Both the position numbers and the translations under genes were made by a program. A stretch of 63,509 nt of DNA, filler included, from Licmophora abbreviata (taxonomy: Eukaryota): assembly GCA_900291995.1 (NCBI GenBank). It is 11 parts of 11 records of this genome, joined end to end, with 100 filler letters (N's around TTAATTAATTAA, not from the genome) between each part and the next. Parts side by side here need not be neighbours in the genome. Positions count along the whole stretch, not along the records: positions 1 to 9,797 come from OLMU01005630.1; positions 9,898 to 12,673 come from OLMU01005632.1; positions 12,774 to 17,333 come from OLMU01005634.1; 8 more parts are not named here. The stretch is one strand, 5' to 3'. This document shows positions 1-63,509 of this stretch, in pieces (the stretch's first letter is position 1; each line of letters begins with the position of its first letter). The notes below the pieces were generated by a model. It made no database searches, was not told the DNA's origin, and worked only from the letters and a program-made list of their open reading frames with translations.

Positions 1-2852
1 GGATGCTGCCGATGGACTTTTACGGGTTTGTGTGAGACACTCGGTGGAAGCTTCCCGCTAAGAGACGAGCCCATCGTTGACCCAGGCCGTGGCGCAGAGG
101 GCTCATCTTCGTCTTTCGGTCCAAAATCGTAAGGTACCAGCTTGGGACCCTCTCCGTCTTTGCCGCTCTCCGGAGGAGCCCATTCTCCTTTGAAATCTAG
201 GTCTTCCGGAAGCGTCTCTCCCTCAAGTGGATTCTGCGGTGGTTCGTTTCCAACACCAAAAGCCGAAATGTCCCCTCCACCTCCGTCCAAACCTTGCCCA
301 TACATTTCTGGTGGAGATAATGACGGTCCCGTGTCCGATCCACCTTGAGGGGGCGAGATTGCGCTCCCTCCAGGTGGTTGTTCCATTCGTGGGCCCCCGT
401 CGGGTGCAGCATCATAGGAAGAAACGTCTCCATTCATACCATAAGACGCTGTGTCGCCGTTCATACCGTACGATGCTGTGTCGCCGTTCATACCGTATGA
501 TGATGTATCCCCGTTCAAACCGTATGATGAGGTATCCCCGTTCATACCGTATGATGAGGTATCTCCGTTCATACCGTATGATGAAGTATCTCCGTTCATA
601 CCGTATGACGAAGCATCACCATTGGTACCATAGGACGACGACATTCCACTATCTCTTTCAGGCTTTCCTTGCCCAGACTTGAAATTGTAGGGGCTAGGAC
701 CCATTCCAGGTCCAAAACTGCCCTTACTCGCACCCGGACTGGCAGAAGAAATCGATTCCTCACCCATGAGTGACCCACTGTCCTTGAAATCAAACGGTTG
801 GACACCAGGACCCCCACCCGGTCTCGGACCACCTCCGTTCATACCATAGGGCGGCATGCCCCCATTCATTCCGTAAGGCGGCATTTCCCCGTCCATACCA
901 TAGGGCGGCGGCATTTCCCCATAATTACCATAGGGTGACATGTCTCCGCCGTACGGGTCCCCATCTTCTTCTTGTCCAGATTTGAACATATACGGACTGG
1001 GGCCCATTCCAGGTCCGGGACCAGTTTTACTTGCACCAGACATTCCCATGTTCGATTGGTTTGGGGGTGGTCTATCTCCATTCATACCATAAGGTGACGC
1101 GCCCATGCCTGATCCGCCTTGCGGCGCAGAGGGACCTCCTCCTCCAGGCGGTGGTCGCATCCTCGGACCCTCATCTGGACGGTTGCCATACGAGGACCTA
1201 TCTCCATTCATGCCATAAGACGATACGTCTCCGTTCATGCCATTAGAGGACCTGTCTCCGTTCATACCGTACGACGATTGATCTCCGTTCATACCATTCG
1301 ATCCTCCATCCCCATTCATACCATATGAAGTATCACCATTCATACCATAAGACGATGTATCTCCGTTCATGCCATAAGACGTGTCACCATTCATGCCATA
1401 CGACGCCGTATCTCCATTCATTCCATAAGACGATGCATCTCCATTCATTCCATAAGAAGGCATTCCACTGTCTCGTTGAGGCTTTTCTTTTCCAGACTTG
1501 AACATGTAAGGGCTAGGTCCCATACCGGGTGCAAACCCACCAGCGCCGGGGGGCGATTTCATGCCTGACTTCGATCCATCTTGCGGCGGAGGGCCTCCTT
1601 GAGGCGACGGCCTAGTTTGTCGAGGTGAAAAGGACTCCGAGCTGGGGCCTTTTGCTGGCCTGTAGCCACTACCGTTGACACCAGAAGACGACATCGACCC
1701 GGCTGGAGGAGCGCTTCCTTTCGGTGGATACTGCGGCGACGTGCGAGCACTTCCGTTAACACCAGAAGACGGCGTCGACCCAGGTTGCGGCGCTGACGGT
1801 GCACTTCCTTTCGGAGGGGCCTTGCTATCGCCGAAACTACCCCTTCTGGGACCCTGCTGCGATGCATCACCGCTTCCGTTTACACCAGACGACGGAGTCG
1901 GTCCGGCCGGCGGAACCGACGGAGCGCTTCCTTTGGGTGGCATCTTGCTCTTCCCATATGACGTGTATAGGTCCGGATTAACTCGATTCGTATCCGTTTC
2001 CTTACCCCCACTTTGAGTCCAGCCTCTCGTGGAGATGCCCATGCTCGGTCCCCCCTGCGACGGCGGCCCGCTTCCCTTGGGGGGTGGCGCCCTGTCCTCA
2101 AAGTTGTAAAGTTTAGGACCCTGCTTTGGTCGTCCACTTCCGTTCAAACCAGAAGACGGCGGTTGTCCGCCCTGTGGTGGGCCTCCTCTCGGTGGCGGCC
2201 TGGCCTGCGTGTATATCTCCGAGCTGGTCTTCGAAGTATTTGCACCGCCACCCGCTGGCCAACCTCTGTTGGACGGCGGTGGTCTGGAACCGAGCTGCGA
2301 TGATTGCTGATCAGACGGCTGGTTGGTCTTCGGCTTGGCCTCTCCCCCTTGTGGATTCTCTGGGGACCACTTTCCAGAGTTTCCAAGAGACAGGTTGCCG
2401 ATATTTGAGGACGAACGGGGGCCGGATTGAGTGGGTCTCTCTGGTGGTGTCCTCTTCGAAAATGAAAAAATATCCATCACATTCGGGCCCGATAGTTTCG
2501 ATTCCCCTCTGTTCGGAGAGCCCTTCGGAAAAGACGGTCTACGCAGCCCTGCAAAAGGGTTCCCGGGCCCCGACGAGCCGTCAGCAGGGGGCGTTTGGTT
2601 CATTGGAGCTCCACTGTCTTCGCCTTGTTGGCTACTCTCCTCTGGCCCGCTGCTAGACTCTTCGTTCCCACCATCTGACTCTGGGAAAGGGTCGCTGGGG
2701 TCGGACTGCATGTTCCAGCCGATTCTGTTGCGTGGAAGAGCCATGACAGGTCTGCTGTGGGCGCCACTGCGAAACGTAAACGTGAATCCAGCGGCAGGCC
2801 GAGGCCAAGCGAGAGCCATCAGCAGCGGGACAGCAAACATCGAACGAGTCAT
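1..2852 (-). CDS. Plastid-targeted low-complexity repeat protein 1 (Gly/Ser/Pro/Tyr-rich, prion-like); 3' end runs off the window
   Basis: Not in the ORF track because it has no stop in the window. ATG at 2852 reads MTRSMFAVPLLMALAWPRPAAG|FTFTFRSG. Translated segments are open down to base 3, and no track ORF ends in this frame (~950 codons). Contains many SYGMNGD repeats, 3x GMGPSPYxFKSG and 3x PPKGSAP...SSGVNGS. The + strand ORFs 451-633 and 1675-2016 are its antisense shadows. Confidence 0.8.
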   Translation of the reverse strand, partial: MTRSMFAVPLLMALAWPRPAAGFTFTFRSGAHSRPVMALPRNRIGWNMQSDPSDPFPESDGGNEESSSGPEESSQQGEDSGAPMNQTPPADGSSGPGNPFAGLRRPSFPKGSPNRGESKLSGPNVMDIFSFSKRTPPERPTQSGPRSSSNIGNLSLGNSGKWSPENPQGGEAKPKTNQPSDQQSSQLGSRPPPSNRGWPAGGGANTSKTSSEIYTQARPPPRGGPPQGGQPPSSGLNGSGRPKQGPKLYNFEDRAPPPKGSGPPSQGGPSMGISTRGWTQSGGKETDTNRVNPDLYTSYGKSKMPPKGSAPSVPPAGPTPSSGVNGSGDASQQGPRRGSFGDSKAPPKGSAPSAPQPGSTPSSGVNGSARTSPQYPPKGSAPPAGSMSSSGVNGSGYRPAKGPSSESFSPRQTRPSPQGGPPPQDGSKSGMKSPPGAGGFAPGMGPSPYMFKSGKEKPQRDSGMPSYGMNGDASSYGMNGDTASYGMNGDTSYGMNGDTSSYGMNGDTSYGMNGDGGSNGMNGDQSSYGMNGDRSSNGMNGDVSSYGMNGDRSSYGNRPDEGPRMRPPPGGGGPSAPQGGSGMGASPYGMNGDRPPPNQSNMGMSGASKTGPGPGMGPSPYMFKSGQEEDGDPYGGDMSPYGNYGEMPPPYGMDGEMPPYGMNGGMPPYGMNGGGPRPGGGPGVQPFDFKDSGSLMGEESISSASPGASKGSFGPGMGPSPYNFKSGQGKPERDSGMSSSYGTNGDASSYGMNGDTSSYGMNGDTSSYGMNGDTSSYGLNGDTSSYGMNGDTASYGMNGDTASYGMNGDVSSYDAAPDGGPRMEQPPGGSAISPPQGGSDTGPSLSPPEMYGQGLDGGGGDISAFGVGNEPPQNPLEGETLPEDLDFKGEWAPPESGKDGEGPKLVPYDFGPKDEDEPSAPRPGSTMGSSLSGKLPPSVSHKPVKVHRQH
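425..640 (-). repeat. 27-bp coding tandem repeat (YGMNGDTSS)n; degenerate copies also at ~830-945 and ~1190-1465
   Basis: + strand unit ccgttcataccgtatgatgaggtatct, ~7 copies. Confidence 0.9.
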
Positions 2853-3297
2853 TTTGTGAGAGAAATTTCAACCTCGAAAATGCTTTCAGGGAGGACTACG
2901 AAACTGGTGCAGCGTCGTTCTCTTGCCATTGGAGGCACAGGACGGTTTTCTTTTTGAAAGTTCTAGTGGCCGAAGATACCGGTAGACCAAGCTGCTTCGT
3001 GTCATCTGCAGAGGCGTGTCTGTTTGTCTGTGATGCGGTGCAGCAACGACAAACGGCTGGCAAAAAAAGAACGCGCAGAGCGGTTGGCAGATAAGATATC
3101 GATTTTTGATCAGGCGACTGGCCACCGTTCTTGGACTGAAAACCTGCAGGTAATAAGTAAAATGTGTTGAAGTACGTACGTATTAAATAAATACACTGAC
3201 GCACTCATGAGTAGTCAGAACGCGCGAGCCGACCTGAGCTCAACATGATTGTTGCTCAAAACTGGATGACAGCCCACCACCGCTACCGATCGTCACA

Positions 3298-3310
3298 CGT
3301 AGAAAGCTAC
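3298..3310. promoter_or_regulatory. Shared upstream element CGTAGAAAGCTAC (gene 1)
   Basis: Same GTAG-N4-CTAC motif found upstream of all five cluster genes; ~450 bp upstream of ATG 2852. Confidence 0.5.
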
Positions 3311-3831
3311 CTTGTTCTTCTACGCTAATGTCACATACGACGCCTAATATATTCATTTGCATCAGAACGCCAGTCGACAGTCCAAAACAAGAGAGCGCTC
3401 CTGCTCTTACACAAGGCGGCGAGCTAAGGAGTGAGTCGACTCGTTGCGATGTCAGCCCTCTACTTAGAAGTTCGTATCATACAATCCGCTTCTCAGGTAT
3501 GGCTACATGTCAGGAAGTACACATCTGCACAGAAGGGGTGCTCGTAGACTGCATAGTATTCGGTCCTTCAGGGGTGGACCAAAAACTCGTTTGACTTGCA
3601 ACACAATCGCTATCCAAACTACCTGTGAATTTCTACAAGCAGGAAGGCGATTCGTTCAACGATACTGTGACCGTGTGCATGCCATTTCTTACAGAAAACT
3701 ACGAGTACCACCTCTATCCACTATAGCTAGAGACGACACTGCTCTTACAATTCTTAAGCCTGTTCTTCACACCCGATGGCATCGTACCAACCACTCACTT
3801 TGTATGATTACTTAATTTCGTCTTCCGTGGA

Positions 3832-6800
3832 TTACTTGTAGCTGTTCATTTCGAATGTCTTGGTGTTGAAAGACCCGCTGTTGGACCCAGATGCCGGCGG
3901 AAACACGTAGTCGCCCTTGTTCGCGTCGGGACGCTCCTCGACTCTAGTGCTGCCTTTCACGCGGCTAGCGAATGTGTTCATGGCTGCCTGGTATGGCTGT
4001 TCAGTAGCACATACCCTGTCCACCTTTGGTTTCTTTCCTCTTGTCGCACCTGAGAAGCTCGACATGGCTCCGTGATACGGTTGTTCCGGAGACCACGCCC
4101 GAGCCGTCTGTGGGATCCCACCTCGCAACGGTTTTCTTGGTCCGTCTACTAGACGGCCACCAGGGGAGCCACCGTAAGCACTCGTCTTCGACACAAGTTT
4201 CCGAGACGAGTTTCCGATTGCACGACTCGGTGGCGAGGAAATGACTCCTCTCTCTGGGTCTTTTCTTGTCACACTACGAGCGGGAGGCTTTACGTTCAAC
4301 CCGGGTGGGAACGCTGACATGGACTGCCGTGCATGTTCCCATGCCCGGTTGGCCTTGGCTCGCACCCCCATAGCAGGGTTCTTCGCATCCTGTTTCACAA
4401 GGCCACCAGAAGGGTTCAGCACGGGACTCATTCCCCGAAGAGGTTTTCTCGGCGCAGAAGCTTGCTGAGCCGTGGATCCAAGCCTACGTCCAGCGAAAGC
4501 TTCCATGGCCCTAACAAGAGGTTGGCCCGTGCCAGTTCGGGGTTTCCCTCCTCTGAGCGGCGTCTTTGGTGGTCCTGAGCGGTAGCGTTGTTTCGGTCCG
4601 GACCGAGAATAGTTGACGGTCGTTCCACCCGCAAAACTCGACATGGCTTGCATATATGGCTGTTCAGGTGTCCCGACGCGGTCGGCACGCGGGTTTCGCC
4701 AAGATCCAGCGAACGCCCGTCTAGCTTCACGCTGCTCCACGTATGCGTCTACCTGATCTGCTACCTCCTCGATATAAGCAAGATGCTCTTTGCCCGCTTT
4801 GGCGGCATCACTGATCTCTGCGATATATCCTTCTGCCATGGGCGACGCTTGATCAGCAGCGGGGGGAGAGTAAGCATCTCGTGCCGCTGCGTTCGACAAG
4901 GCAGGTGCGGCAGCAGAGGTGCTCATGCTGTCAAGGTAGCCTCTACCCTTGGCTGCCGTCTTCGGCTTTCCTCTCGCGGGCATCTTTTTCACTGGGCTGC
5001 CACCGAGCGCCGTAAGGTAGTCTCCGCTAGCGGCCGCTGGTGTAGATGTCGTAGCAGGAGTAACAGGAACAGCATTAGGGGATGCGTGTGAAGCTGGCCC
5101 TGTTGAAGTGGAGGAGGGAGGTGTCGCAGCAGAGGTGCCCATATTGTCAAGGTAGCCCATACCCTTGGCCGCCGTCTTCGGTTTGCCTCTAGCGGGCATT
5201 TTCTTCACTGGGCCGCCACCCAGTGCCGTGAGGTAGTCGCCTCCCGCCGGAGTGTTCGGCCCGGACGCCGGAATCGACGAGAAGGCAGGAGCAGCGGGAG
5301 CAGCAGCGGCACCTGACCACGCTGGTGTCGCGACACTGCTCATGTTGTCCAGGTAGCCTCTACCCTTGGTCGCCGTCTTCGGCTTGCCTCTGGCAGGCTG
5401 CTTCGCCACTGCACCTCCACCGAGTGCCGTGAGGTAGTCGCCTCTGGCCGGAGTCGACGACAAGGCGGGGGCAGCAGGAGCGGCGCCCGACCACGCCGGT
5501 GTAGCGACACTGCTCATGTTATCAAGGTAGCCTCTACCCTTGGTCGCTGTCTTCGGTTTGCCTCTGGCAGGCTGTTTTGACACTGCACCTCCACCGAGCG
5601 CCGTGAGGTAGTCGCCTCCGGCAGGAGTGCTTGGTCCGACTGCCGGTGTCGACGACCAGGCAGAAGCAGCTGGAGCTGCAGGTGTGATCGTCACAGCACT
5701 GCCCATGTTATCAAGGTAGCCTCTACCCTTGGCCGCAGTCTTTGGCTTGCCTCTGGCAGGCTGCTTTGACACTGCACCTCCACCGAGCGCCGTGAGGTAG
5801 TCGCCTCCGGCAGGAGTGCTTGGTCCGACTGCCGGTGTTGACGACCAAGCGGAAGCAGCCGGTGTTGCAGCACTTCCCATGTTATCGAGGTAGCCTCTGC
5901 CCTTAGTCGCAGTCTTTGGTTTGCCTCTAGCAGGAATTTTCTTCACAGGACCTCCACCTAGTGCTGCGAGGTAATCTCCTTCGGCAGTTTTGCTCGTAGA
6001 GGCCGCCGCTGTCGACGACCAAGCAGGAGCAGCCTGCGTGCTCGACCTCGCCGGCGTCGCAACAGCACTACCCATGTTATCAAGGTAGCCTCTGCCTGCG
6101 GCCGCCGTCTTTGGCTTGCCTCTCGGAGGCTGCTTCAATACTGGACCGCCACCGAGTGCAGATAGGTAGTCTGCTCCAGCAGGATTGCTCGAGACGGCGA
6201 CCGGCGGAGAGATGGCAGCAACAGCCGGAGGAACACTTCTGACACGAGGAGGCGTTCGGGTCAAGGCCGAAAACTCGGGAAGGGGGGCATTCTGTGGATC
6301 TGCCATGAAGACATGCACTGACTGCGCGACGCCCTTCAAGTAGGAGAGGTAATCCTTTGCAGAGCTCACAGTGCCCTCCAAGTCGGACAAGTAGTCCATA
6401 GCTTCCACCGGAGTACCGGCTGGACTCGCTGCGACTGCGGTGCCTCCACCGTTCAAGTGTGCAAGCTTGGACCTGACGTCGTGGGCAAGTTGCTCCATGT
6501 AGTTCAGATAATCCATCGCCGAAAGGGCGGCCTTTTCAACATTCGCGAGATACTCCCTTACTTCCGCCGGGTTTTGGAGGTCAGGAAGATCAGCTCGTCC
6601 GCTGCTGAGCGATGGCGGTGGTGATCCCGGGGTCGATTCGAGATCTACTAGATAGGCTCTCACCACGGTCGCTACCTCCTCAAGATACCCAAGATACTCT
6701 TTCGCTGTTTCTGCACCAGCAGCGATCTGGTTGAGGTATCCACACGCCAATTTGAAACCTTCCTGTTCTGACTGGGACATCTGTCCTGCCATATCCATAT

Positions 6801-6984
6801 CGGAAAGAAGTCCACCGCCGACAGAAACTAAGCTTTTGGTAAGAACCTTCAGGTCCATGGCTGAATTGGCAAAGACAGACGCTGATGTCTTGACATACGA
6901 CGGAGGTCGCTGGACAAAGGCGGCTGCTCCGCCAAGGGCGCAAATTACGAGCATCGCCAGGGGCCTTGACATGGTCGATCTCAT
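3832..6984 (-). CDS. Plastid-targeted repeat protein 2 (1050 aa; 7x DYLxALGG-PARGKPKT-GYLDNM)
   Basis: Long ORF. Presequence MSRPLAMLVICALGGAAA|FVQRP. Four helical YLxx[LIV]...YLxY[LM]ExVA repeats, seven Ala/Pro/Lys-rich repeats, and C-terminal QPYxxAMxxF motifs. Confidence 0.88.
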   Translation of the reverse strand: MRSTMSRPLAMLVICALGGAAAFVQRPPSYVKTSASVFANSAMDLKVLTKSLVSVGGGLLSDMDMAGQMSQSEQEGFKLACGYLNQIAAGAETAKEYLGYLEEVATVVRAYLVDLESTPGSPPPSLSSGRADLPDLQNPAEVREYLANVEKAALSAMDYLNYMEQLAHDVRSKLAHLNGGGTAVAASPAGTPVEAMDYLSDLEGTVSSAKDYLSYLKGVAQSVHVFMADPQNAPLPEFSALTRTPPRVRSVPPAVAAISPPVAVSSNPAGADYLSALGGGPVLKQPPRGKPKTAAAGRGYLDNMGSAVATPARSSTQAAPAWSSTAAASTSKTAEGDYLAALGGGPVKKIPARGKPKTATKGRGYLDNMGSAATPAASAWSSTPAVGPSTPAGGDYLTALGGGAVSKQPARGKPKTAAKGRGYLDNMGSAVTITPAAPAASAWSSTPAVGPSTPAGGDYLTALGGGAVSKQPARGKPKTATKGRGYLDNMSSVATPAWSGAAPAAPALSSTPARGDYLTALGGGAVAKQPARGKPKTATKGRGYLDNMSSVATPAWSGAAAAPAAPAFSSIPASGPNTPAGGDYLTALGGGPVKKMPARGKPKTAAKGMGYLDNMGTSAATPPSSTSTGPASHASPNAVPVTPATTSTPAAASGDYLTALGGSPVKKMPARGKPKTAAKGRGYLDSMSTSAAAPALSNAAARDAYSPPAADQASPMAEGYIAEISDAAKAGKEHLAYIEEVADQVDAYVEQREARRAFAGSWRNPRADRVGTPEQPYMQAMSSFAGGTTVNYSRSGPKQRYRSGPPKTPLRGGKPRTGTGQPLVRAMEAFAGRRLGSTAQQASAPRKPLRGMSPVLNPSGGLVKQDAKNPAMGVRAKANRAWEHARQSMSAFPPGLNVKPPARSVTRKDPERGVISSPPSRAIGNSSRKLVSKTSAYGGSPGGRLVDGPRKPLRGGIPQTARAWSPEQPYHGAMSSFSGATRGKKPKVDRVCATEQPYQAAMNTFASRVKGSTRVEERPDANKGDYVFPPASGSNSGSFNTKTFEMNSYK
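4920..6180 (-). repeat. Seven ~165-210-bp coding repeats in repeat protein 2
   Basis: Recurrent + strand blocks catgttatcaaggtagcctctaccctt... and ccaccgagcgccgtgaggtagtcgcc... Confidence 0.9.
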
Positions 6985-7195
6985 TCTGTGCCTTCTCTTT
7001 CAAGCCTCACGATCAGGAGCAGCGAGGTTTTGACAGACAAGGCTGATGGATTTTACAACTTTGATGGCAATGCGATCTTTTTTTCTGTTGGATGGATCTC
7101 TGTGATTGCTCTGTGATGATGCCTCCTGCAAAAGATCGGCACAAAATCACCGTCACGCACAAATCAAAATTCACCATGGCTCGGCTAGCTCCAAA

Positions 7196-7213
7196 TGCGT
7201 AGAAACCTACGCA
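7196..7213. promoter_or_regulatory. Shared upstream element TGCGTAG-AAAC-CTACGCA (gene 2), perfect 7-bp inverted repeat
   Basis: ~215 bp upstream of ATG 6984; matches consensus CGTAGAAANCTAC. Confidence 0.6.
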
Positions 7214-7826
7214 ATGTTTGAAATGTGGAAACCTACACAAAAGTCAAATTTTGAAATGGACGGCTCAGAGGCACTCGTACGTCATTATTGGCTCATATCC
7301 CATCTTACATTGCTAGCACAACACACAAACCAAACGATCTAACTCAAAGGACCTTGTTTCTTGTATTACTCATATCAGAATTCATCTTAAATGTTAAACA
7401 ATCATTGCAATTGAAGCCGCCGTCGGTTAGACTTGTCTACGGGAAGGCGTTCTGGTGGTGCTGGACTTTGGCACCTACTTAGAAGACTATGGTTAGATAG
7501 CCTTCTTGTACCTGGGAGTTAAAATGCAACGCATATGATCCCCATCACATGATCTACATTTCACCCTTTTGGTCGACACCAGGAAGGGAGCTGGTTCACA
7601 TCGTTACCTACCGTAGCTACGAAGCTACGCTACTGCGTGTTTGTCGACGCAGAAACGAAGGCTATTGTTTAAAATAGTAAGGCAGCTCTACTTGACTTCA
7701 AGGGCCGTTCCTATCTACATCGTACTGAAAGCTGATCTCTGTACTGACATGCCTCGCACACGAAGACTTCCATCATGCAACGTAAGTTTGCCCGCTTTTG
7801 ACTATTTGAAGTATCCTGCACTAGAT

Positions 7827-9377
7827 CTAGGGCGCGAAACCGGACATCCGAGTGCCGTTGGCAAAAACGACCTTCCTCGCTTTCATGCTAACTGATGTCC
7901 TGGTGGGGGTGTAGCTAGTTGTCTCGCTTGTGTCGGCCGGGCTGCCCGCGACTGGTTTAGAAATAGCGACCCTCATACGTTCGGAAGTGCGCACCGTCAC
8001 CAACTTGCCATCCATACTGATAGCATCGGCGCTTGATTTCTCGTAGCTATCCGCAGATAGAGGAGAGAGAAAGCCCGCGTAAGCCTCCATATACGAGGCG
8101 CTCGGTTCCAGTGTCGCAGCACGTTCGTTCGCTGCAAGAAACGATGACCGTTTTGACACCCGAGTGGGATGTACGTCAGGCTTCCTTGACATCTTCCTCC
8201 AAGGATTGCCAGTCCGGCCAGAGGAAAGACCGTTGGGGGCCGCCACCATTGCTTCCAGCGGAAGTTTTGCGGCCTTCGGGGCACTCGTGGCTCGTTCGTG
8301 AGGAGCCATACTATCGGTAGGCCCACATCCCTGCGGTAGCAGTGTTACGCTATCGGTCGGCGCGGCTTTCTTTGCCATCGCGAAGTATTTCCTCATGTTT
8401 GACTCCGTTCGAGGCGGTCCCGAGACATTTCCATCCGTTCCAGACGCAGCGAATCCCGACATGGCCATTCCATGAGGCGTTTCGTTGGACGAAAAGGGCT
8501 TCTGCTTGAGCCTGACGGCTTCTGTCCTTGGAGCAACCCTCGAACGTTCGATGTATCCAGACGGGGCGCTACGATGAGTGGCCGTACTTGTCCGACTTGC
8601 AGGCAGAGAAGATAGCTCTCGTTCTGTTGTCTTTGGCGGTGAGCTCTTTGCGAGCGCGAAGTAGCTTCTCAGTGTTGAGTCCGTCCGACGTTTCGTGTAC
8701 GTTTTCCCGTCTCGACCGGATGCATCGAAGGCCGCCATGGCCCTTTCAAAGGGCGCATCATGCATTGAAAGTGTCTTTGGTTTAGCCCCCGCCATGGACG
8801 AGTTTCTCAGGGGTCTATTGGAAGACTCCATGGATCCAGCTGAAGCAGTGTTGCACGAAGATACCATGTTCGATTCACGCGGATGTGAGTTATCGGCTGG
8901 ATTTGTCTCTGTCGCCGGGGCCTTTAGAAGAGCAGAGCTATTCTTGATCGTCCCAGGCTCCAACTGAGGATTTGATCCCGTTCCTCTTTTCCTTTCGGAG
9001 GATACAAACGAAGACACCGTTCTGTGATACTGTAATCCATCGTTCGATGAAGACGTCCTTCGGTGCCCTGGCTCTATGGAATCAGGAGGAATCATTCTGA
9101 GATACGGTCGGATCTTCGACGAAGGCTGTCGCTCCATCTCCTTAGATGGTACACTGCTACTCTTTGGAAAGGAGAAGTCAACCCTTGCAGCCGACTGAGT
9201 TCCCGCGGACCTGTCCACAGCGACCGAATTGGTTTTTGGCGCGTCTCCCCTGAGCAGTTTCTTCAATCTCGCTTCTGACATAATCCTACGAAAGCAGGCG
9301 CCGGGAACAAGCGTAAACCCAGCTGCAACGTGAAGCAGCGTTGCTAGCAGCATCACAGCCTGCATCAACCGCATCAT
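7827..9377 (-). CDS. Plastid-targeted Ser/Arg-rich disordered protein 3
   Basis: ORF 7827-9440. Likely start MMRLMQAVMLLATLLHVAAG|FTLVP at 9377 (in-frame upstream ATG at 9437). Two repeats PF/HxxAMxxFxASGxDG...RTxSx[LM]RxYFAxAK. N-terminus paralogous to gene 4. Confidence 0.8.
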   Translation of the reverse strand: MMRLMQAVMLLATLLHVAAGFTLVPGACFRRIMSEARLKKLLRGDAPKTNSVAVDRSAGTQSAARVDFSFPKSSSVPSKEMERQPSSKIRPYLRMIPPDSIEPGHRRTSSSNDGLQYHRTVSSFVSSERKRGTGSNPQLEPGTIKNSSALLKAPATETNPADNSHPRESNMVSSCNTASAGSMESSNRPLRNSSMAGAKPKTLSMHDAPFERAMAAFDASGRDGKTYTKRRTDSTLRSYFALAKSSPPKTTERELSSLPASRTSTATHRSAPSGYIERSRVAPRTEAVRLKQKPFSSNETPHGMAMSGFAASGTDGNVSGPPRTESNMRKYFAMAKKAAPTDSVTLLPQGCGPTDSMAPHERATSAPKAAKLPLEAMVAAPNGLSSGRTGNPWRKMSRKPDVHPTRVSKRSSFLAANERAATLEPSASYMEAYAGFLSPLSADSYEKSSADAISMDGKLVTVRTSERMRVAISKPVAGSPADTSETTSYTPTRTSVSMKARKVVFANGTRMSGFAP

Positions 9378-9514
9378 CTTGAACAAACAGCTTTTTCTGT
9401 TGCGTTGATTTTTGATTTTGTCATTGTGATGATCCATCACCCATCACCCATCACTCGCGCCAGTTTTGAATTTCGAAATTGGAAGGAAATGTCAAGTGCG
9501 CGAGTAGAGATTCG

Positions 9515-9527
9515 CGTAGAAATCTAC
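9515..9527. promoter_or_regulatory. Shared upstream element CGTAGAAATCTAC (gene 3)
   Basis: 138 bp upstream of ATG 9377. Confidence 0.6.
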
Positions 9528-9797
9528 AGGAAAAAGTCGACCAACAATCCAGCGTGCGTTCCACATCCGCATTATTGATATTTTGTTATGTGAGAGGTCG
9601 AACGCCAAGGAACAATGATGGAAGTTTGAATCAATGTTGCCGATGGCCCTGGCGGGAGTGGACCGATAGACTAGGAGAGTCTAGTAGACCTAGAGACTAC
9701 CGGTAGTGCATTCGAATCCTTTCTATAATGGCCTTTCATAGAACGTTAGTACAACTTAGTCAGGTGCAATGAGTGTCATTTTTTAAAATCACTCTTT

Positions 9798-9897
9798 NNN
9801 NNNNNNNNNNNNNNNNNNNNNNNNNNNNNNNNNNNNNNNNNTTAATTAATTAANNNNNNNNNNNNNNNNNNNNNNNNNNNNNNNNNNNNNNNNNNNN
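9798..9897. other. Artificial contig spacer (N44-TTAATTAATTAA-N44); identical spacers at 12674-12773, 17334-17433, 20675-20774, 26421-26520, 31357-31456, 39469-39568, 58852-58951, 60128-60227, 62157-62256
   Basis: Exactly 100 bp each, with a six-frame stop linker. Confidence 0.98.
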
Positions 9898-11422
9898 ATG
9901 GCCATGCGACCCAGGGTGTGATAAACTGCCTTTAGACTCTGACAAGCCGTCCTGTCGCTTCGGTGTCGTGCTCTTCGTGTGCGCGAATGAACTCCGCGAC
10001 GATGACCGGGCTGGAAGTCTCGCTGCCGCCGTCCCGTCCATCTCGGATGCTGCCAGCGACGGCAAGCTATCGTATGATGAAGTGCCTCTTTTCTTATCAG
10101 ACGCGATGGGAGGAACATTTCTAATCGACGACGGGCGAACGATCGACCCAGACTCAGACACGTTGCCATTCGGCTCTGGTGAGCTCCCTTTCGGCTTGGG
10201 TGCCGTCTTTTTCATTGGCGCAAAGAGACTCCTCAACGATGAGCCTGTGGGAAGCGCCGCTGCCGTCTCCTCATCCTTTTCGGAATCCGTCAACAAAGGT
10301 GCTTCTTCACTATTTGAAGTCCCTTGCTTCTCAGCCTCGCTGGAGTCAGAAGGAATACTCATGGTGGATGACGGGCGAGTACTCGACCCAGGCTTCAACA
10401 TGCTTCCATTTATACTCCCAGACATTGGCAATAAGCTTTCGTTTGGTGTCATGTTCTTTATGGGTGCCAAGTCCCTCTTCTGCGGTGAGACCCTTGGAGC
10501 TCCCGCCTCCACCATTCCATCCCTTTCGGATGCTACCAACGACAGCGATTGTTCGTGAGATGAAGATGGCTCCATCTTCTCAGCCTCACTGGAGTCAGAA
10601 GGAACACTCATGGTGGATGACGGGTGAGTACTCAACCCAGGCTTCATCACGCTTTCGTTTCTATTCGCAGACACTGGCAAGCTTTTGTGCGGTGTCATGT
10701 CCTTTATGGGCGCCAAGTCGTCACTCTTCTGCGGTGAGACCCTTGGAGCTCCCGCCTCCACCACTGCATCCCTTTCGGATGGTTCGTGAGATAAAGATGT
10801 CCTTTTCTTCTCATCCTGTGTAGAATCGGAAGGAATATTCCTGGTGGATGGTTGGCGAATAGTCGACCCAGGAATCATCACGTGTTCGTCATTATTCACA
10901 GATACTGGCAAGCTTTCTTTCGGTGTCATGCTCTCTGTTGGCGCGATGTCACTCCTCTGCGGTGTTCCCGTTGGATCTTTCGCTGCCACGTTTCCATCCA
11001 TTTCGGAGGATACCAACGAAGGTGAACTCTCGTGCGGTGGAGACGCCGCCTTTGTCTCAGCCTGAATGGAATCAGAAAGCGATTTTCTGGTAGACGATGC
11101 ACGAACATTCAATCCAGGCTCGGGTACGTTTTCTTCGCTGTCCGGTTCGCTCTCTTTAGAGTCTGCTACACATTCTTTGGAATCTGGCGCGCTAGCTTTT
11201 AGGTTCAGGCTCGTCGGCAAACTTTGCAAAGAAGAATTCATCGCTCACAGAAGAGGCGGACAGAGAATTTGGATGTAATTTTCGCATTTCTCCATTGAAC
11301 AGTTTCCTCAATCGCGCTTCTGAAAGAATCGTCCGAAGAGAGGCACTGCGAGGGGGCGTAAACCCAGTCGCAAGCGTTAGCCACACTGTCAGTAGCAGGA
11401 CAGCCTGCATGAACCGCATCAT
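9898..11422 (-). CDS. Plastid-targeted Ser/Pro-rich repeat protein 4 (apparent frameshift at ~11197-11200; 3' end in gap)
   Basis: ORF 11192-11422 (MMRFMQAVLLLTVWLTLATG|FTPPRS) joins ORF 9850-11241 if one A is removed from CCTAAAAGCT, giving ...EPEPKASAPDSKE. About five ~70-aa repeats (PGSSTRPSST..IPSDS..AEK...SE[RMK]DG...LAP[IM]KxxTP). Confidence 0.75.
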
Positions 11423-11560
11423 CGTGAAGAAACCGGTTCGAGTTTGAGTTCTCTTTTCTCCATGGTGATTCTAAGCTCAGAGTTCAGAACTTCAAAGCGT
11501 TTCAATCTTTAAGTCGATTTTGTGTCTGTATACTACGAAGTACTAGGTACCAGATGTTTG

Positions 11561-11573
11561 CGTAGAAACCTAC
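11561..11573. promoter_or_regulatory. Shared upstream element CGTAGAAACCTAC (gene 4)
   Basis: 139 bp upstream of ATG 11422. Confidence 0.6.
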
Positions 11574-12080
11574 GGGAGAGCACTCTGTACGTCGTACGTT
11601 GGGAGTGTATGAACACAGAAGATTCGATCCCCAGCGTTTCATTAAACTTTCACAAGAAAGTATTATCTTTTATGAGAGTACGCACGTTGGAGAGTGATCG
11701 ACGACGCAGACAAGCATACACTGCACACACCAGAGTCAGTCAGACGCTTTGCGTTTGAAGGGCTATCTGCACTATCGTCGATTGGCGGCGCCGAGTTACA
11801 CACTGTGCTGCATCGGTAGACCCTGCCGTTTGCACCGTTATCAGCCACCCATCACACTTCCACCTACTGTAGAGAGTAAACTGTACTTGTATGGGCAAAC
11901 ACATCTTGTTAACCTTAGCTCTGCGATGTTTGAAATGATGGTATCATGTCGGTACTGTCGCCTGGTCGGCTTTAGCGATGGCGCTCGACTGCTCGGGAAT
12001 TTTCTTGTGTCCTCGCTCTCCTCCTGAACTAGTCGATGCGAATTGCTCTCGTCTGCAAATTCGCTAAAAATATTGTCGAA

Positions 12081-13392
12081 CTAGGAAGCCAAGCTCTGAA
12101 CCCTGGTCCCATCAATCCTAGACGACACAAACTCGGTCATGGCTCTAGCATAAGGCGATTCTACGGACGAAGCAAATGAAAACTCCGCCGGCTTGGGTTG
12201 ATGAGACCCGGGTGGAACATTGTTGAGAAACGGCTCGAGATTAGACCCTGCCACTGGCGCACCACCGCTCGGGCGCGCTGTGCTCGTGGCAAGTGCCGAT
12301 GTAGAGGTCGCGGAGTTCGCCGTCGAGCTCGCTACGAGAGCCGCCGTGTTCTTGATTGGTGTCAAGTTACGGGGTCCTGCAACCCTTCTCCCATCGATGC
12401 CGGACAGCATAAACTCTGCCATGGCTCTTTCATAGGGGGTTTCTACTCTCGATGCAAAAGAAGCCTGTTCTCGGTTCGCGGGCCCGGGATAGCCCGGTGG
12501 GACATTGTTGAGGAAGGGCTCCAGATTCGAACCTCCCCGAGGTGCTCTCACAGCTGGAAAATCAGCGCTGGTCGTAAGCGCGGAGCTGCTCTTTGTCAGG
12601 GTTGAGGCAAACAGGGACGTCTTGGTTGCGAAAGCTGGTTTCACGTTCAACCCTGATTTGATGGATCCGTGTGNNNNNNNNNNNNNNNNNNNNNNNNNNN
12701 NNNNNNNNNNNNNNNNNTTAATTAATTAANNNNNNNNNNNNNNNNNNNNNNNNNNNNNNNNNNNNNNNNNNNNTTGGCGGGTGCAGCCTCTTCCACTGCA
12801 GCCTCTTTCGGTGCAACAGCCGTGTCCTTGGCGCTGGTCTCCTTGGCAGTTGCACTCTTCTTGTTGGGTGCCAGCGTTTTGGCAGCAGTACCCGTAGTAG
12901 TAGCAGCAGCAGTGGTGGTGGCGCGTCTCGCTACCCTCCTCCCATCGATCCCCGAAAACAGAAACTCCAACATGGTCCTCTCGTAGGGCGATGCTTCCTT
13001 CGATTCAAATAAGCGCGCCAGATTCAAGCGAATGTCCTTGTAGTAAGAGCCAGGTGGGACATTAAAGAGAAACGGCTCACTGTCCGAACGCGGAGCCCTC
13101 TCTTTCGCCTGTGGTGGTGTAGTAGTCGTCGTTGTTACGAAACCACTACTCTCCGTGTTGCTCCCGTCGGAGATGATAGAAAGACCTTGTGTAGCATTCT
13201 GGTCGTATCTTTTTGACTGCTGCTGCTAGTAGCTGGGACGGACCCTGCTGCATGATGTGAGAAACTTCGTCCCTGCGAGCCTATAGAGCCACTGTTGATG
13301 AATGGAGCAAATTGTAGCGTGAATCCAGCCACAAGCTGTGACCCGCACAGAGCCATCAGAAGCGGAAGAACGTGTGCAGAGAGAATCAACAT
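12081..13392 (-). CDS. Plastid-targeted repeat protein 5 (spans gap 12674-12773; apparent frameshift at ~13210-13214)
   Basis: ATG 13392 MLILSAHVLPLLMALCGSQLVAG|FTLQF. Adding one A in CAAAAAGA links it to the frame RYDQNAT...EPFLFNVPPG...SPYERTMLEFLFSGIDGRRV. The same repeat (EPFLNNVPPG...PYERAMAEFMLSGIDGRRV) occurs twice more after the gap, in ORF 12081-12650. Confidence 0.75.
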
Positions 13393-13575
13393 CCTGACAG
13401 AGAGACTGAGAGAGGGTCTGCAGAAGTGCACTCACTTGTCTATTAGTCTACTGTCGTGTGGAAGTGAGTGTTAACCGAACGTGAGAATCGAATCAACCTG
13501 AAAACTGAAAATCCATTCTTGCGTGGTGCAGTTTTGAGTGTTGAAGCGAGCTCTCGTCGGCCGGTAATGATTTCG

Positions 13576-13588
13576 CGTAGAAATGCAC
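13576..13588. promoter_or_regulatory. Shared upstream element, variant CGTAGAAATGCAC (gene 5 / divergent ALDH)
   Basis: 184 bp upstream of ATG 13392; TTCGCGTAGAAAT is identical to the gene 3 site. Confidence 0.45.
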
Positions 13589-13914
13589 TTCACGGCATTT
13601 CAGTCGAAGGATTCTAACACTCCTGCACGGTCGTGAGCGAACTTGTACAAACGGAAGGGTTTGCTGACGACTACTAAGTATCGTAGTATACTGGCGCGAT
13701 AGGAATTGGATGACGTGTTTTTAGTTTTTAGCTCGAAGTCGCAACAGACGCAACGTCGCAGTGTCGGATATATCTGGTTAACCTAACTGCTTACCGTCCA
13801 TGGCATTGCTTTCATCGATAAAACCTTGCAACGTTAGCGAGAACGACCGCAAGCCGCAGCCCCGCAAGAAGCAATCCGAGCTCCTCCCTCCCGAAGTACC
13901 GGTGTGAGTAGAGA

Positions 13915-15747
13915 ATGAACGCCGCTTCGAATCTGCTTTCGGGCGTCGAAACGTCTCCTCAGACGGCAGTTCTGGCCAGCCTCTGCGCCGTGCTCCTGTA
14001 CCTCAAGCTCGCGGACTGGAATGTCTTCTTTCAACTTAGACTCGCTCTCGAGTTTCTCCTCCCCGTCCCCCTGATCCATGTGGAAATGACCTCCGCCGAA
14101 GCCGAGGACGACGGAGTCCGCTCCAAGCCGTCCAGAACCACCGATCTCAGAGACCGCAAACGCCCTGGCTTCATCCAGTGCTACGACCCCTCCACGAAAC
14201 AGCGTCTCGGCGAAGTCGTCGCCATGACCGAACAAGATGTCCACGATCTGTGCGAGAAAGCTGCCAAGGCCCAAAAGACATGGGCCAAGACTACTTTTGC
14301 AGAACGACGCAAAGTGCTTCGCACCATGCAAAAGTACATTGTCCATCATATAGAGGACATTTGCCGCGTCTGCTCTCGCGACTCGGGCAAGCCCAAAGTC
14401 GATGCCTTGCTCGGGGAAGTCATGACGACTTGTGAAAAGATTCGATGTATGAATGCCAATGGCGAACTCTGGTTGCGGCCTTCCTACCGGCCGACGGGAC
14501 CCATCATGGTGCACAAGTCCGCCTTCGTCGAGTACGTTCCCTTCGGAGTGCTCGGGGTCATTGCACCTTGGAATTATCCTGCGCATAACATGTTCAACCA
14601 CATTATCTCAGGCATTTTCGCTGGAAATGCCGTGGTAGGAAAGGTCTCGGAACACACCTCGTGGAGTGCCGAGTACTTTTCGCGCATCGTGTCCAAGGCC
14701 TTGGAGGTGCATGGACATGACCCCGACTTGGTCCAGACGGTAACGGGGTTCGGCGAGGCTGGGGCCGCGCTCGTTGCGGATCCGCTCGTCGACAAGGTAA
14801 TCTTTACAGGATCTCCTGCTGTTGGGAAGAGGGTCATGGAGGGAGCGTCGAAACATCTCAAGCCCGTCATTTTGGAATTGGGCGGCAAAGATGCAATGGT
14901 CTTTTGTGAGGATGTCAAGCTAGAGGATGTCCTTCCGTGGGCTATGCGTGGGTGCTTCCAGAACTGTGGTCAAAACTGCTGCGGAGTCGAGAGGCTCTTT
15001 GTCTACGAGGGTATCCACGATGAGTTCATTGACAGGATTCGCGTCAAAGTGGAAGGTCTTCGTCAGGGAGTCCCTTTGAAGACTTGCGGCTCTAGTGGTG
15101 ATGTTGATTGTGGCGCCATGGTGATGGATGGCCAGATGCCTATCATTCAGGAGCTCATTGACGATGCTGTGGCCAAGGGGGCGACTCTGCATTGTGGCGG
15201 GAGGCGGAACCCGAACCTCAGTGGACAATTTTATGAACCGACTCTCATTAGTGGCATTACTAGCAACATGAGAATTTCTCAAGAGGAAGTGTTCGGACCC
15301 GTCATGTGTGTTGTTAAAGTACCGAATGATGATGACGATGAATGTGTCCGCCTCGTGAACAACTGCAACTTTGGCCTTGGCTCGAGTGTCTATTCTGGAC
15401 GCCAGGCGCGAGGAGTCAAGATTGGTCGTCAGATTCGTAGTGGAATGTTCACAGTAAACGACTTTGGAGTGAATTATCTCATCCAGAGTCTTCCTTTCGG
15501 CGGAGTCAAGGAGAGTGGATTTGACCGATTTGCTGGCCCGGAAGGTCTTCGCGCGTGCTGCCTAGAACGCTCTATGGTATTGGATCGCATCCCGGGAGTC
15601 AGGACTTCCATCCCGCAGCCAATCAACTACCCTATCGACAAGAACAAGGGATTGCCGTTTTGTTTGTCCTTGATTCGGCTATTGTACGACGAAAGCTGGC
15701 TCGGAAAAATGATGGGAGTATTTGGGCTAATGAAGAACGGTTCCTAG
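13915..15747 (+). CDS. NAD(P)-dependent aldehyde dehydrogenase, ALDH22A1/MSC7-like with N-terminal membrane anchor
   Basis: APWNYP, FTGS, ILELGGKD (catalytic Glu), FQNCGQNCCG (catalytic Cys), EEVFGPV, QSLPFGGVKESG; hydrophobic N-terminal extension. Confidence 0.93.
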   Translation: MNAASNLLSGVETSPQTAVLASLCAVLLYLKLADWNVFFQLRLALEFLLPVPLIHVEMTSAEAEDDGVRSKPSRTTDLRDRKRPGFIQCYDPSTKQRLGEVVAMTEQDVHDLCEKAAKAQKTWAKTTFAERRKVLRTMQKYIVHHIEDICRVCSRDSGKPKVDALLGEVMTTCEKIRCMNANGELWLRPSYRPTGPIMVHKSAFVEYVPFGVLGVIAPWNYPAHNMFNHIISGIFAGNAVVGKVSEHTSWSAEYFSRIVSKALEVHGHDPDLVQTVTGFGEAGAALVADPLVDKVIFTGSPAVGKRVMEGASKHLKPVILELGGKDAMVFCEDVKLEDVLPWAMRGCFQNCGQNCCGVERLFVYEGIHDEFIDRIRVKVEGLRQGVPLKTCGSSGDVDCGAMVMDGQMPIIQELIDDAVAKGATLHCGGRRNPNLSGQFYEPTLISGITSNMRISQEEVFGPVMCVVKVPNDDDDECVRLVNNCNFGLGSSVYSGRQARGVKIGRQIRSGMFTVNDFGVNYLIQSLPFGGVKESGFDRFAGPEGLRACCLERSMVLDRIPGVRTSIPQPINYPIDKNKGLPFCLSLIRLLYDESWLGKMMGVFGLMKNGS

Positions 15748-15900
15748 CTAGCAAAGTTACATCGTCTGATGCAATACCCGTATGTACTAGGACAGCTGTT
15801 GCTCAATAGGACGTCGCTCTCCTTACCGTGTGTTTGCGATGATGCAGCGCCCCAGCAACCAGCCGCAGTTACGTTTCTGAGCACAGAGCTCGCCAAGAGC

Positions 15901-17032
15901 CTATGTTGCGGTGTTGGAGGCAGCCCGTGCTAGTTCATGGTACCGCTCCGTGACACTAGCACCCAAATAGGCCAACTCAAGCTCCCATTTCTCCAAGGAT
16001 GACTGACAAAGAACTCGGCGACCCAGCTGTTCGGTTTCTAGCCACAGAATCTCTCGAAAGAATTGTTCTAGTGCAGTCTTGTAGATCATCATATCGACTT
16101 GAGACAGCGATTCCACGGCTCGTAATGTCTCCTGGGACAAATCGCGGAGAATCGGACGGCGCCCATAGCTGTGATGCGTCTGATGTGTATCTTCTGTACT
16201 CAGTGCGATCGGGCAAACACATTCCGTGTCCAGGTATGCTTGAACGCTGGTACTGCGACTCTGTATTCTTTGAAACAAGAGACATTTACTTTCGTGGAAG
16301 AACTCAGGCAAGGCAACGAAGTCTAGGTCCCATAAAGTCCAGTTTGCGAGCGTCGGGTCAGGCGAGATATTGGGGGGAGGATGACCTCGCGGTAGCTTCT
16401 CTGTGGCAGTAAGGTACTGACTGATGTAGTTCGATGGGTCTAAGCATTCGTAGCTGTGTTCAGCTGGCGCCGGAAAACCCGAGACGAAGTGTGTGAGCCA
16501 CCGATTGAAGTCGATGATATCACTCTCCGCGGTGTTTCCGCTTCTTGGAAAGTTCGTCTTTGAAGTCGTCTCTTTCCCCCAGGAGGAGTACTTGCATTCT
16601 GCAAACTGAGACCATATGTGATGTCGGGGACTCTTAATTGATGTCGCAAGATAGGCACTTGGGATATTCATACGTTGCCATTCGACGCTCCACTCAGCTC
16701 CTCGTTCCTGGCCCGGATATACATAAGGGAGCACGGCTCTCAGCTCATGAATCCATGAAGCACCGGCGGTTTTGGCAATGTGAATGAACCCAAACGGCTC
16801 GTTATTGATAAAACTGGAGCATCGATGGGGTGCAATTTCACAAGCGGTTCTATAATGAGAGTCGAGACTGGATTTTCGCGTTGCTCCTGGAGGCATCGCT
16901 GAATGTTCCTGCTATTTCACGAAAGTTTAGAACCATGACGAGACCTACACTCATGGCAGCAAGCAGACAGAAGGCTGCCGAGAAAGGAAAGCTACAGCCT
17001 CGCTTGGTTTGTTTCAGTTCAAGCCGATTCAT
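15901..17032 (-). CDS. Type II membrane (Golgi-type) sulfotransferase, copy A (apparent frameshift at ~16873-16876)
   Basis: FIHIAKTAGASW (5'-PSB loop) and KSPRHHIWSQF (3'-PB-like). The N-terminal TM ORF 16850-17032 joins on removal of one A (GCGAAAATCC vs GCGAAATCC in copy B). Confidence 0.78.
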
Positions 17033-17729
17033 GATAGCCTTCTATATTTCTTGGCTCGTCGCGGTCGATAAAGAGCGTCTTGCAATGCAATTTGATGAAG
17101 AAGATCTTGGTCGAGAGTCAAGTCGAGAGTGTGCTGAAAGTTGTTTTCAGCGCACCAGCAAGAAGCGACGTATCATATCATGCGGGTAGTATAGTAGTAG
17201 TATCGTATGATATGTATGATACAGGTACCGGTGTGCGTACCTCTAGTAGCCAAAAATAGGTATTTATTGTATACATCTTTTAAACTTTTGAATGACAAAA
17301 TGTGGGATAAGTATCATTACCGTTGGGCTATTANNNNNNNNNNNNNNNNNNNNNNNNNNNNNNNNNNNNNNNNNNNNTTAATTAATTAANNNNNNNNNNN
17401 NNNNNNNNNNNNNNNNNNNNNNNNNNNNNNNNNATGAGGCCGATGCTGCTGGTACCCCGTTACCATAAACGGTTGGGAATCTATTTTCCGTTGCAGCCAG
17501 TACCTATACATAGCTCGGACCTACCATCCACAGGCGCATTTGTCTGTATGTCATTCTTGTAAAGGGATCGTCGTCTAAACAACTGACTCGACTCACTCCT
17601 TCCCATTCAGTAGACCTAGGAGTTTGTCCAATCAAGATTGTTTTTCTACATGTAGCAAGGTCTTTGAAAAGTCGCATTTGTCCCGAGATGCGTGGTAGAT
17701 CTACCATCCACCAGCGCATTCTGGGGATG

Positions 17730-17952
17730 AATTTGACCGACGTGCTGGTCCAGAAGGACGTCGCGCTTGCTGCCTGGAACGCTCTATGCCGTGTGCCAGG
17801 ACTACAATCCCGCAGCCGATCGAGTTTACCCTATCGACAAGAACAATGGATTGCCGTTTTGTCTGTCCATGATTCGACGATTGTACGACGAAAACTGGCT
17901 CAGAAAAATGATTGGGGATGTGGTATAGGGAAAGAACGGTGGGCAGCTAGCA
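17730..17952 (+). pseudogene. Degenerate duplicate of the 3' end of the ALDH gene
   Basis: atttgaccga...tgctgcctggaacgctctatg...accctatcgacaagaacaa.ggattgccgttttgt...ttgtacgacgaaa matches ~15519-15755, with indels. Confidence 0.85.
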
Positions 17953-18044
17953 AATTTACAATGTTGAATAAGCAGTACTGCTAGGAAAAAATAGGTCGTC
18001 CTTCATCCATGACACGGAACGCCCAGTCGCATCTACGTTTCTGA

Positions 18045-19232
18045 TCAAAGAGCTCGCCTATGCTGCCGCTTGGAAGCAGCCCGTGCTAGTTCATGGTACC
18101 GTTCCGTGACATTAACACCCAAATAGGCCAACTCAAGCTCCCATTTCTCCAAGGATGACTGACAAAGAACTCGGCGGCCCAGCTGTTCGGTTTCTAGCCA
18201 CAGAATCTCTCGAAAGAACTGTTCTAGTGCAGTCTTGTATATCACCATGTCGACTTGAGATAACCATTCCACGGCTCGTAATGTCTCCTGGGACAGATCG
18301 CGGAGAATCGGGCGGCGCCCATAGCTGTGATGCGTTCGATGCGCATCCTCGATGCTCCGTGGGATCGGGCAAACACATTCCGTGTCCAGGTATGCTTGAA
18401 CGCTGGTACTGCGATTCTGTATTCGTTGAAACAAGAGACACTTACCTTCGTGGAAGAACTCCGGCAAGGCAACAAAATTTAGGTCCCATAAGGTTCGGTT
18501 TGCAAGCGTCAGGTCAGGAGAGACAGTGGGGTGATGACCTCGCGGCAGCTGCTTTGTGGAAGTGAGGTACTGACTGATGAAGTTCGATGGGTCGTAGCAA
18601 TTGTAGTATTGTTCAGCTGGCGCTGGCAAACCCGAGACAAAGTGCGTGAGCCACCGACTGAAGTCGATGATATCACTCTCTGCGGTGTTTCCGCTTCTTG
18701 GAAAGTCGCTCTCCTTAGTTGTCTTTCTCCCCCAATAGGAGTATTTGCATTCTGCAAACTGAGACCATATGTGATGTCGGGGACTCTTCACTGACGTCGC
18801 AAGGTATGTGCTTGGAAGATTCTGACGTTGCCATGCGACGCTCCATTCCTGCCCCCCTTCTCTGCCCGGTTGTACGCGAGGGAACACGGCTTTCAGCTCG
18901 TGAATCCATGAAGCACCGGCGGTTTTGGCAATGTGAATAAACCCAAACACCTTGTCATTGACAAAACTGGAACATCGATGGGGTGCAATCTCACAAGCGG
19001 TTCAATAATGAGAGTCAGAAGGGTCGAGACTGGATTTCGCTTCGCTCCTGGAAGTATCGCTGAATGTTTCTGCTGTTTCGCGAAAGTATAGAGTCATGAT
19101 GAGACCCAAATTCATCGCAGCAAGCAGACAGAAGGCTGCGGTTCGGATTGAAACACTAAAGCCACACTTGGTTTGCTGCTTTGCAAACGGATTCGCGGTC
19201 AAGCTTTCTATTTCTTGCTCCGTCCCCATCAT
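18045..19232 (-). CDS. Sulfotransferase copy B with in-frame TGA at 19002-19004 (possible pseudogene)
   Basis: ORF 19002-19232 (TM) and ORF 18045-18950 are in the same frame; SHY-TGA-TACEIAPH where copy A has SHY-AGA(R)-TACEIAPH. Confidence 0.75.
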
Positions 19233-19751
19233 TCGTATCCAACATCAACTACTCGTAGTACCGGTAGGGCCACAAAGTGTGTATTTCATAGGTATCTGGC
19301 ATCCAAAGCGGCGTTGTTGTTCGAAAGGTCCAACAGAATACGGTCATACGAGTATGACCAGCACTGTGACAGCCTCTCCGCGTTGCAGTTTTGCGCCAGT
19401 ATGTATACAGTACCTCCGGGTTTTAGGGACTTCTGGCGTTTAACTGATGACAACAACTTCAAACTGAGGAGAAACTCAGCCGAAAAGTAAAGAGAAGCTA
19501 ACGGTATGCTACTAATTTAAGGCGGTTGAAGTGGATGCCAGACTTCTATGATACAAATGCCACACAGCCGGAAGCTCCAGATGAGAGAAAGTGGCCTGCT
19601 GTAATATTGCTGTACGAGTACCAGGTTGACATTTACCGCATTGGGTTTCATTCGTTTTGAGCCAAAGAGGAATGTGAGATGCAAGATCTGCTCGTCAGAT
19701 GCTGATTCTGCATTTTCCTTAGCCACTACTAGTATTTATTCCGATTCGCAA

Positions 19752-20927
19752 TCATATCCCTCCATCAGAACAGAGGTGCTTGATTTGATAGGAGTAGACG
19801 CCCTCGATCTTGTCGACCAACTCGGTGGCGTTCACCCACAAAGGCTGGTCGCGCGCAAAAATGTGTGCCAAAGGCCCTGCCCTGGTACTCAAGCCAAGCG
19901 ATTCGAGATACTCCGTTACGGGCCCATAGTCTCCAGGTTGTAGCAGTGAGGGAAGTCTGTTCAAAAACTCCTTGATTGCCGAAGCATTGTACTTCAGTCG
20001 GGCTTTGAGAGCAAGTGTCAACTTCTCTACTTGACCTGGATCAGGGGGCATGGCTGGTTGAGGGACCTCTAAAATGGAATAGTTGTGCAGTCCGTGATCA
20101 GCTGCAATATTCCTGTAGCCTTCGTGGACAAAGCCAAAGGGAGTAATTTCAATGACAGCAGCGTCATTGGGCACAAAGTGCGCTAGCCAAAGCCCTTGTC
20201 CATGTGCCGCCACCAGTATCGAACGGCTGCTTGCAAACTCAATTTGCTGTCGAAACGTCTTGAGATCCGGTTCCAGTGTAAGGTCCAGATACTGGTATTT
20301 AATCCTCCGTCGCTGAAGTTCAGTCTCAATCTGAGGAAAGTTCTCAATGTAGCGTGCTCGGTTCGTGGAATTGAGGAAGCGCAAGACGATTGTAACTTTC
20401 GGCGGGCATTCGATTTTCGGTGGAGGGAGCGACAAGGCTGATCGTATCCTTTCAAGGTAAGCGTTGTAGGCTTGTCGCTGCACGCCTGTTATGTCCCAGT
20501 GATGGAATGCATTGGTTGGTGATATCTGTCCAAGCGAGGCGTTTGCGAAACAGGTGTACCGACGCTTGTCGTCCAGAATTTCGTCGGCGTGCTTGTCTGA
20601 GAAGTCTGTCACTCGGCCGAGAACCGTCCGTTGTTCTTTTACCCCTAGCATGGAAACAAACTGTAGGTAGGAGANNNNNNNNNNNNNNNNNNNNNNNNNN
20701 NNNNNNNNNNNNNNNNNNTTAATTAATTAANNNNNNNNNNNNNNNNNNNNNNNNNNNNNNNNNNNNNNNNNNNNAGTACTAGTACTAGTAGGAGTAGCAC
20801 AATTCCCAACGAGGACCAATCTCAGTAGCACTTCATAGTCCAGCGTCAGCCATTGGACTGCTGCTAGAATGAAGATTGAAAGGCCAAAGACTGCACTCTT
20901 AAAGGCTCTGTGACGCCTCACGCCCAT
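19752..20927 (-). CDS. Glycosyltransferase family 61 (DUF563), type II membrane; spans gap 20675-20774
   Basis: FRQQIEFASSRSILVAAHGQGL...AVIEITP catalytic-region motif; N-terminal MGVRRHRAFK + TM segment (ATG 20927) on the other side of the gap. Confidence 0.75.
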
Positions 20928-21573
20928 CTTCGCAACAAGGCGAGGCAGGTGTGAATGAATGATGTGTCGGTTTCCGCTTGTGACTTGTGTCGACGAGCAA
21001 TGCGAATTAATTTGAAATCCTATGAGAACTTGGAGTGTTCGCCCGCGACGTGAGACGCCCTCCCCGCGCGCCACTCCACAACGGATGACGGCCAGAAGCT
21101 GATGGAATGGTCTGCGGCGAGCTCGCAGGAACGCCGACCTCGACAGTGCGCACGCCGGTTGAACTTTGCCTTCCTCCGGATCTTGGTCGTCCGTGTTGAA
21201 CAATGCAGGGAGAGAACTGCCGGTAGAAGAATGATATCATACTGTGAGAGAGAAGAGGTGATCGCTGTGTGAAAAAGAGCACAGCAGTGACTATGGTATC
21301 AGTGTTTCTGTTGTGAAAGACATCTCTAACGTGATTTCATCCTGGGATCGAGATACCGGCACTTTGATTAGTACTATCATAGCTAGGTCTCTAGGCACGA
21401 GCTTCTGGTGCACTTCTACGCAGTGAGCAGTCCAGTAACACAGTGGGTACTAAGCCACTGGTAGAAGACATATAATACACGTAGCTCTCTGTCAAATGAA
21501 GTAGCTTTGCATACGAGGCTCAAATTGTTATAGTATGTTAGTAGTAGCAGGTGAAAAAGTAGTCACGAACGCG

Positions 21574-22269
21574 TCAGCAGTCAGCCGACTGAAAAAGTTC
21601 GCTGGCCGTGGCAACATGATGCAGCTGACACGACAGTTGACCAGAATAAGAGTCATGACGGGCTTCTGCGCTCTTCAGTTCGTCTTCAGACAGGCCTGCC
21701 ACGTTCCGTAGCAAATTTCGTCTTTGGTAATAGTTGAGGCGAATAGGAACATGATAGGGAGCTTTAGTATCGTCGATAGTCCCGTGAGACTCGACAAACT
21801 CCCACCCCAGCGCTAGGGGGAGGGAGCCACAAAATGGATGATCCCCGATAGTACGAGAGTACTCTCGTACAGATATGTTGTCGTCAAAGGAAACGGATTT
21901 TGTGTGTCGTCGTTGATGACGTGAAGACAGGTCGAGGTCTGGAAGTTCTTCTGGGCAGCTTTCGACCGACATGTCGTCGTCGTCCATGGAAGAAGATGAT
22001 GAAGAAGAGGTCCACTCGGAGGAAGAGACAGAGGAGTCAAAGTTGGGAGCGGCAGAAGCGACGGGAGAAACTTCTTGGTCGCTCGCTTTCAACAGCTCAG
22101 CGTGGGAGAGTTGGCGCAAGACGGGAAAGTCGGACCAGTCGAACGAGACTTCCACAGACGGGGACAGCGATACTCTCAGCTTGTTGTCGTCCATAGAGGA
22201 GACTCTACTTGCGATGGTAGCAGCAGGGAACGGCTCATGGTGGCAAAACAAGAGGTTGTGGACCGTCAT
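21574..22269 (-). CDS. Hypothetical protein with RVxF-like KSVSF...VREYSRTIGDHP...LALGW motif
   Basis: 231-aa ORF; Ser/Asp-rich linker followed by a motif I recognise as recurrent in diatom hypothetical proteins (CSRNP N-terminus-like). Confidence 0.7.
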   Translation of the reverse strand: MTVHNLLFCHHEPFPAATIASRVSSMDDNKLRVSLSPSVEVSFDWSDFPVLRQLSHAELLKASDQEVSPVASAAPNFDSSVSSSEWTSSSSSSSMDDDDMSVESCPEELPDLDLSSRHQRRHTKSVSFDDNISVREYSRTIGDHPFCGSLPLALGWEFVESHGTIDDTKAPYHVPIRLNYYQRRNLLRNVAGLSEDELKSAEARHDSYSGQLSCQLHHVATASELFQSADC

Positions 22270-22436
22270 GGTGGTGGTCGAGTGATGATGTTATTTTGGA
22301 AAGAATTTTTGTGATCACGCGGTTCGGAAGAGACATCGCTTGTTGCGTTTTCGCCAGCTGGTGAGCAATTGCGTGTCTTCCGGCAAGTGCGTTGCTCGTA
22401 TAGTAGAAGTCCCTGTAGACTTTGTACTGGTAACCG

Positions 22437-22637
22437 CACGTGCAGTCGTGAACGTTTTTTGCGCCACACACACAAGTGCAACCAAGACGGCACGAATGAG
22501 TCATTGACAGTTTGACAGTTAATCAGAAAGATCATCAATAGCAAAACATACGTCACGACTGTATAGTATGTGACGTGCAATACATGCTGAAGGACATGAC
22601 ATCATTAATTAGAGTTTTAAATATCCTCCAATGACGT
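22437..22637. promoter_or_regulatory. Cluster of ACGT-core bZIP-type elements in a divergent promoter
   Basis: CACGTG 22437, ACGTCA 22550, TGACGT 22571, TGACGT 22632. Confidence 0.35.
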
Positions 22638-22960
22638 ATACGTTATATTCCGGAGTTCGCGACCGAGTCATTTTGCATCAGTAGGCGGACGAAATAATGT
22701 AATAAGAGCTGTATATGTATATACCTTCTTCATCCGTGACTGACGAAAGACTCGGGCATTCTCAGTCGACTTTTTGCGCTTTTCCGTGACATGAGAGCAT
22801 GAGAGCGACACAGGCCACCAGTCCTGTTTCTCTACAACGGTAGTCAACAGCAGCCAGCAGAAGCCACGTAAGGTCGTGGTGAACGTACACATTCGTACAG
22901 CAGAGGGAAAAGAAGGATGATCAGCAACATTGGACAAATGATATTGTCGTCGCGACGAAC

Positions 22961-25900
22961 ATGAGCCGAAAAGCAAAGATAATTTTAGTTTGTGTTTTGG
23001 CGGGAAACTTGGTACCAAGCACCAGCGGCGACAGTGTGCACGCAGAATCAAGGCTTCAACGAACGCGACCGATATCTGGGCGCCAGTCACACGAATGGGG
23101 GCATGCTATAGTAGGGTCTGTGACTTCAGTCGTCGCAGGAGCAACAGCAACAGCAACAACAACAACAAACTTGAACGACTGGGGCGATGCTACGGGTCAT
23201 GGCCGTGCACTCGCTAGTACTCGCCAACGGAAGGACGACTACGAAGAAGAGAGGGAACGGGATGCTTCTACTTCGGCACATGATCGCTACAACTACCTAC
23301 TGGATAGAGACGTGAATTATCGAGGGGGCAACAACGCAGCGACAATGGACGATGGTGATACTTATTTGGACGACGGCGAACGCATACGACGTGAGCACTT
23401 TTATCCTAGGCACGACCGGGAGCGAACTGTTGATACCGAGAAGACATTGGCGCCGACTGGTAGCCCATCAGAATCACCTCAACCGAGTGTGAGGCCATCG
23501 AGGGAGCCTGTAGAGTCTCTGGTCCCGACTAAAGTACCCGAATCGACTCTGGAGCCATCTTCGGCGGAACCCACTACGCTTCCAAGTCAACTGCCATCTG
23601 CTATACCATCCTTATTCCCAAGCGAACAGCCATCAATAAGGCTGACACAAACTCCGAGTGGTTTTCCGTCTGCCGGACCTAGCCGCAATCCGTCGGTGTC
23701 ACCAACAGCCGTTTCATCGGACGTGCCCTCGACTGGTATATCAGTGAGTCTGGCTCCGTCTGGCGTTCCGGTGATAGAGTCACCAGTTCCGTCAGAAATG
23801 ATCACTGGTTCTGGTGCACCGTCTGAAATCGTCGCAACCTCGTCCGCGCCAGCAGCTGCACCTCTCACAGCGTCGCCGTCACAGGCGAAGGGGGCGAGCT
23901 CCTCAACTCCGTCACCAATGGGAGCGACCACTTCACAAGCTCCGACGACTGGGACATCCCCAACGGATTGGGTGACAGCATCACCAGCGCCGACTGGCCC
24001 AGATCGTTCCGTCACGGCTTCACCTGCGCCAACAGGTGCGCTTTTCGTACCCTCAATGCCGACTCAGGGCCAGGCAGCTCTTTCGGACTCGCCCTCGACT
24101 CAACCGATGACTGCCATTACGAGTCCAACAGCTCTACCGATCGAAAGTGAATCCATGTTCCCAACGAGCGTACCAACGAAGTTAGGCTCGGAGGCTCCAA
24201 CAAGATTATCGCCCTCTGGCGGGCCCAGTGTCCGTCCTTCAGTGACACCTGAGCCGTCACGTACTCCATTACCCCCGATTCGTTCGTTCGCCCCGTTTGC
24301 GCCGATTGCAGCACCCTTCTCGCCAGTGAGTGCTCCTTCCGAAGTGGTGCCTGTACCAAATCCCAGTGGCGCACCAAGTTTTACCGAGACCGCTAGGCCC
24401 ACTGTTTATGCTGGTATCCGAGATTTTCTGGTTCTGGCGGCAATCACCACTGATGGATCGTTGAACGATCCCGAATCTCCACAATCCAAAGCCGTGGATT
24501 CTGTCCAGGCCTCCAACCCCGCCTTGGATCCCGACAATATTAGAGATCAGTTAGAGATTGTACAGAGATATTGCCTGAGCACACTTTTCTTTGCTCTTGG
24601 TGGTGAGAATTGGATTCGACCTGATGATTGGGTCAGTTCCGCCGACGTTTGCAATTGGTTCGGTGTATCTTGTGTGAGATCACTGGTGACGTCCGTCGTC
24701 CTTGACGCGAACGGGCTGCTCGGCAGTGTTATTCCGAAAGAGATACAAGTTTTGCCTCTTCGAGTACTTTCGCTCTCTGAAAATCAAATTGCAAGCCGGT
24801 TCCCAGACATATCTCGGCTCAATGAACTAAGGATACTGAATCTGTCCGTCAACGCGATGTCTGGTTTGATTCCTGCTTCCATTGCAGACCTCTCGAGTCT
24901 GAGTCAGCTGAATTTGAGCGGCAATGGCTTCGTCGGTGATATTCCTCAAGGCATGGGTGATCTAGTCAACTTGGAAGTCTTGGATCTTTCAAGTAATCAA
25001 TTTTTCTTTGAGCCAATTCCCACTTCCTTTGGGGCCCTCGTGAATCTGGTGGAGCTCCACCTGGGAGCAAATGACTTTAGTGGGACTCTTGGGACAGAGC
25101 TTTCATCGATGACAGCTCTAGAAGTGCTGGACGTCTCTGACAACTTTCTCGAAGGCCAGGTTCCGACCGCGGTATTTGAGCTGGTAACCCTGCGTGAGCT
25201 TGAATTGTCAATGAACGCCTTCACGGGGCAGCTGCCCGAGTCCTTGTCATCTCTGTCGGCGCTTTCCATCCTAAACGTGTTTGAGAACGCCTTCGATGGG
25301 ACAATACCTGATGTATTTGATTCACTGGTAGCACTGGAAGATCTCCACTTGAGCTATAACTTCATTGACGGTCAGATTCCGAGCTCATTATGGCTAAGAG
25401 ACAGCCTAGTTTCATTTTCGTGCTTTGCGAACGAGCTAACTGGGACTCTCCCAGAAGCAGTTAACCTGCCGCTCGTCCAGTTTCTGGAGCTCGACCAGAA
25501 TTTCCTTACCGGCACATTACCATGGACATTCATCGCGGGCCTCCAGAATCTGTTTGTATTGAATCTCGGCGAGAACGACTTTACTGGAACTATTCCAGCC
25601 GAGCTTGGATCCATCGATGTTGATACATTGCTGCTGTGGGGAAATCGGCTGGAGGGAACGATCCCAAAAGAGTTGGAAACTTGGAAAATCTCTATGCCAT
25701 GGGGCTCGGGCGGAATAGCCTATCTGGTCCCATTCCGGACACAATCTTTGACTTGAGCGATGTCCTCACGATTTTTGCTGCCGAAGGAAATTCTCTCAAT
25801 GGAACCATTTCAACGTCATTCGGAGACATGACCGTGCTGAATACCCTATCTCTGGGTGACAACTCTTTCTCAGGAGGCATTCCGACGGAATTGGGGCAGC

Positions 25901-26412
25901 TTGGTGCTGTGCTCTTCGACTTGCAGCTGCAAGGAAATGAACTCACGGGAACATTGCCAACAGAACTGAGTCAGTTGCAGGCGCTGCTTCGACTCAATGT
26001 CACACAACAACTCGGAAACGGCTTGACCGGTTCACTTTTGGACTTTTCACAGCTTACTGACCTCAAAATATTTGACGTGTCGTTGAATGATTTCACAGGA
26101 GACATACCAACGAATCTTAACGCCTTGACGTTCACGACCATATTGAACCTCAACTCGAATCGACTTTCCGGTCCGATACCATCTGAACTTGGACTCATGA
26201 TAGGCTTGGAGGAGGTTCGCTTGAGCGACAATAATTTGACTGGCAGTATTCCGAGCGAACTTAGCAATCTACTTCTCCTTCAGGTGCTGGATGCCTCCGA
26301 CAATACCTTGACGGGATCTATCCCCGTGTGCACGCTGCCAGAGATTAGCAGCGTCGAGGTGGACTGTGAGGAGGTCTTATGCCAGTGTTGTGAGGGATGT
26401 AGTGGCAGATAG
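22961..26412 (+). CDS. Secreted Pro/Ser/Thr-stalk leucine-rich-repeat protein (apparent frameshift at ~25675)
   Basis: Signal peptide, PS/PT-rich stalk, QRYCLSTLFF...W...CNWFGVSC cap and plant-type LxLxxNxLxGxIP repeats. ORFs 22961-25756 and 25636-26412 join by adding one G (KELGNLENL). Cys-rich end VDCEEVLCQCCEGC. Confidence 0.85.
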
Positions 26413-26883
26413 TAGAGTAGNNNNNNNNNNNNNNNNNNNNNNNNNNNNNNNNNNNNNNNNNNNNTTAATTAATTAANNNNNNNNNNNNNNNNNNNNNNNN
26501 NNNNNNNNNNNNNNNNNNNNCACTTTGTAATACAAATTATTTCGCAGAAAGTCATAAATATGGATGACCCTCTTTTTAATTTGCATCGCGCCGAAATAAT
26601 TTTGCGACACAAACTTGGATTTATCGACTGCAGTCGGATGACCATCACACATCGCTCTATTGGACGAACGTAAAACGAGAGGCGCTTGGTCTTTGAAAGT
26701 CACGAAAACAGACGCAGAGAAGGGTTCTTTGTGTATACGTAAGACTGCTGCGTACTAGAGCTAAGAGAGAAGCCTTCTCAGTTCAGTTCAGGGTGAAACG
26801 TCGACACATTGAGTCCTAGTCCGACGACACACGAGACAGGTCACTTGCAGTTTAAATTTCCACAGCAATCGACAATCCTCAGA

Positions 26884-29800
26884 ATGCACTCCTTCTCGAA
26901 AAGACTACTACTAGGAGTCGCTCTTTCCCTTCTCACGAACACTAGCAGAGCAGAACGAAACTTTACGGCACAGCAGCTACGGAGAATACTACCACAAGAC
27001 AACCGATATCATGTTTCCCAGTCAAGTATCGAAAGTGGTATAGCCGAAACGAACGACGATCCTCAAATGGCTACGGCTGCTGCAGGTCGAGTACTCTGGG
27101 AGCAAACTGACGATGAAATCAATGAAGACATTCGAGCTAGAGGTCACGGGGAGGATCCGGTCGAACGCAATGTGACGCACAACATCTTTGAGCGACCGAC
27201 GAGCACGCCAACGAGCGAGCCCACGTCGTCTCCGACCTTTGTGCCTACCCGAACAGAAACCGTGGCCCCGACGCGTCAGGAACCTCCCGTTGTCGCACCA
27301 GTTCTGCCGCCGCTCGCTCCGATCCGACCTAGTCCTCCTATTGTCGCACCAGTGCTGCCACCACTGGCGCCCGCGGCACCGGCCTCTCCTGTGGTTGCAC
27401 CTGAAACACTGGCGCCGACGTCGCCCAACGTCTCACCGTCCACGACACCGCCTTTTGCGCCCTTTGCTCCCGTTGGAGCACCCACGGTATCGAGTCCTAC
27501 GATAATAATATCTCCCGTGGCGCCATTTGCGCCGGTCGGCGCTCCTTCGGCGCCAACACAGCCTTCGATACCGCCGGTGGCGCCCATTGTTCCTGTGGAG
27601 GCGCCCACTGCTCCCATTGTAGCAGTGACAGGGGCTCCCTCTATTGAGCCAAGCATTGCGCCGCTGGCTATAGATACAAGTGCACCGTCCAATGCGCCGA
27701 GCGTTGCACCCGTTCTCGAAAATACCAGTGCACCGTCCAATGTGCCTACTGCATTGCCTGTGGACACTAGCGTCCCATCAAGTGGACCGAGTGCTGCACC
27801 AGTATTGATAGAAACTAGCTCCCCTAGTGGCTCACCATCTACTGCCGCGGCTCCTTCGACAGTCACGACACCTCCCGTGATTGCGCCGTCTTCACCAGTG
27901 GCGCCTGTTGCACCATCAGCGCCTGCATCGGCTCCATCTGCGCCCGTGGTTTCACAAGCTCCCTCGACCACAGGGACTGCTACCCCGAATGCGCCGTCAG
28001 GTGCGGCTCCTGTAACAGCCCGCCTGCCATCTTCGCCGGTCGCCTCGACCCCCACATCTGCGCCTTCTTTAGAACAGTTACTGACGGATACACTTACCGA
28101 TGATGGTAGTCTAACCGAGACTGGTACCCCCCAAAATCTTGCCTACTTGAATCTGCAAGCAACCAAACCCGACTTGGATCCAACCAATCCCGACGACGAG
28201 GAAGCAATTCTACAAACCTACGCGTTGAATACATTGTTTTTCAGCTCGGCGGGCAGTGACTGGAATGACAATACAAATTGGGGAACTGCCGAGCAAGAGT
28301 GTGACTGGGTGGGTGTAGAGTGTGATGACGGCAGTACGACTGTTGTAGGTTTGAATCTGACCTCCAATAATCTGGAGGGGGTGCTTCCGAGTGAATTGCA
28401 GGGACTCAGAAGTGTTCGTGAGTAGAATTGAATTCAATGGGAATTGTGCGGCGGGAAGACAAGTTACATGCGCGCTAACAATTGTTTGACCCGTCGTCAT
28501 CTCTGTGTTCTATCCTTAGGCACGATTGACTTTGACGATCACTTCCTGGAAGGGTCGGTTCCCCAGGCTTACCAATCCTTGACTCAGCTGCAATCGTTGA
28601 TTCTAAGCTTTGGCTTGCTGACTGGGCCATTACCCGTTGACCAAGGGACACTGATAGAGCTACGTGAGTATTGTTCTGCTGAATCCCCAATGGTGCTCGA
28701 ATCAAAACATAGCTTATCTCTCACACGTTTGTCCCGTTTCGCAGAGACGCTGGACGTATCGACGAACTTCTTATCTGGCGAGATACCAACACAAATAGCA
28801 ACCATGACGGCTCTGACGGATCTTCGGTTGGATTTCAACGAACTCACAGGGACTATACCCACACAGTTATCCGCTTTGACAGGTCTGGAACAACTCCGTC
28901 TGGATATTAACCAGCTTTCCGGCGAAATCCCGACAGAATTGGGGTTGTTGGTATTGCTGGGACAGATGCGACTCGATCAGAATCAGCTTTCTGGGGAAAT
29001 TCCAACCGAGCTCGGAAACCTGCTACTGTTGGAAGGACTTCGTCTGGAAACGAACTCCCTGAGCGGGGCGCTCCCTTCCGAACTTGGTGTGCTGCAGGTC
29101 TTGTCAGACTTTCGAGTTGCGGACAACTTCATGTCAGGAGAGCTTCCGACGGAAATGGGGTTGCTTTCGAACTTGTCGGTCTTAACGCTAGAACTACAAA
29201 GGACGCAGAATTCTGTGGGATTCCAGGGGCCAATTCCATCAGAATTGGGGAATCTAGTGGATTTAGAAGTGTTGCTGATTGGATCAAATACATTTTCGGG
29301 TGCTATGCCGTCTGAGCTAGGAAGACTTTTGAGCTGTACACTGTTGAGCCTAGCCAACACGGAAATTTCTGGTGAGATACCGACTGAAATTGGGGCTATG
29401 TCTAGTTTGCTGCGACTGGAGCTTGGGGCCATGCAGCTCAGTGGAGAGATTCCGACAGAACTGAACAATCTTCAGCTATTGCAGTTCATAGACCTGGGTT
29501 TGAACTCGCTATCGGGAGCACAGATACCGTTCGCATTTGGGTCCGGCCTATTCTCAGATCTCGAAGTTCTGAGCTTGGAGCGAAACCTGCTAGAAGGCTC
29601 GATCCCAAGTGGAATTGAGTCATCAGAAGCACTGGTCCTTCTGAATATTGCATTCAATAAGCTCACCGGATCTATCGCAACTGAGATTGGTCTGCTGACA
29701 AATCTACTGGAAATACAGTTGTGGGGAAATGTGTTGTCAGGTCCAATACCGAGTGAGCTGGGAAACTTGTTGAGCCTGCTGACCGTCGACCTTTCCGAGA

Positions 29801-30084
29801 ACCAGTTCCTTACTGGAACAATCCCCGAGTCACTCGGGAACTTGCTGGATCTGAAGCGACTCTCTCTTTACAACAACACATTCACGGGCGAGATCCCGAC
29901 ACAGTTGTCGAACTTGCTTGAATTGGAGGTCGGTCTGTTTTTCACGAATGAGCTCACAGGCACCGTTCCTGAGGGCGTATGCGACATTGCTCGAAACGAA
30001 AACTTGACCATTCTAGTAGTAGATTGCGCGGGTGATGACCCCGAAGTTCAGTGTGCCGCCGACTGCTGTTCGGAATGCTTATAG
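26884..30084 (+). CDS. Secreted Pro-rich-stalk LRR protein, paralog of the previous gene; introns 28418-28519 and 28664-28744
   Basis: Signal peptide MHSFSKRLLLGVALSLL; APxAP stalk; QTYALNTLFF..W..CDWVGVEC cap; GTGAGT..TAG and GTGAGT..CAG introns restore the LRR register; C-terminal VDC...CAADCCSEC. Confidence 0.88.
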
Positions 30085-30305
30085 CAGTGGTCAACTGGGG
30101 ATAATGATAGACACTTGGTTGTATATTTCACGAAGACGAGGGCAGCAAATTCGTTCACTTTTTTACTAGCAGGAGGCATATACAAGGCAAGATTGCCATT
30201 AAGCTTATAAGTTCATGCCATCAGTGGGCTGCCTGCATCCATTCTCTACGGTGTCGAGCGCTTCGATAGCACTCCAACACAAATAAGTAGACTACTCGTA
30301 CACCT

Positions 30306-32096
30306 TCACTTCGCCTCTTCTTGATGTCCCTCATGCTGCTCCGACGACACAAAGTCCAGCAAATCAATCCGTGTTACAATTCCGCTCACAACACTCCTCG
30401 TAATGACTCTCGGTTCCCCACGTTGATTCGAGGTTCCGTTCGACGCGACCACATCTTCTCCATTGGCACTACCCGTATCTGCGCTTCCTTGCTCTACTTC
30501 CTTATTACTTTCCGTCTTCCGGCGCTTCTTAGCATGCACATGGCTTCCACGGAAGCACCTCTGCTCCGTTACAATTAATACATAGGGCTCATGATCCAAT
30601 GCTTGGGCCAAGTCCGCCAATGTGTCACTCATGGCAAACTTATGAAATGTCTTGTAGATCACACCGGCATCCTGCACAGTCGTATTGGACGTTGTCCGCC
30701 CGCTCAACAGTCGATTCGTCATGTTACCTTCTGTCACCACTCCAAGCAACTGTTGTGTATCTGTATCCAACACGGGAACCATGTCGAAGCCTTCTTGTTT
30801 CAAAAGCGCAATCGCGTCCTTGCAAGTGACATCGCAGGTAATTGTGAGGGGCGTATTGTTGAGGGGCAAGTCCGAAATGCGTTTGCTTGCCCACCACGTC
30901 TGGAACTGTTTTGGTTGAATCAAATCGTGGTCGACAAAGCCGTGATCCAACATCCAATCGTCGCTTAGCGCCTTGGTCATGTAATTCCTCACGCTATCCG
31001 GAAGGATCACAACGCACGTTTGATCCTTGGTTAGATCCTTGGCCGCCTCCAGGGCACAACTGACAGCGGCTCCACTACTACCTCCACACAAGAGTCCCTC
31101 ATAGCGAATCAGCTTTCGCATCATGACGAGAGATTCCGTGTCATTGGACTTGATCCAGGAGTCGACGACCTTGCGTTCCAGCACGTCTGGAATGAAGTCA
31201 TATCCGATACCCTCGACATGGTAGGGTTCCAACTTGTGTACTGCATTCAAGGACTCTGGCTGTGCCAATATACTTCCCTCCGGATCGACCCCGACTACTT
31301 GCATATCTGGGTAGACTTCTTTCAGTCGCTTGGAGAGTCCCGTAATGGTCCCTCCANNNNNNNNNNNNNNNNNNNNNNNNNNNNNNNNNNNNNNNNNNNN
31401 TTAATTAATTAANNNNNNNNNNNNNNNNNNNNNNNNNNNNNNNNNNNNNNNNNNNNCAACTGTGTGCCGTTCAATTGTCGAACAATCTCATTCGCAGTGT
31501 ACATGTAATGGGCATTCGGATTCGAAGGATTCTGGTATTGATCGAGAATATGTGAATTGGGCAATTCATGTTGCAGTCTCTTGGCCACCGAAATGTGACT
31601 GTCCGGAGCATCAAAGGCGGCTTCTGTCGGAGTACGAACAATCTCTGCTCCCAATGCCTTGAGGACTCTCACTTTTTCCTTTGCTCATTTTCTCAGGCAT
31701 GGTAATGATGCACTTGTAATTCTTGACCGCCGCAGTAATGGCAAGTCCAATACCAGTATTTCCCGAAGTCGGTTCAATCAGGGTATCCCCGGACTGAATA
31801 CGCTGGGACGATTCGGCATCCAGTACCATTTGCTTACCAATCCGGTCTTTGACGGACCCACCGGCATTGAGAAATTCGCACTTCACAAGGAGCTGACACT
31901 TCAAGGGCTGCTGCTGGTTTTTCTGCTGAGGTATCTTGTTAAGTCTTACAAGAGGAGTCTCACCAATGGCGTCGAGGATGCTATCGCAGATGCGGTAAGA
32001 GTTGGAAACTGGAGATTTGATTTCTTTCGCATTGGGAGAGTCTGCAGGCTTGCCGTTGTCACTGCCATTGGTCTGTTTCGACTTGAGCCGACCCAT
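30306..32096 (-). CDS. CBS: Cystathionine beta-synthase (PLP domain + C-terminal CBS domains); spans gap, apparent frameshift at ~31680-31682
   Basis: [16 protein letters not shown] (PLP Lys), [52 protein letters not shown]-terminal CBS pair. Removing one A gives [17 protein letters not shown]. Confidence 0.93.
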
Positions 32097-32862
32097 GATG
32101 TTAGAATATGCAAGTAGTTATGGTAGCAGTTTCGGGGTGGGTTCAGCAAAGGCGATTCAAAGTAAGAGATTCAACGAATGACTTTGTTGACACCCTTGAA
32201 CGGCTCTCAAGTCTTAGTTGTGTGATGTTTCTCAGTTTTGGCTCCACGCGGCGGTTGGCACTCTCAGTCGAAGTAGTCAAAGACGAGGTCAGCACCAAAA
32301 GCCGGGCGAGCATACGAAAATGCCCTTCAAGTCACAAGGATGAGTCACGCGTGACTCGTTTGGACATCCCAAGAGGAGCAGATCGACACTGGGCCCACGC
32401 TATCTTGATGACAACGGCGAACATGCATCGTCACCATCGTCCTCATGGTCACGACAAGACGTGTTTTGGACTGGAACACTTATTTTCATGCCATCATCCT
32501 GGTAGATTGAATCAATCAGCCCAGTAGTGTTTCTACCAATGACACAAAAGTCATTCTCGAGGACATTCAACATCATAAATGCCATCACGAGACGCCCGCA
32601 CAGTCACGAGTACCACCGGAGGGGCTTGTTGCGCCTACCGGGATATTTCTGGACGAATCTCAAGCATCCGAATGTCACCCCACTATCAGTAACAACAACA
32701 GCAGCAGCAGCAGCAACGAGACGAAAGCAATATAAAAATATAAAATCACGCGTCCAGCGGCGCTTTTATGGGCGACATTTGTGTCAATTTTGACGAGAAA
32801 CCAGAAGAAGTATCATTGACTGACATATCGCGATATATCTCACAGCAACGAGGCCATTCATC

Positions 32863-35800
32863 ATGAGTGTGAACCACTATAGAAGCATGCTCGCGCTATA
32901 TCGCTATACCGGGCTCTTCTTGGCGTGTCTTATGGTGGCAGTCAGTTGTACGTCGTCATCACCACGCAAGGATCACACTCGCTCTCGGAGGCGTTGGGAT
33001 TCTTCGTGGCATCATGGCTTCTCCAGACTCTTCAGTCGATCAAATGATGATTCTGAACAAGCAAACAGCGACAACGAACTGCTTCAAGAATCGATGGTAA
33101 GTTCATTCATGCCACCCGCTTCATACGGTTGTCCCTGATTGATTCTCGTATGCCCACTCACAGAAGCCTCCCCTCTTTTTCTTGCAGCAGACTACGTCGT
33201 CCCAACGCCACCTCCAGGATGATGATTCGTTTCCCTTCATGGCTGCCATAACCTCTTCCCGACAGGGCCGATTTTGTTCTGCCACCATCTTGGATGAAAA
33301 TCACGTCCTAACCGCCAAACAATGTGTCGACAACGCTGCGCGCGAAGAGTACTATGTGACTATCTTTGGCTTCGAAACGGACCTCACCGTTGGATTGAAT
33401 GACCCGAGTCGGAAGTTTACTGCCACAGAAATTATCTTGTACGACGACACAGGTTCGCTCAATACTGATTTGGCCATTGTCAAGGTGAATGGCGTGAACC
33501 TACAGGCGCTGGGGGCCTCACCCGTGACTTTGGCTGGTGAATTGCCTTCAGATGACTCTCGGGAAATGGTTTTGGCCGGATGGAGCAGTGGCTTTGGTCT
33601 TACTACCCACTTGTCAGGGTGGGAAACGGCCTACTTGACATCGGCCGAGTGTCTGAACCAGTATCAAGAAGAAGTTGGGTCCGCCGGGACAGTGTCTCTT
33701 ACCTACAAGGAGTATCAGTGGGATGGAGTTGCGAGTACGCATTTATGTAGTGCACAGGCGCTGCGACCCTGCGACGGAGATGCGGGTGGGCCAGCGCTTG
33801 TTAGAGTCAATAGCGACGAGTGGCAACAGATCGGAGTGACATCATTGATAGCATGCTCGCGTGAAGCTGGTGTCTATGTAAGCGTGCTGGAACAGGAAGC
33901 GTGGATTCGACAGGTACTGTCAGGCTCTATGACGAGTACTTCAACGGCTGTACCCGAAGGTAGTCCAACTTCTGCGCCAGTGCAGATAGGAGTACCGACT
34001 GCAGCCCCAGTGCAGGGAAGCACACCCACAGCAGCACCGCTTCCGGCAGGTATGCCGACGGCAGCACCGCTGCAGGAAGGTACGCCCACTGCAGCACCAA
34101 TTCAAGGTGGTACGCCCACTGCAGCACCATTGCAGGGAGGTACGCCCACAGCTGCACCACTGCAGGGAGTTGCACCAACGGCATCACCAGTTCAAGGTGG
34201 TACGCCCACAGCAGCACCTGTGCAGGGAGGAATACCAACAACAGCTCCGGTTCAGGGCAGTATGCCAACAGCCGCCCCAGATCAGGGTGGCACGCCGACA
34301 GCAGCACCTGCGTCTGATGTCGAGCCGACGCCCGCTCCCGTAGAGCCAACTCCAGCTCCCTTAGAGCCGACTCCCGCTCCCGTAGAGCCAACGCCTGCCC
34401 CTGTGGATCCTACTCCAGCTCCGGTAGAGCCGACACCAGCTCCGGTTGATCCAAGTCCGGCACCGTCCGAGCGCACGACGTCTGCTCCCAGTGAGGAGAC
34501 CCCAGGTCCGAGTGTAGCTCCATCAAAGGGAGATACGTCAGCTCCCAGTGATGAGACTCCAGCTCCGAGCTCAGCGCCATCAAAGGGCGCCACACCAGCT
34601 CCCAGTGGTGCAACATCTACTCCAAGTTTTTCTCCGTCAAGCATAACGACGTCAGCTCCCAGTGGCACAACTTTTGCGCCTAGCTACACGCCAACTCAAG
34701 ACGCTACCTCAGCTCCTAGCGACACAATTGTAGCGCCTAGTTATGCTCCATCGCATGGCGCCACCTCAGCTCCTAGCGATGACCCAACTGTCCCTGCAGC
34801 CCCTACTGCAAGTTATGATAGTGCAGTGCCTAGTCTTGCACCGTCGGAGGAGGGACTGATGGCCCCGACAGCATTTGCATCGCCAACTGATTTCGACAGT
34901 GCTGTGCCGAGTCCTGTTCCGTCGATAGCTCCCGCAGCTGCTCCTGTCGATGCCGCAGAATTCACATCGATGTCTCCGTCTCTTGTCGATGTCGTAGAGA
35001 TCCCATCAGTATCTCCGTCGCTTGTCTCTTCCCTCACGAATCCTCCCGCCAGCCTTGAGTGTACTGGGGAATTTCTTCTTTTGGATTTTAATACTGCACC
35101 TGACGGTGCCTCCCTTGTCAGCGGTACATACGTTCGCGAAGAATGGTTCGTTAGGTATGGGATTAAGATTACCGCCGTCGCACATGATGGAGCCTATACC
35201 CCAGAGAGCAGTGCACGCGTCTTAGACACATCAACTCCAGGTATAGATTCGCATCTTGGAAGTCCGAATCAGGCCTGTAGTGCATCAGGTCCTGGAGTTG
35301 GTCTCGGAGGTAGTCCTGGAGAGCCAGGAGAAAATTGTTTTCCGGAGGGCAACGTTTTAGTCATTCAAGAGAGCGATACAGATGAGGTTAACGATGATGA
35401 CACAGGTGGAAGTATCTCGTTTACATTCGAGACTCCTGCGCTCAAAGTCTACTCGATGGGGCTGATGGACATCGCTGAAGACTGTTCAGCAGTCATCGTG
35501 GTGGCAAAGGCCGACACCATGGTCCCGGGGGTGTACACAGGAAAGCGTCTTGGTCACAATTCTGTCCAGGATGTCATGATCGACGAGGAGAACGTCAAAA
35601 CGATAACCCTGATGTCCTCGAAGCAAGGTGCTATTCGGAATTTGAGTTTGTGTCTCGATACAGACGCCATTGCGCCTGCATCTGCCCCCGTGACAACGGC
35701 TCCAGTTTTCGCCACTTCCCCTACGATTAGTGAAACACCCCCTGTGGAGCCAAATCCGGCGCCAGTCGGAATCGCGCCGGAACCATCTCCGACAGAGCCT

Positions 35801-38800
35801 GTGCCCCCTGCGCTTCCCGCTGATGCATGCCCTTACGACGAAATTTTCCTCGATTTCGAGACGACACCAGATGGAACAATTTTGGAAGGTGGAGACTATG
35901 TCAGTCTCCAGTGGCTCACTAAGTATGGAATAACTATCACAGCTTCTTCGGACGATGGTGGATTTGCTCCCGATAGCCAGGCTCGTATCTATGACACGTC
36001 GGTACCCGGTGATGATTTAGATCTCGGCAGTCCCAATGAAAATTGCAGTCCTGCGGGACCAGGTGTTGGAGTTGGTGGTATGCCCGGGCAGAGCGGAGAG
36101 AATTGTACGCCACAGGGAAACGTCTTGATCGTTCAAGACGGTCGAACTGGCGAGCCTAGTGACAATGCCTTCGGTGGAAACATCACCTTCTGCTTCGAAA
36201 AGCCTGCTTCTGTGGTATATTTGCTAGGGCTGATGGACTTGGATGGGCAGAAGGCGGCAACTATTCAAGTGGAGAAGGCGGATGGTAGCATGACATATAA
36301 AAGTCTGGATGGACTGGGGGACAATTCTGTTCAGGATTTTCAAATGGACGCGGAAGATGTGAAATGTGTCACTGTCAACTTCTCTATGTCTGGTGCGATT
36401 CGATATCTTCATGCCTGTGTCGACGGTAGCTCCAATACAAGTCCTACTTCCAAACCGGTTGATCAAGATCAACAATTAAGCCTTTTGCCTACCGGTACCG
36501 TTGAGCCCTTTCCTTCAACATCAGTGCCGACATTGGAACCGATGCCTGATTCCACAACTGCGCCCACGGGGCTGTGCATTTCCGATGAGATCCTCCTCGA
36601 TTTTGAAGCGACCCCAGATGGAACTATTTTAGAAGGCGGAGACTACGTCAGTCTACAGTGGCTCAGCGAGTACGGAATCACTATCTCAGCCTCATCGGAT
36701 GATGGTGGATTCACTCCGAATGGCCAAGCGCGCCTCTACGACACATCGGTACCCGGCGAAGATTTAGACCTTGGTAGTCCCAACGAAAATTGTAGCCCGC
36801 CGGGCCCAGGTGTGGGAGTTGGTGGACGACCAGGCGAGCTTGGTGAAAACTGTGCTCCCCAGGGAAACGTTCTCATTGTCCAGGACGGGCGCATAGATGA
36901 GCCCAGTGACAACGCCTTCGGAGGCAACATCACGTTCTCTTTCGACACGCCTGCTCCAGAGGTATACTCTCTTGGATTGATGGACCTCGACGGCCAGCAG
37001 ATGGTCACCATCTACGTCGAAAAGGCTGATGACAGTATTGTCAGAATCTTCGTTGATGGACTAGGCGATAACTCTATTCAGGATGTCCTGGTCGACGTGG
37101 AAGACGTCCAGAAGTTGACTGTTAGCTTCTCAATGTCGGGAGCTATCCGCTACTTGAACGCCTGCATTGACGATCGGCCCAGCGCAGCTCCGAGCTCATT
37201 TCCATCCCCCTCACCCACTTCAGATCCAACCTTTTCTCCGACGCCTGAGCCCACTGAGGAGCCGACCGACAGACCGAGTGCCTTTCCTACGATCGAGCCT
37301 ACTGCTGCTCCTACTCTGGAGCCATCACAAGCTCCAACACTTGCGCCGACATCACAACCGACACTTGAGCCAACGGTGGCTCCTTCAAAGGGTCCGACGC
37401 TAACGCCGACTCAGCAGCCGTCAATTGAACCCACTTTTGAACCATCACCTAGTCCTACTATCAAACCCACATCACAACCGACAGTGGCACCATCGGCTGA
37501 GCCCAGTCATTACCCTACAGCGGCCCCATCAGTGTTGAGCGACAGTCCCACGTACATAAATTGCAGTTTGGAAGTGGTGTGCGTAGATTTCGAGGTCTCT
37601 GGAGAGGGATTCCCACTCAAGCATGGCGACTACGTAAGCATGGAATGGTTTAGTTTGTACGGTATGACGGTCACAGCTTCTTCTGACCAAGGTGGTTACT
37701 TTCCAGACGGGAAAGCGCGGATCTACGATACTTCTACGGAGGACGGTGAAGATCCCGATCTTGGTAGTCCAAATGTCGAGTGCAGCCCTTCGGGTCCAGG
37801 CCTTGGCTTCGATGGAGAGCCTGGACGTCCAGGAGAGAATTGTGTGCCCGTCGGCAATATTCTCATCATTCAAGAAAGTAACAAGGAAAAACCAGATGAC
37901 AACGCGTACGGAGGGAACTTGACATTCAGTTTCTCTTGTCCCCTTGAAAGACTAGTGTCCATTGGACTGCTTGATGCAGATAATTTTGATACCGATTTCT
38001 TTGAGGTTGTGACGGACAATGGAGGTAAAACCATTCTCCAGGATATCCAAGGTCTAGGCAACAATGCCATCCAGGAAGAGCTTTTCGATGTCATGAACGT
38101 GAACAGTGTAAAAGCGTTCGCTGCAAACTCTCTGGGCATTCGACAGATATGCTTCTGTCCCGGAGAATGCAAGGAAGAGATGCCTATGCCAGCACCAATT
38201 GTAGGGTCGTCTGCTCCAATTTCTCAGCCGTCGGCACCGCCGACCCCCTCGGCAGCAGCTCCGTCTCCCGCTGCGCCTATTCCGTACTCATTTCCGACGA
38301 TCAGGCCTACCCGACTCACACCCACTATGAATACTTGCGTTGGGGGTGACCTTCTTCTGCTCGACTTCAGCACAACTCCTGACGGCACGCCAATCGATGG
38401 TGGTACATACGTGAGCGAGGAGTGGCTCGACGCTTTCGGAATTAAGATCATTGCTGTATCACGGGACGGCTCATACACACCTGAAAGGAGTGCTCGTGTC
38501 GTTGATACGTCTTCTCCAGGGCTTGATCCAGATCTTGGAAGTCCGAATCAAGAGTGTGATATTGCAGGCCCAGGAGCGGGAGCTGGCGGTGAGCCTGGAC
38601 AACCGGGAGAAAATTGCACCCCACAAGGCAATGTCCTGATCATCCAAGAGGCCGACACGCAACAGGTGGATGACAACGCCCTCGGTGGTACAATCACGTT
38701 TACTTTCGATACCCCTGTTCAAACCCTTTTCTCGATAGGTCTGATGGACATTGATGTTATCTGTGGAGCGATCCTTGTGGTGAACAAGGTGGGCTCGTCT

Positions 38801-39927
38801 GTCCCTCGTGTCTTTGCCATTGATGGTCTTGGGGACAATTCCGTTCAGGATGTGACAATCGATGAGGATAACGTTTCGCACGTTACATTGAGCTTAACTG
38901 GGTCAGGCGCAATAAGATACTTGAGTCTTTGTGTCGAGGGTAGCCAAGGCATGATTGCACCATCTCAAGCACCATCGGTACAAATGTTTGTCAGCCCAAG
39001 CAGCGAGCCGAGTATCTCCCGTCAGCCAAGTGAAGCACCCACTTCATCCTTCTCGAAGGTACCGAGCTCCACCCCAGTTCTTGGTGCGAGCCTTACCCCG
39101 TCGCCGGGAGAATCAATATCTGCTCCAACGGCAATTGAGAGCCAAGTCCCAACAGAAATCGACAGTGCGGCCCCAAGTTCAAGACCAACAGAGGAAGCGC
39201 CTGAGGCCCCGACTGCAGGAGGCTTGGATAGTGCTGCTCCCAGTCCTGCACCATCTGAAGAGGCACCAGCTTTACCGACGGGGAGAGAAAGTGCAGCCCC
39301 TAGTCCACTGGATTATGCGCCAGCTTTCCCGATGGCAGGAAGCAACAGTGCCTCGCCCACATCGGCAGAGATCGACGATTCCCCAACTGTACCCACTGCG
39401 CCGATTCCAATCAGCATCAGCGAAAGCTTCATGCCAAGCACTAGTCCTGCCCCGAGCAATGGTCTCGTNNNNNNNNNNNNNNNNNNNNNNNNNNNNNNNN
39501 NNNNNNNNNNNNTTAATTAATTAANNNNNNNNNNNNNNNNNNNNNNNNNNNNNNNNNNNNNNNNNNNNTAGATGATGAAGTGGCAAGTCCAGCACCCGCT
39601 GAAAAAGAAGTACCAACCGTCCCCACGGCCCCGCTTACGAACAACGTTGGTGGCACGGTCACACCAAGTGCGAGTCCTGCTCCAAGCACAACTGACAATC
39701 CAACCCCGGTCGAGGAGGGATCACCAGTGGTCCCCATCAGCAGTACACTATTCGACGAGGCTCTCAGTGGAGGATTCATAGGAATCAAGCAAGAGGGTGC
39801 ACCCGACACCACAACTACAATTACACTGCCGGCCAAGACGCCTCCTGCACCAGAAGTGGAAGACGGCGTGCATGTCTATCAAGATCACCAGGTTCTCTAC
39901 AACAAGGAGCATTATCCAATCACATAG
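32863..39927 (+). CDS. Giant secreted protein: inactive trypsin-like domain + PTAAP mucin-like stalks + five copies of a ~200-aa domain; intron 33097-33187; spans gap 39469-39568
   Basis: Exon 1 (78 codons, signal peptide) splices in phase 0 to the 2112-aa ORF. Protease motifs FCSATILDENHVLTAKQC, DLAIVKV, CDGDAGGP. Five DF...DLGSPN..C..GPG.G..GENC..GNVLI.Q repeats. Compositionally matching C-terminus at 39569-39927. Confidence 0.85.
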
Positions 39928-40437
39928 CACAGTGATCGAGACAAAATAATCTGTAATTCATAAAACTTGTTAAAAGGACATTCTGTTATGACTGTTTCGT
40001 TGGAATGACGGAGTACATGGTATGAATATACTATGTTGATCTAACCAAAATGAAGTAGGCACCGACCGTACTACCACCTGTAGCTCCCCCCGCATTGGTT
40101 GCGATCCTCATCAACAGAATCTCAAACATCATTGTGTGATGCACAATAGCCACACCTACATAGTTACGTTGTACTCTTTCTCGAAGCGATTGATGAGTCT
40201 ATGAAAGCATGCAACACAACAGCCGATTTCAGGTTGGACGAAACTTCTCACTGTCGTCGTCTGGCCGGCGCTACTGCGATGAATCAAAAAAGGATTGCTA
40301 GCGCCGCGGCTAGACTCGGACCATGACGACCACCACTGCGCCCCGTTCCCCTTGGCCGTCCTCTCCCCGCTCTTGATTAGTTTGCAGACTTCTACCATGT
40401 CGAGGGCGTCGTTATAAAGACAAGCAGTGCAGCAGGT

Positions 40438-41820
40438 ATGAGCCAAGACGACAGCGATGCTTCAGAGGGCTGTTTCTCGGACCCGAGCACCACCATCGCC
40501 GGCCTTGGAGTTTTGCTCATCAGTCTCCTGTGTCTCGGGACTTGGCCTGCACTCTTGCGCTTGTCCTCGTCTTGGCATCAGCGCCATGACACAGACGCTA
40601 GTCCTGCTACTAGTGGTGACAGTAAGACGATGAAACGACACCCGTGTCACGCCTACATGGACTATGGAGTCGCCTATGCCGTGGCCTCGTTGATTCCCAT
40701 TCTACTATACTTCGGCTACCAAGCTACTGCGACTACTTCATCACCCTCCAACGACTCGCTGTTCTGGATGCCACGTTTGGTGGGAATTGCGTCTTTCGGA
40801 GGCACTTTGCTATCACTCGGAAACTTATCCATGCAGTGGGCCACCAGTGTCTATGGAGCACCGCTCACGACCGTACTTGCCTTGCAGGCATCCCTCACGG
40901 TCGTCATTGGCACGTCGCTCAATTATCTATTGCAACCGGAGCGGACGCGCTCTCCAAACTTGCTGCTGGGGGGTGTAGTGCTCTTCTTGCTGGCGATTGG
41001 TCTGGCGGCACGAGCTCAAGTCTGGTACGCGGATGCGTCATCCTCCGTGCTGGACCACCATACGAGTCCTACTACTCGTAGGCGGCAGGACTATGCGCCC
41101 TGTGGGGAAATCGAATTGGAAGCTTCACAACAAAACGAGAATGCGAGCATGATGAGCAGTGACGATTGTGATGCTCTGGCTTTACAGCCAATGCCGACCG
41201 ACGTCTACTATTCGTCGCTCCGTTCCAACGACGACACTGTTGCTAGAGTACTACACCCCGCCAACCACCCAAAAGATACGAGACGAGGACTGGTGATTGC
41301 CGTGCTGGGAGGCGTCTCTTTTGGATTCTTTAGTCCCGCATTTAATATAGCTGTCAATAATCCGTTTCAATGGGGGAAGCAAGAGAGGGAAGAGGTATCT
41401 CCCGCACTCAGTGTACCAGCTGCCAACTTGTGGTTTGCCGTGGCCTTTTCCGTTGTTGGCATACTTGGAAACATCATTTTGATGCGACATCCTCCTACAT
41501 GTCATGCAACAGGTGCCGTTATTGTCCAAAAGTCTACTTTGCAAGAGTATTGGTCTGCAGTCACGTCTCTGGATCGCCGGTACGCGATTGCCGCCGGATG
41601 TCTGTGTGCCATGGCTAATGTCTTGCAATTTCAAGGTGGAAAGTTGGCAGGCTTTGCTGCAGCCGACATGGTGCAGGCGTTTCCATTGGTTGCGACTGTT
41701 TGGGATGTTGTCTTGTTTGGAGAGTTTCAGAATGCAACTGCAAGGGTGGTGTGTGCGTTGGTAGGCATGTACATGTCCTACTTGGGGGGTATTGCGTTGT
41801 TGGCGAGTAGTATTGTATAA
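40438..41820 (+). CDS. Ureide permease (UPS)-like DMT transporter
   Basis: ~10 TM segments; SLLCLGTWPALL, LSLGNLSMQWA, FSPAFNIAVN and QFQGGKLAGFAAADMVQAFPLV match plant UPS motifs. Confidence 0.85.
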   Translation: MSQDDSDASEGCFSDPSTTIAGLGVLLISLLCLGTWPALLRLSSSWHQRHDTDASPATSGDSKTMKRHPCHAYMDYGVAYAVASLIPILLYFGYQATATTSSPSNDSLFWMPRLVGIASFGGTLLSLGNLSMQWATSVYGAPLTTVLALQASLTVVIGTSLNYLLQPERTRSPNLLLGGVVLFLLAIGLAARAQVWYADASSSVLDHHTSPTTRRRQDYAPCGEIELEASQQNENASMMSSDDCDALALQPMPTDVYYSSLRSNDDTVARVLHPANHPKDTRRGLVIAVLGGVSFGFFSPAFNIAVNNPFQWGKQEREEVSPALSVPAANLWFAVAFSVVGILGNIILMRHPPTCHATGAVIVQKSTLQEYWSAVTSLDRRYAIAAGCLCAMANVLQFQGGKLAGFAAADMVQAFPLVATVWDVVLFGEFQNATARVVCALVGMYMSYLGGIALLASSIV

Positions 41821-41875
41821 AGAGTAGAGCCTGATGTGCAGAGCAGGCTTGAGTTTATTTCTCCACGCGTTCATT

Positions 41876-43228
41876 CTATTGCGCCTTCTCCGCGACTCTT
41901 GCCTCCCGCAACTTCCTAGTCTTGCTCTTATACACTTGTTTCTTTGCTGCTTCCACCATGCCATCACAGTCCCCCGCATAGTGTCGAAACCCGCTCGGCA
42001 TGGCAAACCCGACTCCGTCATTATTGTTCATCGCCATACTCTGGCACCGTCCTCTCAACTGCCGCCAAAAATACTTTTCCAAATGCGACTCCAGCACATG
42101 TGCATCATAGGGATCCCACGACAAGTCCTCCAAGGACGTGAACCACATAGGCATGGCATATCGGGCTCCCTGCAAGATGGGCAGTACGCCGTGCAGGTTT
42201 CGCGTGTCACTGGCAAATACCAACAAGTTGCCACAGGACGGTTGCAACTGGACGGAATGCAAAAAGGCTTCTCTCAATCCCACGTCACTGTCGAAACTAG
42301 AGACTGACTCATTCTTGATATCTTGTCGATCCAGTAGAAAGACTTGTCCACCTCGGAGATTGCTGTTATCGTCGTTCAAGTATAGGAGCACCGTATGAGT
42401 GCGATGCGCACAACAAGAGTCTTGTTCAAAGTCGCAATCCCACGAGTCTAGCAATACATCTTTGTTTATGAGAAGTTGACACATGTCACAGTGTACTTTG
42501 TGGCCACCTGTAGAAAGATAGTGAAAGTGGTCGAGCAAGGGTGATGAAGAGGTATTGCTGCTCTTTGTAGAAGTGCTGCCATCGTCGGTTGTAGGTCGTT
42601 GTCGCCGTGTCAAGTCGGCAAACTCGAGAAAGATTGAATCAGTTCCAAAGGTTTCTTCCATAGTTTCTTGAAGCCTTTGCATCAAGAGAGAGATCAGTCG
42701 TTGTTCCTCCCGTGTCACATTCATAGCGCTATCCTGGTTCAGTAGTACAGCTGCCAGGGACATACTCGCAAACTCCATCCACAGCGAGTTCGCTCCCGCC
42801 TCTTCTTGTAGGTATGCTTGCTCTCTAGTGAGTGTATTTCGATCCATAATGGAACGAATTGTCGCACACTCGTCGTCGTTCAAGAAGTGTCGAACGAGCT
42901 TACGATGAACGCGATCGTGTTTGGTCTTGTTGTACCACTGTCGATGGGACGTGTGGGAGTGATGCGAGTCTGCGGCCAGCACTTCTCGAATGGATGGTTC
43001 GATGAATGGAAGTTTGGAAAGAATGAATTTGAGCCATCCTGGCATACTGAGCATATAGAATACTTCGCTGTTGCCTTTGAAAAAAGTGGGCTCATGATGC
43101 CGGAGCTTCTCAAGGAATTGGTAGAAGGAGACTCCGTATACTGCAAAGATCACTGCTACCAGCGACCAAAGTAGAGTGCAACGAGAGCAAGTTGTGGTTG
43201 TGATTGCTGTTTTAGAAGTGGACGTCAT
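41876..43228 (-). CDS. Membrane-anchored 2OG-Fe(II) dioxygenase (prolyl 3-/4-hydroxylase-like)
   Basis: N-terminal TM; HxD (HCD), VLLYLND..GG, NLHGVLPILQGARYAMPMWFT (distal His, 2OG-binding Arg). Confidence 0.8.
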   Translation of the reverse strand: MTSTSKTAITTTTCSRCTLLWSLVAVIFAVYGVSFYQFLEKLRHHEPTFFKGNSEVFYMLSMPGWLKFILSKLPFIEPSIREVLAADSHHSHTSHRQWYNKTKHDRVHRKLVRHFLNDDECATIRSIMDRNTLTREQAYLQEEAGANSLWMEFASMSLAAVLLNQDSAMNVTREEQRLISLLMQRLQETMEETFGTDSIFLEFADLTRRQRPTTDDGSTSTKSSNTSSSPLLDHFHYLSTGGHKVHCDMCQLLINKDVLLDSWDCDFEQDSCCAHRTHTVLLYLNDDNSNLRGGQVFLLDRQDIKNESVSSFDSDVGLREAFLHSVQLQPSCGNLLVFASDTRNLHGVLPILQGARYAMPMWFTSLEDLSWDPYDAHVLESHLEKYFWRQLRGRCQSMAMNNNDGVGFAMPSGFRHYAGDCDGMVEAAKKQVYKSKTRKLREARVAEKAQ

Positions 43229-43886
43229 GGTTCTCTTGTACGAGTACTGTGATCGCCATGATCAGTTTTAATGAACCAGCGCCCAGGTATGACTGATACC
43301 AGTAGTAGCAATCAATGTTGTTGCAAATTGAAAATAGACAGTCCAGGGGTGTCCACGGGTCATCCGCTGGGAGGCTCAATGACCTCGTCGTCGTGGATTC
43401 TAAAAAAGCAGCTTTGCTTTCAAGACTCCCAATCCGATTGCGATGCCATCTGACAGGACCCATAAGTAAAAACGGAGCATATCCATTCAGAATGAGCTCT
43501 CCGGAAACCTTTGTCTCGATCCTACCTCGTGTGAAGTAGAGTTCTCATTCGCCCGGTATACAAATCGTGTAGAATCCACGGAGCGAGGACAGGGTTCGCA
43601 TCAGAAATACTACTGAGCATCCTGCGAACTGAAACACACAAAGGGTACTTAATGATCTGGAGAATAGGTACGATAAGGACGGCAACTTAAATGGGACGGC
43701 GCATCTTTCCATTCTCGATCACGAAGTGAGACGCGAACCATAAAAAGACGAAATATACGATACGATACGATTGATGGAGCGATTGATCGACCAGCATCAC
43801 CATCATCATCCTCATACTGTAGCTCATCAAGAAAAGGAAAGACCGCAGAAAGAGACAGCTCGCTGAGTGTTTGCTTACTCGTTTGA

Positions 43887-49857
<5,971 letters not shown>

Positions 49858-50597
49858 GAATGGAAACAATGGATGTATCACTTGTATGAAAAAGAGAAAC
49901 ACTCCATGCAGTACTTAGACAAAGACTTTGTTCAATCTCAGCCGTCATTGTTGGGAGCCCATCCGAGTGGTATAGTACTTTCAATGGAGCAACCACCACC
50001 GTGGCGTCAGACGACGCAAGGCGGCCGAGACAGGATACATCAGAGCCAGCTTACTCAACGGCATCGCATCGCCATCTTTGAAAACGCAGACCCTCTTGTG
50101 TGCATTGCCGTCAGCAGTTAACGAAAATAACACATCGCCGTGTGGATTCTATCATGAGATCGAAGTTTCCGCATCCTGACATGACAATCAGTTCGTGCTG
50201 CTAGATATCATAGAACTAGCTAGACCACTCGGTAAAGTATTCTAGTCTACTGGCAGACAAGCGCCGTCGGAACTTCAAACTGCATGCATACAGGCATCAT
50301 ACAGTGTGATATCATACAGTCGTCGTGCCTGTATTGAGTATGATACCATCATGGTGGTGCTGTATGTTGTGATGTGTGCGTCGTCGTAGGTCATGATCGT
50401 GTTATAGTATACTCGTGCATACATACTGGTACTCAAAATGTCATGATATCCGTTGAGGGAGGTGCGCATAATCACATCTGAAGGTGAATATTCCACACAA
50501 CTCTTCATCGCGATGTGTGTTTGCAACTTGCAACTCTTGTTGCGGCCATCACCATAGGATATCACACTTCCGACATATCATACCAATAGCCAACAGC

Positions 50598-52316
50598 ATG
50601 GCCGTGCTTACCCGCCGCAAGAGGGCAGCCAAGGGCCTGAGTGCCCCAGACGTGTCCCTAGAACAGGTATGTGTACGGTGTACGATGTACGATGTACGAT
50701 GTACGATGTATGATTTACATGAGATAAGATCTACAGTGATACCGGTATAACTGTGCACTGTGCACTGTGCACTGTATCATACACTACAGATCGAAGGACA
50801 TTGAACATGCATACCTAGACTGCTAGTAAAACTTATACATGCAAACACTCTTATTTCTTCTGTCCCTCAGAACGCTGAGTCGCCAAAGTCCAAGAAGGAG
50901 AAGAGCGTCGACAACAAACAAACCAATACGGCGTACTTCCGACAGGCAGTGTCAAACTTTCTCTACGAACCAGTGCACCCCGTCAATCTCGCCGTCTTTC
51001 GATTCTTCTTCTTCTGGTCCCTCCGACACTATCGCCCCTACGATGTTCCTCTCAAGTCTGGATTCCCACCCGAAATGAGAGTCCCACCGCCCGGCTACCA
51101 CTCCTTCTTCCACCTCATTCCCATTTCGCCATCCCTCACCCAGCGCCTCTTGCCCCTCTTTGACTGGGCCTGCAATTTCGCCATGCTGGGATTCTGCTAC
51201 GAGCCTGCGGCATGGATCGCTGCCCTCCTCTCCACCTACCTCTTTGGTATTCCCCAGTGTTTTGGAAAGATTGATCACAATCATCATTTGATCTGGTTTG
51301 CACTCGTCCTCGCGGCGAGTCCGTCTGCGGCGCATGCACTCTCGCTCGATCGACTCATGGCACGTTACTTCTTTGGAAAAACTACCTACAAGCTTCGCGC
51401 ATCTTGGATCTACGGCATTCCGCTCAAAATCGTCATGCTCTTAATGTCCGTATGCTACTTCTTTCCGGGATACTACAAGATCATCCACTCGGGCTACGAT
51501 TGGGTCTTTGGAGATGCCCTACGGAACGCCATGCACACCATTTGGCTAGATCAACGCGATGATTTCAAACCTCTCTTTGCCCTCGATCACTACCCTCTTC
51601 TCTGCAGGATCGGGGCGGTCGCCACCATTGTCTTTGAGTTCTTTTACCCCCTCTTCTTAATTCACCCCACATCGCGACTGGCCATTGCTGCGATTGGCAT
51701 GTCCTTTCATATAGGCGTCGAACTCTTCATGGCCATTCAGTTCCGTCATTTGCTGTGGATGTACGTTGTCTTTATCGACTGGCACTGGCTCTTTCAGATC
51801 GGTTCCAGTATTGTCCAGCGGATCCACACTCGCATGACCATACCCGCGTACAACGACTCGCAGCATCCGAAGGAGTCCTTGCGCCTGGGAGTTGCAATCG
51901 GTGCAACCTTGCTCCTTGCAAACACTGTGGTTGGATTTACTTCCGTTCGTCACAACTCTTGGCCGATTGGGACCTATCCGACATGGTCCAACAAGTGGCC
52001 GGACAGTGCCTGGAGGGTTTCAGTGTATTACAAGAACGCAGATGAAGAAGTAAGGATCCCGACGAGTCAACTCAATGAATTGTTCCATGGACGATCCGAC
52101 GAGTGGAGAGCGGTACAGGGCAAAATGACCGCGTGGCCTATCAGTGACGAGGACGTTCTCAAACTCTGTACATCGCTGCGAGAGGTGCTCGAACCAGCAG
52201 TACCTGCTCTTCGGGAGGAAGGATCAAAGATGGTCGCGTACAAGGATGAGCGGTGGGCCGATCCACAGAAACATGAGGGGGAACCGAAACAGCGATTTCC
52301 GTTTTGTACGTTGTGA
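50598..52316 (+). CDS. HTTM-like polytopic membrane protein; intron 50667-50870
   Basis: Exon 1 MAVLTRRKR...EQ splices in phase 0. NLAVFRFF, HALSLD, YFFPGYYKI..G.DW..G, FEFFYP, FHIGVELFM and WPIGTYPTWS resemble HTTM/vitamin K-dependent carboxylase-like membrane domains. Confidence 0.72.
50689..50775. repeat. Intronic 7-bp minisatellites (TGTACGA)4 and (CTGTGCA)3
   Basis: Seen directly at ~50689-50710 and ~50751-50775. Confidence 0.8.
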
Positions 52317-52600
52317 AGCAATGGTAGTTCGTCTATCTACCGTGCGCAGTCTCCCTACTGTAGATAAGAGGCCTATAGACTAGTATAGGAACGATGTTGT
52401 CGATCGTTGCTCGAGCGTTAAGAGTGGATCAAATCACTCTCACATTTGCTTCTCTGCTTTTTCGTTCGTGCCCGATGCAGTCTAGCGGCGAAAGCAAGTC
52501 ACTCACACCTGGTGACTGTGGGCAAGTCCATGGACTGTGGCGACGAGCAACTCTGCAAGTCCTCACCAGCTTGTGGTTTTAATTATTGTCATCCTCGCGC

Positions 52601-54031
52601 TCAGGTCTCGAGCTGTTTTAGCGCTTGCAGGAGCTCCATCTGACTGCGGGTCCTGATCGTGGACCGCCGGATTGCCATATGCGATCTCCTCTTGCTCTTT
52701 TCTCTCCCCTTGAGAAAATATGTCTCCATTTCTCCAATCCCCTTGACAGAAACAGCACCCCGCTTTTCAAACTCAAATTCAGTGCCCGACACGGCATCGA
52801 CCACCGCCTGGGTAACTTGCACACGACCGGGAACGCCCGTGGACTCCATTCTCGACGCAACGTTCACTGCATCTCCCCAAATATCGTATAAAAAGCGCTT
52901 GGTCCCCACCACACCCGCCACAACAGGACCCGTATTGATACCGACGCGCATGCTGAGTGGAAACCCGCCGTTGTTATCATTGTTGTAATTGTTAATCTCG
53001 TGAATGACATCCATGGCGAAATGACAAACGGCGGCACATGTCTTGGGAGGATCCTTGCAGCCGGGGATGGATGTGACCATATCTAAAGAGACGGCGGAAG
53101 CAACAGAGCGGGAGTCAAGAATCTTTACTAAAGAGCAAGATCAAACCGTCGAATGCGCCTGGACACAGTCAAACTTACAACAATCACCAATTGTCTTGAC
53201 CTTGTTGAGACCATAGTCGTCAAGTCGGGCGTCAAACCTGGAGAAAACGTCGTTAAGGAACTGGACGACCTGTATTGGTTCCAGTGAGTTACTCTTCTCG
53301 GTAAAGCCAACAATGTCCGCAAACAGAATCTAGTGGGAGGAGAATGAGAGACAGATGAGTTCGAAAGACTACTTGTGGCTAGCTAGGGAGACGGGACCCA
53401 TGTAGGTCTTTTGACGTACCGTGGCTTCCGCAAAGTGGTCAGCAATGTGCGTCGGGTCGTCTTTCAAACGATGGGCGATTTCGGCAGGGAGCATATTAAA
53501 CAAGAGTGCCTCTGCCGCCCGTTTCTCAACTGCCAATTCAATGGCCTTGAGCTCGTCAGTAGTGTCTTGGATAAAACCAACCAAGAGGTTCGAACAATTT
53601 GGAAGTTTCTGAATCCCAATACGACAGGGAAAGGTTGAATCGTCTTTCCGCCGAGCGATTTCAGGACGTTTCACTCCCAAAGCCCGAGAAGTTCTCCCCC
53701 TTTCCTTGAATTTGAGCATGTACTCGTCGTGCCTAGCAGCATGCTCTGGATCTCCAACGAGAATGCTGCAATTCTGGCCTTCGAGCTCTTTTGTACTGTC
53801 GTAGCCGAAGACCTTCGCAGCCGCCGAATTGACTTTCACAATGATCCCTTCTTCGTCCACGAGAAAGGTAGCCTCGAAGCTCGCTTCAAGAATGCTAGTG
53901 CTGAGCATGAGCTCGGAGGAACCTTCAGAAGAAGAGGCACAACGGAGAACGGATTTCTGAATTTCTTCGACGCCGTACTGTTTCATCAGACGACGAATTT
54001 CTCGGTCCATTTCAGCCTTCAAAGTAGACAT
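52601..54031 (-). CDS. Soluble PAS-domain class III adenylate cyclase; introns 53330-53419 and 53083-53178
   Basis: Spliced product: PAS (..HDEY..ARRKDDSTFP), LLFNMLPAEIA helix, ATILFADIVGFT, KVKTIGDCYM, MRVGINTGPVVAGVVG, YDIWGDAVNVASRMES. Lys/Asp specificity residues indicate ATP. Confidence 0.9.
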
Positions 54032-54463
54032 ACTTATCAATTTGCGCAGTTGAGGACAGTGCTGCTACGATACGGGCGCTAGAGGGACAGAAAGTCGCAG
54101 AAAACAGAAAACGTTCTTGCATGGTACTCTATAACAGCAAACAGCTCGGTCTTTTCGACTACTTTTCGTGCTCAACTCGGGTGTCGTGACTTGATCAATC
54201 GACGACTAGTGACTTGATATGGTATGATTCATGCTCGTGATTCAAGACATTCACGACACAAAAGCTCGTGTTTGAAGACAACTCGCCCCTCGCTTTCGTC
54301 CCATGATGCAAGACGACCACGACAGGAGGGAACAGGGATATACATACCGCTTTTGTTTCTTTGCTAATAGACGACGGTGAGAAGTGCCTGGCAATAGCAT
54401 CAGGTGTCAGGTTACCGTTGATGTACACATACAAGAACCAATAAGGAGTCAGGGATCTACAAC

Positions 54464-56066
54464 CTACAACTCAGTAGATATCCGAGTTCGCGGCTTGACA
54501 ACTCTCTTCTTCTGCTTTCCTGTACGCGATTTGCTGTCCCTGACGACTTCCTCTTCTTCGAACTCGTCGTCCTCGAGCGGTTCGAACTGGTCCTCCCACC
54601 CGCGCTGTGGTCTATGATGCTGCTCCCCATACTGGTCTTCGATGGCCAGCTTTCCATGAACGTCTTCGTCGTGGTACGTCCAGTGGTATTCTACTCGACG
54701 CTTGGGAGACTTGGCGCATCGAAACCCAACATTGCCTGTCGTTGTTGTGCCGTGAATGGTCGATCGTGCCCCCAATGTAGCGGCATGATTCGTACTCCCA
54801 TCCAAGGAGTCAACGTAGCTACCGCCTCTGACAATACGCGCTTTGTGTTTGCCCCCTCGCATCCATTCCCATACATTCCCAGTCATATCGAAAAAGCCCA
54901 TGCCGTTTGGAGGGTACGCCCTAACCGGAGACGTCCCTCTCCACCCATCCTCCGCATGGTTCTCGTAGGGAAAAGATCCGTTGCCCCACAGATTGGTATG
55001 TTGCATCCATCCATCCGTCGACTCGCCCCAGTCATACAGAGTTCGATTGGTCGGACCGTAATTTCCAGCACGAGCCGCGGCCTCCCATTCCCGCTCTCCT
55101 GGCAGGCGTTTTCCCACCCACTGACAATACTCGGCAGCATCGCGATGCGACACGTGAACCACAGGATGGTCTTCGCGATACTTGTAGGAACTCTCTGGCC
55201 CTTCGGGCCTTCGCCAGTACGCTCCTTCCACTGCCACCCAGTGTTCTGCTTCAGGGTCAACTTCTTCGGTGGGAGATGTGGACGGGAGAAAGCTAGCAAG
55301 GACAAAGCTCCATTCATATTTTTCGGCTTCTGTCTCATAGTAAGTTGCTCGAACGAACTTTCCAAACTCCTTGTTGGTAACGAGCGAGGTGTCCATAAAG
55401 AAAGGTTCCACGTAAACGATCTTTGGCGGCATGACGCCTCCGTCCAACGGATGTTCATCTACCGGCACATCAGACATCAGCGACGATACAAAATATTCAT
55501 GAGAAAGATGGCAAAGAATCCAAAAAAACAGAGTCATGAACATGGACGTACCAACATGGCCAAAGGGTTTCGGTCCATCCTGTGACACCTCATTGTGCCG
55601 CCGCTCTTTTAGTATCTCTTCCCTGGTCTTGGTCGGATAGTTTCGATCTGCGACGTCCCCGAAGATGGAATGGTGATGATTGTGAAGATCTTGTTCCTCA
55701 ATCTGTTTATGCGTTTCATCAAAGGCCGTCCCAAAGATATATGTGACTCCATTGCTGACGGGGCTATCGAAATCGATTCGAAGACCGGAATCAGGATCTA
55801 GCCGGCCGACGTAGCTGGACGAGACGAGAGAGGCAGAGAGTGAGTCCAGCTTGCAAGCCAATCTCTGACCTGAAGAACAAGCAAGGAGTCCCACCCTCGC
55901 TCCCACGCACGAGACGATGCATGAAAAGCAAACAGACTTACATCATGTTTTCATAGTCTTCGTTGTTGGGATCAGGCTGCAGATCTTCCTGTTCCAGTGA
56001 ATCGGCATCGACTGAAAAAGACGTTCGGAAGAGCAGGAACAGCCATGAAAACAGGGCGGTCCTCAT
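54464..56066 (-). CDS. Formylglycine-generating-enzyme family protein, SUMF2-like (no catalytic Cys pair); introns 55815-55941 and probably 55459-55551
   Basis: Signal peptide MRTALFSWLFLLFRTSFS; HPVVHVSH.DA..YC.W.GKRLP.E.EWE, DMTGNVWEW, RGGSYVDSLDGSTNH, GFRC; C-terminal STEL. Confidence 0.85.
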
Positions 56067-56637
56067 TATTATTTGGAGGACGTGGAAAATGGGAAACAGT
56101 CTGCAGTGCATTGCTTTGGCGTACTGTTTTTGTCAAGCTTCAGATTTGATTGCTGCGGTTTGGAACGCCGAAATTGAAAACAGACCAATGCGAATTGAAA
56201 ATATCGCACGGGATGACGTATATCATACTAGTGCAACGAGCAGAGACCACACCACTACAGTATCGTTGCATCCCCACAGAATGAATCAAACTTATCAGCC
56301 GCCGTCGTCCATGTGCATTGGCGAATGGAACAGAAACGAGAACAGAGTGTCTCACTCGAGATTGAGACGCGAGCTAAAACAATTAAAAACATTGCCTGGC
56401 TTCGGTACCATGTTGAATGTGCTACGTACAACCTTTACCGGTATCATACGTCGTATCATATCGTATCTACTTGTACCTGGTACGTCAGCGATTCGATTCT
56501 TATCTCTGTCGGCTGTCGGCCGTCGAGCAGGCGAACCGAGCCCTCTCTCCCTCTCAACCATGCTCTGGCCAATCTAGACTACAGTCTACCTTTCATACAG
56601 ACACACACACAGAGCACCCTAACTCCTACAATCCACA

Positions 56638-57231
56638 ATGATTCGCAATTTGAAATTGACGATTTTTATGCTCTGTGTGGCTCTTGCGGAACACTGCAGC
56701 AATGGATTTACGATACCGGTACCAGTAGCGCCAGCGAAGACTCTGCGGACCAGGTGCTCGACCAGACCTCCGATTCTCCAATTCTCATCACAGCAGCAGC
56801 TGATGCGAGGATATTCATCCCCTTCTGGCAGTGCACCCCACCTTCTGTTTTCATCTTCGCAAGAAAATGACCCAGAGCCCATCCAAGAAAAGAAGTCCAA
56901 TCTGCCCATGCTCTTGGACCCCGGTACAAAGGGTGGCGCCCTCTTCCTCAGCCTCGTCTTGTTCATCATTCCGCTTGTCGGCTACTCGGTCGCCACGTCT
57001 TTCTTTGGGTTCGACGAGCTCGAAACTGGAAAATGGATTGGAGCTGGATTCACCGTCCTCATCTGTATCCTGTGGCTTTCGACTTATCTCTTTCGAGTCG
57101 CTACCAAGGACATGACGTACGCGCAGCAGCTGCGAGACTATGAGAATGCCGTCATCGCCAAGCGACTGGAAGAGCTCGACGAGGACGAAGTTCAGGCCCT
57201 CGTCGAGGATATCGAGCGTGATGATTTCTAA
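56638..57231 (+). CDS. Plastid DUF3007 family membrane protein
   Basis: Presequence ...CSNG|FTIP; two TM segments; TYLFRVATKDMTYAQQLRDYE.AV..KRLEEL. Confidence 0.85.
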   Translation: MIRNLKLTIFMLCVALAEHCSNGFTIPVPVAPAKTLRTRCSTRPPILQFSSQQQLMRGYSSPSGSAPHLLFSSSQENDPEPIQEKKSNLPMLLDPGTKGGALFLSLVLFIIPLVGYSVATSFFGFDELETGKWIGAGFTVLICILWLSTYLFRVATKDMTYAQQLRDYENAVIAKRLEELDEDEVQALVEDIERDDF

Positions 57232-57478
57232 AGAACACGATACGCTGGATCACTCACTGCCTCGCAAACTGCTAAAGCTCCGAGAGATCTGGGGAACACT
57301 TTAATGTACTACGTCAGAACACACAGCAAATAGCTAGTTCGCTTCATCTCCTAGTACTCTAAGCTATAAGTATCCCTGTCGTGATTTCAGCTTTTAGGTA
57401 CTGGCGCATGGAAAGGGCCCGTGTCTCGCCGTCTGTTCCTCGTAGATGCTCTGGTCTCATGTCGCCGACCAAGGTGTC

Positions 57479-58073
57479 TTACGTACTAACACGAGCATTG
57501 ATGCGTTCGTTGAAGGTACGAGGAGAAGCAGGAAGCGCCGTAAAGTAGCGCTCGTATTTCTTGAACATGTCCTTGTCGTGCTTCGTGAGTCCCTCGATAC
57601 TGTAGATGTCCTTCACCTTTTCATAGGGACCATGGCTGGCAATCTTTCCGGCTGCCGAGGGGAACATGCCCGGCAGCTGCTTGTAGTCACCCTGCAGCAT
57701 ACAATGACGAGAGTGAGCGAAATCTAGTAACCCAATTAGCGAGAACTCTATTTCATGCCGTCACGAGCCATGACCTGACTTTTGTACTCACCACGAATGC
57801 GGAGTTCAGATCGAGCTTATCTCCCGTTGCTTGCTGAGCAGCAACGATCTCATCATCACGTGCAAAGATCCTGTCGGATCCAATGCCCGCCTGGGACTGG
57901 TAGGCCGACTGGTAAGCAGTGGCAGGACCCACGGCGAGAAAGGCAAGGCCAGTCGCGAGCATCTCACGACGATCGACCATCTGCAGTTTCGTGGTCTTCT
58001 TGGTAAGGCGAGTGCTGGGGGCGAAGGCGAAACACGCCAAGGGCATGAGAGAAAGAAAGGCAAAAATCTTCAT
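57479..58073 (-). CDS. psbU: Photosystem II 12-kDa extrinsic protein PsbU(-like); intron 57692-57791
   Basis: MKIFAFLSLMPLACFA|FAP presequence, RR lumenal peptide (DRREMLA..ATA), KLDLNSAFVGDYKQLPGMFPSAAGKIASHGPYEKVKDIYSIEGLT. Confidence 0.85.
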
Positions 58074-58951
58074 GGCAGGAAAAGAGCGAGGGGGGCAGAC
58101 GAGACTCAAAGGAAGATGAGAATTAGCAAAGAAGAGCACAGGTGATCCTGGTTTGTGAGAGTGATGAGAACTCTTCTGTCAGTTCCAGGCCGAGCCATCA
58201 ACGTCAAAAACTTAAAACTTGCCATCAGCCATCAGCCGCGTCCATCAAAGATTCGCCCCGGAGCACTCCCCAGCCCCCGGTCATTCCGCTTTGCAAAATA
58301 TTGACATCTGAATTGATCAGTCGAATGCCTTGTGGTAAGCGACCGATGAGGAGTGCCTCGGGGAAATTCTCAATTTGAATTTGAATGGAATGGCCTCACA
58401 TCCCCATTAACTCTTCTCGCGGAGTCGAAGTAGCTGTACGACTATGTACTCAAACCACCGACACCCGAGTCTCCATTTCGTCCTTCCTTCAGAACTCCTA
58501 TCGTACTCTTTTCTGGGTCTGCAGCCATATCATACTAGTATGGCTACAAGAAGGTGTCATACTTGCACGGGTCTGTAGCACTACATATAATCCTTGGGAG
58601 TGCGTACCTTTCAAAAGCTGAAGTCACCATTAAAACTGTAAGCTCAAGCTACATATCGCGCTGGTCATGTGCTGCCAGCTGTCAGCAAGAAGGATCGATG
58701 GAAGCATTTGAGCGAAAGCATGCATACTCTTGTCGCGACCAGGAATTGACTAGGTAGTAAGCAATAAGTTCCAAAAATCGAATGCAACATGCTGTTCTAT
58801 GTAGGAGCTCGTACATTGACACCACCCTTCTGCTCACCGACTTGAGTATCCNNNNNNNNNNNNNNNNNNNNNNNNNNNNNNNNNNNNNNNNNNNNTTAAT
58901 TAATTAANNNNNNNNNNNNNNNNNNNNNNNNNNNNNNNNNNNNNNNNNNNN

Positions 58952-59017
58952 GTGGAACAGCACCACCGGCACCACCGCCACCGTGCGCAGCCCGTCGATC
59001 TCAGCTCTGTACTTCAT
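58952..59017 (-). CDS. Bacterial acyltransferase-3 (OafA/YrhL) N-terminal fragment, third copy
   Basis: MKYRAEIDGLRTVAVVPVVLFH; truncated by spacer. Confidence 0.8.
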
Positions 59018-59061
59018 GGCGCGGGCCTTTTGGATGTCGAGTTGCTCATCATGTCGCTCGT

Positions 59062-60127
59062 TCACTCGGCCCGGTTACGGGTGAGACCCCAGAAATCATG
59101 CCTTGCACCCAGCCATCTCGAGCCGGGGATCGAAAGGTGGCCTGCATCGCGATAGAGCACGACGCCGTCCTGCACCACATCGCAGCGCGTGCCGTCGCAA
59201 ATCATGTCTTCGAGGGTCACGACCGGCACCACTTGCGGCAACCAGTCGAAGAATGTCTCGAGTGTCGCGTTGCGGGCGCTGGCCTGATCGAAGTCGCAAT
59301 AGGCTTCGTCGTCGAGATAGGCGATCGCCTTGACCGCACAAGTGCCGAGATCCGTGCCGAGGTTCGGTGTAGGTGCAAATACGATGACCTTCTTGCCAAG
59401 CGCGCGAATGGCGGTGATGGTTTGCTGCATGGCTCGGATCAGCAGGTCGGTGTTGTCACCTGCGGGGATGATCTCTCCTTCGGAGCTGAGCAGATTGGTG
59501 CCGACCAGATGGAAAGGTGATGACAACACCACATGCGTGACGCTGTCCTGGCCCGCCAGCCACTCAAGGGTGCGCGCGTTGAAACTCAGGCAATGCAGCG
59601 CGTGTTCGGTGGCCCGGTCGGTCGTGGCGGTCACGCCGAGGACAGGGCTGCAGGAATAGATCGTGCTTTGCTTGAGAACCGGGGCGCGGTCCGAGGCCAG
59701 AAAGCCCGGCACCAGATGCATGGCATAGCTATCGCCCCAGATCAGAAGCTCGGGTGCGTCGCCGGTGCGGCAGGCTTCGGGCGCTTTGAAGCTGTCGGCG
59801 CAGGCATCGTTCAGCCCGTGATTGATGCGCAGGGATTGTCCATAGGTGCGCATCATCGGGCTGGAAAATGCGGCATTGCTCCAGTCGGCGGATTTGCCTG
59901 CGATACCGATTGCCGCGAAGGCGGCGATGCCGGCGAGGCTGGCGCCGAAGAGGGCGGGGCGCGCGGGCAGGAGCATGCGGTGGGGGCCTGAGCGGAAGGG
60001 CTGTTCGACATAGCGCCAGGTGAGGGCGGCAAGCGCGAAACTGGCCAGCGCCAGCCCGCTCATGAGCCAAAGGGATGGCTCATGCAGGCTGCGGATGCGC
60101 GCGAAGGCCAGAAGCGGCTGGTGCCAG
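59062..60127 (-). CDS. Bacterial acyltransferase-3-SGNH fusion (OafA-like), 5' partial
   Basis: LWHQPLLAFAR...LTWRYVEQPFR, WGDSYA, YRDAGHLS. Confidence 0.85.
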
Positions 60128-60289
60128 NNNNNNNNNNNNNNNNNNNNNNNNNNNNNNNNNNNNNNNNNNNNTTAATTAATTAANNNNNNNNNNNNNNNNN
60201 NNNNNNNNNNNNNNNNNNNNNNNNNNNCGATCCGGCGTTGCGGCAGCGAGGCGATGTAGCGTTTGAGCGATGAAAGCACCATGACCGCG

Positions 60290-62156
60290 TCAGTTGCCCC
60301 CCGTTGTCTGGCTGACCTCGGAGAGGGAGCGCAATGCGTCGGCAAAGGTGTCCTGCAGGAGGGCGGCGCCATATGTCGACAGGTGGTCATCGTCGGTATA
60401 GGCCAGCGCGCCATCGAGGAACCACTGGTACTTGCCGTCCCGCAGGAAGGGTGCCGAGGTTTCGATCACCGTGACGCCATCGAGGGCGCGGATGATGTCG
60501 GAGGCCGATTTCTGCAGGTGGTCGTTTTCATCGGCGTTGACGGCGGTGTCGTGGAAATATGCCTGTGCCTCGGTCTCGTCCAATTGGCGGAAGATCGCCT
60601 TGTAGGTTACGTCGACGGGCACGGCCTTTTGCTGGGGCACTTGCTCGACGACCACCACATTCACGCCGAGGTCGCGGTAATGCTGAACCGTGGCGGGAAG
60701 GGTACGGCTGAGCACGTCATGCGAGGACTCGATCCCCCAGGATTGGGGGAACGGCTCTTCTGTGAGGAAGATGAGGTTGTCGGCGGGGTTGTATTCGCCG
60801 TGGGAATAGACCGACCAGCGGGCCGCGAGGATCACGGTGTCGACATCGTTTTCCGCCACGAACCGGGCCTGCGCGCTGGCGGTGGCGTGACAGGTGCCGA
60901 TATTCAGGGGGCCGCCCCAGATATAGGTGTCCAAGAGCGGCGGACAGCCGGGCAGGCCGGATTTGAGCACGGTGGCGTTTTGGGTCGAGGCGTATTTGTC
61001 CAGCGCGGGCAGGATCGCCTGCGCATGGCTGTCGCCGAAGACGGCGATGGTGCTGGAGGGGGTGCCATCGGCCTCGTAGACGCGGCAGATGACCTCGCTA
61101 TAGGACTCGAGATCGGGATTGGCATTCAGGTCGTAGCAGTTGGGAATGGGGCGCAGATCGACCGACGGATAAAGCGCGGTGCTGTAGAACGGCGTCATTT
61201 TCGCGGTGAGGCGCGCGTTGCTCCAGTCGGCGGCGAGGCCGGTGAAGCCGAAGGCGGCGAAAGCGGCGATGCCGGCGAGGCTGGCGCCGAAGAGGGCGGG
61301 GCGCGTGGGCAGGAGCATGCGGTGGGGGCCTGAGCGGAAGGGTTGCTCGACATAGCGCCAGGTGAGGGCCGCGAGGGCGAAGCTGGCCAGGGCCAGCCCG
61401 CTCATTAGCCAGAGCGAGGGTTCGTGCAGGCTGCGGATGCGGGCGAAGGCCAGAAGCGGCTGGTGCCAGAGATACGCCGAATAGCTGATCAGCCCGATCG
61501 CGACGGGAAGCTTGCGGGACAGGACCCAGGCGACGGCCGTGCCCTTTTGCGCGAAGAGCAGAACGAGGGCCGTGCCCACCACGGGGACCAAAGTGTAGAC
61601 CGAAGGAAAGGGCACCGAGGCGTCATAGGCGAAGACCGACCACAGGATCATGGCCATGCCGATGAGCGACAGGATCTGGTTGCCCCGAAGATCGCGGCGG
61701 AAGGCGATGAAGGCGCAAAGCGAGCCTGCGAAGAGCTCCCACATGCGGGAGAATGTGAAGAAGAAGTTTTCCTCGGGGTAATTGCGCCAGCCCCATTCGC
61801 TGAGCGCCAGCGACAGGAAGGCCAGCACCCCGATCACCGCGATATGTTTGCGGCGGGAAAACGCGCCCAAGGCGGCCATCAGCAGCGGGAAAAAGACGTA
61901 ATATTGCTCCTCGACCGCGAGGCTCCAGGTGTGCAGGAGCGGGCGCATTTCCGAGGCCTGGGCGAAATAGCCGGAATATTCCCAGAAATGCACGTTCGAG
62001 ATGAAAAGGGCGGCAAAAGCGAGGCTGCGCAGGAAATCCTGGAAGGCGTCGGGCGGCATCCAGGCCCAGGCGAAGGGCAGGGTGGCGGCGAGCACGACGA
62101 AAAGCGCGGGCAGGATGCGGCGGGCGCGGCGCTCGTAGAAGCGCAGGATGGAAAAT
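60290..62156 (-). CDS. Bacterial acyltransferase-3-SGNH fusion (OafA-like O-acyltransferase), 5' partial
   Basis: FYERRARRILPA, LLHTWSLAVEEQYY, IGLISYSAYLWHQP, FGDSHA, YTDDDHLS. Confidence 0.92.
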
Positions 62157-62256
62157 NNNNNNNNNNNNNNNNNNNNNNNNNNNNNNNNNNNNNNNNNNNN
62201 TTAATTAATTAANNNNNNNNNNNNNNNNNNNNNNNNNNNNNNNNNNNNNNNNNNNN

Positions 62257-63027
62257 CAGATTCGCACCCTTGCCGCCCAATTCCAGGCTGACCCGCTTGA
62301 GCGTGTCGGCAGCGGCCTTGGAGATCAGTTTGCCCGCGCGCGAAGAGCCTGTGAAGCTGACCATGTCGACATGCTCGTGGGTCGACAGCTGTGTGCCCAC
62401 GCCCGCGCCATCGCCATTCACCAGGTTGAACACGCCTTTGGGAAAGCCTGCCTCGTGCATCATCTCGGCGAAGAGCATGGCCGAGAGCGGCGATTCCTCG
62501 GACGGTTTGAGCACCATGGTGCAGCCCGCGATAACACCCGCGATCACCTTGAGCGTGACCTGGTTCATCGGCCAGTTCCAGGGCGTGATCATCGCCACCA
62601 CCCCGATGGGTTCATGCACGATCCGGTCATTGGGGGCGTGAGCGCCAAGCGGTTCCATGAACTCGAAATCCTGTGCGACGGTCAGGAACGCCTTGATATG
62701 GCCAAGGCCCGCGCCGGCCTGTTGCTGGCGAGCCATGTCGATGGGCGCGCCCATTTCCATGCTGATGGCCTGGGCCATCTCTTCGGAGCGGGATTTGTAG
62801 ACGTCATAGAGCTTTTCGACGAGCGCCAGCCTCTCGGCCTTGCTGGTACCGCACCATGCGGGAAAGGCCGCGTGAGCAGCGGCGACGGCCGCATCGGTAT
62901 CGGCCTGACCGCCAAGCGAGATCACCGCGCAGGGATCTTCGGTGGAGGGGTCGATCACGTGGTAATCGGTTCCGGCGCGGGCATCGACCCAGGCACCATC
63001 AATGTAGAATTGCCGTTTTTCGATCAT
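62257..63027 (-). CDS. Bacterial aldehyde dehydrogenase, 3' partial
   Basis: FYIDGAWV, ITPWNWP, LKPSE, SFTGS, LELGGKG; Shine-Dalgarno AGGAGG ~8 bp upstream of ATG. Confidence 0.92.
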
Positions 63028-63185
63028 TGGCTGACCTCCTTGAATTTGGGGGCAGCTTGTCAGGCGGATGCGGTGATCGCAAGGCGGGAGAGGCGGTGGA
63101 TCGGAGGAATTTGATCAAATTGTGATGGGGGCTGCGGACTGGCTCGACAATATCGCGGATGAAAGGGCTCTGAAGTGACGATCTA

Positions 63186-63509
63186 TCAGAAATCGTCTGC
63201 GTTGAGCATCCTGTCCAGCGCAGTCTCGAATTCCGTCACATCTACGGTGTAGGTCGCACGAAATGCATCGAAGGTGCTGTGAATAGGTGCGCTATGGTGA
63301 CCGAAAAGGTATCTCAGGTCCGTTCCGACCGTGCTGGCGATGTTGGAATAGGAACAAAACCCCGAATATTGCGGCACCAGCCAACTCAGCAACCGGCAGC
63401 CTTCGGTGCAAAACAGCGAATTTGCGAAAGCGGCACCTGACGGGCCCATGATGAACCGCGCCCCGGCAAATAACGCGACCTGTTCGCGAAAGGACAGGAG
63501 TTCGGGATA
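63186..63509 (-). CDS. Bacterial glycosyltransferase family 61 (DUF563) C-terminal fragment
   Basis: YPELLSFREQVALFAGARFIMGPSGAAFANSLFC. Confidence 0.75.
   Translation of the reverse strand, partial: YPELLSFREQVALFAGARFIMGPSGAAFANSLFCTEGCRLLSWLVPQYSGFCSYSNIASTVGTDLRYLFGHHSAPIHSTFDAFRATYTVDVTEFETALDRMLNADDF

Follow-up and report, generated by a model that had tools for sequence, protein, structure and literature searches.

PYCO1 (Phatr3_J49957), the Rubisco linker of the diatom Phaeodactylum tricornutum, carries near its C-terminus a short Met-containing helix (AAEWGSMNQ) that binds the large subunit and that, according to its authors, has variants in other proteins; the same authors likened the linker to mussel foot proteins. 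In the account of bioRxiv 10.1101/2023.10.26.564148 considered here, DPC2 of Thalassiosira pseudonana is localised to the pyrenoid matrix, relatively abundant and a hub of the Rubisco network beside RbcS; that account regards it as a strong candidate for matrix assembly, its own molecular function being unknown. Published searches for linkers select largely disordered proteins with repeating elements 20-120 residues apart and pI>8 (for disorder and spacing, see the part of PMC11570498 used here).

The window, that is, the whole stretch of 63,509 nucleotides from the diatom Licmophora abbreviata that was analysed, consists of 11 pieces separated by ten artificial 100-nt linkers (N44-TTAATTAATTAA-N44) and contains five minus-strand genes, g1-g5, spanning positions 3-13392 (Table 1). 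These are best explained as a scaffold-level tandem array of nuclear diatom genes, and tandem duplication largely accounts for the cluster. The original prediction of five consecutive genes stands with respect to five same-strand frames, but not to one unbroken stretch: g1-g3 alone share a continuous piece, and linkers interrupt g4 and g5, so that the apparent stop codons inside the linkers are artificial. The adjacency of g3 and g4 spans a linker, across which the cluster presumably continues. On both sides of the linker that splits g5, repeats of the g5 type are found with strand and order unchanged; some g5 sequence is lost there.

Table 1. Features of the g1-g5 locus and of the leader controls (a slash marks the signal peptide junction)
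Feature	Position	Strand	Description
g1	3..2852	-	open frame of 950 aa, C-terminus runs past window start; leader PAAG/FTF
g1 27-nt DNA arrays	427-608, 1184-1457		
g2	3832..6984	-	complete 1050-aa ORF, pI 9.96; DPC2-related YLD-repeat family member
g2 N-domain (aa 60-262)	6199..6807	-	three long helices (predicted), [DE]YLxYLE signature
g2 array (aa 271-690)	4915..6174	-	seven modules DYLxALGGxxVxKxPxRGKPKTAxxGxGYLD[NS]M; region pI 10.3
g2 array DNA, period 174/363 nt	5136-6189		
g2 tail (aa 701-1050)	3835..4884	-	pI 10.4; matched by 0/28 relatives
g2 tail, strict EQPYxxAMxxF copies	4633-4659, 4054-4080, 3970-3996	-	
g2 tail, looser QPLVRAMEAF	4495-4521	-	
g3	7827..9377	-	516 aa from MMRLMQAV, pI 10.4; in-frame ATG upstream of this start, at 9437
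g3 motifs	8727-8753, 8451-8477	-	APFERAMAAF, TPHGMAMSGF; SGxDG and RxYFAxAK after each
Artificial linker	9798..9897		N44-TTAATTAATTAA-N44, between piece 1 (g1-g3) and piece 2 (g4 and 3' part of g5); removes g4 3' end
g4	9898..11422	-	leader exon 11195-11422; +1-frame ORF 9898-11241, 448 aa, truncated by linker
g5	12081..13392	-	leader exon at 13138-13392; first repeat within 12774-13225 (+1 frame); second and third repeats, with the stop codon, within 12081-12673
g5 motifs	12962-12988, 12411-12437, 12129-12155	-	
Artificial linker	12674..12773		inside g5, splitting it
DUF3007 (leader control)	56638-57231	+	Pfam 97.8 bits; SNG/FTI
psbU (leader control)	57482-58073	-	two exons; Pfam 58.8 bits; CFA/FAP

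By composition, disorder-promoting residues account for 0.61-0.68 of g1-g5, and none of the five has a transmembrane segment downstream of the leader; the targeting and disorder calls were based on inspection and composition. At the DNA level, tandem repeats appear as 27-nt arrays in g1, with periods of 174/363 nt in g2 and of 249 nt in g4. The anticipated make-up of long Ser/Pro/Ala/Gly-rich proteins with aromatic motifs and no folded domain was borne out for composition, but g2 has a family match and a predicted helical N-domain, and g4, with 3 aromatics in 448 residues, has no aromatic motif. To speak of five multivalent sticker-spacer proteins is thus an overstatement, given that g4 lacks stickers and g2 appears partly folded.

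g2 and its diatom family

Searches for relatives were productive for g2; none were found for g1 or g3, and the g5 repeats yielded a single, spurious phage match, in libraries that do not include the proteome of this diatom. Against 1.84 billion representatives, phmmer retrieved 28 matches to g2 at E<=1e-3 (22 at E<=1e-10, best 2.1e-59), the closest with 61% identity over the matched stretches; a named diatom protein among them is GKY90407.1 from Mayamaea pseudoterrestris. The sole Pfam match of g2 is PF25195, DPC2, 'Diatom pyrenoid component 2' (E 2.9e-13, 6 stretches, the best of them at aa 458-553 within the module array), with a score of 50.6 bits that falls below the gathering score of 70 bits. 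DPC2 is also matched by 15 of the 28 relatives, at 17-44 bits, with none reaching the gathering score. By this score g2 does not qualify as a member of DPC2 proper, and the likeness is limited to YLD-type repeats. The best explanation of g2 appears to be that one lineage has elaborated on a plastid family present across diatoms and kin, at the level of motifs, to the pyrenoid-matrix protein DPC2.

The N-domain is the conserved core of this family in an alignment with 17 relatives. AlphaFold2 places helices at residues 12-58, 80-119 and 133-169 of the domain (mean pLDDT 77, pTM 0.53), for which Foldseek detected nothing significant among PDB folds (best E 0.36). The seven modules start at aa 272, 337, 395, 458, 516, 583 and 655, that is, at spacings of 65, 58, 63, 58, 67 and 72; each is bracketed by two Tyr-Leu motifs, and the spacers between them consist of Ala/Pro/Ser/Thr, with Trp in most and AWS[SG] in the first five. 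Comparable arrays are present in relatives, with spacing of 65-72 in P0005, 4 modules at 57-65 in P0016, and 10 modules in P0026, where 7 of 9 spacings are 65-78.

Judged from sequence, the geometry of the g2 array (7 basic modules, 58-72 aa spacing, pI 10.3) is linker-like. Of the readings considered for g2, pyrenoid scaffolding has the best support, and we assign it a probability of roughly 45%. Under pyrenoid scaffolding, g2 would be a multivalent stromal scaffold, its modules serving as stickers for a multimeric partner and spaced to suit cross-linking; the partner would most plausibly be form ID Rubisco or some other component of the pyrenoid. Partner, location and any phase separation are putative. 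The idea of a stromal pyrenoid or condensate scaffold family has genuine, though indirect, backing in g2 only, through the DPC2 match and the regular basic modules. The other genes are connected by association: g3 and g5 by a motif in common with the g2 tail, g4 by paralogy to g3, and g1 by neighbourhood. Furthermore, g1 (pI 5.2) and g4 (pI 5.6) are acidic, unlike the known basic linkers, which argues against a linker reading.

Somewhat unlikely, yet the most serious competitor, is import into the plastid without a pyrenoid role, either as thylakoid-associated or stromal structural or stress proteins, or with the basic g2, g3 and g5 binding nucleic acids in the nucleoid or in RNA granules. The pI of about 10 and the RGKPK-type modules fit nucleic acid binding, and the basic Lys/Arg/Gly/Pro core of the g2 module loosely recalls AT-hook-like basic patches; in the relatives, however, this core is not kept as a GRP-type hook (PPKEPPK in P0006, TPPPPKVV in P0016), and the flanking Tyr-Leu motifs are conserved instead. 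In many relatives the chain closes with a hydrophobic segment and, at the C-terminus, D[DK]W[SEA]F, and one (P0015) contains an LHC-like helix, so that the family may be thylakoid-anchored rather than matrix-resident, whereas g2 itself has no membrane segment after the leader (top 19-residue hydropathy 1.08). The non-significant fold matches of the N-domain, generic long-helix proteins that include membrane-remodelling filaments of the ESCRT-III/Vipp1 type, and the sub-threshold likeness to DPC2 are compatible with this alternative as well, but the sole curated family that g2 matches is a pyrenoid component.

The shared motif and the status of g1, g3, g4 and g5

All 8 matches to the strict motif P[YFH]xx[AT]MxxF in the window (127,014 six-frame residues) fall in the frames of g2, g3 and g5. 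The motif is predicted to form a short amphipathic helix, present in 3-4 copies in the basic g2 tail. In a single-sequence AlphaFold2 model of g5 (12084-12671; mean pLDDT 49.7), helices 79-90 and 173-186 and the two best 10-residue blocks (pLDDT 64 and 67) coincide with both modelled copies. Beyond the g1-g5 locus, no support for the motif came from the g2 relatives (0/28 with the helix) or from the searches with g1, g3 and g5. The g5 unit reads EPFLxNVPPG...[ST]PY[EA]R[AT]MxEF..S.IDGxRV, with 23 of 58 columns invariant among its three copies. BLAST aligns g3, which has no Pfam match, with g5 over a 120-aa stretch (34%, E 4e-5); the hhalign probability of 70% between the motif sets is circular, the sets having been picked by the motif itself. 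The best explanation of g3 and g5 is that they are probable paralogous orphans built on the helix that also occurs in the g2 tail. This helix would bring the products of g2, g3 and g5 to a single partner that they have in common and, if so, would parallel the Rubisco-binding motifs common to green-algal pyrenoid proteins.

The leader exon of g4 is 52% identical to the N-terminus of g3 over 50 aa (BLAST), and the remainder is rich in Ser (20.5%). Its units resemble the g3/g5 unit in a degenerate form devoid of stickers, the two being linked only by weak collinear BLAST matches (E 0.3-4), and the best explanation of g4 appears to be a paralogue that lost the helix. In both g4 and g5, the frame of the leader exon differs from that of the repeat-bearing ORF, so that these genes either need putative splicing or are frameshifted; candidate GT/GC-AG introns that would join leader and ORF are many, and transcripts are needed to choose among them.

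The out-of-frame leaders, the loss from g4 of the motif's aromatic residues and Met, and the failure to find relatives for g3 or the g5 repeats would also be expected if part of the array were debris, with g4 and possibly g5 decaying as pseudogenes after tandem duplication within an orphan family that evolves fast, and the motif no more than a relic of common ancestry. We consider this improbable: long open frames remain (448 aa in g4, 150 and 196 aa in g5), the g5 units retain their invariant columns, the 249-nt repeats of g4 are 88% matched, and psbU also has an intron just past the leader region, so that a leader exon followed by an intron is a normal layout in this window.

By sequence, g1 is an orphan unrelated to g2-g5, a low-complexity Tyr/Met/Gly/Ser/Pro protein (Gly 19%, Ser 15%, Pro 14%, Cys none) with an N-part of pI 9.9 and a C-part of pI 4.2. 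It contains 19 Y[GN][MLT]NG units (mostly YGMNGD), 3 GPSPYxFKSG and one KWSP. There is no Pfam match for g1 and no PDB sequence match at E<=10; nor did g2 give a meaningful match to PDB sequences.

Probable plastid-targeting leaders

As originally predicted, a signal peptide followed by Phe is found in all five genes (PAAG/FTF in g1, GAAA/FVQ in g2, VAAG/FTL in g3, LATG/FTP in g4, LVAG/FTL in g5), and psbU and DUF3007, which are both of the recognisable plastid proteins of the window (together 56638..58073), share this leader type. The 25 residues from the Phe in g1-g5 include 1-6 Lys or Arg and 0-2 Asp or Glu, the first acidic residue being at +15 to +39. Among the g2 relatives that start with Met and a hydrophobic leader, all 16 have Phe at +1 (15 A/F, one T/F). 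With this leader in g1-g5, in both controls and in the relatives, plastid import is well supported at the level of sequence, and bipartite leaders of the ASAFAP type most likely carry the products of all five genes into the plastid stroma.

A secretory or cell-surface role (mucilage, adhesive or wall-associated proteins), with the Phe coincidental, is very unlikely: the Ser/Pro/Gly/Thr-rich, repetitive, Cys-free make-up resembles that of extracellular matrix proteins, several secreted Pro/Ser/Thr-rich LRR and protease genes lie in the same window, and the Tyr/Gly-rich g1 repeats recall adhesive proteins, as the PYCO1 linker itself does, but the two secreted-type LRR proteins that serve as controls have an acidic +1 residue (SG/D and RA/E at the junction, by eye) where g1-g5 and the plastid controls have Phe and then an acid-poor basic stretch, and Lys makes up just 3.8% of g1.

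Comparison with known systems

By eye, the g1-g5 leaders resemble the ASAFAP-type diatom presequences in the signal peptide, the small residue at -1, the Phe at +1 and the basic, acid-poor, transit-like stretch; Shimakawa et al., in the part of their work used here, filtered pyrenoid candidates by such a presequence criterion. Like DPC2 (PF25195), g2 is diatom-specific, plastid-targeted and of unknown fold, and its repeats fit the 105-position DPC2 profile in 6 stretches; the three-helix N-domain, the 7-fold regular array and the tail with a different motif are extra in g2. According to Nam et al., none of their T. pseudonana pyrenoid proteins carries a repeat with the expected period of ~60 aa, whereas g2 has one.

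No sequence relationship to PYCO1 was found, and the PYCO1 motifs KWSP[RQ] and GTGYNP are absent from the six frames of the window (a lone KWSPE occurs in g1). The likeness lies in plastid targeting, a mostly disordered protein, basic repeats (pI 10.03 vs 9.96 in g2), aromatic stickers (Trp, Tyr) and a repeat period of ~80 aa compared with ~64 aa in g2; the spacing from aromatic residue to Met differs, being W+3 in PYCO1 and Y+4 in the g2/g3/g5 motif. The green-algal linkers EPYC1, CsLinker and SUPA1 are not homologous to g2, pertain to form IB rather than form ID Rubisco, and have ~300 residues, whereas g2, a candidate for binding only, has 1050 with a predicted folded N-domain. They share with g2 short stickers, disordered spacers of tens of residues and high pI, and, in the green algae as possibly in g2, g3 and g5, one short motif recurs in several proteins, in the former case those of the pyrenoid.

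Leaders, composition and genomic setting of the locus

All five minus-strand genes of the locus (g1 to g5) open with a leader that ends in Gly or Ala followed by Phe, as the original prediction had stated: PAAG|FTF, GAAA|FVQ, VAAG|FTL, LATG|FTP and LVAG|FTL, the bar marking the predicted cleavage site. The 25 residues from this Phe contain one to six Lys and Arg and zero to two Asp and Glu, the first acidic residue appearing at +15 to +39; by inspection, a signal peptide, Phe at +1 and a transit-like stretch, that is, an ASAFAP-type leader, are found in 5 of the 5 genes. The parallel drawn earlier with psbU (CFA|FAP) and the DUF3007 gene (SNG|FTI) of the same window also held, and, as judged from sequence, the leaders of all five genes are of the plastid type. 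The psbU and DUF3007 genes, both with ASAFAP-type leaders, adjoin each other, and in psbU a lumen-type RRxxL stretch follows the leader.

All five proteins are hydrophilic (GRAVY -0.26 to -1.04), with a fraction of 0.61 to 0.68 of disorder-promoting residues and no membrane segment past the leader, and repeats are detectable at the DNA level in each of the genes; disorder was judged from composition and from one low-confidence single-sequence model, that of g5. The pI is above 8 in g2, g3 and g5, and below it in g1 and g4. Two generalizations of the prediction did not survive: aromatic motifs are not found throughout, g4 having only 3 aromatic residues in 448, and a recognisable folded domain is not missing everywhere, residues 60-262 of g2 being predicted to fold in a three-helix model.

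The window is eukaryotic, with intron-bearing genes of the diatom type, including psbU, DUF3007, LRR proteins and a PALP/CBS enzyme. Its 11 sequence pieces are joined by ten identical artificial 100-nt linkers, N44-TTAATTAATTAA-N44, the first two of which fall within the g1-g5 locus. Because the linkers join separate pieces, the stop codons seen inside them are artificial, and ORFs ending there are truncated at piece ends. The order and orientation of the pieces across the linkers look real, because the PALP domain of the PALP/CBS gene is cut collinearly by linker 6 (profile positions 1-102 and 186-295, on the same strand) and g5-type repeats flank linker 2 on both sides with the same frame direction.

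Elsewhere in the window, secreted-type genes with Pro/Ser/Thr/Ala-rich stalks, LRR proteins among them, form a run in which one protein exceeds 2000 aa and combines an N-terminal trypsin domain with five repeated modules. The ORFs of the last three short pieces are intronless and of bacterial type (two AT3/SGNH acyltransferase copies and an aldehyde dehydrogenase), and these pieces may stem from contamination or from horizontal transfer. An exact sequence look-up of five window proteins in the protein collection gave no match. One sequencing run (X1, its kind guessed) contained 0.06 of the sampled words and, mapped to positions 1-9797, yielded 10 short contig pieces free of joints, which bear on neither expression nor splicing.

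Features of the window, with positions counted along the whole stretch
Feature	Position	Strand	Properties
g1	3-2852	-	at least 950 aa; Gly 19%, Ser 15%, Pro 14%, Met 5%, Tyr 4%, no Cys; pI 5.2
KWSP in g1	2361-2372		aa 161-164
g2	3832-6984	-	1050 aa; pI 9.96
g3	7827-9377	-	pI 10.4
g4	9898-11422	-	pI 5.6
g5	12081-13392	-	pI 9.2-10.1
Linkers 1-5	9798-9897, 12674-12773, 17334-17433, 20675-20774, 26421-26520		44 N + TTAATTAATTAA + 44 N
Linkers 6-10	31357-31456, 39469-39568, 58852-58951, 60128-60227, 62157-62256		44 N + TTAATTAATTAA + 44 N
Run of secreted-type genes	22961-30084, 33239-39520		
DUF3007 gene	56638-57231	+	
psbU	57482-58073	-	two exons
Last three pieces	58952-63509		GC 0.60-0.64 (about 0.51 in the rest of the window)

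The g2 family and its repeat arrays

The sole Pfam match of g2 is PF25195, DPC2 'Diatom pyrenoid component 2' (E 2.9e-13, six stretches), at 50.6 bits against a gathering score for membership of at least 70 bits; a Pfam search found PF25195 in none of g1, g3, g4 and g5. A phmmer search against 1.84 billion representatives returned 28 relatives of g2 at E≤1e-3 (best 2.1e-59; identity 28-70% over the matched stretches), 15 of which match DPC2 below the threshold; the bit scores of those that match are 17-44, and 0 of 28 reach the cut-off. A Met plus hydrophobic leader starts 16 of the 28, with Phe at +1 in 16 of 16. One relative comes from the raphid diatom Mayamaea pseudoterrestris, where it is annotated as a 'hypothetical protein'; nine others were looked up and proved to be metagenome or assembly proteins without a name. 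A word-indexed homology search, in which about 8000 near-length candidates were scored, gave one match (P0001, among the fetched proteins numbered P0001-P0029); the ESM Atlas, queried with g2 aa 60-700 and with P0008, gave no usable match, and a PDB search by sequence yielded two chance matches only (E>2).

The similarity within the family includes the N-domain of g2 (aa 60-262), which can be aligned with 17 relatives, 9 columns being invariant (alignment A3), the family core being three [DE]YLxYLE-bearing helices. AlphaFold2 modelled this domain with a mean pLDDT of 77 and helices of 47, 40 and 37 residues. In a fold search with it, no PDB structure matched at E≤0.001, the matches returned being generic long-helix proteins. 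A two-copy complex prediction scored 0.00, a value obtained with the alignment not used and the partner fold uncertain, which speaks neither for nor against self-association. The g2 protein belongs to an unnamed diatom family with a leader, a three-helix [DE]YLxYLE domain and YLD-type repeats, to which g1, g3, g4 and g5 do not belong by sequence comparison. By sequence, g2 is a member of a diatom plastid family that is akin, at the motif level, to a pyrenoid-matrix protein.

Downstream of the N-domain, where family members carry YLD-type motifs, g2 has seven near-identical 34-aa modules, DYLxALGGxxVxKxPxRGKPKTAxxGxGYLD[NS]M, which follow each other at 65, 58, 63, 58, 67 and 72 aa, with AWS[SG] in the first five spacers, and make up a regular, seven-fold basic array. 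The RGKPK core of the module might be read as an AT-hook; this reading was set aside because the relatives do not conserve the core. Regular arrays of the bipartite Tyr-Leu module are also found in three relatives, namely P0005 (spacing 65-72 aa), P0016 (a protein of 294 aa with four modules spaced by 57-65 aa, an NA|F leader and a tail rich in His) and P0026 (1256 aa, GKY90407.1, from M. pseudoterrestris; ten modules, mostly 65-78 aa apart). In its predicted architecture, P0016 looks linker-like in its own right.

Compared to its relatives, g2 stands apart in being free of a membrane segment, in its seven-module array and in a 350-aa basic tail that no relative matches. The C-terminal hydrophobic segment and D[DK]W[SEA]F, common in the family, are not present in g2, which ends in EMNSYK. 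Relatives ending in WxF are P0003, P0007, P0008, P0010, P0013, P0015, P0017, P0022 and P0024, the extreme C-terminus being D[DK]W[SEA]F or RWAF, YWAF or DWTF, in many of them after a hydrophobic segment; P0015 also has an LHC/ELIP-like helix. The C-termini of the family suggest a membrane-anchored subfamily with a putative docking motif.

The shared helix motif and the kinship of the genes

The motif E-x-P-[YFH]-x-x-[AT]-M-x-x-F is common to the g2 tail, g3 and g5: the strict pattern has 8 matches in the six frames of the window (127,014 residues), and 8 of 8 lie in the frames of g2 (3), g3 (2) and g5 (3). The motif is absent from the 29 fetched proteins. As the sequence itself shows, the Tyr, Met and Phe at i, i+4 and i+7 would line up on one side of a helix as a hydrophobic face, and in the single-sequence model of g5, two motif copies are the sole confident-looking helices, albeit as weak support, because the mean pLDDT of the model is only 49.7. 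One short predicted helix is, in this sense, shared by three of the genes.

Beyond the motif, g3 and g5 also resemble each other (34% over 120 aa, E 4e-5), the N-termini of g3 and g4 show 52% identity over 50 aa, and the g4 units align weakly and collinearly with the g3/g5 units, the aromatic and Met positions being replaced in g4. In g5, there are at least three units, with a single gap-free spacing of 94 aa. When the motif sets of g3/g5 and of the g2 tail were compared as profiles, the probability was 70% over 15 columns; this is not independent evidence, because the motif itself had served to choose the sets. From these sequence links, g2 to g5 are connected by descent or exon sharing, and the cluster is largely the product of tandem duplication. 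The tandem cluster originally proposed is upheld in part: the five same-strand genes with leaders and the kinship of g2 to g5 stand; the contiguity of g3 and g4 across linker 1 would follow only from their paralogy, and g1 is unrelated.

Indeed, g1 shows no significant similarity to g2-g5, only a leader resemblance to g5 (E 0.09), and is tied to them by position and leader type only. Its N-terminal half is basic and its C-terminal half acidic, and its repeats comprise 19 YGMNG-type units and three GPSPYxFKSG, along with one KWSP. Searches with g1 gave no Pfam match, no homologue at E≤0.01 among about 8000 near-length candidates and no PDB sequence match; for g3, the word-indexed search over about 8000 near-length candidates likewise gave no homologue at E≤0.01. 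The orphan status of both is provisional, because low-complexity words may crowd out true relatives among the candidates scored.

The proposition that g1 is a PYCO1 relative was rejected, the defining PYCO1 motifs being missing. KWSP is the central part of the small-subunit sticker of PYCO1; a single copy is present in the six-frame residues of the window, in g1, and another single copy in the 17,834 residues of P0001-P0029 (P0010, aa 354), and the g2 tail has AWSPEQPY. These occurrences may be taken as a weak lead only. A metagenome scan with the g5 repeats (alignment A2) gave 88 pattern matches, of which one, on contig L001, passed tblastn and was rejected as a chance ...TPYERAM... match. 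By eye, this 14607-nt contig is phage-like, with ORFs of the terminase, portal, capsid and tail-fibre type, and unrelated to g1-g5.

Candidate function and comparison with known linkers

A large part of the world's CO2 fixation takes place in diatom pyrenoids. Our preferred reading, to which we assign a probability of roughly 0.45, is that g2 is a pyrenoid scaffold or linker-type protein with modules that bind a multimeric partner. The modules would act as stickers, most plausibly for form ID Rubisco, and the shared helix would dock g2, g3 and g5 on a common partner. That the entire g1-g5 locus is a functional unit of this kind seems doubtful. The main rival is a plastid role outside the pyrenoid, weighted as such because g2 has membrane-anchored relatives; we consider it possible, if rather unlikely. 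Partial pseudogenisation of g4 and g5, which would be compatible with the other readings, is improbable in our estimate; the leader exons of both genes are out of frame with the main ORFs, and an intron search yielded hundreds of GT/GC-AG combinations that leave the frame open, none distinguishable as the joining intron. A secretory fate of the proteins is very improbable; in two secreted-type LRR proteins of the window, an acidic residue follows the likely cleavage site (by eye).

Returning to the scaffold or linker-type reading of g2, the occurrence of DPC2-type motifs in a regular, basic, seven-fold array, with similar arrays in at least three family members, provides a concrete, testable hypothesis for the role of these motifs, and the second short helix, found in three adjacent genes, may be an addressing motif that they have in common. 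Should at least one of these ideas prove right, the locus offers new parts for understanding and engineering red-type pyrenoids; should both fail, it still illustrates cleanly a tandem family, specific to one lineage, of disordered proteins imported into the plastid.

Rubisco linkers (EPYC1, PYCO1, CsLinker, SUPA1) are a functional class rather than a homology family; its marks are multivalent Rubisco binding and demixing, abundance and a pyrenoid location, besides a largely disordered chain with a pI above 8. The linker-search criterion is repeated elements 20-120 residues apart (PMC11570498), and Nam et al. give an expected linker repeat spacing of about 60 aa (bioRxiv 10.1101/2023.10.26.564148). 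With at least three such elements required, g2, with 7 modules at 58-72 aa, lies within the former range and near the latter expectation; g5, with at least three units and its one gap-free spacing of 94 aa, also lies within the former range. In Nam et al., no pyrenoid protein of Thalassiosira pseudonana with the expected spacing of about 60 aa is reported, DPC2 is the prime uncharacterised candidate, and pyrenoid-matrix localisation and Rubisco association of DPC2 are known only for the T. pseudonana protein. PYCO1, from Phaeodactylum tricornutum, is given as the linker identified in diatoms, with no other diatom linker named, in the accessible portion of a 2026 review; as far as the accessible sources go, it is the sole known diatom Rubisco linker, is not conserved and is absent from centric diatoms. 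The literature search found no description of how the g2 family is built, of the shared helix or of a cluster of this type; the supplementary candidate tables of Shimakawa et al. and the interaction and abundance tables of Nam et al., outside that search, could list g2 orthologues.

PYCO1 homologues carry repeated KWSPR/Q and GTGYNP, whereas the six frames of the window contain 0 matches of KWSP[RQ], GTGYNP or GYNP and a single KWSPE, in g1. On paper, g2 is linker-like, but it falls short of formal DPC2 membership and is not a PYCO1 homologue. A bolder proposal, which we rate as a long shot, would make g2 the Rubisco linker or matrix-to-membrane tether of this lineage, with DPC2-type Tyr-Leu modules about 64 aa apart, P[YFH]xx[AT]MxxF a pyrenoid-addressing helix, and g1 a co-condensing client or second scaffold. 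Were it true, the role of DPC2-type repeats would be explained, P[YFH]xx[AT]MxxF would play, in the red lineage, the part that the common Rubisco-binding motif has in Chlamydomonas, and g2 would add an independent third solution to PYCO1 and to whatever mechanism Thalassiosira uses.

What the first reader, a model, noticed from the sequence alone, without database searches (positions are those of the whole stretch)
1..2852. Hidden ~950-codon gene with prion-like SYG repeats missed by the ORF track
Seen: a minus frame open from ATG 2852 to the window edge, with many SYGMNGD(T/A/V) units, 3x GMGPSPYxFKSG and 3x PPKGSAP..SSGVNGS. Known: [S/G]Y[G/S] Tyr stickers drive homotypic phase separation (FUS-type), and Tyr residues do so in PYCO1. 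Inference: the best self-condensing candidate in the cluster. I did not see the PYCO1 KWSP motif in the segments I translated.
Basis: partly seen in the sequence, partly recalled or inferred. Interest (0 to 1): 0.75.

Follow-up and report, generated by a model that had tools for sequence, protein, structure and literature searches.

The report
Giant diatom plastid scaffold candidate
A diatom gene encodes a very large, probably chloroplast-targeted protein in which a long floppy arm studded with tyrosine repeats is joined to a conserved, unnamed helical domain, making it a candidate, still untested, for a link between plastid membranes and the CO2-fixing pyrenoid.

Summary
The frame is real: 950 codons without a stop, and the repeats change mostly at silent sites (pS 0.79, pN 0.13). 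It is only the front of the gene. The neighbouring contig overlaps by 26 bases in frame, giving one gene of at least 2,234 aa with one 83-nt intron. The protein has a diatom plastid-type presequence, about 1,650 disordered residues (a basic block, then an acidic block with 28 Tyr and 14 exact SYGMNGD units), and a C-terminal helical domain of about 440 aa. That domain has 64 relatives in no Pfam family; full-length ones are only 426-710 aa and 11 of 13 have plastid-type presequences. A modelled relative folds as a three-helix bundle whose best structural matches are BAR domains, at scores that may be generic. The gene is single-copy and lies beside a DPC2-like gene in a row of plastid-type repeat genes. 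Best reading: a membrane-anchored plastid scaffold whose sticker arm self-associates and contacts the pyrenoid. Location, expression, binding and condensation are all unshown.

The parts
3..2852 (-). Gene A, first 950 codons of exon 1 (exon 1 is 1,788 codons and continues on contig C5629; exon 2 there adds at least 446 codons and is open at that contig's end)
2787..2852 (-). Predicted signal peptide, residues 1-22, ending AAG before Phe; shares PLLMA with the signals of cluster genes E and F
   Evidence: read by eye against the rule in PMC4329603; SignalP/ASAFind not run
2703..2786 (-). Predicted transit peptide, residues 23-50: Phe at +1, 4 basic and 0 acidic residues
1533..2552 (-). Basic disordered block, residues 101-440 (40 K+R, 16 D+E, 52% G+S+P)
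2361..2372 (-). Single KWSP, without the following RGGS of the PYCO1 sticker
   Evidence: 1.1% of 5,000 shuffles hold one
1665..2156 (-). Four PPKGS[AG]P and four SSG[VL]NGS repeats
1053..1526 (-). Tyr module 1: GMGPSPYxFKSG header followed by 8-9-residue SYGMNGD-type units
783..1010 (-). Tyr module 2: same header, diverged PPYGM-type units
408..707 (-). Tyr module 3: same header, units at an exact 9-residue period; old duplicate of module 1 (pS 0.79, pN 0.13)
1..80 (-). Start of a ~90-aa repeat that crosses the contig junction and recurs on C5629; bases 1-26 are the exact overlap with C5629; each copy carries a YLGS[IM] motif beyond the window edge
3832..6984 (-). Neighbour B, 1,050 aa, plastid-type presequence, 20 YLxx[LMI] motifs, DPC2-like (PF25195, E 2.9e-13, 50.6 bits, under the 70-bit cut-off)
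7827..9437 (-). Neighbour C, 536 aa, plastid-type presequence, disordered, 2 P[FH]xxAMxxF motifs shared with B, E and F
9898..11422 (-). 5' part of neighbour D (presequence like C's; frame changes near 11250; continues on C5631, which the window omits)
12081..12673 (-). 3' part of neighbour F (5' part on C5633, omitted from the window)
12774..13392 (-). 5' part of neighbour E (presequence with Phe at +1; continues on C5633); start position counted by hand

Best explanation
Gene A is this diatom's single copy of an unnamed plastid protein family. Shown: the gene, its repeats under selection as protein, the conserved C-terminal domain. Predicted: import into the plastid stroma; a long helix plus three-helix bundle followed by amphipathic helices. 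Inferred mechanism: the C-terminal domain oligomerises and sits on a plastid membrane (thylakoid most likely); the N-terminal arm, short in relatives but about 1,650 residues here, self-associates through regularly spaced Tyr and through its basic and acidic blocks, and uses a few short aromatic motifs (YLGS[IM] x2, KWVSMP x2, KWSP x1) to contact pyrenoid matrix or shell proteins. The result would be a tether that wets a membrane with condensate, in the manner proposed for SAGA1/MITH1 in Chlamydomonas, not a bulk Rubisco linker.
For: Single reading frame and join; 20 of the 62 relatives aligned run across the predicted splice junction. Selection on the repeats: differences among 19 units by codon position 70/18/587; modules 1 and 3 pS 0.79, pN 0.13. 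Plastid signal: own presequence and Phe/Tyr/Leu at +1 in 11 of 13 full-length relatives, sites picked by eye (rule). Conserved domain: 65 hits at E<=0.001, one bacterial repeat protein dropped; confident model, 220 residues at pLDDT>=90; top 11 structural matches all BAR-type, Z 11.5-13.1, rmsd 3.3-5.9 A; amphipathic stretch at residues 2005-2035, moment about 0.5, no transmembrane segment. Arm: 28 Tyr in residues 441-830; charge blocks (SCD -3.1 against 1.6+/-0.9, 1 of 1,000 shuffles as low). Pyrenoid link: DPC2-like neighbour built of YLxx[LMI] motifs; a similar SY[LMV][DN]x[LM] motif just behind the transit peptide in 4 of 13 relatives; genome has 8 PyShell matches, two of them halves of one gene; 7 of 7 large-subunit residues of the PYCO1 pocket kept.
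Against: No direct evidence of location, expression, condensation or partners. The BAR likeness is at the level the tool calls common for helical bundles; Foldseek's best E was 0.039 with TM-scores of 0.14-0.26 by query length, and 0 of 31 aligned members hit a BAR family in Pfam. The model is of a relative (P0023), not of gene A; gene A's own single-sequence model is poor (pLDDT 52). The motifs are few and weak singly: WxSM in 4.6% and YLxx[LMIV] in 8.9% of 5,000 shuffles, and they were sought after the fact. None of the 62 relatives aligns to residues 1-1661, and 9 of 13 lack the SYL motif, so the arm is not what the family conserves. The family reaches Triparma; a related bolidophyte has no pyrenoid (PMC12351369), though Triparma itself was not checked. 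DPC2 match of the neighbour is under the cut-off.
Confidence: 0.35

Rival explanations
1. A general plastid architecture protein with no pyrenoid role: the conserved helical domain organises thylakoid stacks, girdle lamella, envelope or lipid droplets, and the long arm is a lineage-specific spacer or gel-forming addition, perhaps gained from the neighbouring repeat genes.
For: Only the helical domain is conserved; the family reaches Triparma and a distant clade with different N-terminal motifs; a bolidophyte without a pyrenoid is described; A shares PLLMA in its signal with E and F, as expected from local shuffling.
Against: Repeats are under purifying selection; DPC2-like neighbour and shared YLxx[LMI] motif, also in 4 of 13 relatives.
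Confidence: 0.3
2. One reading: a PYCO1-type linker that phase-separates by itself and condenses Rubisco as the main matrix scaffold.
For: Tyr-rich prion-like block; one KWSP and two WxSM; no clustered KWSP-type repeats elsewhere in the genome (7 scattered matches against 4 for the control pattern), so another linker may be needed; large-subunit pocket kept.
Against: One KWSP cannot supply the sticker tetrad and lacks the GGS groove; small-subunit N105 is Ser and G137 is Ala here; acidic Tyr block; a large folded domain that PYCO1 lacks; neighbour B, with 20 repeated motifs, has far higher valency.
Confidence: 0.12
3. The 9-residue Tyr-Gly-Met-Asn-Gly-Asp units do not act as liquid stickers but fold into an ordered beta-turn solenoid, amyloid-like fibre or cross-linked elastic network inside the plastid.
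For: Exact 8-9-residue Tyr period, nine spacings of 9 in module 3 less one of 19; stronger sequence constraint than loose stickers need; Asn-Gly turns (own knowledge).
Against: No bulky core residue other than Tyr and Met; flanks are 14% Pro overall; no structure was predicted for this part.
Confidence: 0.1
4. A secreted or cell-wall/adhesive structural protein whose Tyr repeats are cross-linked outside the cell.
For: Signal peptide; G/S/P/Y/M-rich repeats recall extracellular elastomers such as resilin (recalled, not tested); high-confidence-independent plastid calls have a specificity of only 0.82.
Against: Phe at +1 and a basic, acid-free transit segment; same in 11 of 13 relatives and in all six cluster genes; no Cys in the first 950 aa.
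Confidence: 0.1
5. The join is wrong: the window's frame is a separate gene and the helical domain belongs to another.
For: The join rests on a draft assembly and one 26-base overlap; no reads could be laid.
Against: The overlap is exact and in frame; a ~90-aa repeat begins in the window, crosses the junction and recurs beyond it; no stop and no second hydrophobic signal in 1,788 codons; relatives have a presequence upstream of the domain.
Confidence: 0.03

Closest known systems
PYCO1 (Phatr3_J49957), Rubisco linker of Phaeodactylum tricornutum (PMC10288592)
   Same: Diatom plastid presequence; G/S/P/N/Y/M-rich prion-like repeats; Tyr as likely homotypic sticker; KWSP (one) and WxSM (two) occur.
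   Different: PYCO1 is 592 aa, basic, mostly disordered, with six KWSPR/Q and five GTGYNP; gene A is at least 2,234 aa, has an acidic Tyr block, one KWSP without GGS, no GTGYNP and a conserved folded domain. No homology seen by eye; not aligned by program.
DPC2 (PF25195), Thalassiosira pseudonana pyrenoid matrix protein (bioRxiv 10.1101/2023.10.26.564148)
   Same: Neighbour B matches the profile in 5 stretches; B's YLxx[LMI] motif occurs twice in gene A and once in 4 of 13 relatives.
   Different: Gene A itself has no DPC2 match; B is under the curated cut-off; that the motif is DPC2's functional element is my inference.
SAGA1 and MITH1 of Chlamydomonas (PMC11649565)
   Same: Proposed logic: a large protein that binds both membrane and Rubisco matrix and so makes membranes traverse the condensate.
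   Different: Green lineage, different Rubisco and motifs; no sequence link tested or expected; gene A's membrane and matrix binding are unshown.
BAR / F-BAR / I-BAR membrane-shaping domains
   Same: Three-helix antiparallel bundle of about 180 aligned residues; 11 of the top 11 structural rows.
   Different: 3-11% identity, Z at the generic level, no Pfam BAR hit; first helix extends about 60 residues beyond the bundle; the defining curved dimer is not established.
FUS-type prion-like domains ([S/G]Y[G/S] stickers; own knowledge)
   Same: 18 SYG motifs in a G/S-rich disordered region.
   Different: Strictly periodic units with Met-Asn-Gly-Asp, acidic and Gln-poor; no RNA-binding domain; plastid-targeted.

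Membership tests
PYCO1 | Six tandem ~80-aa repeats each with KWSP[RQ], followed by GGS in the solved sticker | tested here: not met
   one KWSP in 2,234 aa, not followed by RGGS
PYCO1 | GTGYNP Tyr motif x5 | tested here: not met
   0 matches in gene A
PYCO1 | Large-subunit helix of the EW[AG]SMN type near the C-terminus | tested here: inconclusive
   two KWVSMP at residues 1421 and 1471 share only WxSM; 4.6% of shuffles hold one
PYCO1 | Basic, prion-like, mostly disordered | tested here: not met
   prion-like block present (recalled frequencies) but acidic; whole protein pI 5.3; folded C-terminal domain
PYCO1 | Pyrenoid localisation, homotypic phase separation, Rubisco partitioning | not testable with these tools
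   needs experiments
Diatom plastid-targeted proteins | Signal peptide, then F/W/Y/L at +1 and a basic transit peptide | tested here: met
   by eye: Phe at +1, 4 basic, 0 acidic in residues 23-50 (rule)
Diatom plastid-targeted proteins | SignalP/ASAFind high-confidence score | not testable with these tools
   programs not on hand
DPC2 (PF25195) | Profile match at or over 70 bits | tested here: not met
   gene A: no match in any of its three pieces; neighbour B 50.6 bits
BAR domain superfamily | Three-helix antiparallel bundle of about 200 residues | tested here: met
   model of relative P0023; Z 13.1, rmsd 3.5 A over 167 residues to 8ceg
BAR domain superfamily | Sequence or significant fold similarity beyond a generic bundle | tested here: inconclusive
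   Foldseek best E 0.039; no BAR family among Pfam hits of 31 members; profile search of PDB sequences best E 0.096, unrelated
BAR domain superfamily | Curved antiparallel homodimer that binds and bends membranes | not testable with these tools
   needs a dimer structure and liposome assays
Unnamed ochrophyte plastid helical family (this report) | ~440-aa helical domain with MxxVRSKL and YxWxDIE consensus | tested here: met
   best E 1.6e-44; 40 hits at E<=1e-10; gene A nests within the family tree (quick tree)

The most novel reading that the evidence does not exclude
Diatoms and their relatives have a nucleus-encoded, BAR-like membrane-shaping protein inside the plastid, and in this species it carries a 1,650-residue phase-separating arm with pyrenoid motifs: one polypeptide that bends the pyrenoid-penetrating thylakoid and glues it into the Rubisco condensate, with YLxx[LMI] as a shared pyrenoid address of the whole gene cluster.
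Probability: 0.12. Interest if true: 0.85.

Novelty: new variant of a known kind. Interest (0 to 1): 0.52.

Why it matters
In the papers read here, how Rubisco is condensed in diatoms that lack PYCO1 is stated as open, and no factor that drives a thylakoid through the diatom pyrenoid is named, although shell mutants disturb it. This finding gives a concrete, conserved, unnamed plastid family with short orthologues that can be tagged and knocked out in model diatoms, and a short motif to test as a pyrenoid address. If the family proves unrelated to the pyrenoid, it is still an undescribed plastid structural protein, and the Tyr repeats are a local elaboration of modest interest.

Tried and rejected
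RNA support: no RNA holder listed; no reads were laid; this says nothing on expression. Homodimer prediction for the conserved domain of P0023: no verdict, alignment not used, controls not run. Word searches with the C-terminal domain found 0 and 1 proteins although 64 exist, which shows how weak those blanks are. Genomic loci of relatives: 594 pattern hits, 0 confirmed, so exon-1 length in the closest relatives is unknown. 3' end of the gene: not on C5628 or C5627, no overlap, pattern found only on C5629. Atlas with P0023: no usable hit. Exact look-up of six window proteins: 0 of 6 in the collection. Six YLxxL-type pentapeptides in the PYCO1 immunoprecipitation peptide tables: 0 occurrences; only those six spellings were tried. 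Print: searches showed no paper on this family or on the motif (listings only; one search showed 25 of 515 rows, all off-topic); I recall a preprint on further PYCO proteins, which searches did not find, so the motifs may be described there. The family could not be mapped to Phaeodactylum or Thalassiosira gene numbers, so identity with DPC1/3/4, STROBE1 or an entry of the published interactomes is not excluded; bioRxiv supplements were not seen. Only named relatives among 20 clusters looked up: two Triparma laevis hypothetical proteins; one member labelled seryl-tRNA synthetase was disregarded. The careful tree did not finish; the quick tree was used.
Full report
Observation. The minus frame from ATG 2852 to the window edge is open for 950 codons with no stop, while the other five frames hold 19 to 35 stops; base composition alone gives about 1e-17 for such a frame. 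The repeats are as described: 14 exact SYGMNGD, 19 G[MLT]NGD, 3 GMGPSPYxFKSG, 4 PPKGS[AG]P and 4 SSG[VL]NGS. They are kept as protein: among the 19 units the differences fall 70/18/587 on the three codon positions (units were picked by protein pattern, which inflates this), and the two large modules, aligned whole, differ at pS 0.79 and pN 0.13.

The gene is much longer. The window is a chain of contigs joined by spacers. Its first 9,797 bases are contig C5630; the end of C5629 overlaps them by 26 identical bases and carries the same frame for 848 more codons. A repeat of about 90 residues starts inside the window, crosses the junction and recurs beyond it. A phase-0 GT..AG intron of 83 nt then leads to a second exon of at least 446 codons, open at the contig end; the model is 2,234 aa without a stop. 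The 3' end was not found. Of 64 relatives blasted against the model, 62 aligned, 20 of them straight across the splice junction, and none upstream of residue 1662.

Organism and address. The genome has a red-type rbcL-rbcS pair and 8 PyShell matches, two being halves of one gene: a diatom with a shelled pyrenoid. Gene A starts with a hydrophobic stretch, then Phe, then 28 residues with 4 basic and no acidic residues, which fits the plastid rule of PMC4329603 (passages); the programs were not run. Of 13 relatives with their own N-terminus (426-710 aa), 11 have Phe, Tyr or Leu at the site I picked by eye, and all 13 have a net positive next 20 residues.

Anatomy. Residues 101-440 are basic (40 K+R, 16 D+E), 441-830 acidic with 28 Tyr, mostly 8-9 apart; the charge blocks are stronger than in all but 1 of 1,000 shuffles. 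A rough prion-like score from recalled frequency tables peaks at residues 482-541 (18.1) against -2.6, -8.0 and -11.0 for neighbours B, C and D. Further on lie two YLGS[IM] and two KWVSMP motifs, then a charged spacer, then residues 1700-2140, the conserved part. That part has 65 hits in a library of 1.84 billion proteins; one is a bacterial repeat protein and was dropped. No Pfam family is shared by more than 1 of 31 aligned members, and no solved relative was found. The only named members among 20 clusters looked up are Triparma laevis hypothetical proteins. Gene A is the only match in its genome and nests inside the family (quick tree). AlphaFold2 on relative P0023 with 57 rows gives a 124-residue helix and two shorter ones at high confidence, then lower-confidence helices. 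The 11 best of 48,161 chains are BAR, F-BAR or I-BAR domains (Z 11.5-13.1, rmsd 3.3-5.9 A), but the tool warns that Z under about 13 can be generic for helical bundles, and Foldseek gives no significant match. Residues 2005-2035 are amphipathic; there is no transmembrane segment.

Neighbourhood. On the same contig and strand lie B (1,050 aa, 20 YLxx[LMI] motifs, DPC2 profile E 2.9e-13 but under the cut-off) and C. Three more genes of the same style, D, F and E, follow on C5631-C5634, two of which the window omits; these contigs do not overlap, so their order is inferred from numbering and continuing frames. All six have Phe after the predicted signal; A, E and F share PLLMA in it. DPC2 is a pyrenoid matrix protein that interacts with Rubisco in Thalassiosira pseudonana (bioRxiv 10.1101/2023.10.26.564148, passages). 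A similar SY[LMV][DN]x[LM] motif sits just behind the transit peptide in 4 of 13 relatives of A; a distant clade has YGxS motifs there instead.

Comparison with PYCO1 (PMC10288592: parts 1-4 of 6 of the main text, Table S1 passages, part 2 of 43 of Dataset S1). PYCO1 is basic, 592 aa, with six KWSPR/Q stickers that form a tetrad through GGS, five GTGYNP, and a C-terminal large-subunit helix. Gene A has one KWSP without GGS, no GTGYNP and an acidic Tyr block. This organism's Rubisco keeps 7 of 7 large-subunit pocket residues but has Ser for N105 and Ala for G137 in the small subunit, assuming the same numbering. No clustered KWSP-type repeats were found in the genome. Singly the motifs are weak: KWSP in 1.1%, WxSM in 4.6%, YLxx[LMIV] in 8.9% of 5,000 shuffles. 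It is not a PYCO1; it may borrow part of that logic.

Mechanism. Shown: gene, selection, conserved domain. Predicted: plastid import, helical bundle, amphipathic helices. Inferred: the domain oligomerises on a plastid membrane, the arm self-associates through Tyr and charge blocks, and sparse motifs contact matrix or shell, producing the membrane-matrix adhesion proposed for SAGA1/MITH1 (PMC11649565, passages). I give this 0.35. A plastid architecture role without the pyrenoid is almost as likely (0.3): only the helical domain is conserved, and a bolidophyte without a pyrenoid is on record (PMC12351369, passages; PMC6492006 passages say nothing on the point). A bulk Rubisco linker (0.12), an ordered or cross-linked repeat assembly (0.1), a secreted protein (0.1) and a false join (0.03) follow.

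Novelty. Tyr-rich candidate linkers in diatoms are a known kind, and earlier notes of this scan list several in other genomes (unchecked, not support). What is new here is the fusion of such an arm to a conserved plastid family that I could not find named in Pfam or in nine paper searches, with a possible BAR-like fold. The family could not be mapped to model-diatom gene numbers, so it may already sit unnamed in published interactomes. Verdict: real, larger than reported, new variant of a known kind, interest 0.52.

Noticed in passing
window 3832-6984 (-): Neighbour B alternates two YLxx[LM] motifs about 60 residues apart, seven times, plus four P[YL]xxAMxxF motifs at the C-terminus; by valency and spacing it is a better Rubisco- or shell-linker candidate than gene A.
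   Followed up: partly
L010 778-2664 (-) (G000:C5891): A paralogue of B, about 620 aa, with the same N-terminal helical repeats and motifs but ending in a hydrophobic, transmembrane-like segment: a possible membrane-anchored DPC2-like protein.
   Followed up: partly
window 9798-9897 and later spacers: The window is a chain of contigs joined by N/TTAATTAATTAA/N spacers and omits some contigs (C5631, C5633), so genes D, E and F are broken in it and ORFs that run into a spacer are artefactual at that end.
   Followed up: yes
window 11196-11422 (-): Gene D's presequence frame stops after about 75 codons while the body runs in another frame: short intron, frameshift or assembly error, not resolved.
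   Followed up: no
window 12081-13225 (-) and L015: Genes E and F repeat a unit with [YF]L[NF]NV and PYxR[AT]MxxF..SG.DG motifs, also seen more weakly in C.
   Followed up: partly
P0013, P0027, P0025: Two relatives carry the helical domain followed by a second copy of its first helix (tandem domains); another has a G/N/F-rich low-complexity tail at the C-terminus instead.
   Followed up: no
L003 3-1340 (-), intron boundary: Many relatives from genomic contigs begin within a few residues of the same point, suggesting a conserved intron position in the family.
   Followed up: partly
window 44937-49857 (+): Two ORFs with pyruvate:ferredoxin oxidoreductase domains followed by flavodoxin/FAD/NAD domains: looks like a pyruvate:NADP+ oxidoreductase fusion.
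   Followed up: no
window 59000-63509: Short contigs at 57-65% GC with an acyltransferase-3/SGNH gene, unlike the rest; possibly bacterial contamination.
   Followed up: no
window 22961-30084 (+) and 33239-39520 (+): Two P/T/S-rich leucine-rich-repeat surface-type genes in tandem, and a 2,093-aa ORF with a trypsin domain and PT repeats.
   Followed up: no
L012 (G000:C5529): Plastid rbcS starts with GTG and has Ser and Ala at two positions that bind the PYCO1 sticker in Phaeodactylum.
   Followed up: yes

Follow-up and report, generated by a model that had tools for sequence, protein, structure and literature searches.

A conserved short element upstream of five tandem genes for putatively plastid-targeted proteins in the diatom Licmophora abbreviata

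Results

The gene cluster

Five genes form a tandem cluster in the analysed DNA (63,509 bases, hereafter the window). All five are on the minus strand, a point missing from the initial annotation. A slash marks the end of each signal peptide.

3..2852, minus strand: gene 1, G/S/P-rich repeat protein (SSYGMNGD repeats), signal peptide ...AAG/FTF; 3' end beyond the window
3832..6984, minus strand: gene 2, 1050 aa, signal peptide ...AAA/FVQ, helical N-domain, GDYL...GYLDNM repeats
7827..9377, minus strand: gene 3, 516 aa, S/A/R-rich, signal peptide MMRLMQ...AAG/FTL
9898..11422, minus strand: gene 4, paralogue of gene 3, S/P-rich, MMRFMQ...ATG/FTP; 3' end lost in the scaffold gap 9798-9897, frame change near 11242
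12081..13392, minus strand: gene 5, signal peptide ...VAG/FTL, repeated EPFL.NVPPG...PYERAM.EF modules; the gap 12674-12773 breaks the gene, as do changes of frame that reflect introns or assembly errors

A signal peptide is present in all five genes, with ends summarised as AG/F or AA/F (gene 4 being listed with ATG/FTP), and the module P[YF]xxAMxxF is common to genes 2, 3, and 5, with no match in 95,018 six-frame control residues. On these two features the genes look functionally linked, and their products are predicted to be plastid-targeted, largely disordered repeat proteins with presumptive roles. Apart from the signal-peptide regions, the coding parts have become too divergent to align.

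Gene 2 matched the Pfam family PF25195 (DPC2, diatom pyrenoid component 2) with 50.6 bits (E 2.9e-13), below the gathering cut-off of 70 bits, and is not counted as a member; the weak likeness is confined to the SYLD/GYLD repeat region. Among 12 scanned of its 28 relatives, nine gave sub-threshold PF25195 matches and none reached the cut-off; the names of ten relatives were uninformative. Near-length searches gave one weak match for gene 2 and no homologue of gene 3, and a search of the ESM Atlas with the gene 2 N-domain gave no usable match.

Sites of the element

A short element lies upstream of each cluster gene. Strands below are those of the element read in gene sense, except for the inverted copy at site 1; distances for genes 3 and 4 assume the ATG of MMRLMQ (9377) and MMRFMQ (11422), respectively.

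3298..3310, minus strand: site 1, gene-sense GTAGCTTTCTACG, 445 bases upstream of the gene 1 ATG (2852)
3318..3325, plus strand: a second, partial and inverted copy at site 1, reading TTCTACGC on the plus strand and forming with 3298-3304 the inverted repeat CGTAGAA...TTCTACG
7196..7213, minus strand: site 2, TGCGTAGAAACCTACGCA, perfect inverted repeat with 7 bp arms; 13-mer core at 7198-7210, 213 bases upstream of the gene 2 ATG (6984)
7224..7236, minus strand: partial copy TGTGGAAACCTAC in tandem with site 2, 26 bp away and equally oriented; GAAACCTAC retained, CGTAG lost
9515..9527, minus strand: site 3, gene-sense GTAGATTTCTACG(CGAA), 137 bases upstream of the gene 3 ATG
11561..11573, minus strand: site 4, gene-sense GTAGGTTTCTACG(CAAA), 138 bases upstream of the gene 4 ATG
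13576..13588, minus strand: site 5 (variant), gene-sense GTGCATTTCTACG(CGAA), 183 bases upstream of the gene 5 ATG (13392), in a divergent intergenic region common with an aldehyde dehydrogenase gene (ATG 13915, plus strand)

The 13-mer CGTAGAAANCTAC was matched exactly four times in the window, always on the plus strand (3298, 7198, 9515, and 11561), against a mean of 0.00 in dinucleotide-preserving shuffles, none of which (0/100) held four or more. With up to two mismatches nine matches were found, among them the variant CGTAGAAATGCAC at 13576; 2.89 were expected, and 0 of 100 shuffles reached nine. The pattern GTAG-N4-CTAC occurs four times in all 63,509 bases, each time at an exact element site. 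In gene sense the consensus is GTAG-N-TTTCTACG(C), and the 8-mer TTTCTACG is present at all five sites; 12-13 of 13 positions are kept in four copies and 11 of 13 in site 5, where GTGC replaces GTAG and TTTCTACGCGAA is retained.

The same signal emerged from de novo word discovery. The longest word present in all five upstream regions has eight bases, and the longest in at least four of the five has nine; neither length was reached in 300 shuffles (discovery-corrected). Every word of at least seven bases common to at least four regions derives from the element. Over-representation against a composition-matched null thus holds after correction for discovery, as expected of a cis-element that binds a transcription factor.

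Orientation relative to the gene is identical at all five sites, and the distance to the ATG ranges from 137 to 445 bases, being near-equal (137, 138) in the paralogue pair 3/4. The initial annotation, which had placed one and the same element in one orientation upstream of all five genes (about 450, 215, 138, 139, and 184 bp from the starts) and a perfect inverted repeat at 7196, is therefore upheld on each of these points, with four exact copies and one variant. Local doubling was seen at two sites (the inverted partial copy 3318-3325 and the tandem partial copy 7224-7236); clustered factor sites often show doubling of this kind. Each of the four exact palindromic copies has a tandem gene on either side and is thus also 3' of a cluster gene; site 5, the lone site that is not, is the variant.

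A search for sequencing runs with words in common gave seven marine-metagenome DNA runs (best word share 0.29) and no RNA run. Contigs from four of the seven, placed over 6190-9797, were short, near-identical pieces only; one of them (9389-9539) spans site 3 with no differences, and none covers site 2. All evidence for the element comes from one locus of one genome.

Specificity within the window

The five upstream regions (3,421 bases in total) hold the 8-mer TTTCTACG five times. The background, 118,416 strand-bases, holds it twice, and both of these copies are inside the coding ORF 47605-49857. The 8-mer was not found upstream of the 17 other large ORFs examined in the window. Within the window the element therefore stands upstream of 5/5 cluster genes and of no other ORF, and is specific to the cluster, 63.5 kb being a small background. 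A look-alike of the site 5 variant, GTGCACTTCTACGC, is present at 21408-21421 with no matching gene adjoining.

Relatives of the aldehyde dehydrogenase gene were found at six loci (53-67% identity) on short contigs, possibly not syntenic with the cluster, that hold at most about 490 bases of upstream DNA; they contained neither TTTCTACG nor GTAG-N4-CTAC, and their best match to the 14-mer had at least four mismatches, which says little on conservation either way. An alignment of gene 2 with 16 relatives, scanned against the metagenome contigs, found no relative there.

Flanking DNA and duplication

Flanks of the element (80 bp on each side, ungapped) are 0.19-0.38 identical in all ten pairs, and the best local alignments of whole upstream regions are at shuffle level, save where the alignment is the motif itself; the flanks are thus as dissimilar as had been noted at the outset. 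In genes 3 and 4 the first 150 coding nucleotides are 73% identical, the spacer of 137/138 nt between element and ATG is 56% identical (score reached by 1/300 shuffles), and beyond the element the next 150 nt upstream are at random level (248/300 shuffles); the block TCCyGTAGrTTTCTACGCrAA is identical at 18 of 21 positions. In genes 1 and 5 the signal-peptide coding regions are 62% identical (0/300 shuffles) and the element flanks are random. Since flanks are random while signal-peptide coding regions are still alike, the element is an island that has stayed unbroken since an old tandem duplication. Among these paralogues of one genome it is conserved relative to neighbouring non-coding DNA, as a footprint should be.

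In the pair 3/4 taken by itself, an island of 12/13 within a spacer of 56% identity is not remarkable, and the case consequently rests on five-way conservation. Since the genes derive from duplications, the five sites do not count as independent cases, and their common orientation and position are partly inherited. Extended promoter homology, pointing to passive inheritance, had been named in advance as what would speak against a regulatory site. Descent from duplication is indeed apparent in the alike 5' coding regions and in the faint homology between element and ATG of genes 3 and 4; extended promoter homology is not, so that passive inheritance alone is insufficient to explain the element.

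Other candidate words did not stand. The 11-mer CTTCTAAGTAG, common to regions 1 and 2, scored at null level. The box ACGYACG/CGTRCGT (4/5 regions; six matches in 3.4 kb versus four in about 59 kb) was selected post hoc, and several other 7-mers equal it. CCRE-like and ACGT-core boxes were not enriched in the five regions as a second common element.

Discussion

Comparison with known elements

The CCRE (CO2-cAMP-responsive element) was reportedly first described by Ohno et al. in 2012. In the available text of two papers, it is given as TGACGT/C in the Phaeodactylum tricornutum ptca1/ptca2 and PtBST1 promoters and as the target of PtbZIP11 (PMC11142338, PMC5067629). CCRE as described there and the present element are alike in being short, in standing a few hundred bases or less from the start codons of diatom genes for plastid or CO2-concentrating proteins, in being sometimes doubled or inverted, and in their presumed role of giving a gene set a common response. 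They are unrelated in sequence: the present element is without the TGACG core, and TGACGT/ACGTCA occurs twice in the five upstream regions, at background density (0.58 versus 0.49 per kb), so that the element was rejected as a CCRE. Binding by bZIP and response to CO2/cAMP have been proven by experiment for CCRE, in the text available, whereas the present element is known here from sequence. That no characterised diatom cis-element had been recognised initially agrees with this difference from CCRE, as far as the latter is set out in the consulted part of PMC11142338.

Heat-shock elements consist of inverted nGAAn units bound by HSF, an example being TTCTAGAA, the site of Phytophthora infestans factor PITG_04701, in the portion available of PMC11267843. 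The likeness lies in the inverted-repeat character and in one unit (TTCTA / TAGAA) held by the invariant core; the second GAA unit is absent at canonical spacing (TTTCTACG, not TTCTAGAA), and the half-sites are GTAG/CTAC versus GAA/TTC. A full heat-shock element requires at least two inverted nGAAn units at canonical spacing (GAAnnTTC/TTCnnGAA), and as one TTC/GAA unit is present at the five sites this assignment was rejected. The likeness is a lead, no more, to a candidate factor family. HSFs are the largest factor family in diatoms.

Phylogenetic footprints in the promoters of tandemly duplicated genes form a general class, whose mark, seen here as well, is a short block that stays in place and keeps its direction as the remainder of the duplicated promoter is lost. 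The class is broad and does not define a family, and in the present case the coding parts have diverged too. CGTAGAAA, TTTCTACG, GTAGAAANCTAC, and GTAGNTTTCTAC were not found as whole words or as cis-elements in the literature searched (supplements excluded); the diatom papers that contain the two 8-mers (eight and four) are, to judge from titles and the beginnings of abstracts, not on cis-elements.

Interpretation and rival explanations

We consider it probable that the element is a promoter-proximal transcription factor site for the shared regulation of a tandem family whose products are disordered and plastid-targeted, one of them being weakly DPC2-like. A conserved island in fixed orientation and promoter-proximal position supports this reading, being the look of a functional cis-element. 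The occurrence, orientation, position, conservation against flanks, and cluster specificity of the element within the window are observed; its action at the level of DNA, the binding of a protein, and a place upstream of the transcription starts are what the regulatory reading would add. The main start codons of genes 1, 3, and 4 are preceded at 41-77 nt by upstream ATGs; if such ATGs are avoided in leaders, the leaders would be short and the element would lie upstream of the transcription start.

An element that is itself transcribed, acting in the 5' leader or at the transcription start (core-promoter or initiator-like), is unlikely. In a leader it would be a small hairpin GUAG-NUUU-CUAC or a single-stranded word read by an RNA-binding protein, and would control translation or stability of the five mRNAs. 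The strict single orientation would suit strand-specific reading, the inverted-repeat symmetry is present at four of five sites, and the 193 nt without ATG before the gene 2 start codon would allow a long leader there; but upstream ATGs lie between element and start codon in all five genes. Site 2 folds at -10.4 kcal/mol (equalled by 2/200 shuffles) and site 3 also beats shuffles (4/200 as good), whereas sites 1 and 5 are no better than shuffles (129/200 and 101/200) and the stems at sites 1, 3, and 4 have just 4-5 bp (-3.5 to -5.3 kcal/mol). Two of five sites thus fold clearly better than shuffles, compensatory change is seen at no site, and Rfam gave no match. Site 5 (GUGC) breaks the stem and keeps UUUCUACGCGAA, which means that sequence is conserved and pairing is not. 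That the element is instead a duplication leftover without function (junction micro-homology or a short gene-conversion tract, surviving by chance or through a low local mutation rate) seems distinctly improbable. The genes do form an old tandem family by their 5' coding likeness, the detectable homology of genes 3 and 4 stops at the element as expected of a junction, and a single locus supplies all the evidence; yet neutral flanks are randomised in 10/10 pairs while 11-13 of 13 element positions survive, such survival was never produced by shuffles, and we know of no pattern in which a conversion tract of 13-20 bp is repeated across five promoters.

The element could also serve the gene upstream of it in the array, marking a 3' end, a termination point, or a boundary (insulator) between tandem units. 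All four exact copies lie between co-oriented cluster genes, where, by coordinates, the stop codons of genes 2, 3, and 5 precede them by about 507-616 bases, and the one site without a co-oriented upstream gene is the degenerate one. We regard this as very unlikely nonetheless: upstream of site 5 no cluster gene ends, yet the site retains the 8-mer core as well as the CGAA extension, the spacing to the downstream ATG hardly differs between paralogues 3 and 4, homology extends from the element toward the downstream gene and not away from it, and no copy follows any other gene of the window. For diatom 3' UTRs, moreover, 500-600 nt would be long. There is hardly any likelihood that the element is a word common throughout the genome (an element of promoters in general, or part of a dispersed repeat): the look-alike at 21408-21421 would fit such a word, but in the 59 kb outside the upstream regions the full 13-mer is absent and the 8-mer core occurs just twice on both strands, each time in coding sequence.

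Returning to the regulatory reading, GTAG-N-TTTCTACG(C) in gene sense would be a putative promoter-proximal cis-regulatory DNA site, inherited with a 5' module (promoter plus signal-peptide exon) during tandem duplication of an ancestral gene. Selection would keep the element intact while the surrounding promoter DNA drifts to randomness, and a sequence-specific transcription factor would bind it, giving coordinated transcription of the five genes. The factor would probably contact two GTAG half-sites in inverted arrangement, with centres 8 bp apart, and may also read the asymmetric A/T-run. The dimeric, two-fold symmetric site first proposed for this DNA accordingly needs qualification: the GTAG-N4-CTAC inverted repeat holds in four of five sites, site 5 breaks the palindrome, and the AAA spacer is invariant, which gives the site polarity.

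Significance

The element is well supported but of an ordinary kind, being a promoter word conserved among tandem paralogues at one locus of an uncultured marine diatom. A wider role is rather unlikely, though conceivable: the element might be the site of a dedicated regulator of a diatom 'plastid condensate' regulon, recurring across the genome, and in related diatoms, ahead of genes that encode pyrenoid-matrix and other plastid-targeted disordered proteins, separate from the CO2/cAMP-bZIP11/CCRE system, and setting the stoichiometry of the proteins of the CO2-fixing compartment. In the CCRE literature searched, as far as its text was available (PMC11142338), no characterised cis-element beside CCRE/bZIP11 was tied to CO2-concentrating genes, and co-regulation of diatom pyrenoid-matrix or other plastid-targeted disordered proteins was not covered. 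If the element does mark such a gene set, it would provide a handle for finding the regulator, a cheap computational tag that predicts further members of the set in uncultured diatoms, and a compact promoter part with which several transgenes could be co-expressed.

The element and the cluster genes

Four exact matches to the + strand pattern CGTAGAAANCTAC are found in the 63,509-base window, every one of them on the + strand (3298, 7198, 9515, and 11561), against a mean of 0.00 in 100 dinucleotide-preserving shuffles; with up to two mismatches there are nine matches (2.89 expected; 0 of 100 shuffles reach nine), a set that takes in the variant at 13576 as well as, at 7224, a second copy that is partial. 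In gene sense the full element reads GTAGNTTTCTACG and its core TTTCTACG(C). The initial annotation had reported a quasi-palindromic element at these five places, and its occurrence there, as four exact copies and one variant, is confirmed and statistically solid; its reported distances to the start codons agree with those measured. Because all five genes lie on the minus strand, a point absent from that annotation, the sites are upstream of them.

Genes of the tandem cluster and the element copies preceding them

3..2852, minus strand, gene 1, runs off the window
3832..6984, minus strand, gene 2
7827..9377, minus strand, gene 3
gap at 9898 to 11422, minus strand, gene 4
12081..13392, minus strand, gene 5
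3298, site 1, gene-sense gGTAGCTTTCTACGtg, 445 bases to the ATG of gene 1
7198, site 2, gene-sense cGTAGGTTTCTACGca, 213 bases to the ATG of gene 2
9515, site 3, gene-sense tGTAGATTTCTACGcg, 137 bases to the ATG of gene 3
11561, site 4, gene-sense cGTAGGTTTCTACGca, 138 bases to the ATG of gene 4
13576, site 5, variant GTGCATTTCTACGC, gene-sense aGTGCATTTCTACGcg, 183 bases to the ATG of gene 5

Each of the five cluster proteins has an N-terminal signal peptide that closes with AG|F or AA|F, the diatom plastid import pattern, followed by low-complexity, S/P/G/A-rich repeats. Ten N44-TTAATTAATTAA-N44 linkers, which join scaffold pieces and carry stops in every frame, are present in the window; two of them (9798-9897 and 12674-12773) interrupt genes 4 and 5, so that where genes end and how the pieces are ordered depends on the scaffolding, the order being taken on trust. 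The reading frame shifts inside gene 4 (11242) and gene 5 (12725-13240), which could reflect short introns or misassembly of these repetitive genes.

The divergent + strand neighbor of gene 5 encodes an aldehyde dehydrogenase, and since its best named relatives are diatoms (Ditylum, 74%; Odontella, 69-71%; Seminavis, 69%), the assignment of the host to the diatoms is sound. Its closest relative (P0034, 79%) is encoded on a 10.5 kb metagenome contig that could carry a syntenic cluster. A second aldehyde dehydrogenase fragment lies close to the end of the window (62257-63027, minus strand).

Sequence of the element

GTAG-N4-CTAC occurs in the window at sites 1-4 and in no other place, and the 18-mer at 7196 (site 2) is a perfect inverted repeat. 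TTTCTACG is present in all five sites, TTTCTACGC in four, and the T-run (+ strand, AAA) never varies, giving the element a polarity. Site 5 has lost the left half-site (GTGC) and kept TTTCTACGCGAA, exactly common to sites 3 and 5; the partial copy at 7224 is its opposite, with GTAGGTTTC kept and TACG lost. Site 1 is accompanied, 13 bases off, by an inverted partial copy, TTCTACGC (3318-3325, + strand). With its GTAG/CTAC symmetry and its invariant T-run, the element is symmetric and polar at once; the proposed site for a dimeric factor fits four copies and does not fit the fifth.

Specificity within the window

Outside the five upstream regions, TTTCTACG is found twice in 118,416 strand-bases, both times within ORF 47605..49857. 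No copy of this core was detected upstream of the other annotated ORFs of the window, among them those for LRR proteins, a ureide permease, the pyruvate:NADP oxidoreductase-like pair, a PAS protein, and a sulfatase-modifying enzyme. For TTCTACGY the window gives nine matches (2.45 expected), six of them in upstream regions of the cluster. That the element is a word common throughout the genome is the least probable of the readings considered, and highly improbable.

Other features were recorded along the window. GTGCACTTCTACGC (21408-21421, + strand), one of the TTCTACGY matches outside the cluster and close to the site 5 variant, is found roughly 150 bases beyond the 3' end of ORF 21574-22269 (minus strand); no plastid-type gene is located downstream and no matching gene adjoins. 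ACGYACG/CGTRCGT, a word chosen post hoc and equaled by other 7-mers, occurs six times in the 3.4 kb of the five upstream regions vs four times in a background of about 59 kb; its distances to the ATGs of genes 1, 2, 3, and 4 are about 329, 298, 182, and 177/264 bases, respectively, and in genes 3 and 4 it precedes the element by some 30-40 bases. Many metagenome contigs with unrelated sequence on both sides match some 60-70 bases in front of gene 2 (7340-7412), which may represent a short repeat of the dispersed kind or a fragment with wide conservation. Two adjoining ORFs (44937-49857, + strand) carry predicted PFOR domains and, after them, flavodoxin, FAD, and NAD domains; taken as a pair they resemble a pyruvate:NADP oxidoreductase. 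An ORF of 220 amino acids with a PAS (PAS_9) domain (53372-54031, minus strand) may represent a single exon of a protein that senses light or other signals.

Chance and inheritance

In a control corrected for discovery, the five upstream regions were shuffled 300 times and the longest shared word was recorded. The longest word common to all five regions has 8 bases and that common to at least four has 9, lengths reached by none of the 300 shuffles in either case; all shared words of at least 7 bases derive from the element. The DNA around it is dissimilar, as had been reported: the 80 bases on each side are 0.19-0.38 identical in all ten pairs. Best local alignments of whole upstream regions are at shuffle level, the motif itself being the best alignment in three pairs; the pair of genes 2 and 4 alone beats every shuffle (32 vs a null maximum of 30), and one alignment between genes 1 and 4, unrelated to the motif, ties that maximum (30).

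At their 5' ends the genes do show kinship. Identity is 73% over the first 150 coding bases of genes 3 and 4 and 62% over the signal-peptide coding parts of genes 1 and 5, values reached by 0 of 300 shuffles in either case; the 5' end of gene 1 resembles genes 3 and 4 too. Between genes 3 and 4, a faint likeness (56%; score reached by 1 of 300 shuffles) extends over the spacer from element to ATG, 18 of 21 bases are identical in the block around the element, and the 150 bases upstream of it are random (score reached by 248 of 300 shuffles). A duplicated 5' module would have carried the element along, the neutral promoter DNA decaying after duplication while the element was retained. The initial annotation had held that passive inheritance, visible as extended promoter homology, would speak against a regulon; descent by duplication is real, but extended promoter homology was not found.

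Metagenome contigs aligned to 6190-9797 covered an element site once, over site 3, with identical sequence. Of 59 stretches in metagenome contigs fitting the peptide pattern, none encodes a relative of gene 2. The element is absent from six short loci of distant aldehyde dehydrogenase relatives, which may or may not be syntenic with the cluster.

Probable role and alternative readings

The element is rather likely a selected, promoter-proximal putative factor-binding site common to the genes of an old tandem family, whose plastid-targeted proteins are disordered. An element of the transcribed leader or core promoter is unlikely: sites 2 (-10.4 kcal/mol) and 3 fold into hairpins better than shuffles, but the stems have just 4-5 bp, sites 1 and 5 fold no better than shuffles, the sole varying stem is broken without compensation, and Rfam gives no match. 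Upstream ATGs in genes 1, 3, and 4 stand 41-77 nt ahead of the start codon and, if leaders avoid them, would place the element upstream of the transcription start. An element devoid of function is a more doubtful proposition still. A 3' or boundary signal belonging to the preceding gene, suggested by four exact copies roughly 510-620 bases past the stops of genes 2, 3, and 5, is very unlikely, as no such gene precedes site 5, the 137/138 spacing is kept toward the downstream ATG, and the residual homology extends downstream of the element.

The element was also set against known ones. The diatom CCRE, bound by PtbZIP11 (PMC11142338, PMC5067629), has a TGACGT/C core that the cluster element lacks, and in the five upstream regions the density of TGACGT/ACGTCA is that of the background. 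The gapped heat-shock element TTCTAGAA, bound by a Phytophthora HSF (PMC11267843), has TTCTA in common with the cluster element core, in which the second GAA unit is missing. The element words were not found as whole words in the literature searched, supplementary motif tables lying outside the search; papers in which they co-occur with "diatom" are, by titles and abstract openings, not cis-element work.

Possible link to the pyrenoid

Gene 2 matches Pfam DPC2 (diatom pyrenoid component 2) below threshold (E 2.9e-13; 50.6 bits, cut-off 70) and is not assigned to that family; DPC2 is described as a pyrenoid matrix protein of Thalassiosira pseudonana with no assigned function (bioRxiv 10.1101/2023.10.26.564148). 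A full HMMER search returned 28 relatives of gene 2 (P0003-P0030). The 18 inspected mostly have a signal peptide ending AF, judged on complete N-termini, a threefold helical N-domain (…EYL.YLE.VA…), and SYLD-type repeats. Several relatives end in a DDWEF, DDWSF, or DKWEF tail, absent from gene 2. Among 12 relatives scanned, nine match DPC2, every one of them with a score short of the cut-off.

A P[YF]xxAMxxF module is common to genes 2, 3, and 5 (EQPYMQAMSSF, APFERAMAAF, SPYERTMLEF, TPYERAMAEF, SPYARAMTEF) and does not occur in 95,018 six-frame residues translated from 16001-63509; it could act as a sticker or as a binding motif. Gene 1 has a single KWSP beside many SSYGMNGD tyrosine repeats. 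In PYCO1, the Rubisco linker of Phaeodactylum, the sticker motifs are the Rubisco-binding KWSPR, with six copies, and GTGYNP (PMC10288592); the lone KWSP as a sticker of that type is no more than a lead. From their predicted features, a role of the cluster proteins in the pyrenoid or a plastid condensate is plausible. The evidence comes from one locus of an uncultured diatom, and the element would gain in significance if it were true that the word tags pyrenoid genes genome-wide.

Follow-up and report, generated by a model that had tools for sequence, protein, structure and literature searches.

Gene cluster, presequences and upstream elements

The window, that is, the whole stretch of 63,509 nucleotides of Licmophora abbreviata DNA that was analysed, is made up of 11 contig pieces with linkers of the form N44-TTAATTAATTAA-N44 between them. 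Five genes form a cluster on its minus strand, and their features are collected in Table 1. The linkers interrupt two of the genes: the 3' end of gene 4 is cut by one, and gene 5 is split by another (12674-12773). In the models of both these genes, a change of frame is required past the signal-peptide exon.

Table 1. Positions of the cluster genes, motif copies and upstream elements in the window.
Feature	Position	Strand	Description
Gene 1	3..2852	-	Acidic G/S/P-rich cluster member; signal peptide ending AAG|F; C-terminus beyond window
Gene 1 upstream region	3298..3325		GGTAGCTTTCTACG at 3298-3311 (minus) and half-site TTCTACGC at 3318-3325 (plus); 446-473 nt upstream of ATG
Gene 2	3832..6984	-	1050-residue basic repeat protein, pI 9.96; signal peptide ending AAA|F
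Gene 2, copy 4	3970..3996	-	PYQAAMNTF, residue 997; regex; AF2 helix 297-312 of 351-residue query
Gene 2, copy 3	4054..4080	-	PYHGAMSSF, residue 969, preceded by AWSPEQ; regex; not helical in AF2
Gene 2, GLNV[KR]	4288-4302		Six-frame regex
Gene 2, degenerate copy	4318..4377	-	Predicted helix, residues 870-889, ending QSMSAF, GLNVKP directly after; missed by regex
Gene 2, copy 2	4495..4521	-	PLVRAMEAF, residue 822; regex; AF2 helix 124-132 of 351-residue query
Gene 2, copy 1	4633..4659	-	PYMQAMSSF, residue 776; regex; not helical in AF2
Gene 2, DPC2-like repeat region	4885..6189	-	Seven units GDYLxALGGGxVxKxPARGKPKTAxKGRGYLDNM
Palindromic element	7198..7211	-	CGTAGGTTTCTACG; 214-227 nt upstream of gene 2 ATG
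Gene 3	7827..9377	-	516-residue basic (pI 10.4) S/A/R/P-rich protein; signal peptide ending AAG|F
Gene 3, copy 2	8451..8477	-	PHGMAMSGF, then AASGTDG; regex
Gene 3, copy 1	8727..8753	-	PFERAMAAF, then DASGRDG; regex
Upstream element	9515..9528	-	TGTAGATTTCTACG; 138-151 nt upstream of gene 3 ATG
Gene 4	9898..11422	-	Signal-peptide exon 11192-11422 (starts MMRFMQAV, ends ATG|F); body 9898-11241
Gene 4, GLNVR	11101-11115		Six-frame regex for GLNV[KR]
Palindromic element	11561..11574	-	CGTAGGTTTCTACG; 139-152 nt upstream of gene 4 ATG
Gene 5	12081..13392	-	Signal-peptide exon 13135-13392, ending VAG|F; N-terminal part 12774-13133; C-terminal part 12081-12671
Gene 5, copy 3	12129..12155	-	PYARAMTEF; AF2 helix 166-179; pLDDT blocks 64 and 63
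Gene 5, copy 2	12411..12437	-	PYERAMAEF; AF2 helix 72-83; mean pLDDT of residues 71-80 is 72
Gene 5, GLNV[KR]	12639-12653		Six-frame regex
Gene 5, copy 1	12962..12988	-	PYERTMLEF; regex
Half-site	13575..13582	-	TTCTACGC; 183-190 nt upstream of gene 5 ATG

The presequences were read by eye, with the ASAFAP rule for plastid presequences, reportedly described by Gruber et al. in 2007, as the yardstick. In all five genes the signal peptide is hydrophobic, ends in [AG]|F-T/V and is followed by a basic hydroxylated stretch. Since a Phe right after a small-residue cleavage site, together with such a stretch, is a plastid and not a secretory signature, the five proteins look plastid-addressed, in the manner typical of diatoms. 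Within the window, the palindrome CGTAG-NTTT-CTACG occurs exclusively upstream of cluster genes, and the pattern GTAG-N4-CTACG has four distinct sites, compared to 0.15 expected, all of them upstream of genes 1-4. The motif-bearing genes discussed below are probably co-regulated.

The order of elements in gene 2 is three N-terminal helices of the YLxYLEEVA type, seven DPC2-like units, a long helix and a C-terminal region that carries the motif. The units start at residues 272, 337, 395, 458, 516, 583 and 655, with a spacing of 58-72 residues (repeats of ~63 residues), and the DNA of the region repeats in tandem with periods of 174 nt and 363 nt; relatives are P0003 and P0001. The Pfam profile PF25195 (DPC2, Diatom pyrenoid component 2) matches the repeat region with an E-value of 2.5e-16 and 60.4 bits, and the whole protein with 2.9e-13 and 50.6 bits, both scores being below the gathering cut-off of 70. 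Judged from its sequence, gene 2 is thus a DPC2-like repeat protein, built like a pyrenoid-matrix scaffold, with a profile score under the curated cut-off. The fit of the seven units to the family profile is shared with DPC2 of Thalassiosira pseudonana, whereas the helices at the N-terminus and the motif region at the C-terminus are additions of gene 2. According to the parts of the preprint of Nam et al. drawn on here, the T. pseudonana protein is localised by GFP to the pyrenoid matrix and is a Rubisco-interacting hub. The published criteria for linkers, in the portion of the source used, are at least three repeats, disorder and a pI above 8, with a repeat spacing of about 60 residues; gene 2 is built in a linker-like way, with seven repeats, 58-72 residues apart, and the pI given in Table 1.

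As to the other members, gene 1 contains (SSYGMNGD)n tyrosine repeats and the elements GKWSPENPQGG, RGWPAGGG and RGWTQSGG. Gene 3 likely starts at MMRLMQAV, and its N-terminus is common to gene 4, the body of which is acidic, S/P/E-rich and repetitive. Gene 5 has three repeats of ~58 residues, each with EPFLxNVPPG and, some 20 residues further on, PYxRxMxEFxxSxIDGxRV.

The repeated motif

The first-pass annotation had proposed that three otherwise different proteins share a short amphipathic helical motif, PY/FxxAMxxF, with a tail of the type xxSGxDG. A scan of the six-frame translation of the whole window (127,014 residues) with P[YFLH]..[AT]M..F gives nine matches, each of them on the minus strand within gene 2, 3 or 5, with none outside these three genes. 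Shuffling the residues of the three proteins 20,000 times yielded 0.00235 matches on average and never more than one, although it should be kept in mind that copies inside one gene are repeats and therefore not independent events. Gene 2 has four copies plus a degenerate one, gene 3 two and gene 5 three; a profile built from the nine copies gave no other score above 5 bits in the rest of the window. The motif is absent from the sequenced parts of gene 1, whose C-terminus lies beyond the window, and of gene 4, whose 3' end is cut.

The common motif, and the peptides quoted for it earlier, which agree with the translated matches, are thus confirmed. The extension M..F...[GR].DG is present in five of the nine copies, exclusively in genes 3 and 5. 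The second motif pointed out earlier, GLNV[KR], has three six-frame matches in the window, one each in genes 2, 4 and 5, exactly as had been stated.

In an alignment of nine 35-residue segments, the Pro, Met and Phe are invariant (9/9), Ala precedes the Met in eight copies, the aromatic position is Tyr in six, and an acidic residue stands two places before the Pro in seven. At the nucleotide level, all four Pro codons are used, as are both TTT and TTC for Phe and both TAT and TAC for Tyr, while the Ala/Thr codon preceding the Met is xCC in every copy. Over 57 nt, sequences from different genes are 37-65% identical. Invariant residues combined with free synonymous variation and fully diverged flanks indicate that selection has kept acting on the peptide in three copy lineages, which implies that PY/FxxAMxxF is a short linear motif selected at the protein level.

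Six of the copies were folded with AF2 as single sequences, and helices were predicted on four of them, within otherwise disordered chains. In gene 5, both copies folded are helical and constitute the stretches of highest pLDDT in the model. In gene 2, two of the four copies are helical, as is the segment ending in the variant QSMSAF. The pLDDT of the predicted motif helices is about 50-72. The proposed helical character is therefore supported for these four copies and not for the remaining two of gene 2. The proposed amphipathicity is poorly borne out, as the hydrophobic moment exceeds that of shuffled sequences (p<0.05) in only one of the nine copies.

Relationship of the carrier proteins

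The description of the carriers as otherwise different applies to gene 2 and not to the other two. Genes 3 and 5 align by blastp with 34% identity over 120 residues (E 1.8e-6), an HMM built from gene 3 only finds gene 5 with an E-value of 1.7e-10, and the reciprocal search gives 2.1e-6. Genes 3, 4 and 5 are detectable paralogs, and the sharing of the motif between genes 3 and 5 may reflect simple descent. Neither of these two genes has any family match at all.

In HMM comparisons, gene 2 shares with genes 3-5 only a core of 8-11 residues, and no similarity to genes 3 and 5 could be detected beyond it. When a profile is built from gene 2 only, the top two matches apart from gene 2 itself, among 1534 segments, are gene 3 (E 0.078) and gene 5 (E 0.12), and the profile of genes 3 and 5 finds no domain with E<1 in the gene 2 copies. 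Descent alone thus fails to explain the four copies of gene 2. No orthologs, and no relatives bearing the motif, were found in any sequence collection searched, and no diatom motif of this type in the literature searched.

A candidate docking helix and its alternatives

One precedent is PYCO1 of Phaeodactylum tricornutum, in which, according to the sections of Oh et al. 2023 drawn on here, the short helices AAEWGSMNQ and ASEWASMNT bind the Rubisco large subunit, and variants of the large-subunit-binding helix occur in other Phaeodactylum proteins. Like these helices, the motif forms a predicted short helix towards the C-terminal end of a pyrenoid-type repeat protein of a diatom and combines an aromatic residue with a small-small-Met-polar stretch, and copy 4 of gene 2 (YQAAMNTF) has A-[SA]-M-N-T in common with the second of them. 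However, the register differs by one residue (W-x-x-M in PYCO1, Y-x-x-x-M here), Tyr or Phe stands in place of Trp, and the Pro cap and the Phe at +3 after the Met, both invariant here, are lacking in the two PYCO1 helices quoted. Moreover, the PYCO1 helix is one that binds a large-subunit cleft, whereas the present motif is known from sequence and predicted structure.

The arrangement also resembles the linkers of green algae, as described in the excerpts used (EPYC1 and others in Chlamydomonas, SUPA1 and four further proteins in Ulva), where a single short motif, which is either helical or folds when bound, occurs several times in a disordered basic linker and turns up again in further proteins of that organelle. 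Compared to these Rubisco-binding motifs, the sequence is unrelated, the lineage has a red-type plastid with form ID Rubisco, two of the three carriers are paralogs, and docking is a prediction. A short helix that reportedly puts a diatom stromal protein in the pyrenoid is that of the beta-carbonic anhydrases PtCA1 and PtCA2, where an amphipathic C-terminal helix is responsible (Kitao and Matsuda 2009, via PMC11142338); the likeness is one of description, and the helix there occurs once, on an enzyme that is folded, unlike the multi-copy motif here.

Considering the occurrence far above chance, the helix prediction, the plastid-type presequences and the DPC2-like nature of gene 2, a pyrenoid docking motif is the most economical reading, so that the earlier interpretation is supported in part. 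The shared upstream palindrome also fits this reading. We tentatively favor, at somewhat less than an even chance, a multivalent docking helix for one shared pyrenoid partner, with Rubisco as the leading candidate. In this mechanism, the Pro would cap a short helix presenting the aromatic residue, Met and Phe at i, i+4 and i+7, and each copy would act as a sticker that docks weakly in a hydrophobic groove of the partner, possibly the large-subunit cleft bound by the C-terminal helices of PYCO1. Several copies per protein would provide avidity, and docking would bring genes 3 and 5 into one condensate with gene 2. The pyrenoid location of genes 3 and 5, the binding and the identity of the partner are what we infer here.

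The same plastid address and DPC2 context would equally suit a partner other than Rubisco, such as PyShell, a carbonic anhydrase, CbbX or the thylakoid membrane penetrating the pyrenoid, and in the parts of the Nam et al. preprint drawn on, the T. pseudonana DPC2 hub connects several nodes other than Rubisco, and Shell4 is an interactor of DPC3 and DPC4. We nevertheless consider this option unlikely, as the window holds no gene for any candidate partner, binding of a motif like this one to those proteins has no precedent at the sequence level, and the weak hydrophobic moment speaks against a helix on a membrane surface.

Another option, somewhat less likely still, is that the motif helices associate among themselves or with further helices of their own proteins (for example, YLxYLEEVA of gene 2), driving self-association or condensation without Rubisco. 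The carriers are multivalent and disordered, gene 2 has four long conserved helices, and the PYCO1 stickers self-associate, with GTGYNP and KWSP self-contacts described in the sections of Oh et al. 2023 used here. However, the motif helices are short (9-14 residues) and weakly amphipathic, and all three carriers are strongly basic (pI about 10), which disfavors mutual association in the absence of an acidic partner.

A still smaller probability is assigned to an inherited remnant with no common partner, in which tandem duplication of one ancestral repeat would have given rise to genes 3-5 and possibly also to the tail of gene 2, with the motif as its slowest-evolving part, such as an element of local structure or a site of processing or modification. 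The genes lie side by side on one strand and have signal peptides and upstream elements that are related, the alignment of genes 3 and 5 fits descent, and the constant xCC codon could stem from some constraint unrelated to the binding of a partner. Against this stand the selection on the peptide and the four copies of gene 2 discussed above. Finally, secreted disordered proteins of the biosilica cell wall, like silaffins and cingulins, are likewise encoded by clustered genes and combine a signal peptide with low complexity and repeats, and the S/P/G/K-rich repeats and the tyrosine-rich ones of gene 1 would fit them, but such a role is improbable, given that the family matched by gene 2 is the pyrenoid one, DPC2, with no match to families of wall proteins, and that all five presequences have the Phe after the cleavage site and the basic hydroxylated stretch.

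The PYxxAMxxF motif and its carriers

The pattern P[YFLH]..[AT]M..F (PYxxAMxxF, called the motif below) gives nine matches in the six-frame translation of the window (127,014 residues), all on the minus strand and exactly where the first-pass annotation had placed them: four in gene 2, two in gene 3 and three in gene 5 of the five clustered genes listed in the table. When the residues of the carrier proteins are shuffled 20,000 times, a mean of 0.00235 matches and a maximum of 1 are obtained. Aligned as 35-residue segments, the nine copies have the proline, methionine and phenylalanine invariant, the alanine before the methionine in eight of nine, a tyrosine at the aromatic position in six of nine, and an acidic residue two places ahead of the proline in seven. 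The profile built from these nine copies (A1) scores no other segment of the window above 5 bits. An SG.DG extension of the motif had been suggested as well; it is present in genes 3 and 5 (five of the nine copies) but absent from the other copies. The second motif of the earlier annotation, GLNV[KR], is indeed confined to genes 2, 4 and 5, with three six-frame matches, the one in gene 4 being one of a series of looser PG-x-x-x-[RH]-x-SS repeats there.

Positions, along the window, of the features discussed (slash, cleavage site of the presequence by inspection)
Feature	Positions	Strand	Remark
Gene 1	3-2852	-	presequence AAG/FTF
Gene 2	3832-6984	-	presequence AAA/FVQ
Gene 2 tail	3835-4700	-	P[RK][KT]PLRG[GM]
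Gene 3	7827-9377	-	presequence AAG/FTL
Gene 4	9898-11422	-	presequence ATG/FTP
Gene 5	12081-13392	-	presequence VAG/FTL
Gene 5 repeats	12084-13090	-	EPFLxNVPPG
RCCATG in motif copies (examples)	12420-12425; 4642-4647
Palindrome, upstream of gene 1	3298-3325		CGTAG-NTTT-CTACG(C)
Palindrome, upstream of gene 2	7198-7211		CGTAG-NTTT-CTACG(C)
Palindrome, upstream of gene 3	9515-9528		CGTAG-NTTT-CTACG(C)
Palindrome, upstream of gene 4	11561-11574		CGTAG-NTTT-CTACG(C)
Half-site only, upstream of gene 5	13575-13582
Contig piece 1	1-9797		genes 1-3
Contig piece 2	9898-12673		gene 4 and 3' part of gene 5
Contig piece 3	12774-17333		5' part of gene 5
Spacers	9798-9897; 12674-12773; eight more places		N44-TTAATTAATTAA-N44
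Frame change, gene 4	11192-11241	-
Frame change, gene 5	13135-13260	-
Oxidoreductase domains	44835-49857	+
Last three contig pieces	58952-63509		GC ~0.6

Between genes, the nucleotide identity of the motif is 37–65% over 57 nt, and the synonymous codons vary, with all four used for proline and both for phenylalanine and for tyrosine. This low identity and free codon choice show that the motif is conserved at the peptide level; as judged from the same comparison, its copies are old at the DNA level. A separate observation concerns the codon preceding the invariant methionine, which is always xCC (GCC for all eight alanines and ACC for the one threonine), giving RCCATG. GCC makes up 22% of the alanine codons in these genes, and seven other Ala-Met pairs use it once. 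The xCC bias amounts to nucleotide-level conservation within the peptide motif, in a Kozak-like context.

The carriers had been described as otherwise different proteins. This holds for gene 2, where blastp sees the motif only (E 0.023), but not for genes 3 and 5, which are 34% identical over an alignment of 120 residues (E 1.8e-6). Gene 4 has its first 50 residues in common with gene 3 (52% identity, E 4e-9), and the halves of gene 5 are clearly related to each other (E 1e-16). Leave-one-gene-out profiles agree with this: gene 5 is retrieved by the gene 3 profile (E 1.7e-10) and gene 3 by that of gene 5 (E 2.1e-6). The profile from gene 2 only places genes 3 and 5 at the top of 1534 non-self segments, yet with E-values of 0.078 and 0.12, and the profile from genes 3 and 5 together does not reach the gene 2 copies. 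The profile and blastp patterns thus indicate two carrier lineages, namely the paralogs genes 3, 4 and 5, and the tail of gene 2, that is, the region C-terminal to its units resembling DPC2 (Diatom pyrenoid component 2). The core common to both is 8–11 residues long.

Gene 5 has a second conserved element, EPFLxNVPPG, some 20 residues ahead of the motif in each of its three repeats, and a single look-alike, RPYLRMIPPDS, is seen in gene 3. The gene 2 tail holds P[RK][KT]PLRG[GM] three times. Of AWS[SGP], six cases lie in the spacers of the gene 2 repeats and in the tail, including AWSPEQ directly ahead of motif copy 3 (copies numbered 1–4 from the N-terminal side).

Relatives were sought in several collections. 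A word-indexed protein search with the whole of gene 2 gave one match among 7999 scored candidates, the metagenome protein P0001, through DPC2-type units only; residues 575–1050 gave one among 8000 candidates, P0003, a fragment that covers repeat units only and stops before any tail. With the C-terminal part of gene 5, none of 309 candidates scored. The A1 profile had one match at E ≤ 0.001 against 1.84 billion representatives, P0002, which is a periodic repeat-array translation and was judged to be an artefact. Scanning the JGI metagenomes with the gene 5 repeat alignment gave 88 pattern matches, one of which passed tblastn (L001); this ORF of 1226 residues is unrelated, and its single ATPYERAMSE was put down to chance. 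The ESM Atlas gave no usable match for the gene 2 tail and gene 3, and the PDB gave three chance matches with A1 (E 0.97–2.2). The proteins P0001–P0003 have zero motif copies, and no motif-bearing relative was found in any collection searched. In the literature searched, no description of such a motif shared by diatom pyrenoid proteins was found, and the motif words are absent from that part of the Oh et al. 2023 supplement which lists protein identifiers.

Comparison with DPC2 and PYCO1

Gene 2 contains seven GDYLxALGGGxVxKxPARGKPKTAxKGRGYLDNM units, and 48% of the residues of the protein are A, G, S or P. Against PF25195, the diatom-specific Pfam family DPC2, the whole gene scores 50.6 bits (E 2.9e-13, five stretches) and the repeat region of 441 residues 60.4 bits (E 2.5e-16), both significant but below the gathering score of 70 bits. 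The same type of unit was found in two metagenome proteins, P0001 and P0003. The latter is annotated as DPC2 (PF25195.2, precomputed) and has at least four units of similar spacing with 52% identity to those of gene 2, and it reaches only 41.5 bits when rescanned here against PF25195. P0001 (703 residues) is unexpected in that two DPC2-type units are fused to aspartyl-protease domains (PF13650, PF13975).

According to the preprint by Nam et al., DPC2 of T. pseudonana is a Rubisco-interaction hub in the pyrenoid matrix; no linker has reportedly been identified in this diatom, and none with ~60-residue repeats was found. The published FLIPPer-type criteria for a Rubisco linker are at least three repeats, a largely disordered chain, a pI above 8 and a spacing of ~60 residues. 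Gene 2 fits them with its seven units, a spacing of 58–72 residues and a pI of 9.96, the disorder being modelled for residues 700–1050 only.

Gene 1, the C-terminus of which lies beyond the window, is acidic and has a plastid-type presequence and many SSYGMNGD tyrosine repeats. It recalls the stickers of PYCO1, the Rubisco linker of Phaeodactylum tricornutum (KWSPRGGS and the tyrosine motif GTGYNP), a likeness by motif and not by protein alignment. One exact KWSP (GKWSPENPQGG), two W-x3-GG variants (RGWPAGGG and RGWTQSGG) and three PSPY[MN]FKSG elements were found in gene 1; GTGYNP is absent from it, and a PDB search with gene 1 gave no match.

In Oh et al. 2023, the large-subunit-binding helix of PYCO1 has the pattern [AS]-E-W-[GA]-S-M-N-[QT], variants of which are said to occur in other proteins; residues 577–585 of PYCO1 use a hydrophobic cleft of the form ID Rubisco large subunit. 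The main PYCO1 sticker is shared, among the other Phaeodactylum proteins, by a short PYCO1 isoform only. None of the nine motif copies has a tryptophan or the W-x-x-M register, and a partial likeness, A-[SA]-M-N-T, is seen in gene 2 copy 4 only. With another register and another aromatic residue, the motif falls outside the PYCO1 helix pattern. The Chlamydomonas Rubisco-binding motif is of the W-[RK]-x-x-[LIVA] type and binds RbcS helices; the likeness of PYxxAMxxF to it, lacking the tryptophan in every copy, is in logic only.

Predicted helices and a possible docking role

The single-sequence AlphaFold (AF2) models are mainly disordered, with a mean pLDDT of 51–52. The C-terminal part of gene 5 has three helices, of which the two longest, 72–83 and 166–179, coincide exactly with two motif copies and are the best-scoring stretches of the model, while the third, short one (44–48) lies on EPFLN. 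For residues 700–1050 of gene 2, helices were found on copies 2 and 4 and none on copies 1 and 3; a further helix terminates in the variant QSMSAF, and another of 50 residues is predicted with confidence upstream. The claim that the motif is helical is thus supported for four of the six modelled copies (pLDDT ~50–72), but not for copies 1 and 3 of gene 2. That the helix is amphipathic is poorly supported, the Eisenberg moment exceeding that of shuffles (p<0.05) in one of the nine copies. The conserved side chains of the motif are at i, i+4 and i+7.

With slightly under even confidence, we propose that the motif acts as a docking helix, multivalent through its several copies per protein, on one partner in the pyrenoid, for which Rubisco is the leading candidate. 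Such a reading follows the logic shown in Chlamydomonas and Ulva, and the weak large-subunit-binding helices of PYCO1 hint at docking of this kind in diatoms. Less probably, the same helices, in the same several copies per protein, could be homotypic stickers, or they could dock on another pyrenoid partner. For the motif as a remnant of common descent that has no shared partner, the kinship of genes 3, 4 and 5 has to be set beside the distinctness of gene 2 and the conservation at the peptide level. Secreted wall proteins, finally, are an improbable reading beside the presequences, in which, by inspection, a hydrophobic signal peptide ending in a small residue before Phe is followed by a basic hydroxylated stretch in five of five genes.

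Diatom plastid presequences reportedly obey an ASAFAP-type rule, in which the residue after the cleavage site is Phe, some other aromatic residue or Leu, and the five presequences, as read from the translations, fit this bipartite plastid pattern. About one fifth of global CO2 fixation takes place in diatom pyrenoids, for which no shared targeting or Rubisco-binding motif is known. Being common to a scaffold of DPC2 type and to neighbouring genes, PYxxAMxxF would offer a pattern with which to search for further pyrenoid proteins, a peptide for pull-downs or structures with form ID Rubisco, and a portable tag for engineering.

Upstream element, assembly and other parts of the window

The sequence TTCTACGC occurs eight times in the window, compared to 1.15 expected, and five of the eight are upstream of genes 1–5. 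The palindrome GTAG-N4-CTACG was found at four distinct sites (0.15 matches expected), each upstream of one of genes 1–4 and nowhere else in the window; the distance to the ATG is 138–227 nt for genes 2–4 and 446–458 nt for gene 1. The element is probably a shared transcription-factor site, and its position upstream of clustered genes points to co-regulation; its sequence as a bait for the factor is CGTAGGTTTCTACG. A narrow search of the diatom cis-element literature gave no description of the core. The palindrome differs from the known CO2/cAMP-responsive element TGACGY, which is not enriched (55 matches versus 74 expected, 0–1 per cluster promoter). Clustered, apparently co-regulated genes with such a palindrome would offer a first way into the transcriptional control of diatom pyrenoid structural genes.

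One can speculate further, although we consider it unlikely as a whole, that the cluster of five genes forms the core module of the pyrenoid matrix in an uncultured diatom. In this case gene 2 would be a DPC2-derived Rubisco linker (seven ~63-residue repeats) and gene 1 a PYCO1-like tyrosine/tryptophan-sticker protein, PYxxAMxxF, common to scaffold and clients, would be the red plastid lineage's first 'universal' motif for Rubisco binding and pyrenoid targeting, and the set would be co-activated through CGTAG-NTTT-CTACG by one dimeric transcription factor.

It is important to note that the adjacency of genes across the spacers between the 11 contig pieces comes from the assembly and joining, not from the sequence; one spacer cuts gene 4 and another splits gene 5. 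In both genes the reading frame shifts soon after the signal-peptide exon, for which either a short intron or an indel from the assembly could be responsible, and stop-free canonical GT..AG intron candidates that would mend the frames number 42 in gene 4 and 68 in gene 5. The DNA of the window is eukaryotic. Near-identical fragments of it were found in marine metagenomes only (best share 0.28), and among the sequencing runs listed no RNA run contains window sequence. Since the matching metagenome contigs (100–600 nt) are near-identical and cover intergenic DNA too, they come from the same organism as the window. We read the window as a metagenome-assembled genome of an uncultured marine alga; its presequences of plastid type and the match to the diatom-specific DPC2 family suggest that this alga is a diatom or a close relative of diatoms.

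The last three contig pieces code for acyltransferases of the AT3-SGNH type and a fragment of an aldehyde dehydrogenase, and may be of bacterial origin and have been binned together with the alga. Elsewhere in the window, domains of pyruvate:ferredoxin oxidoreductase precede flavodoxin/FAD/NAD(P) reductase domains, an arrangement that resembles a fusion gene of the pyruvate:NADP+ oxidoreductase type.
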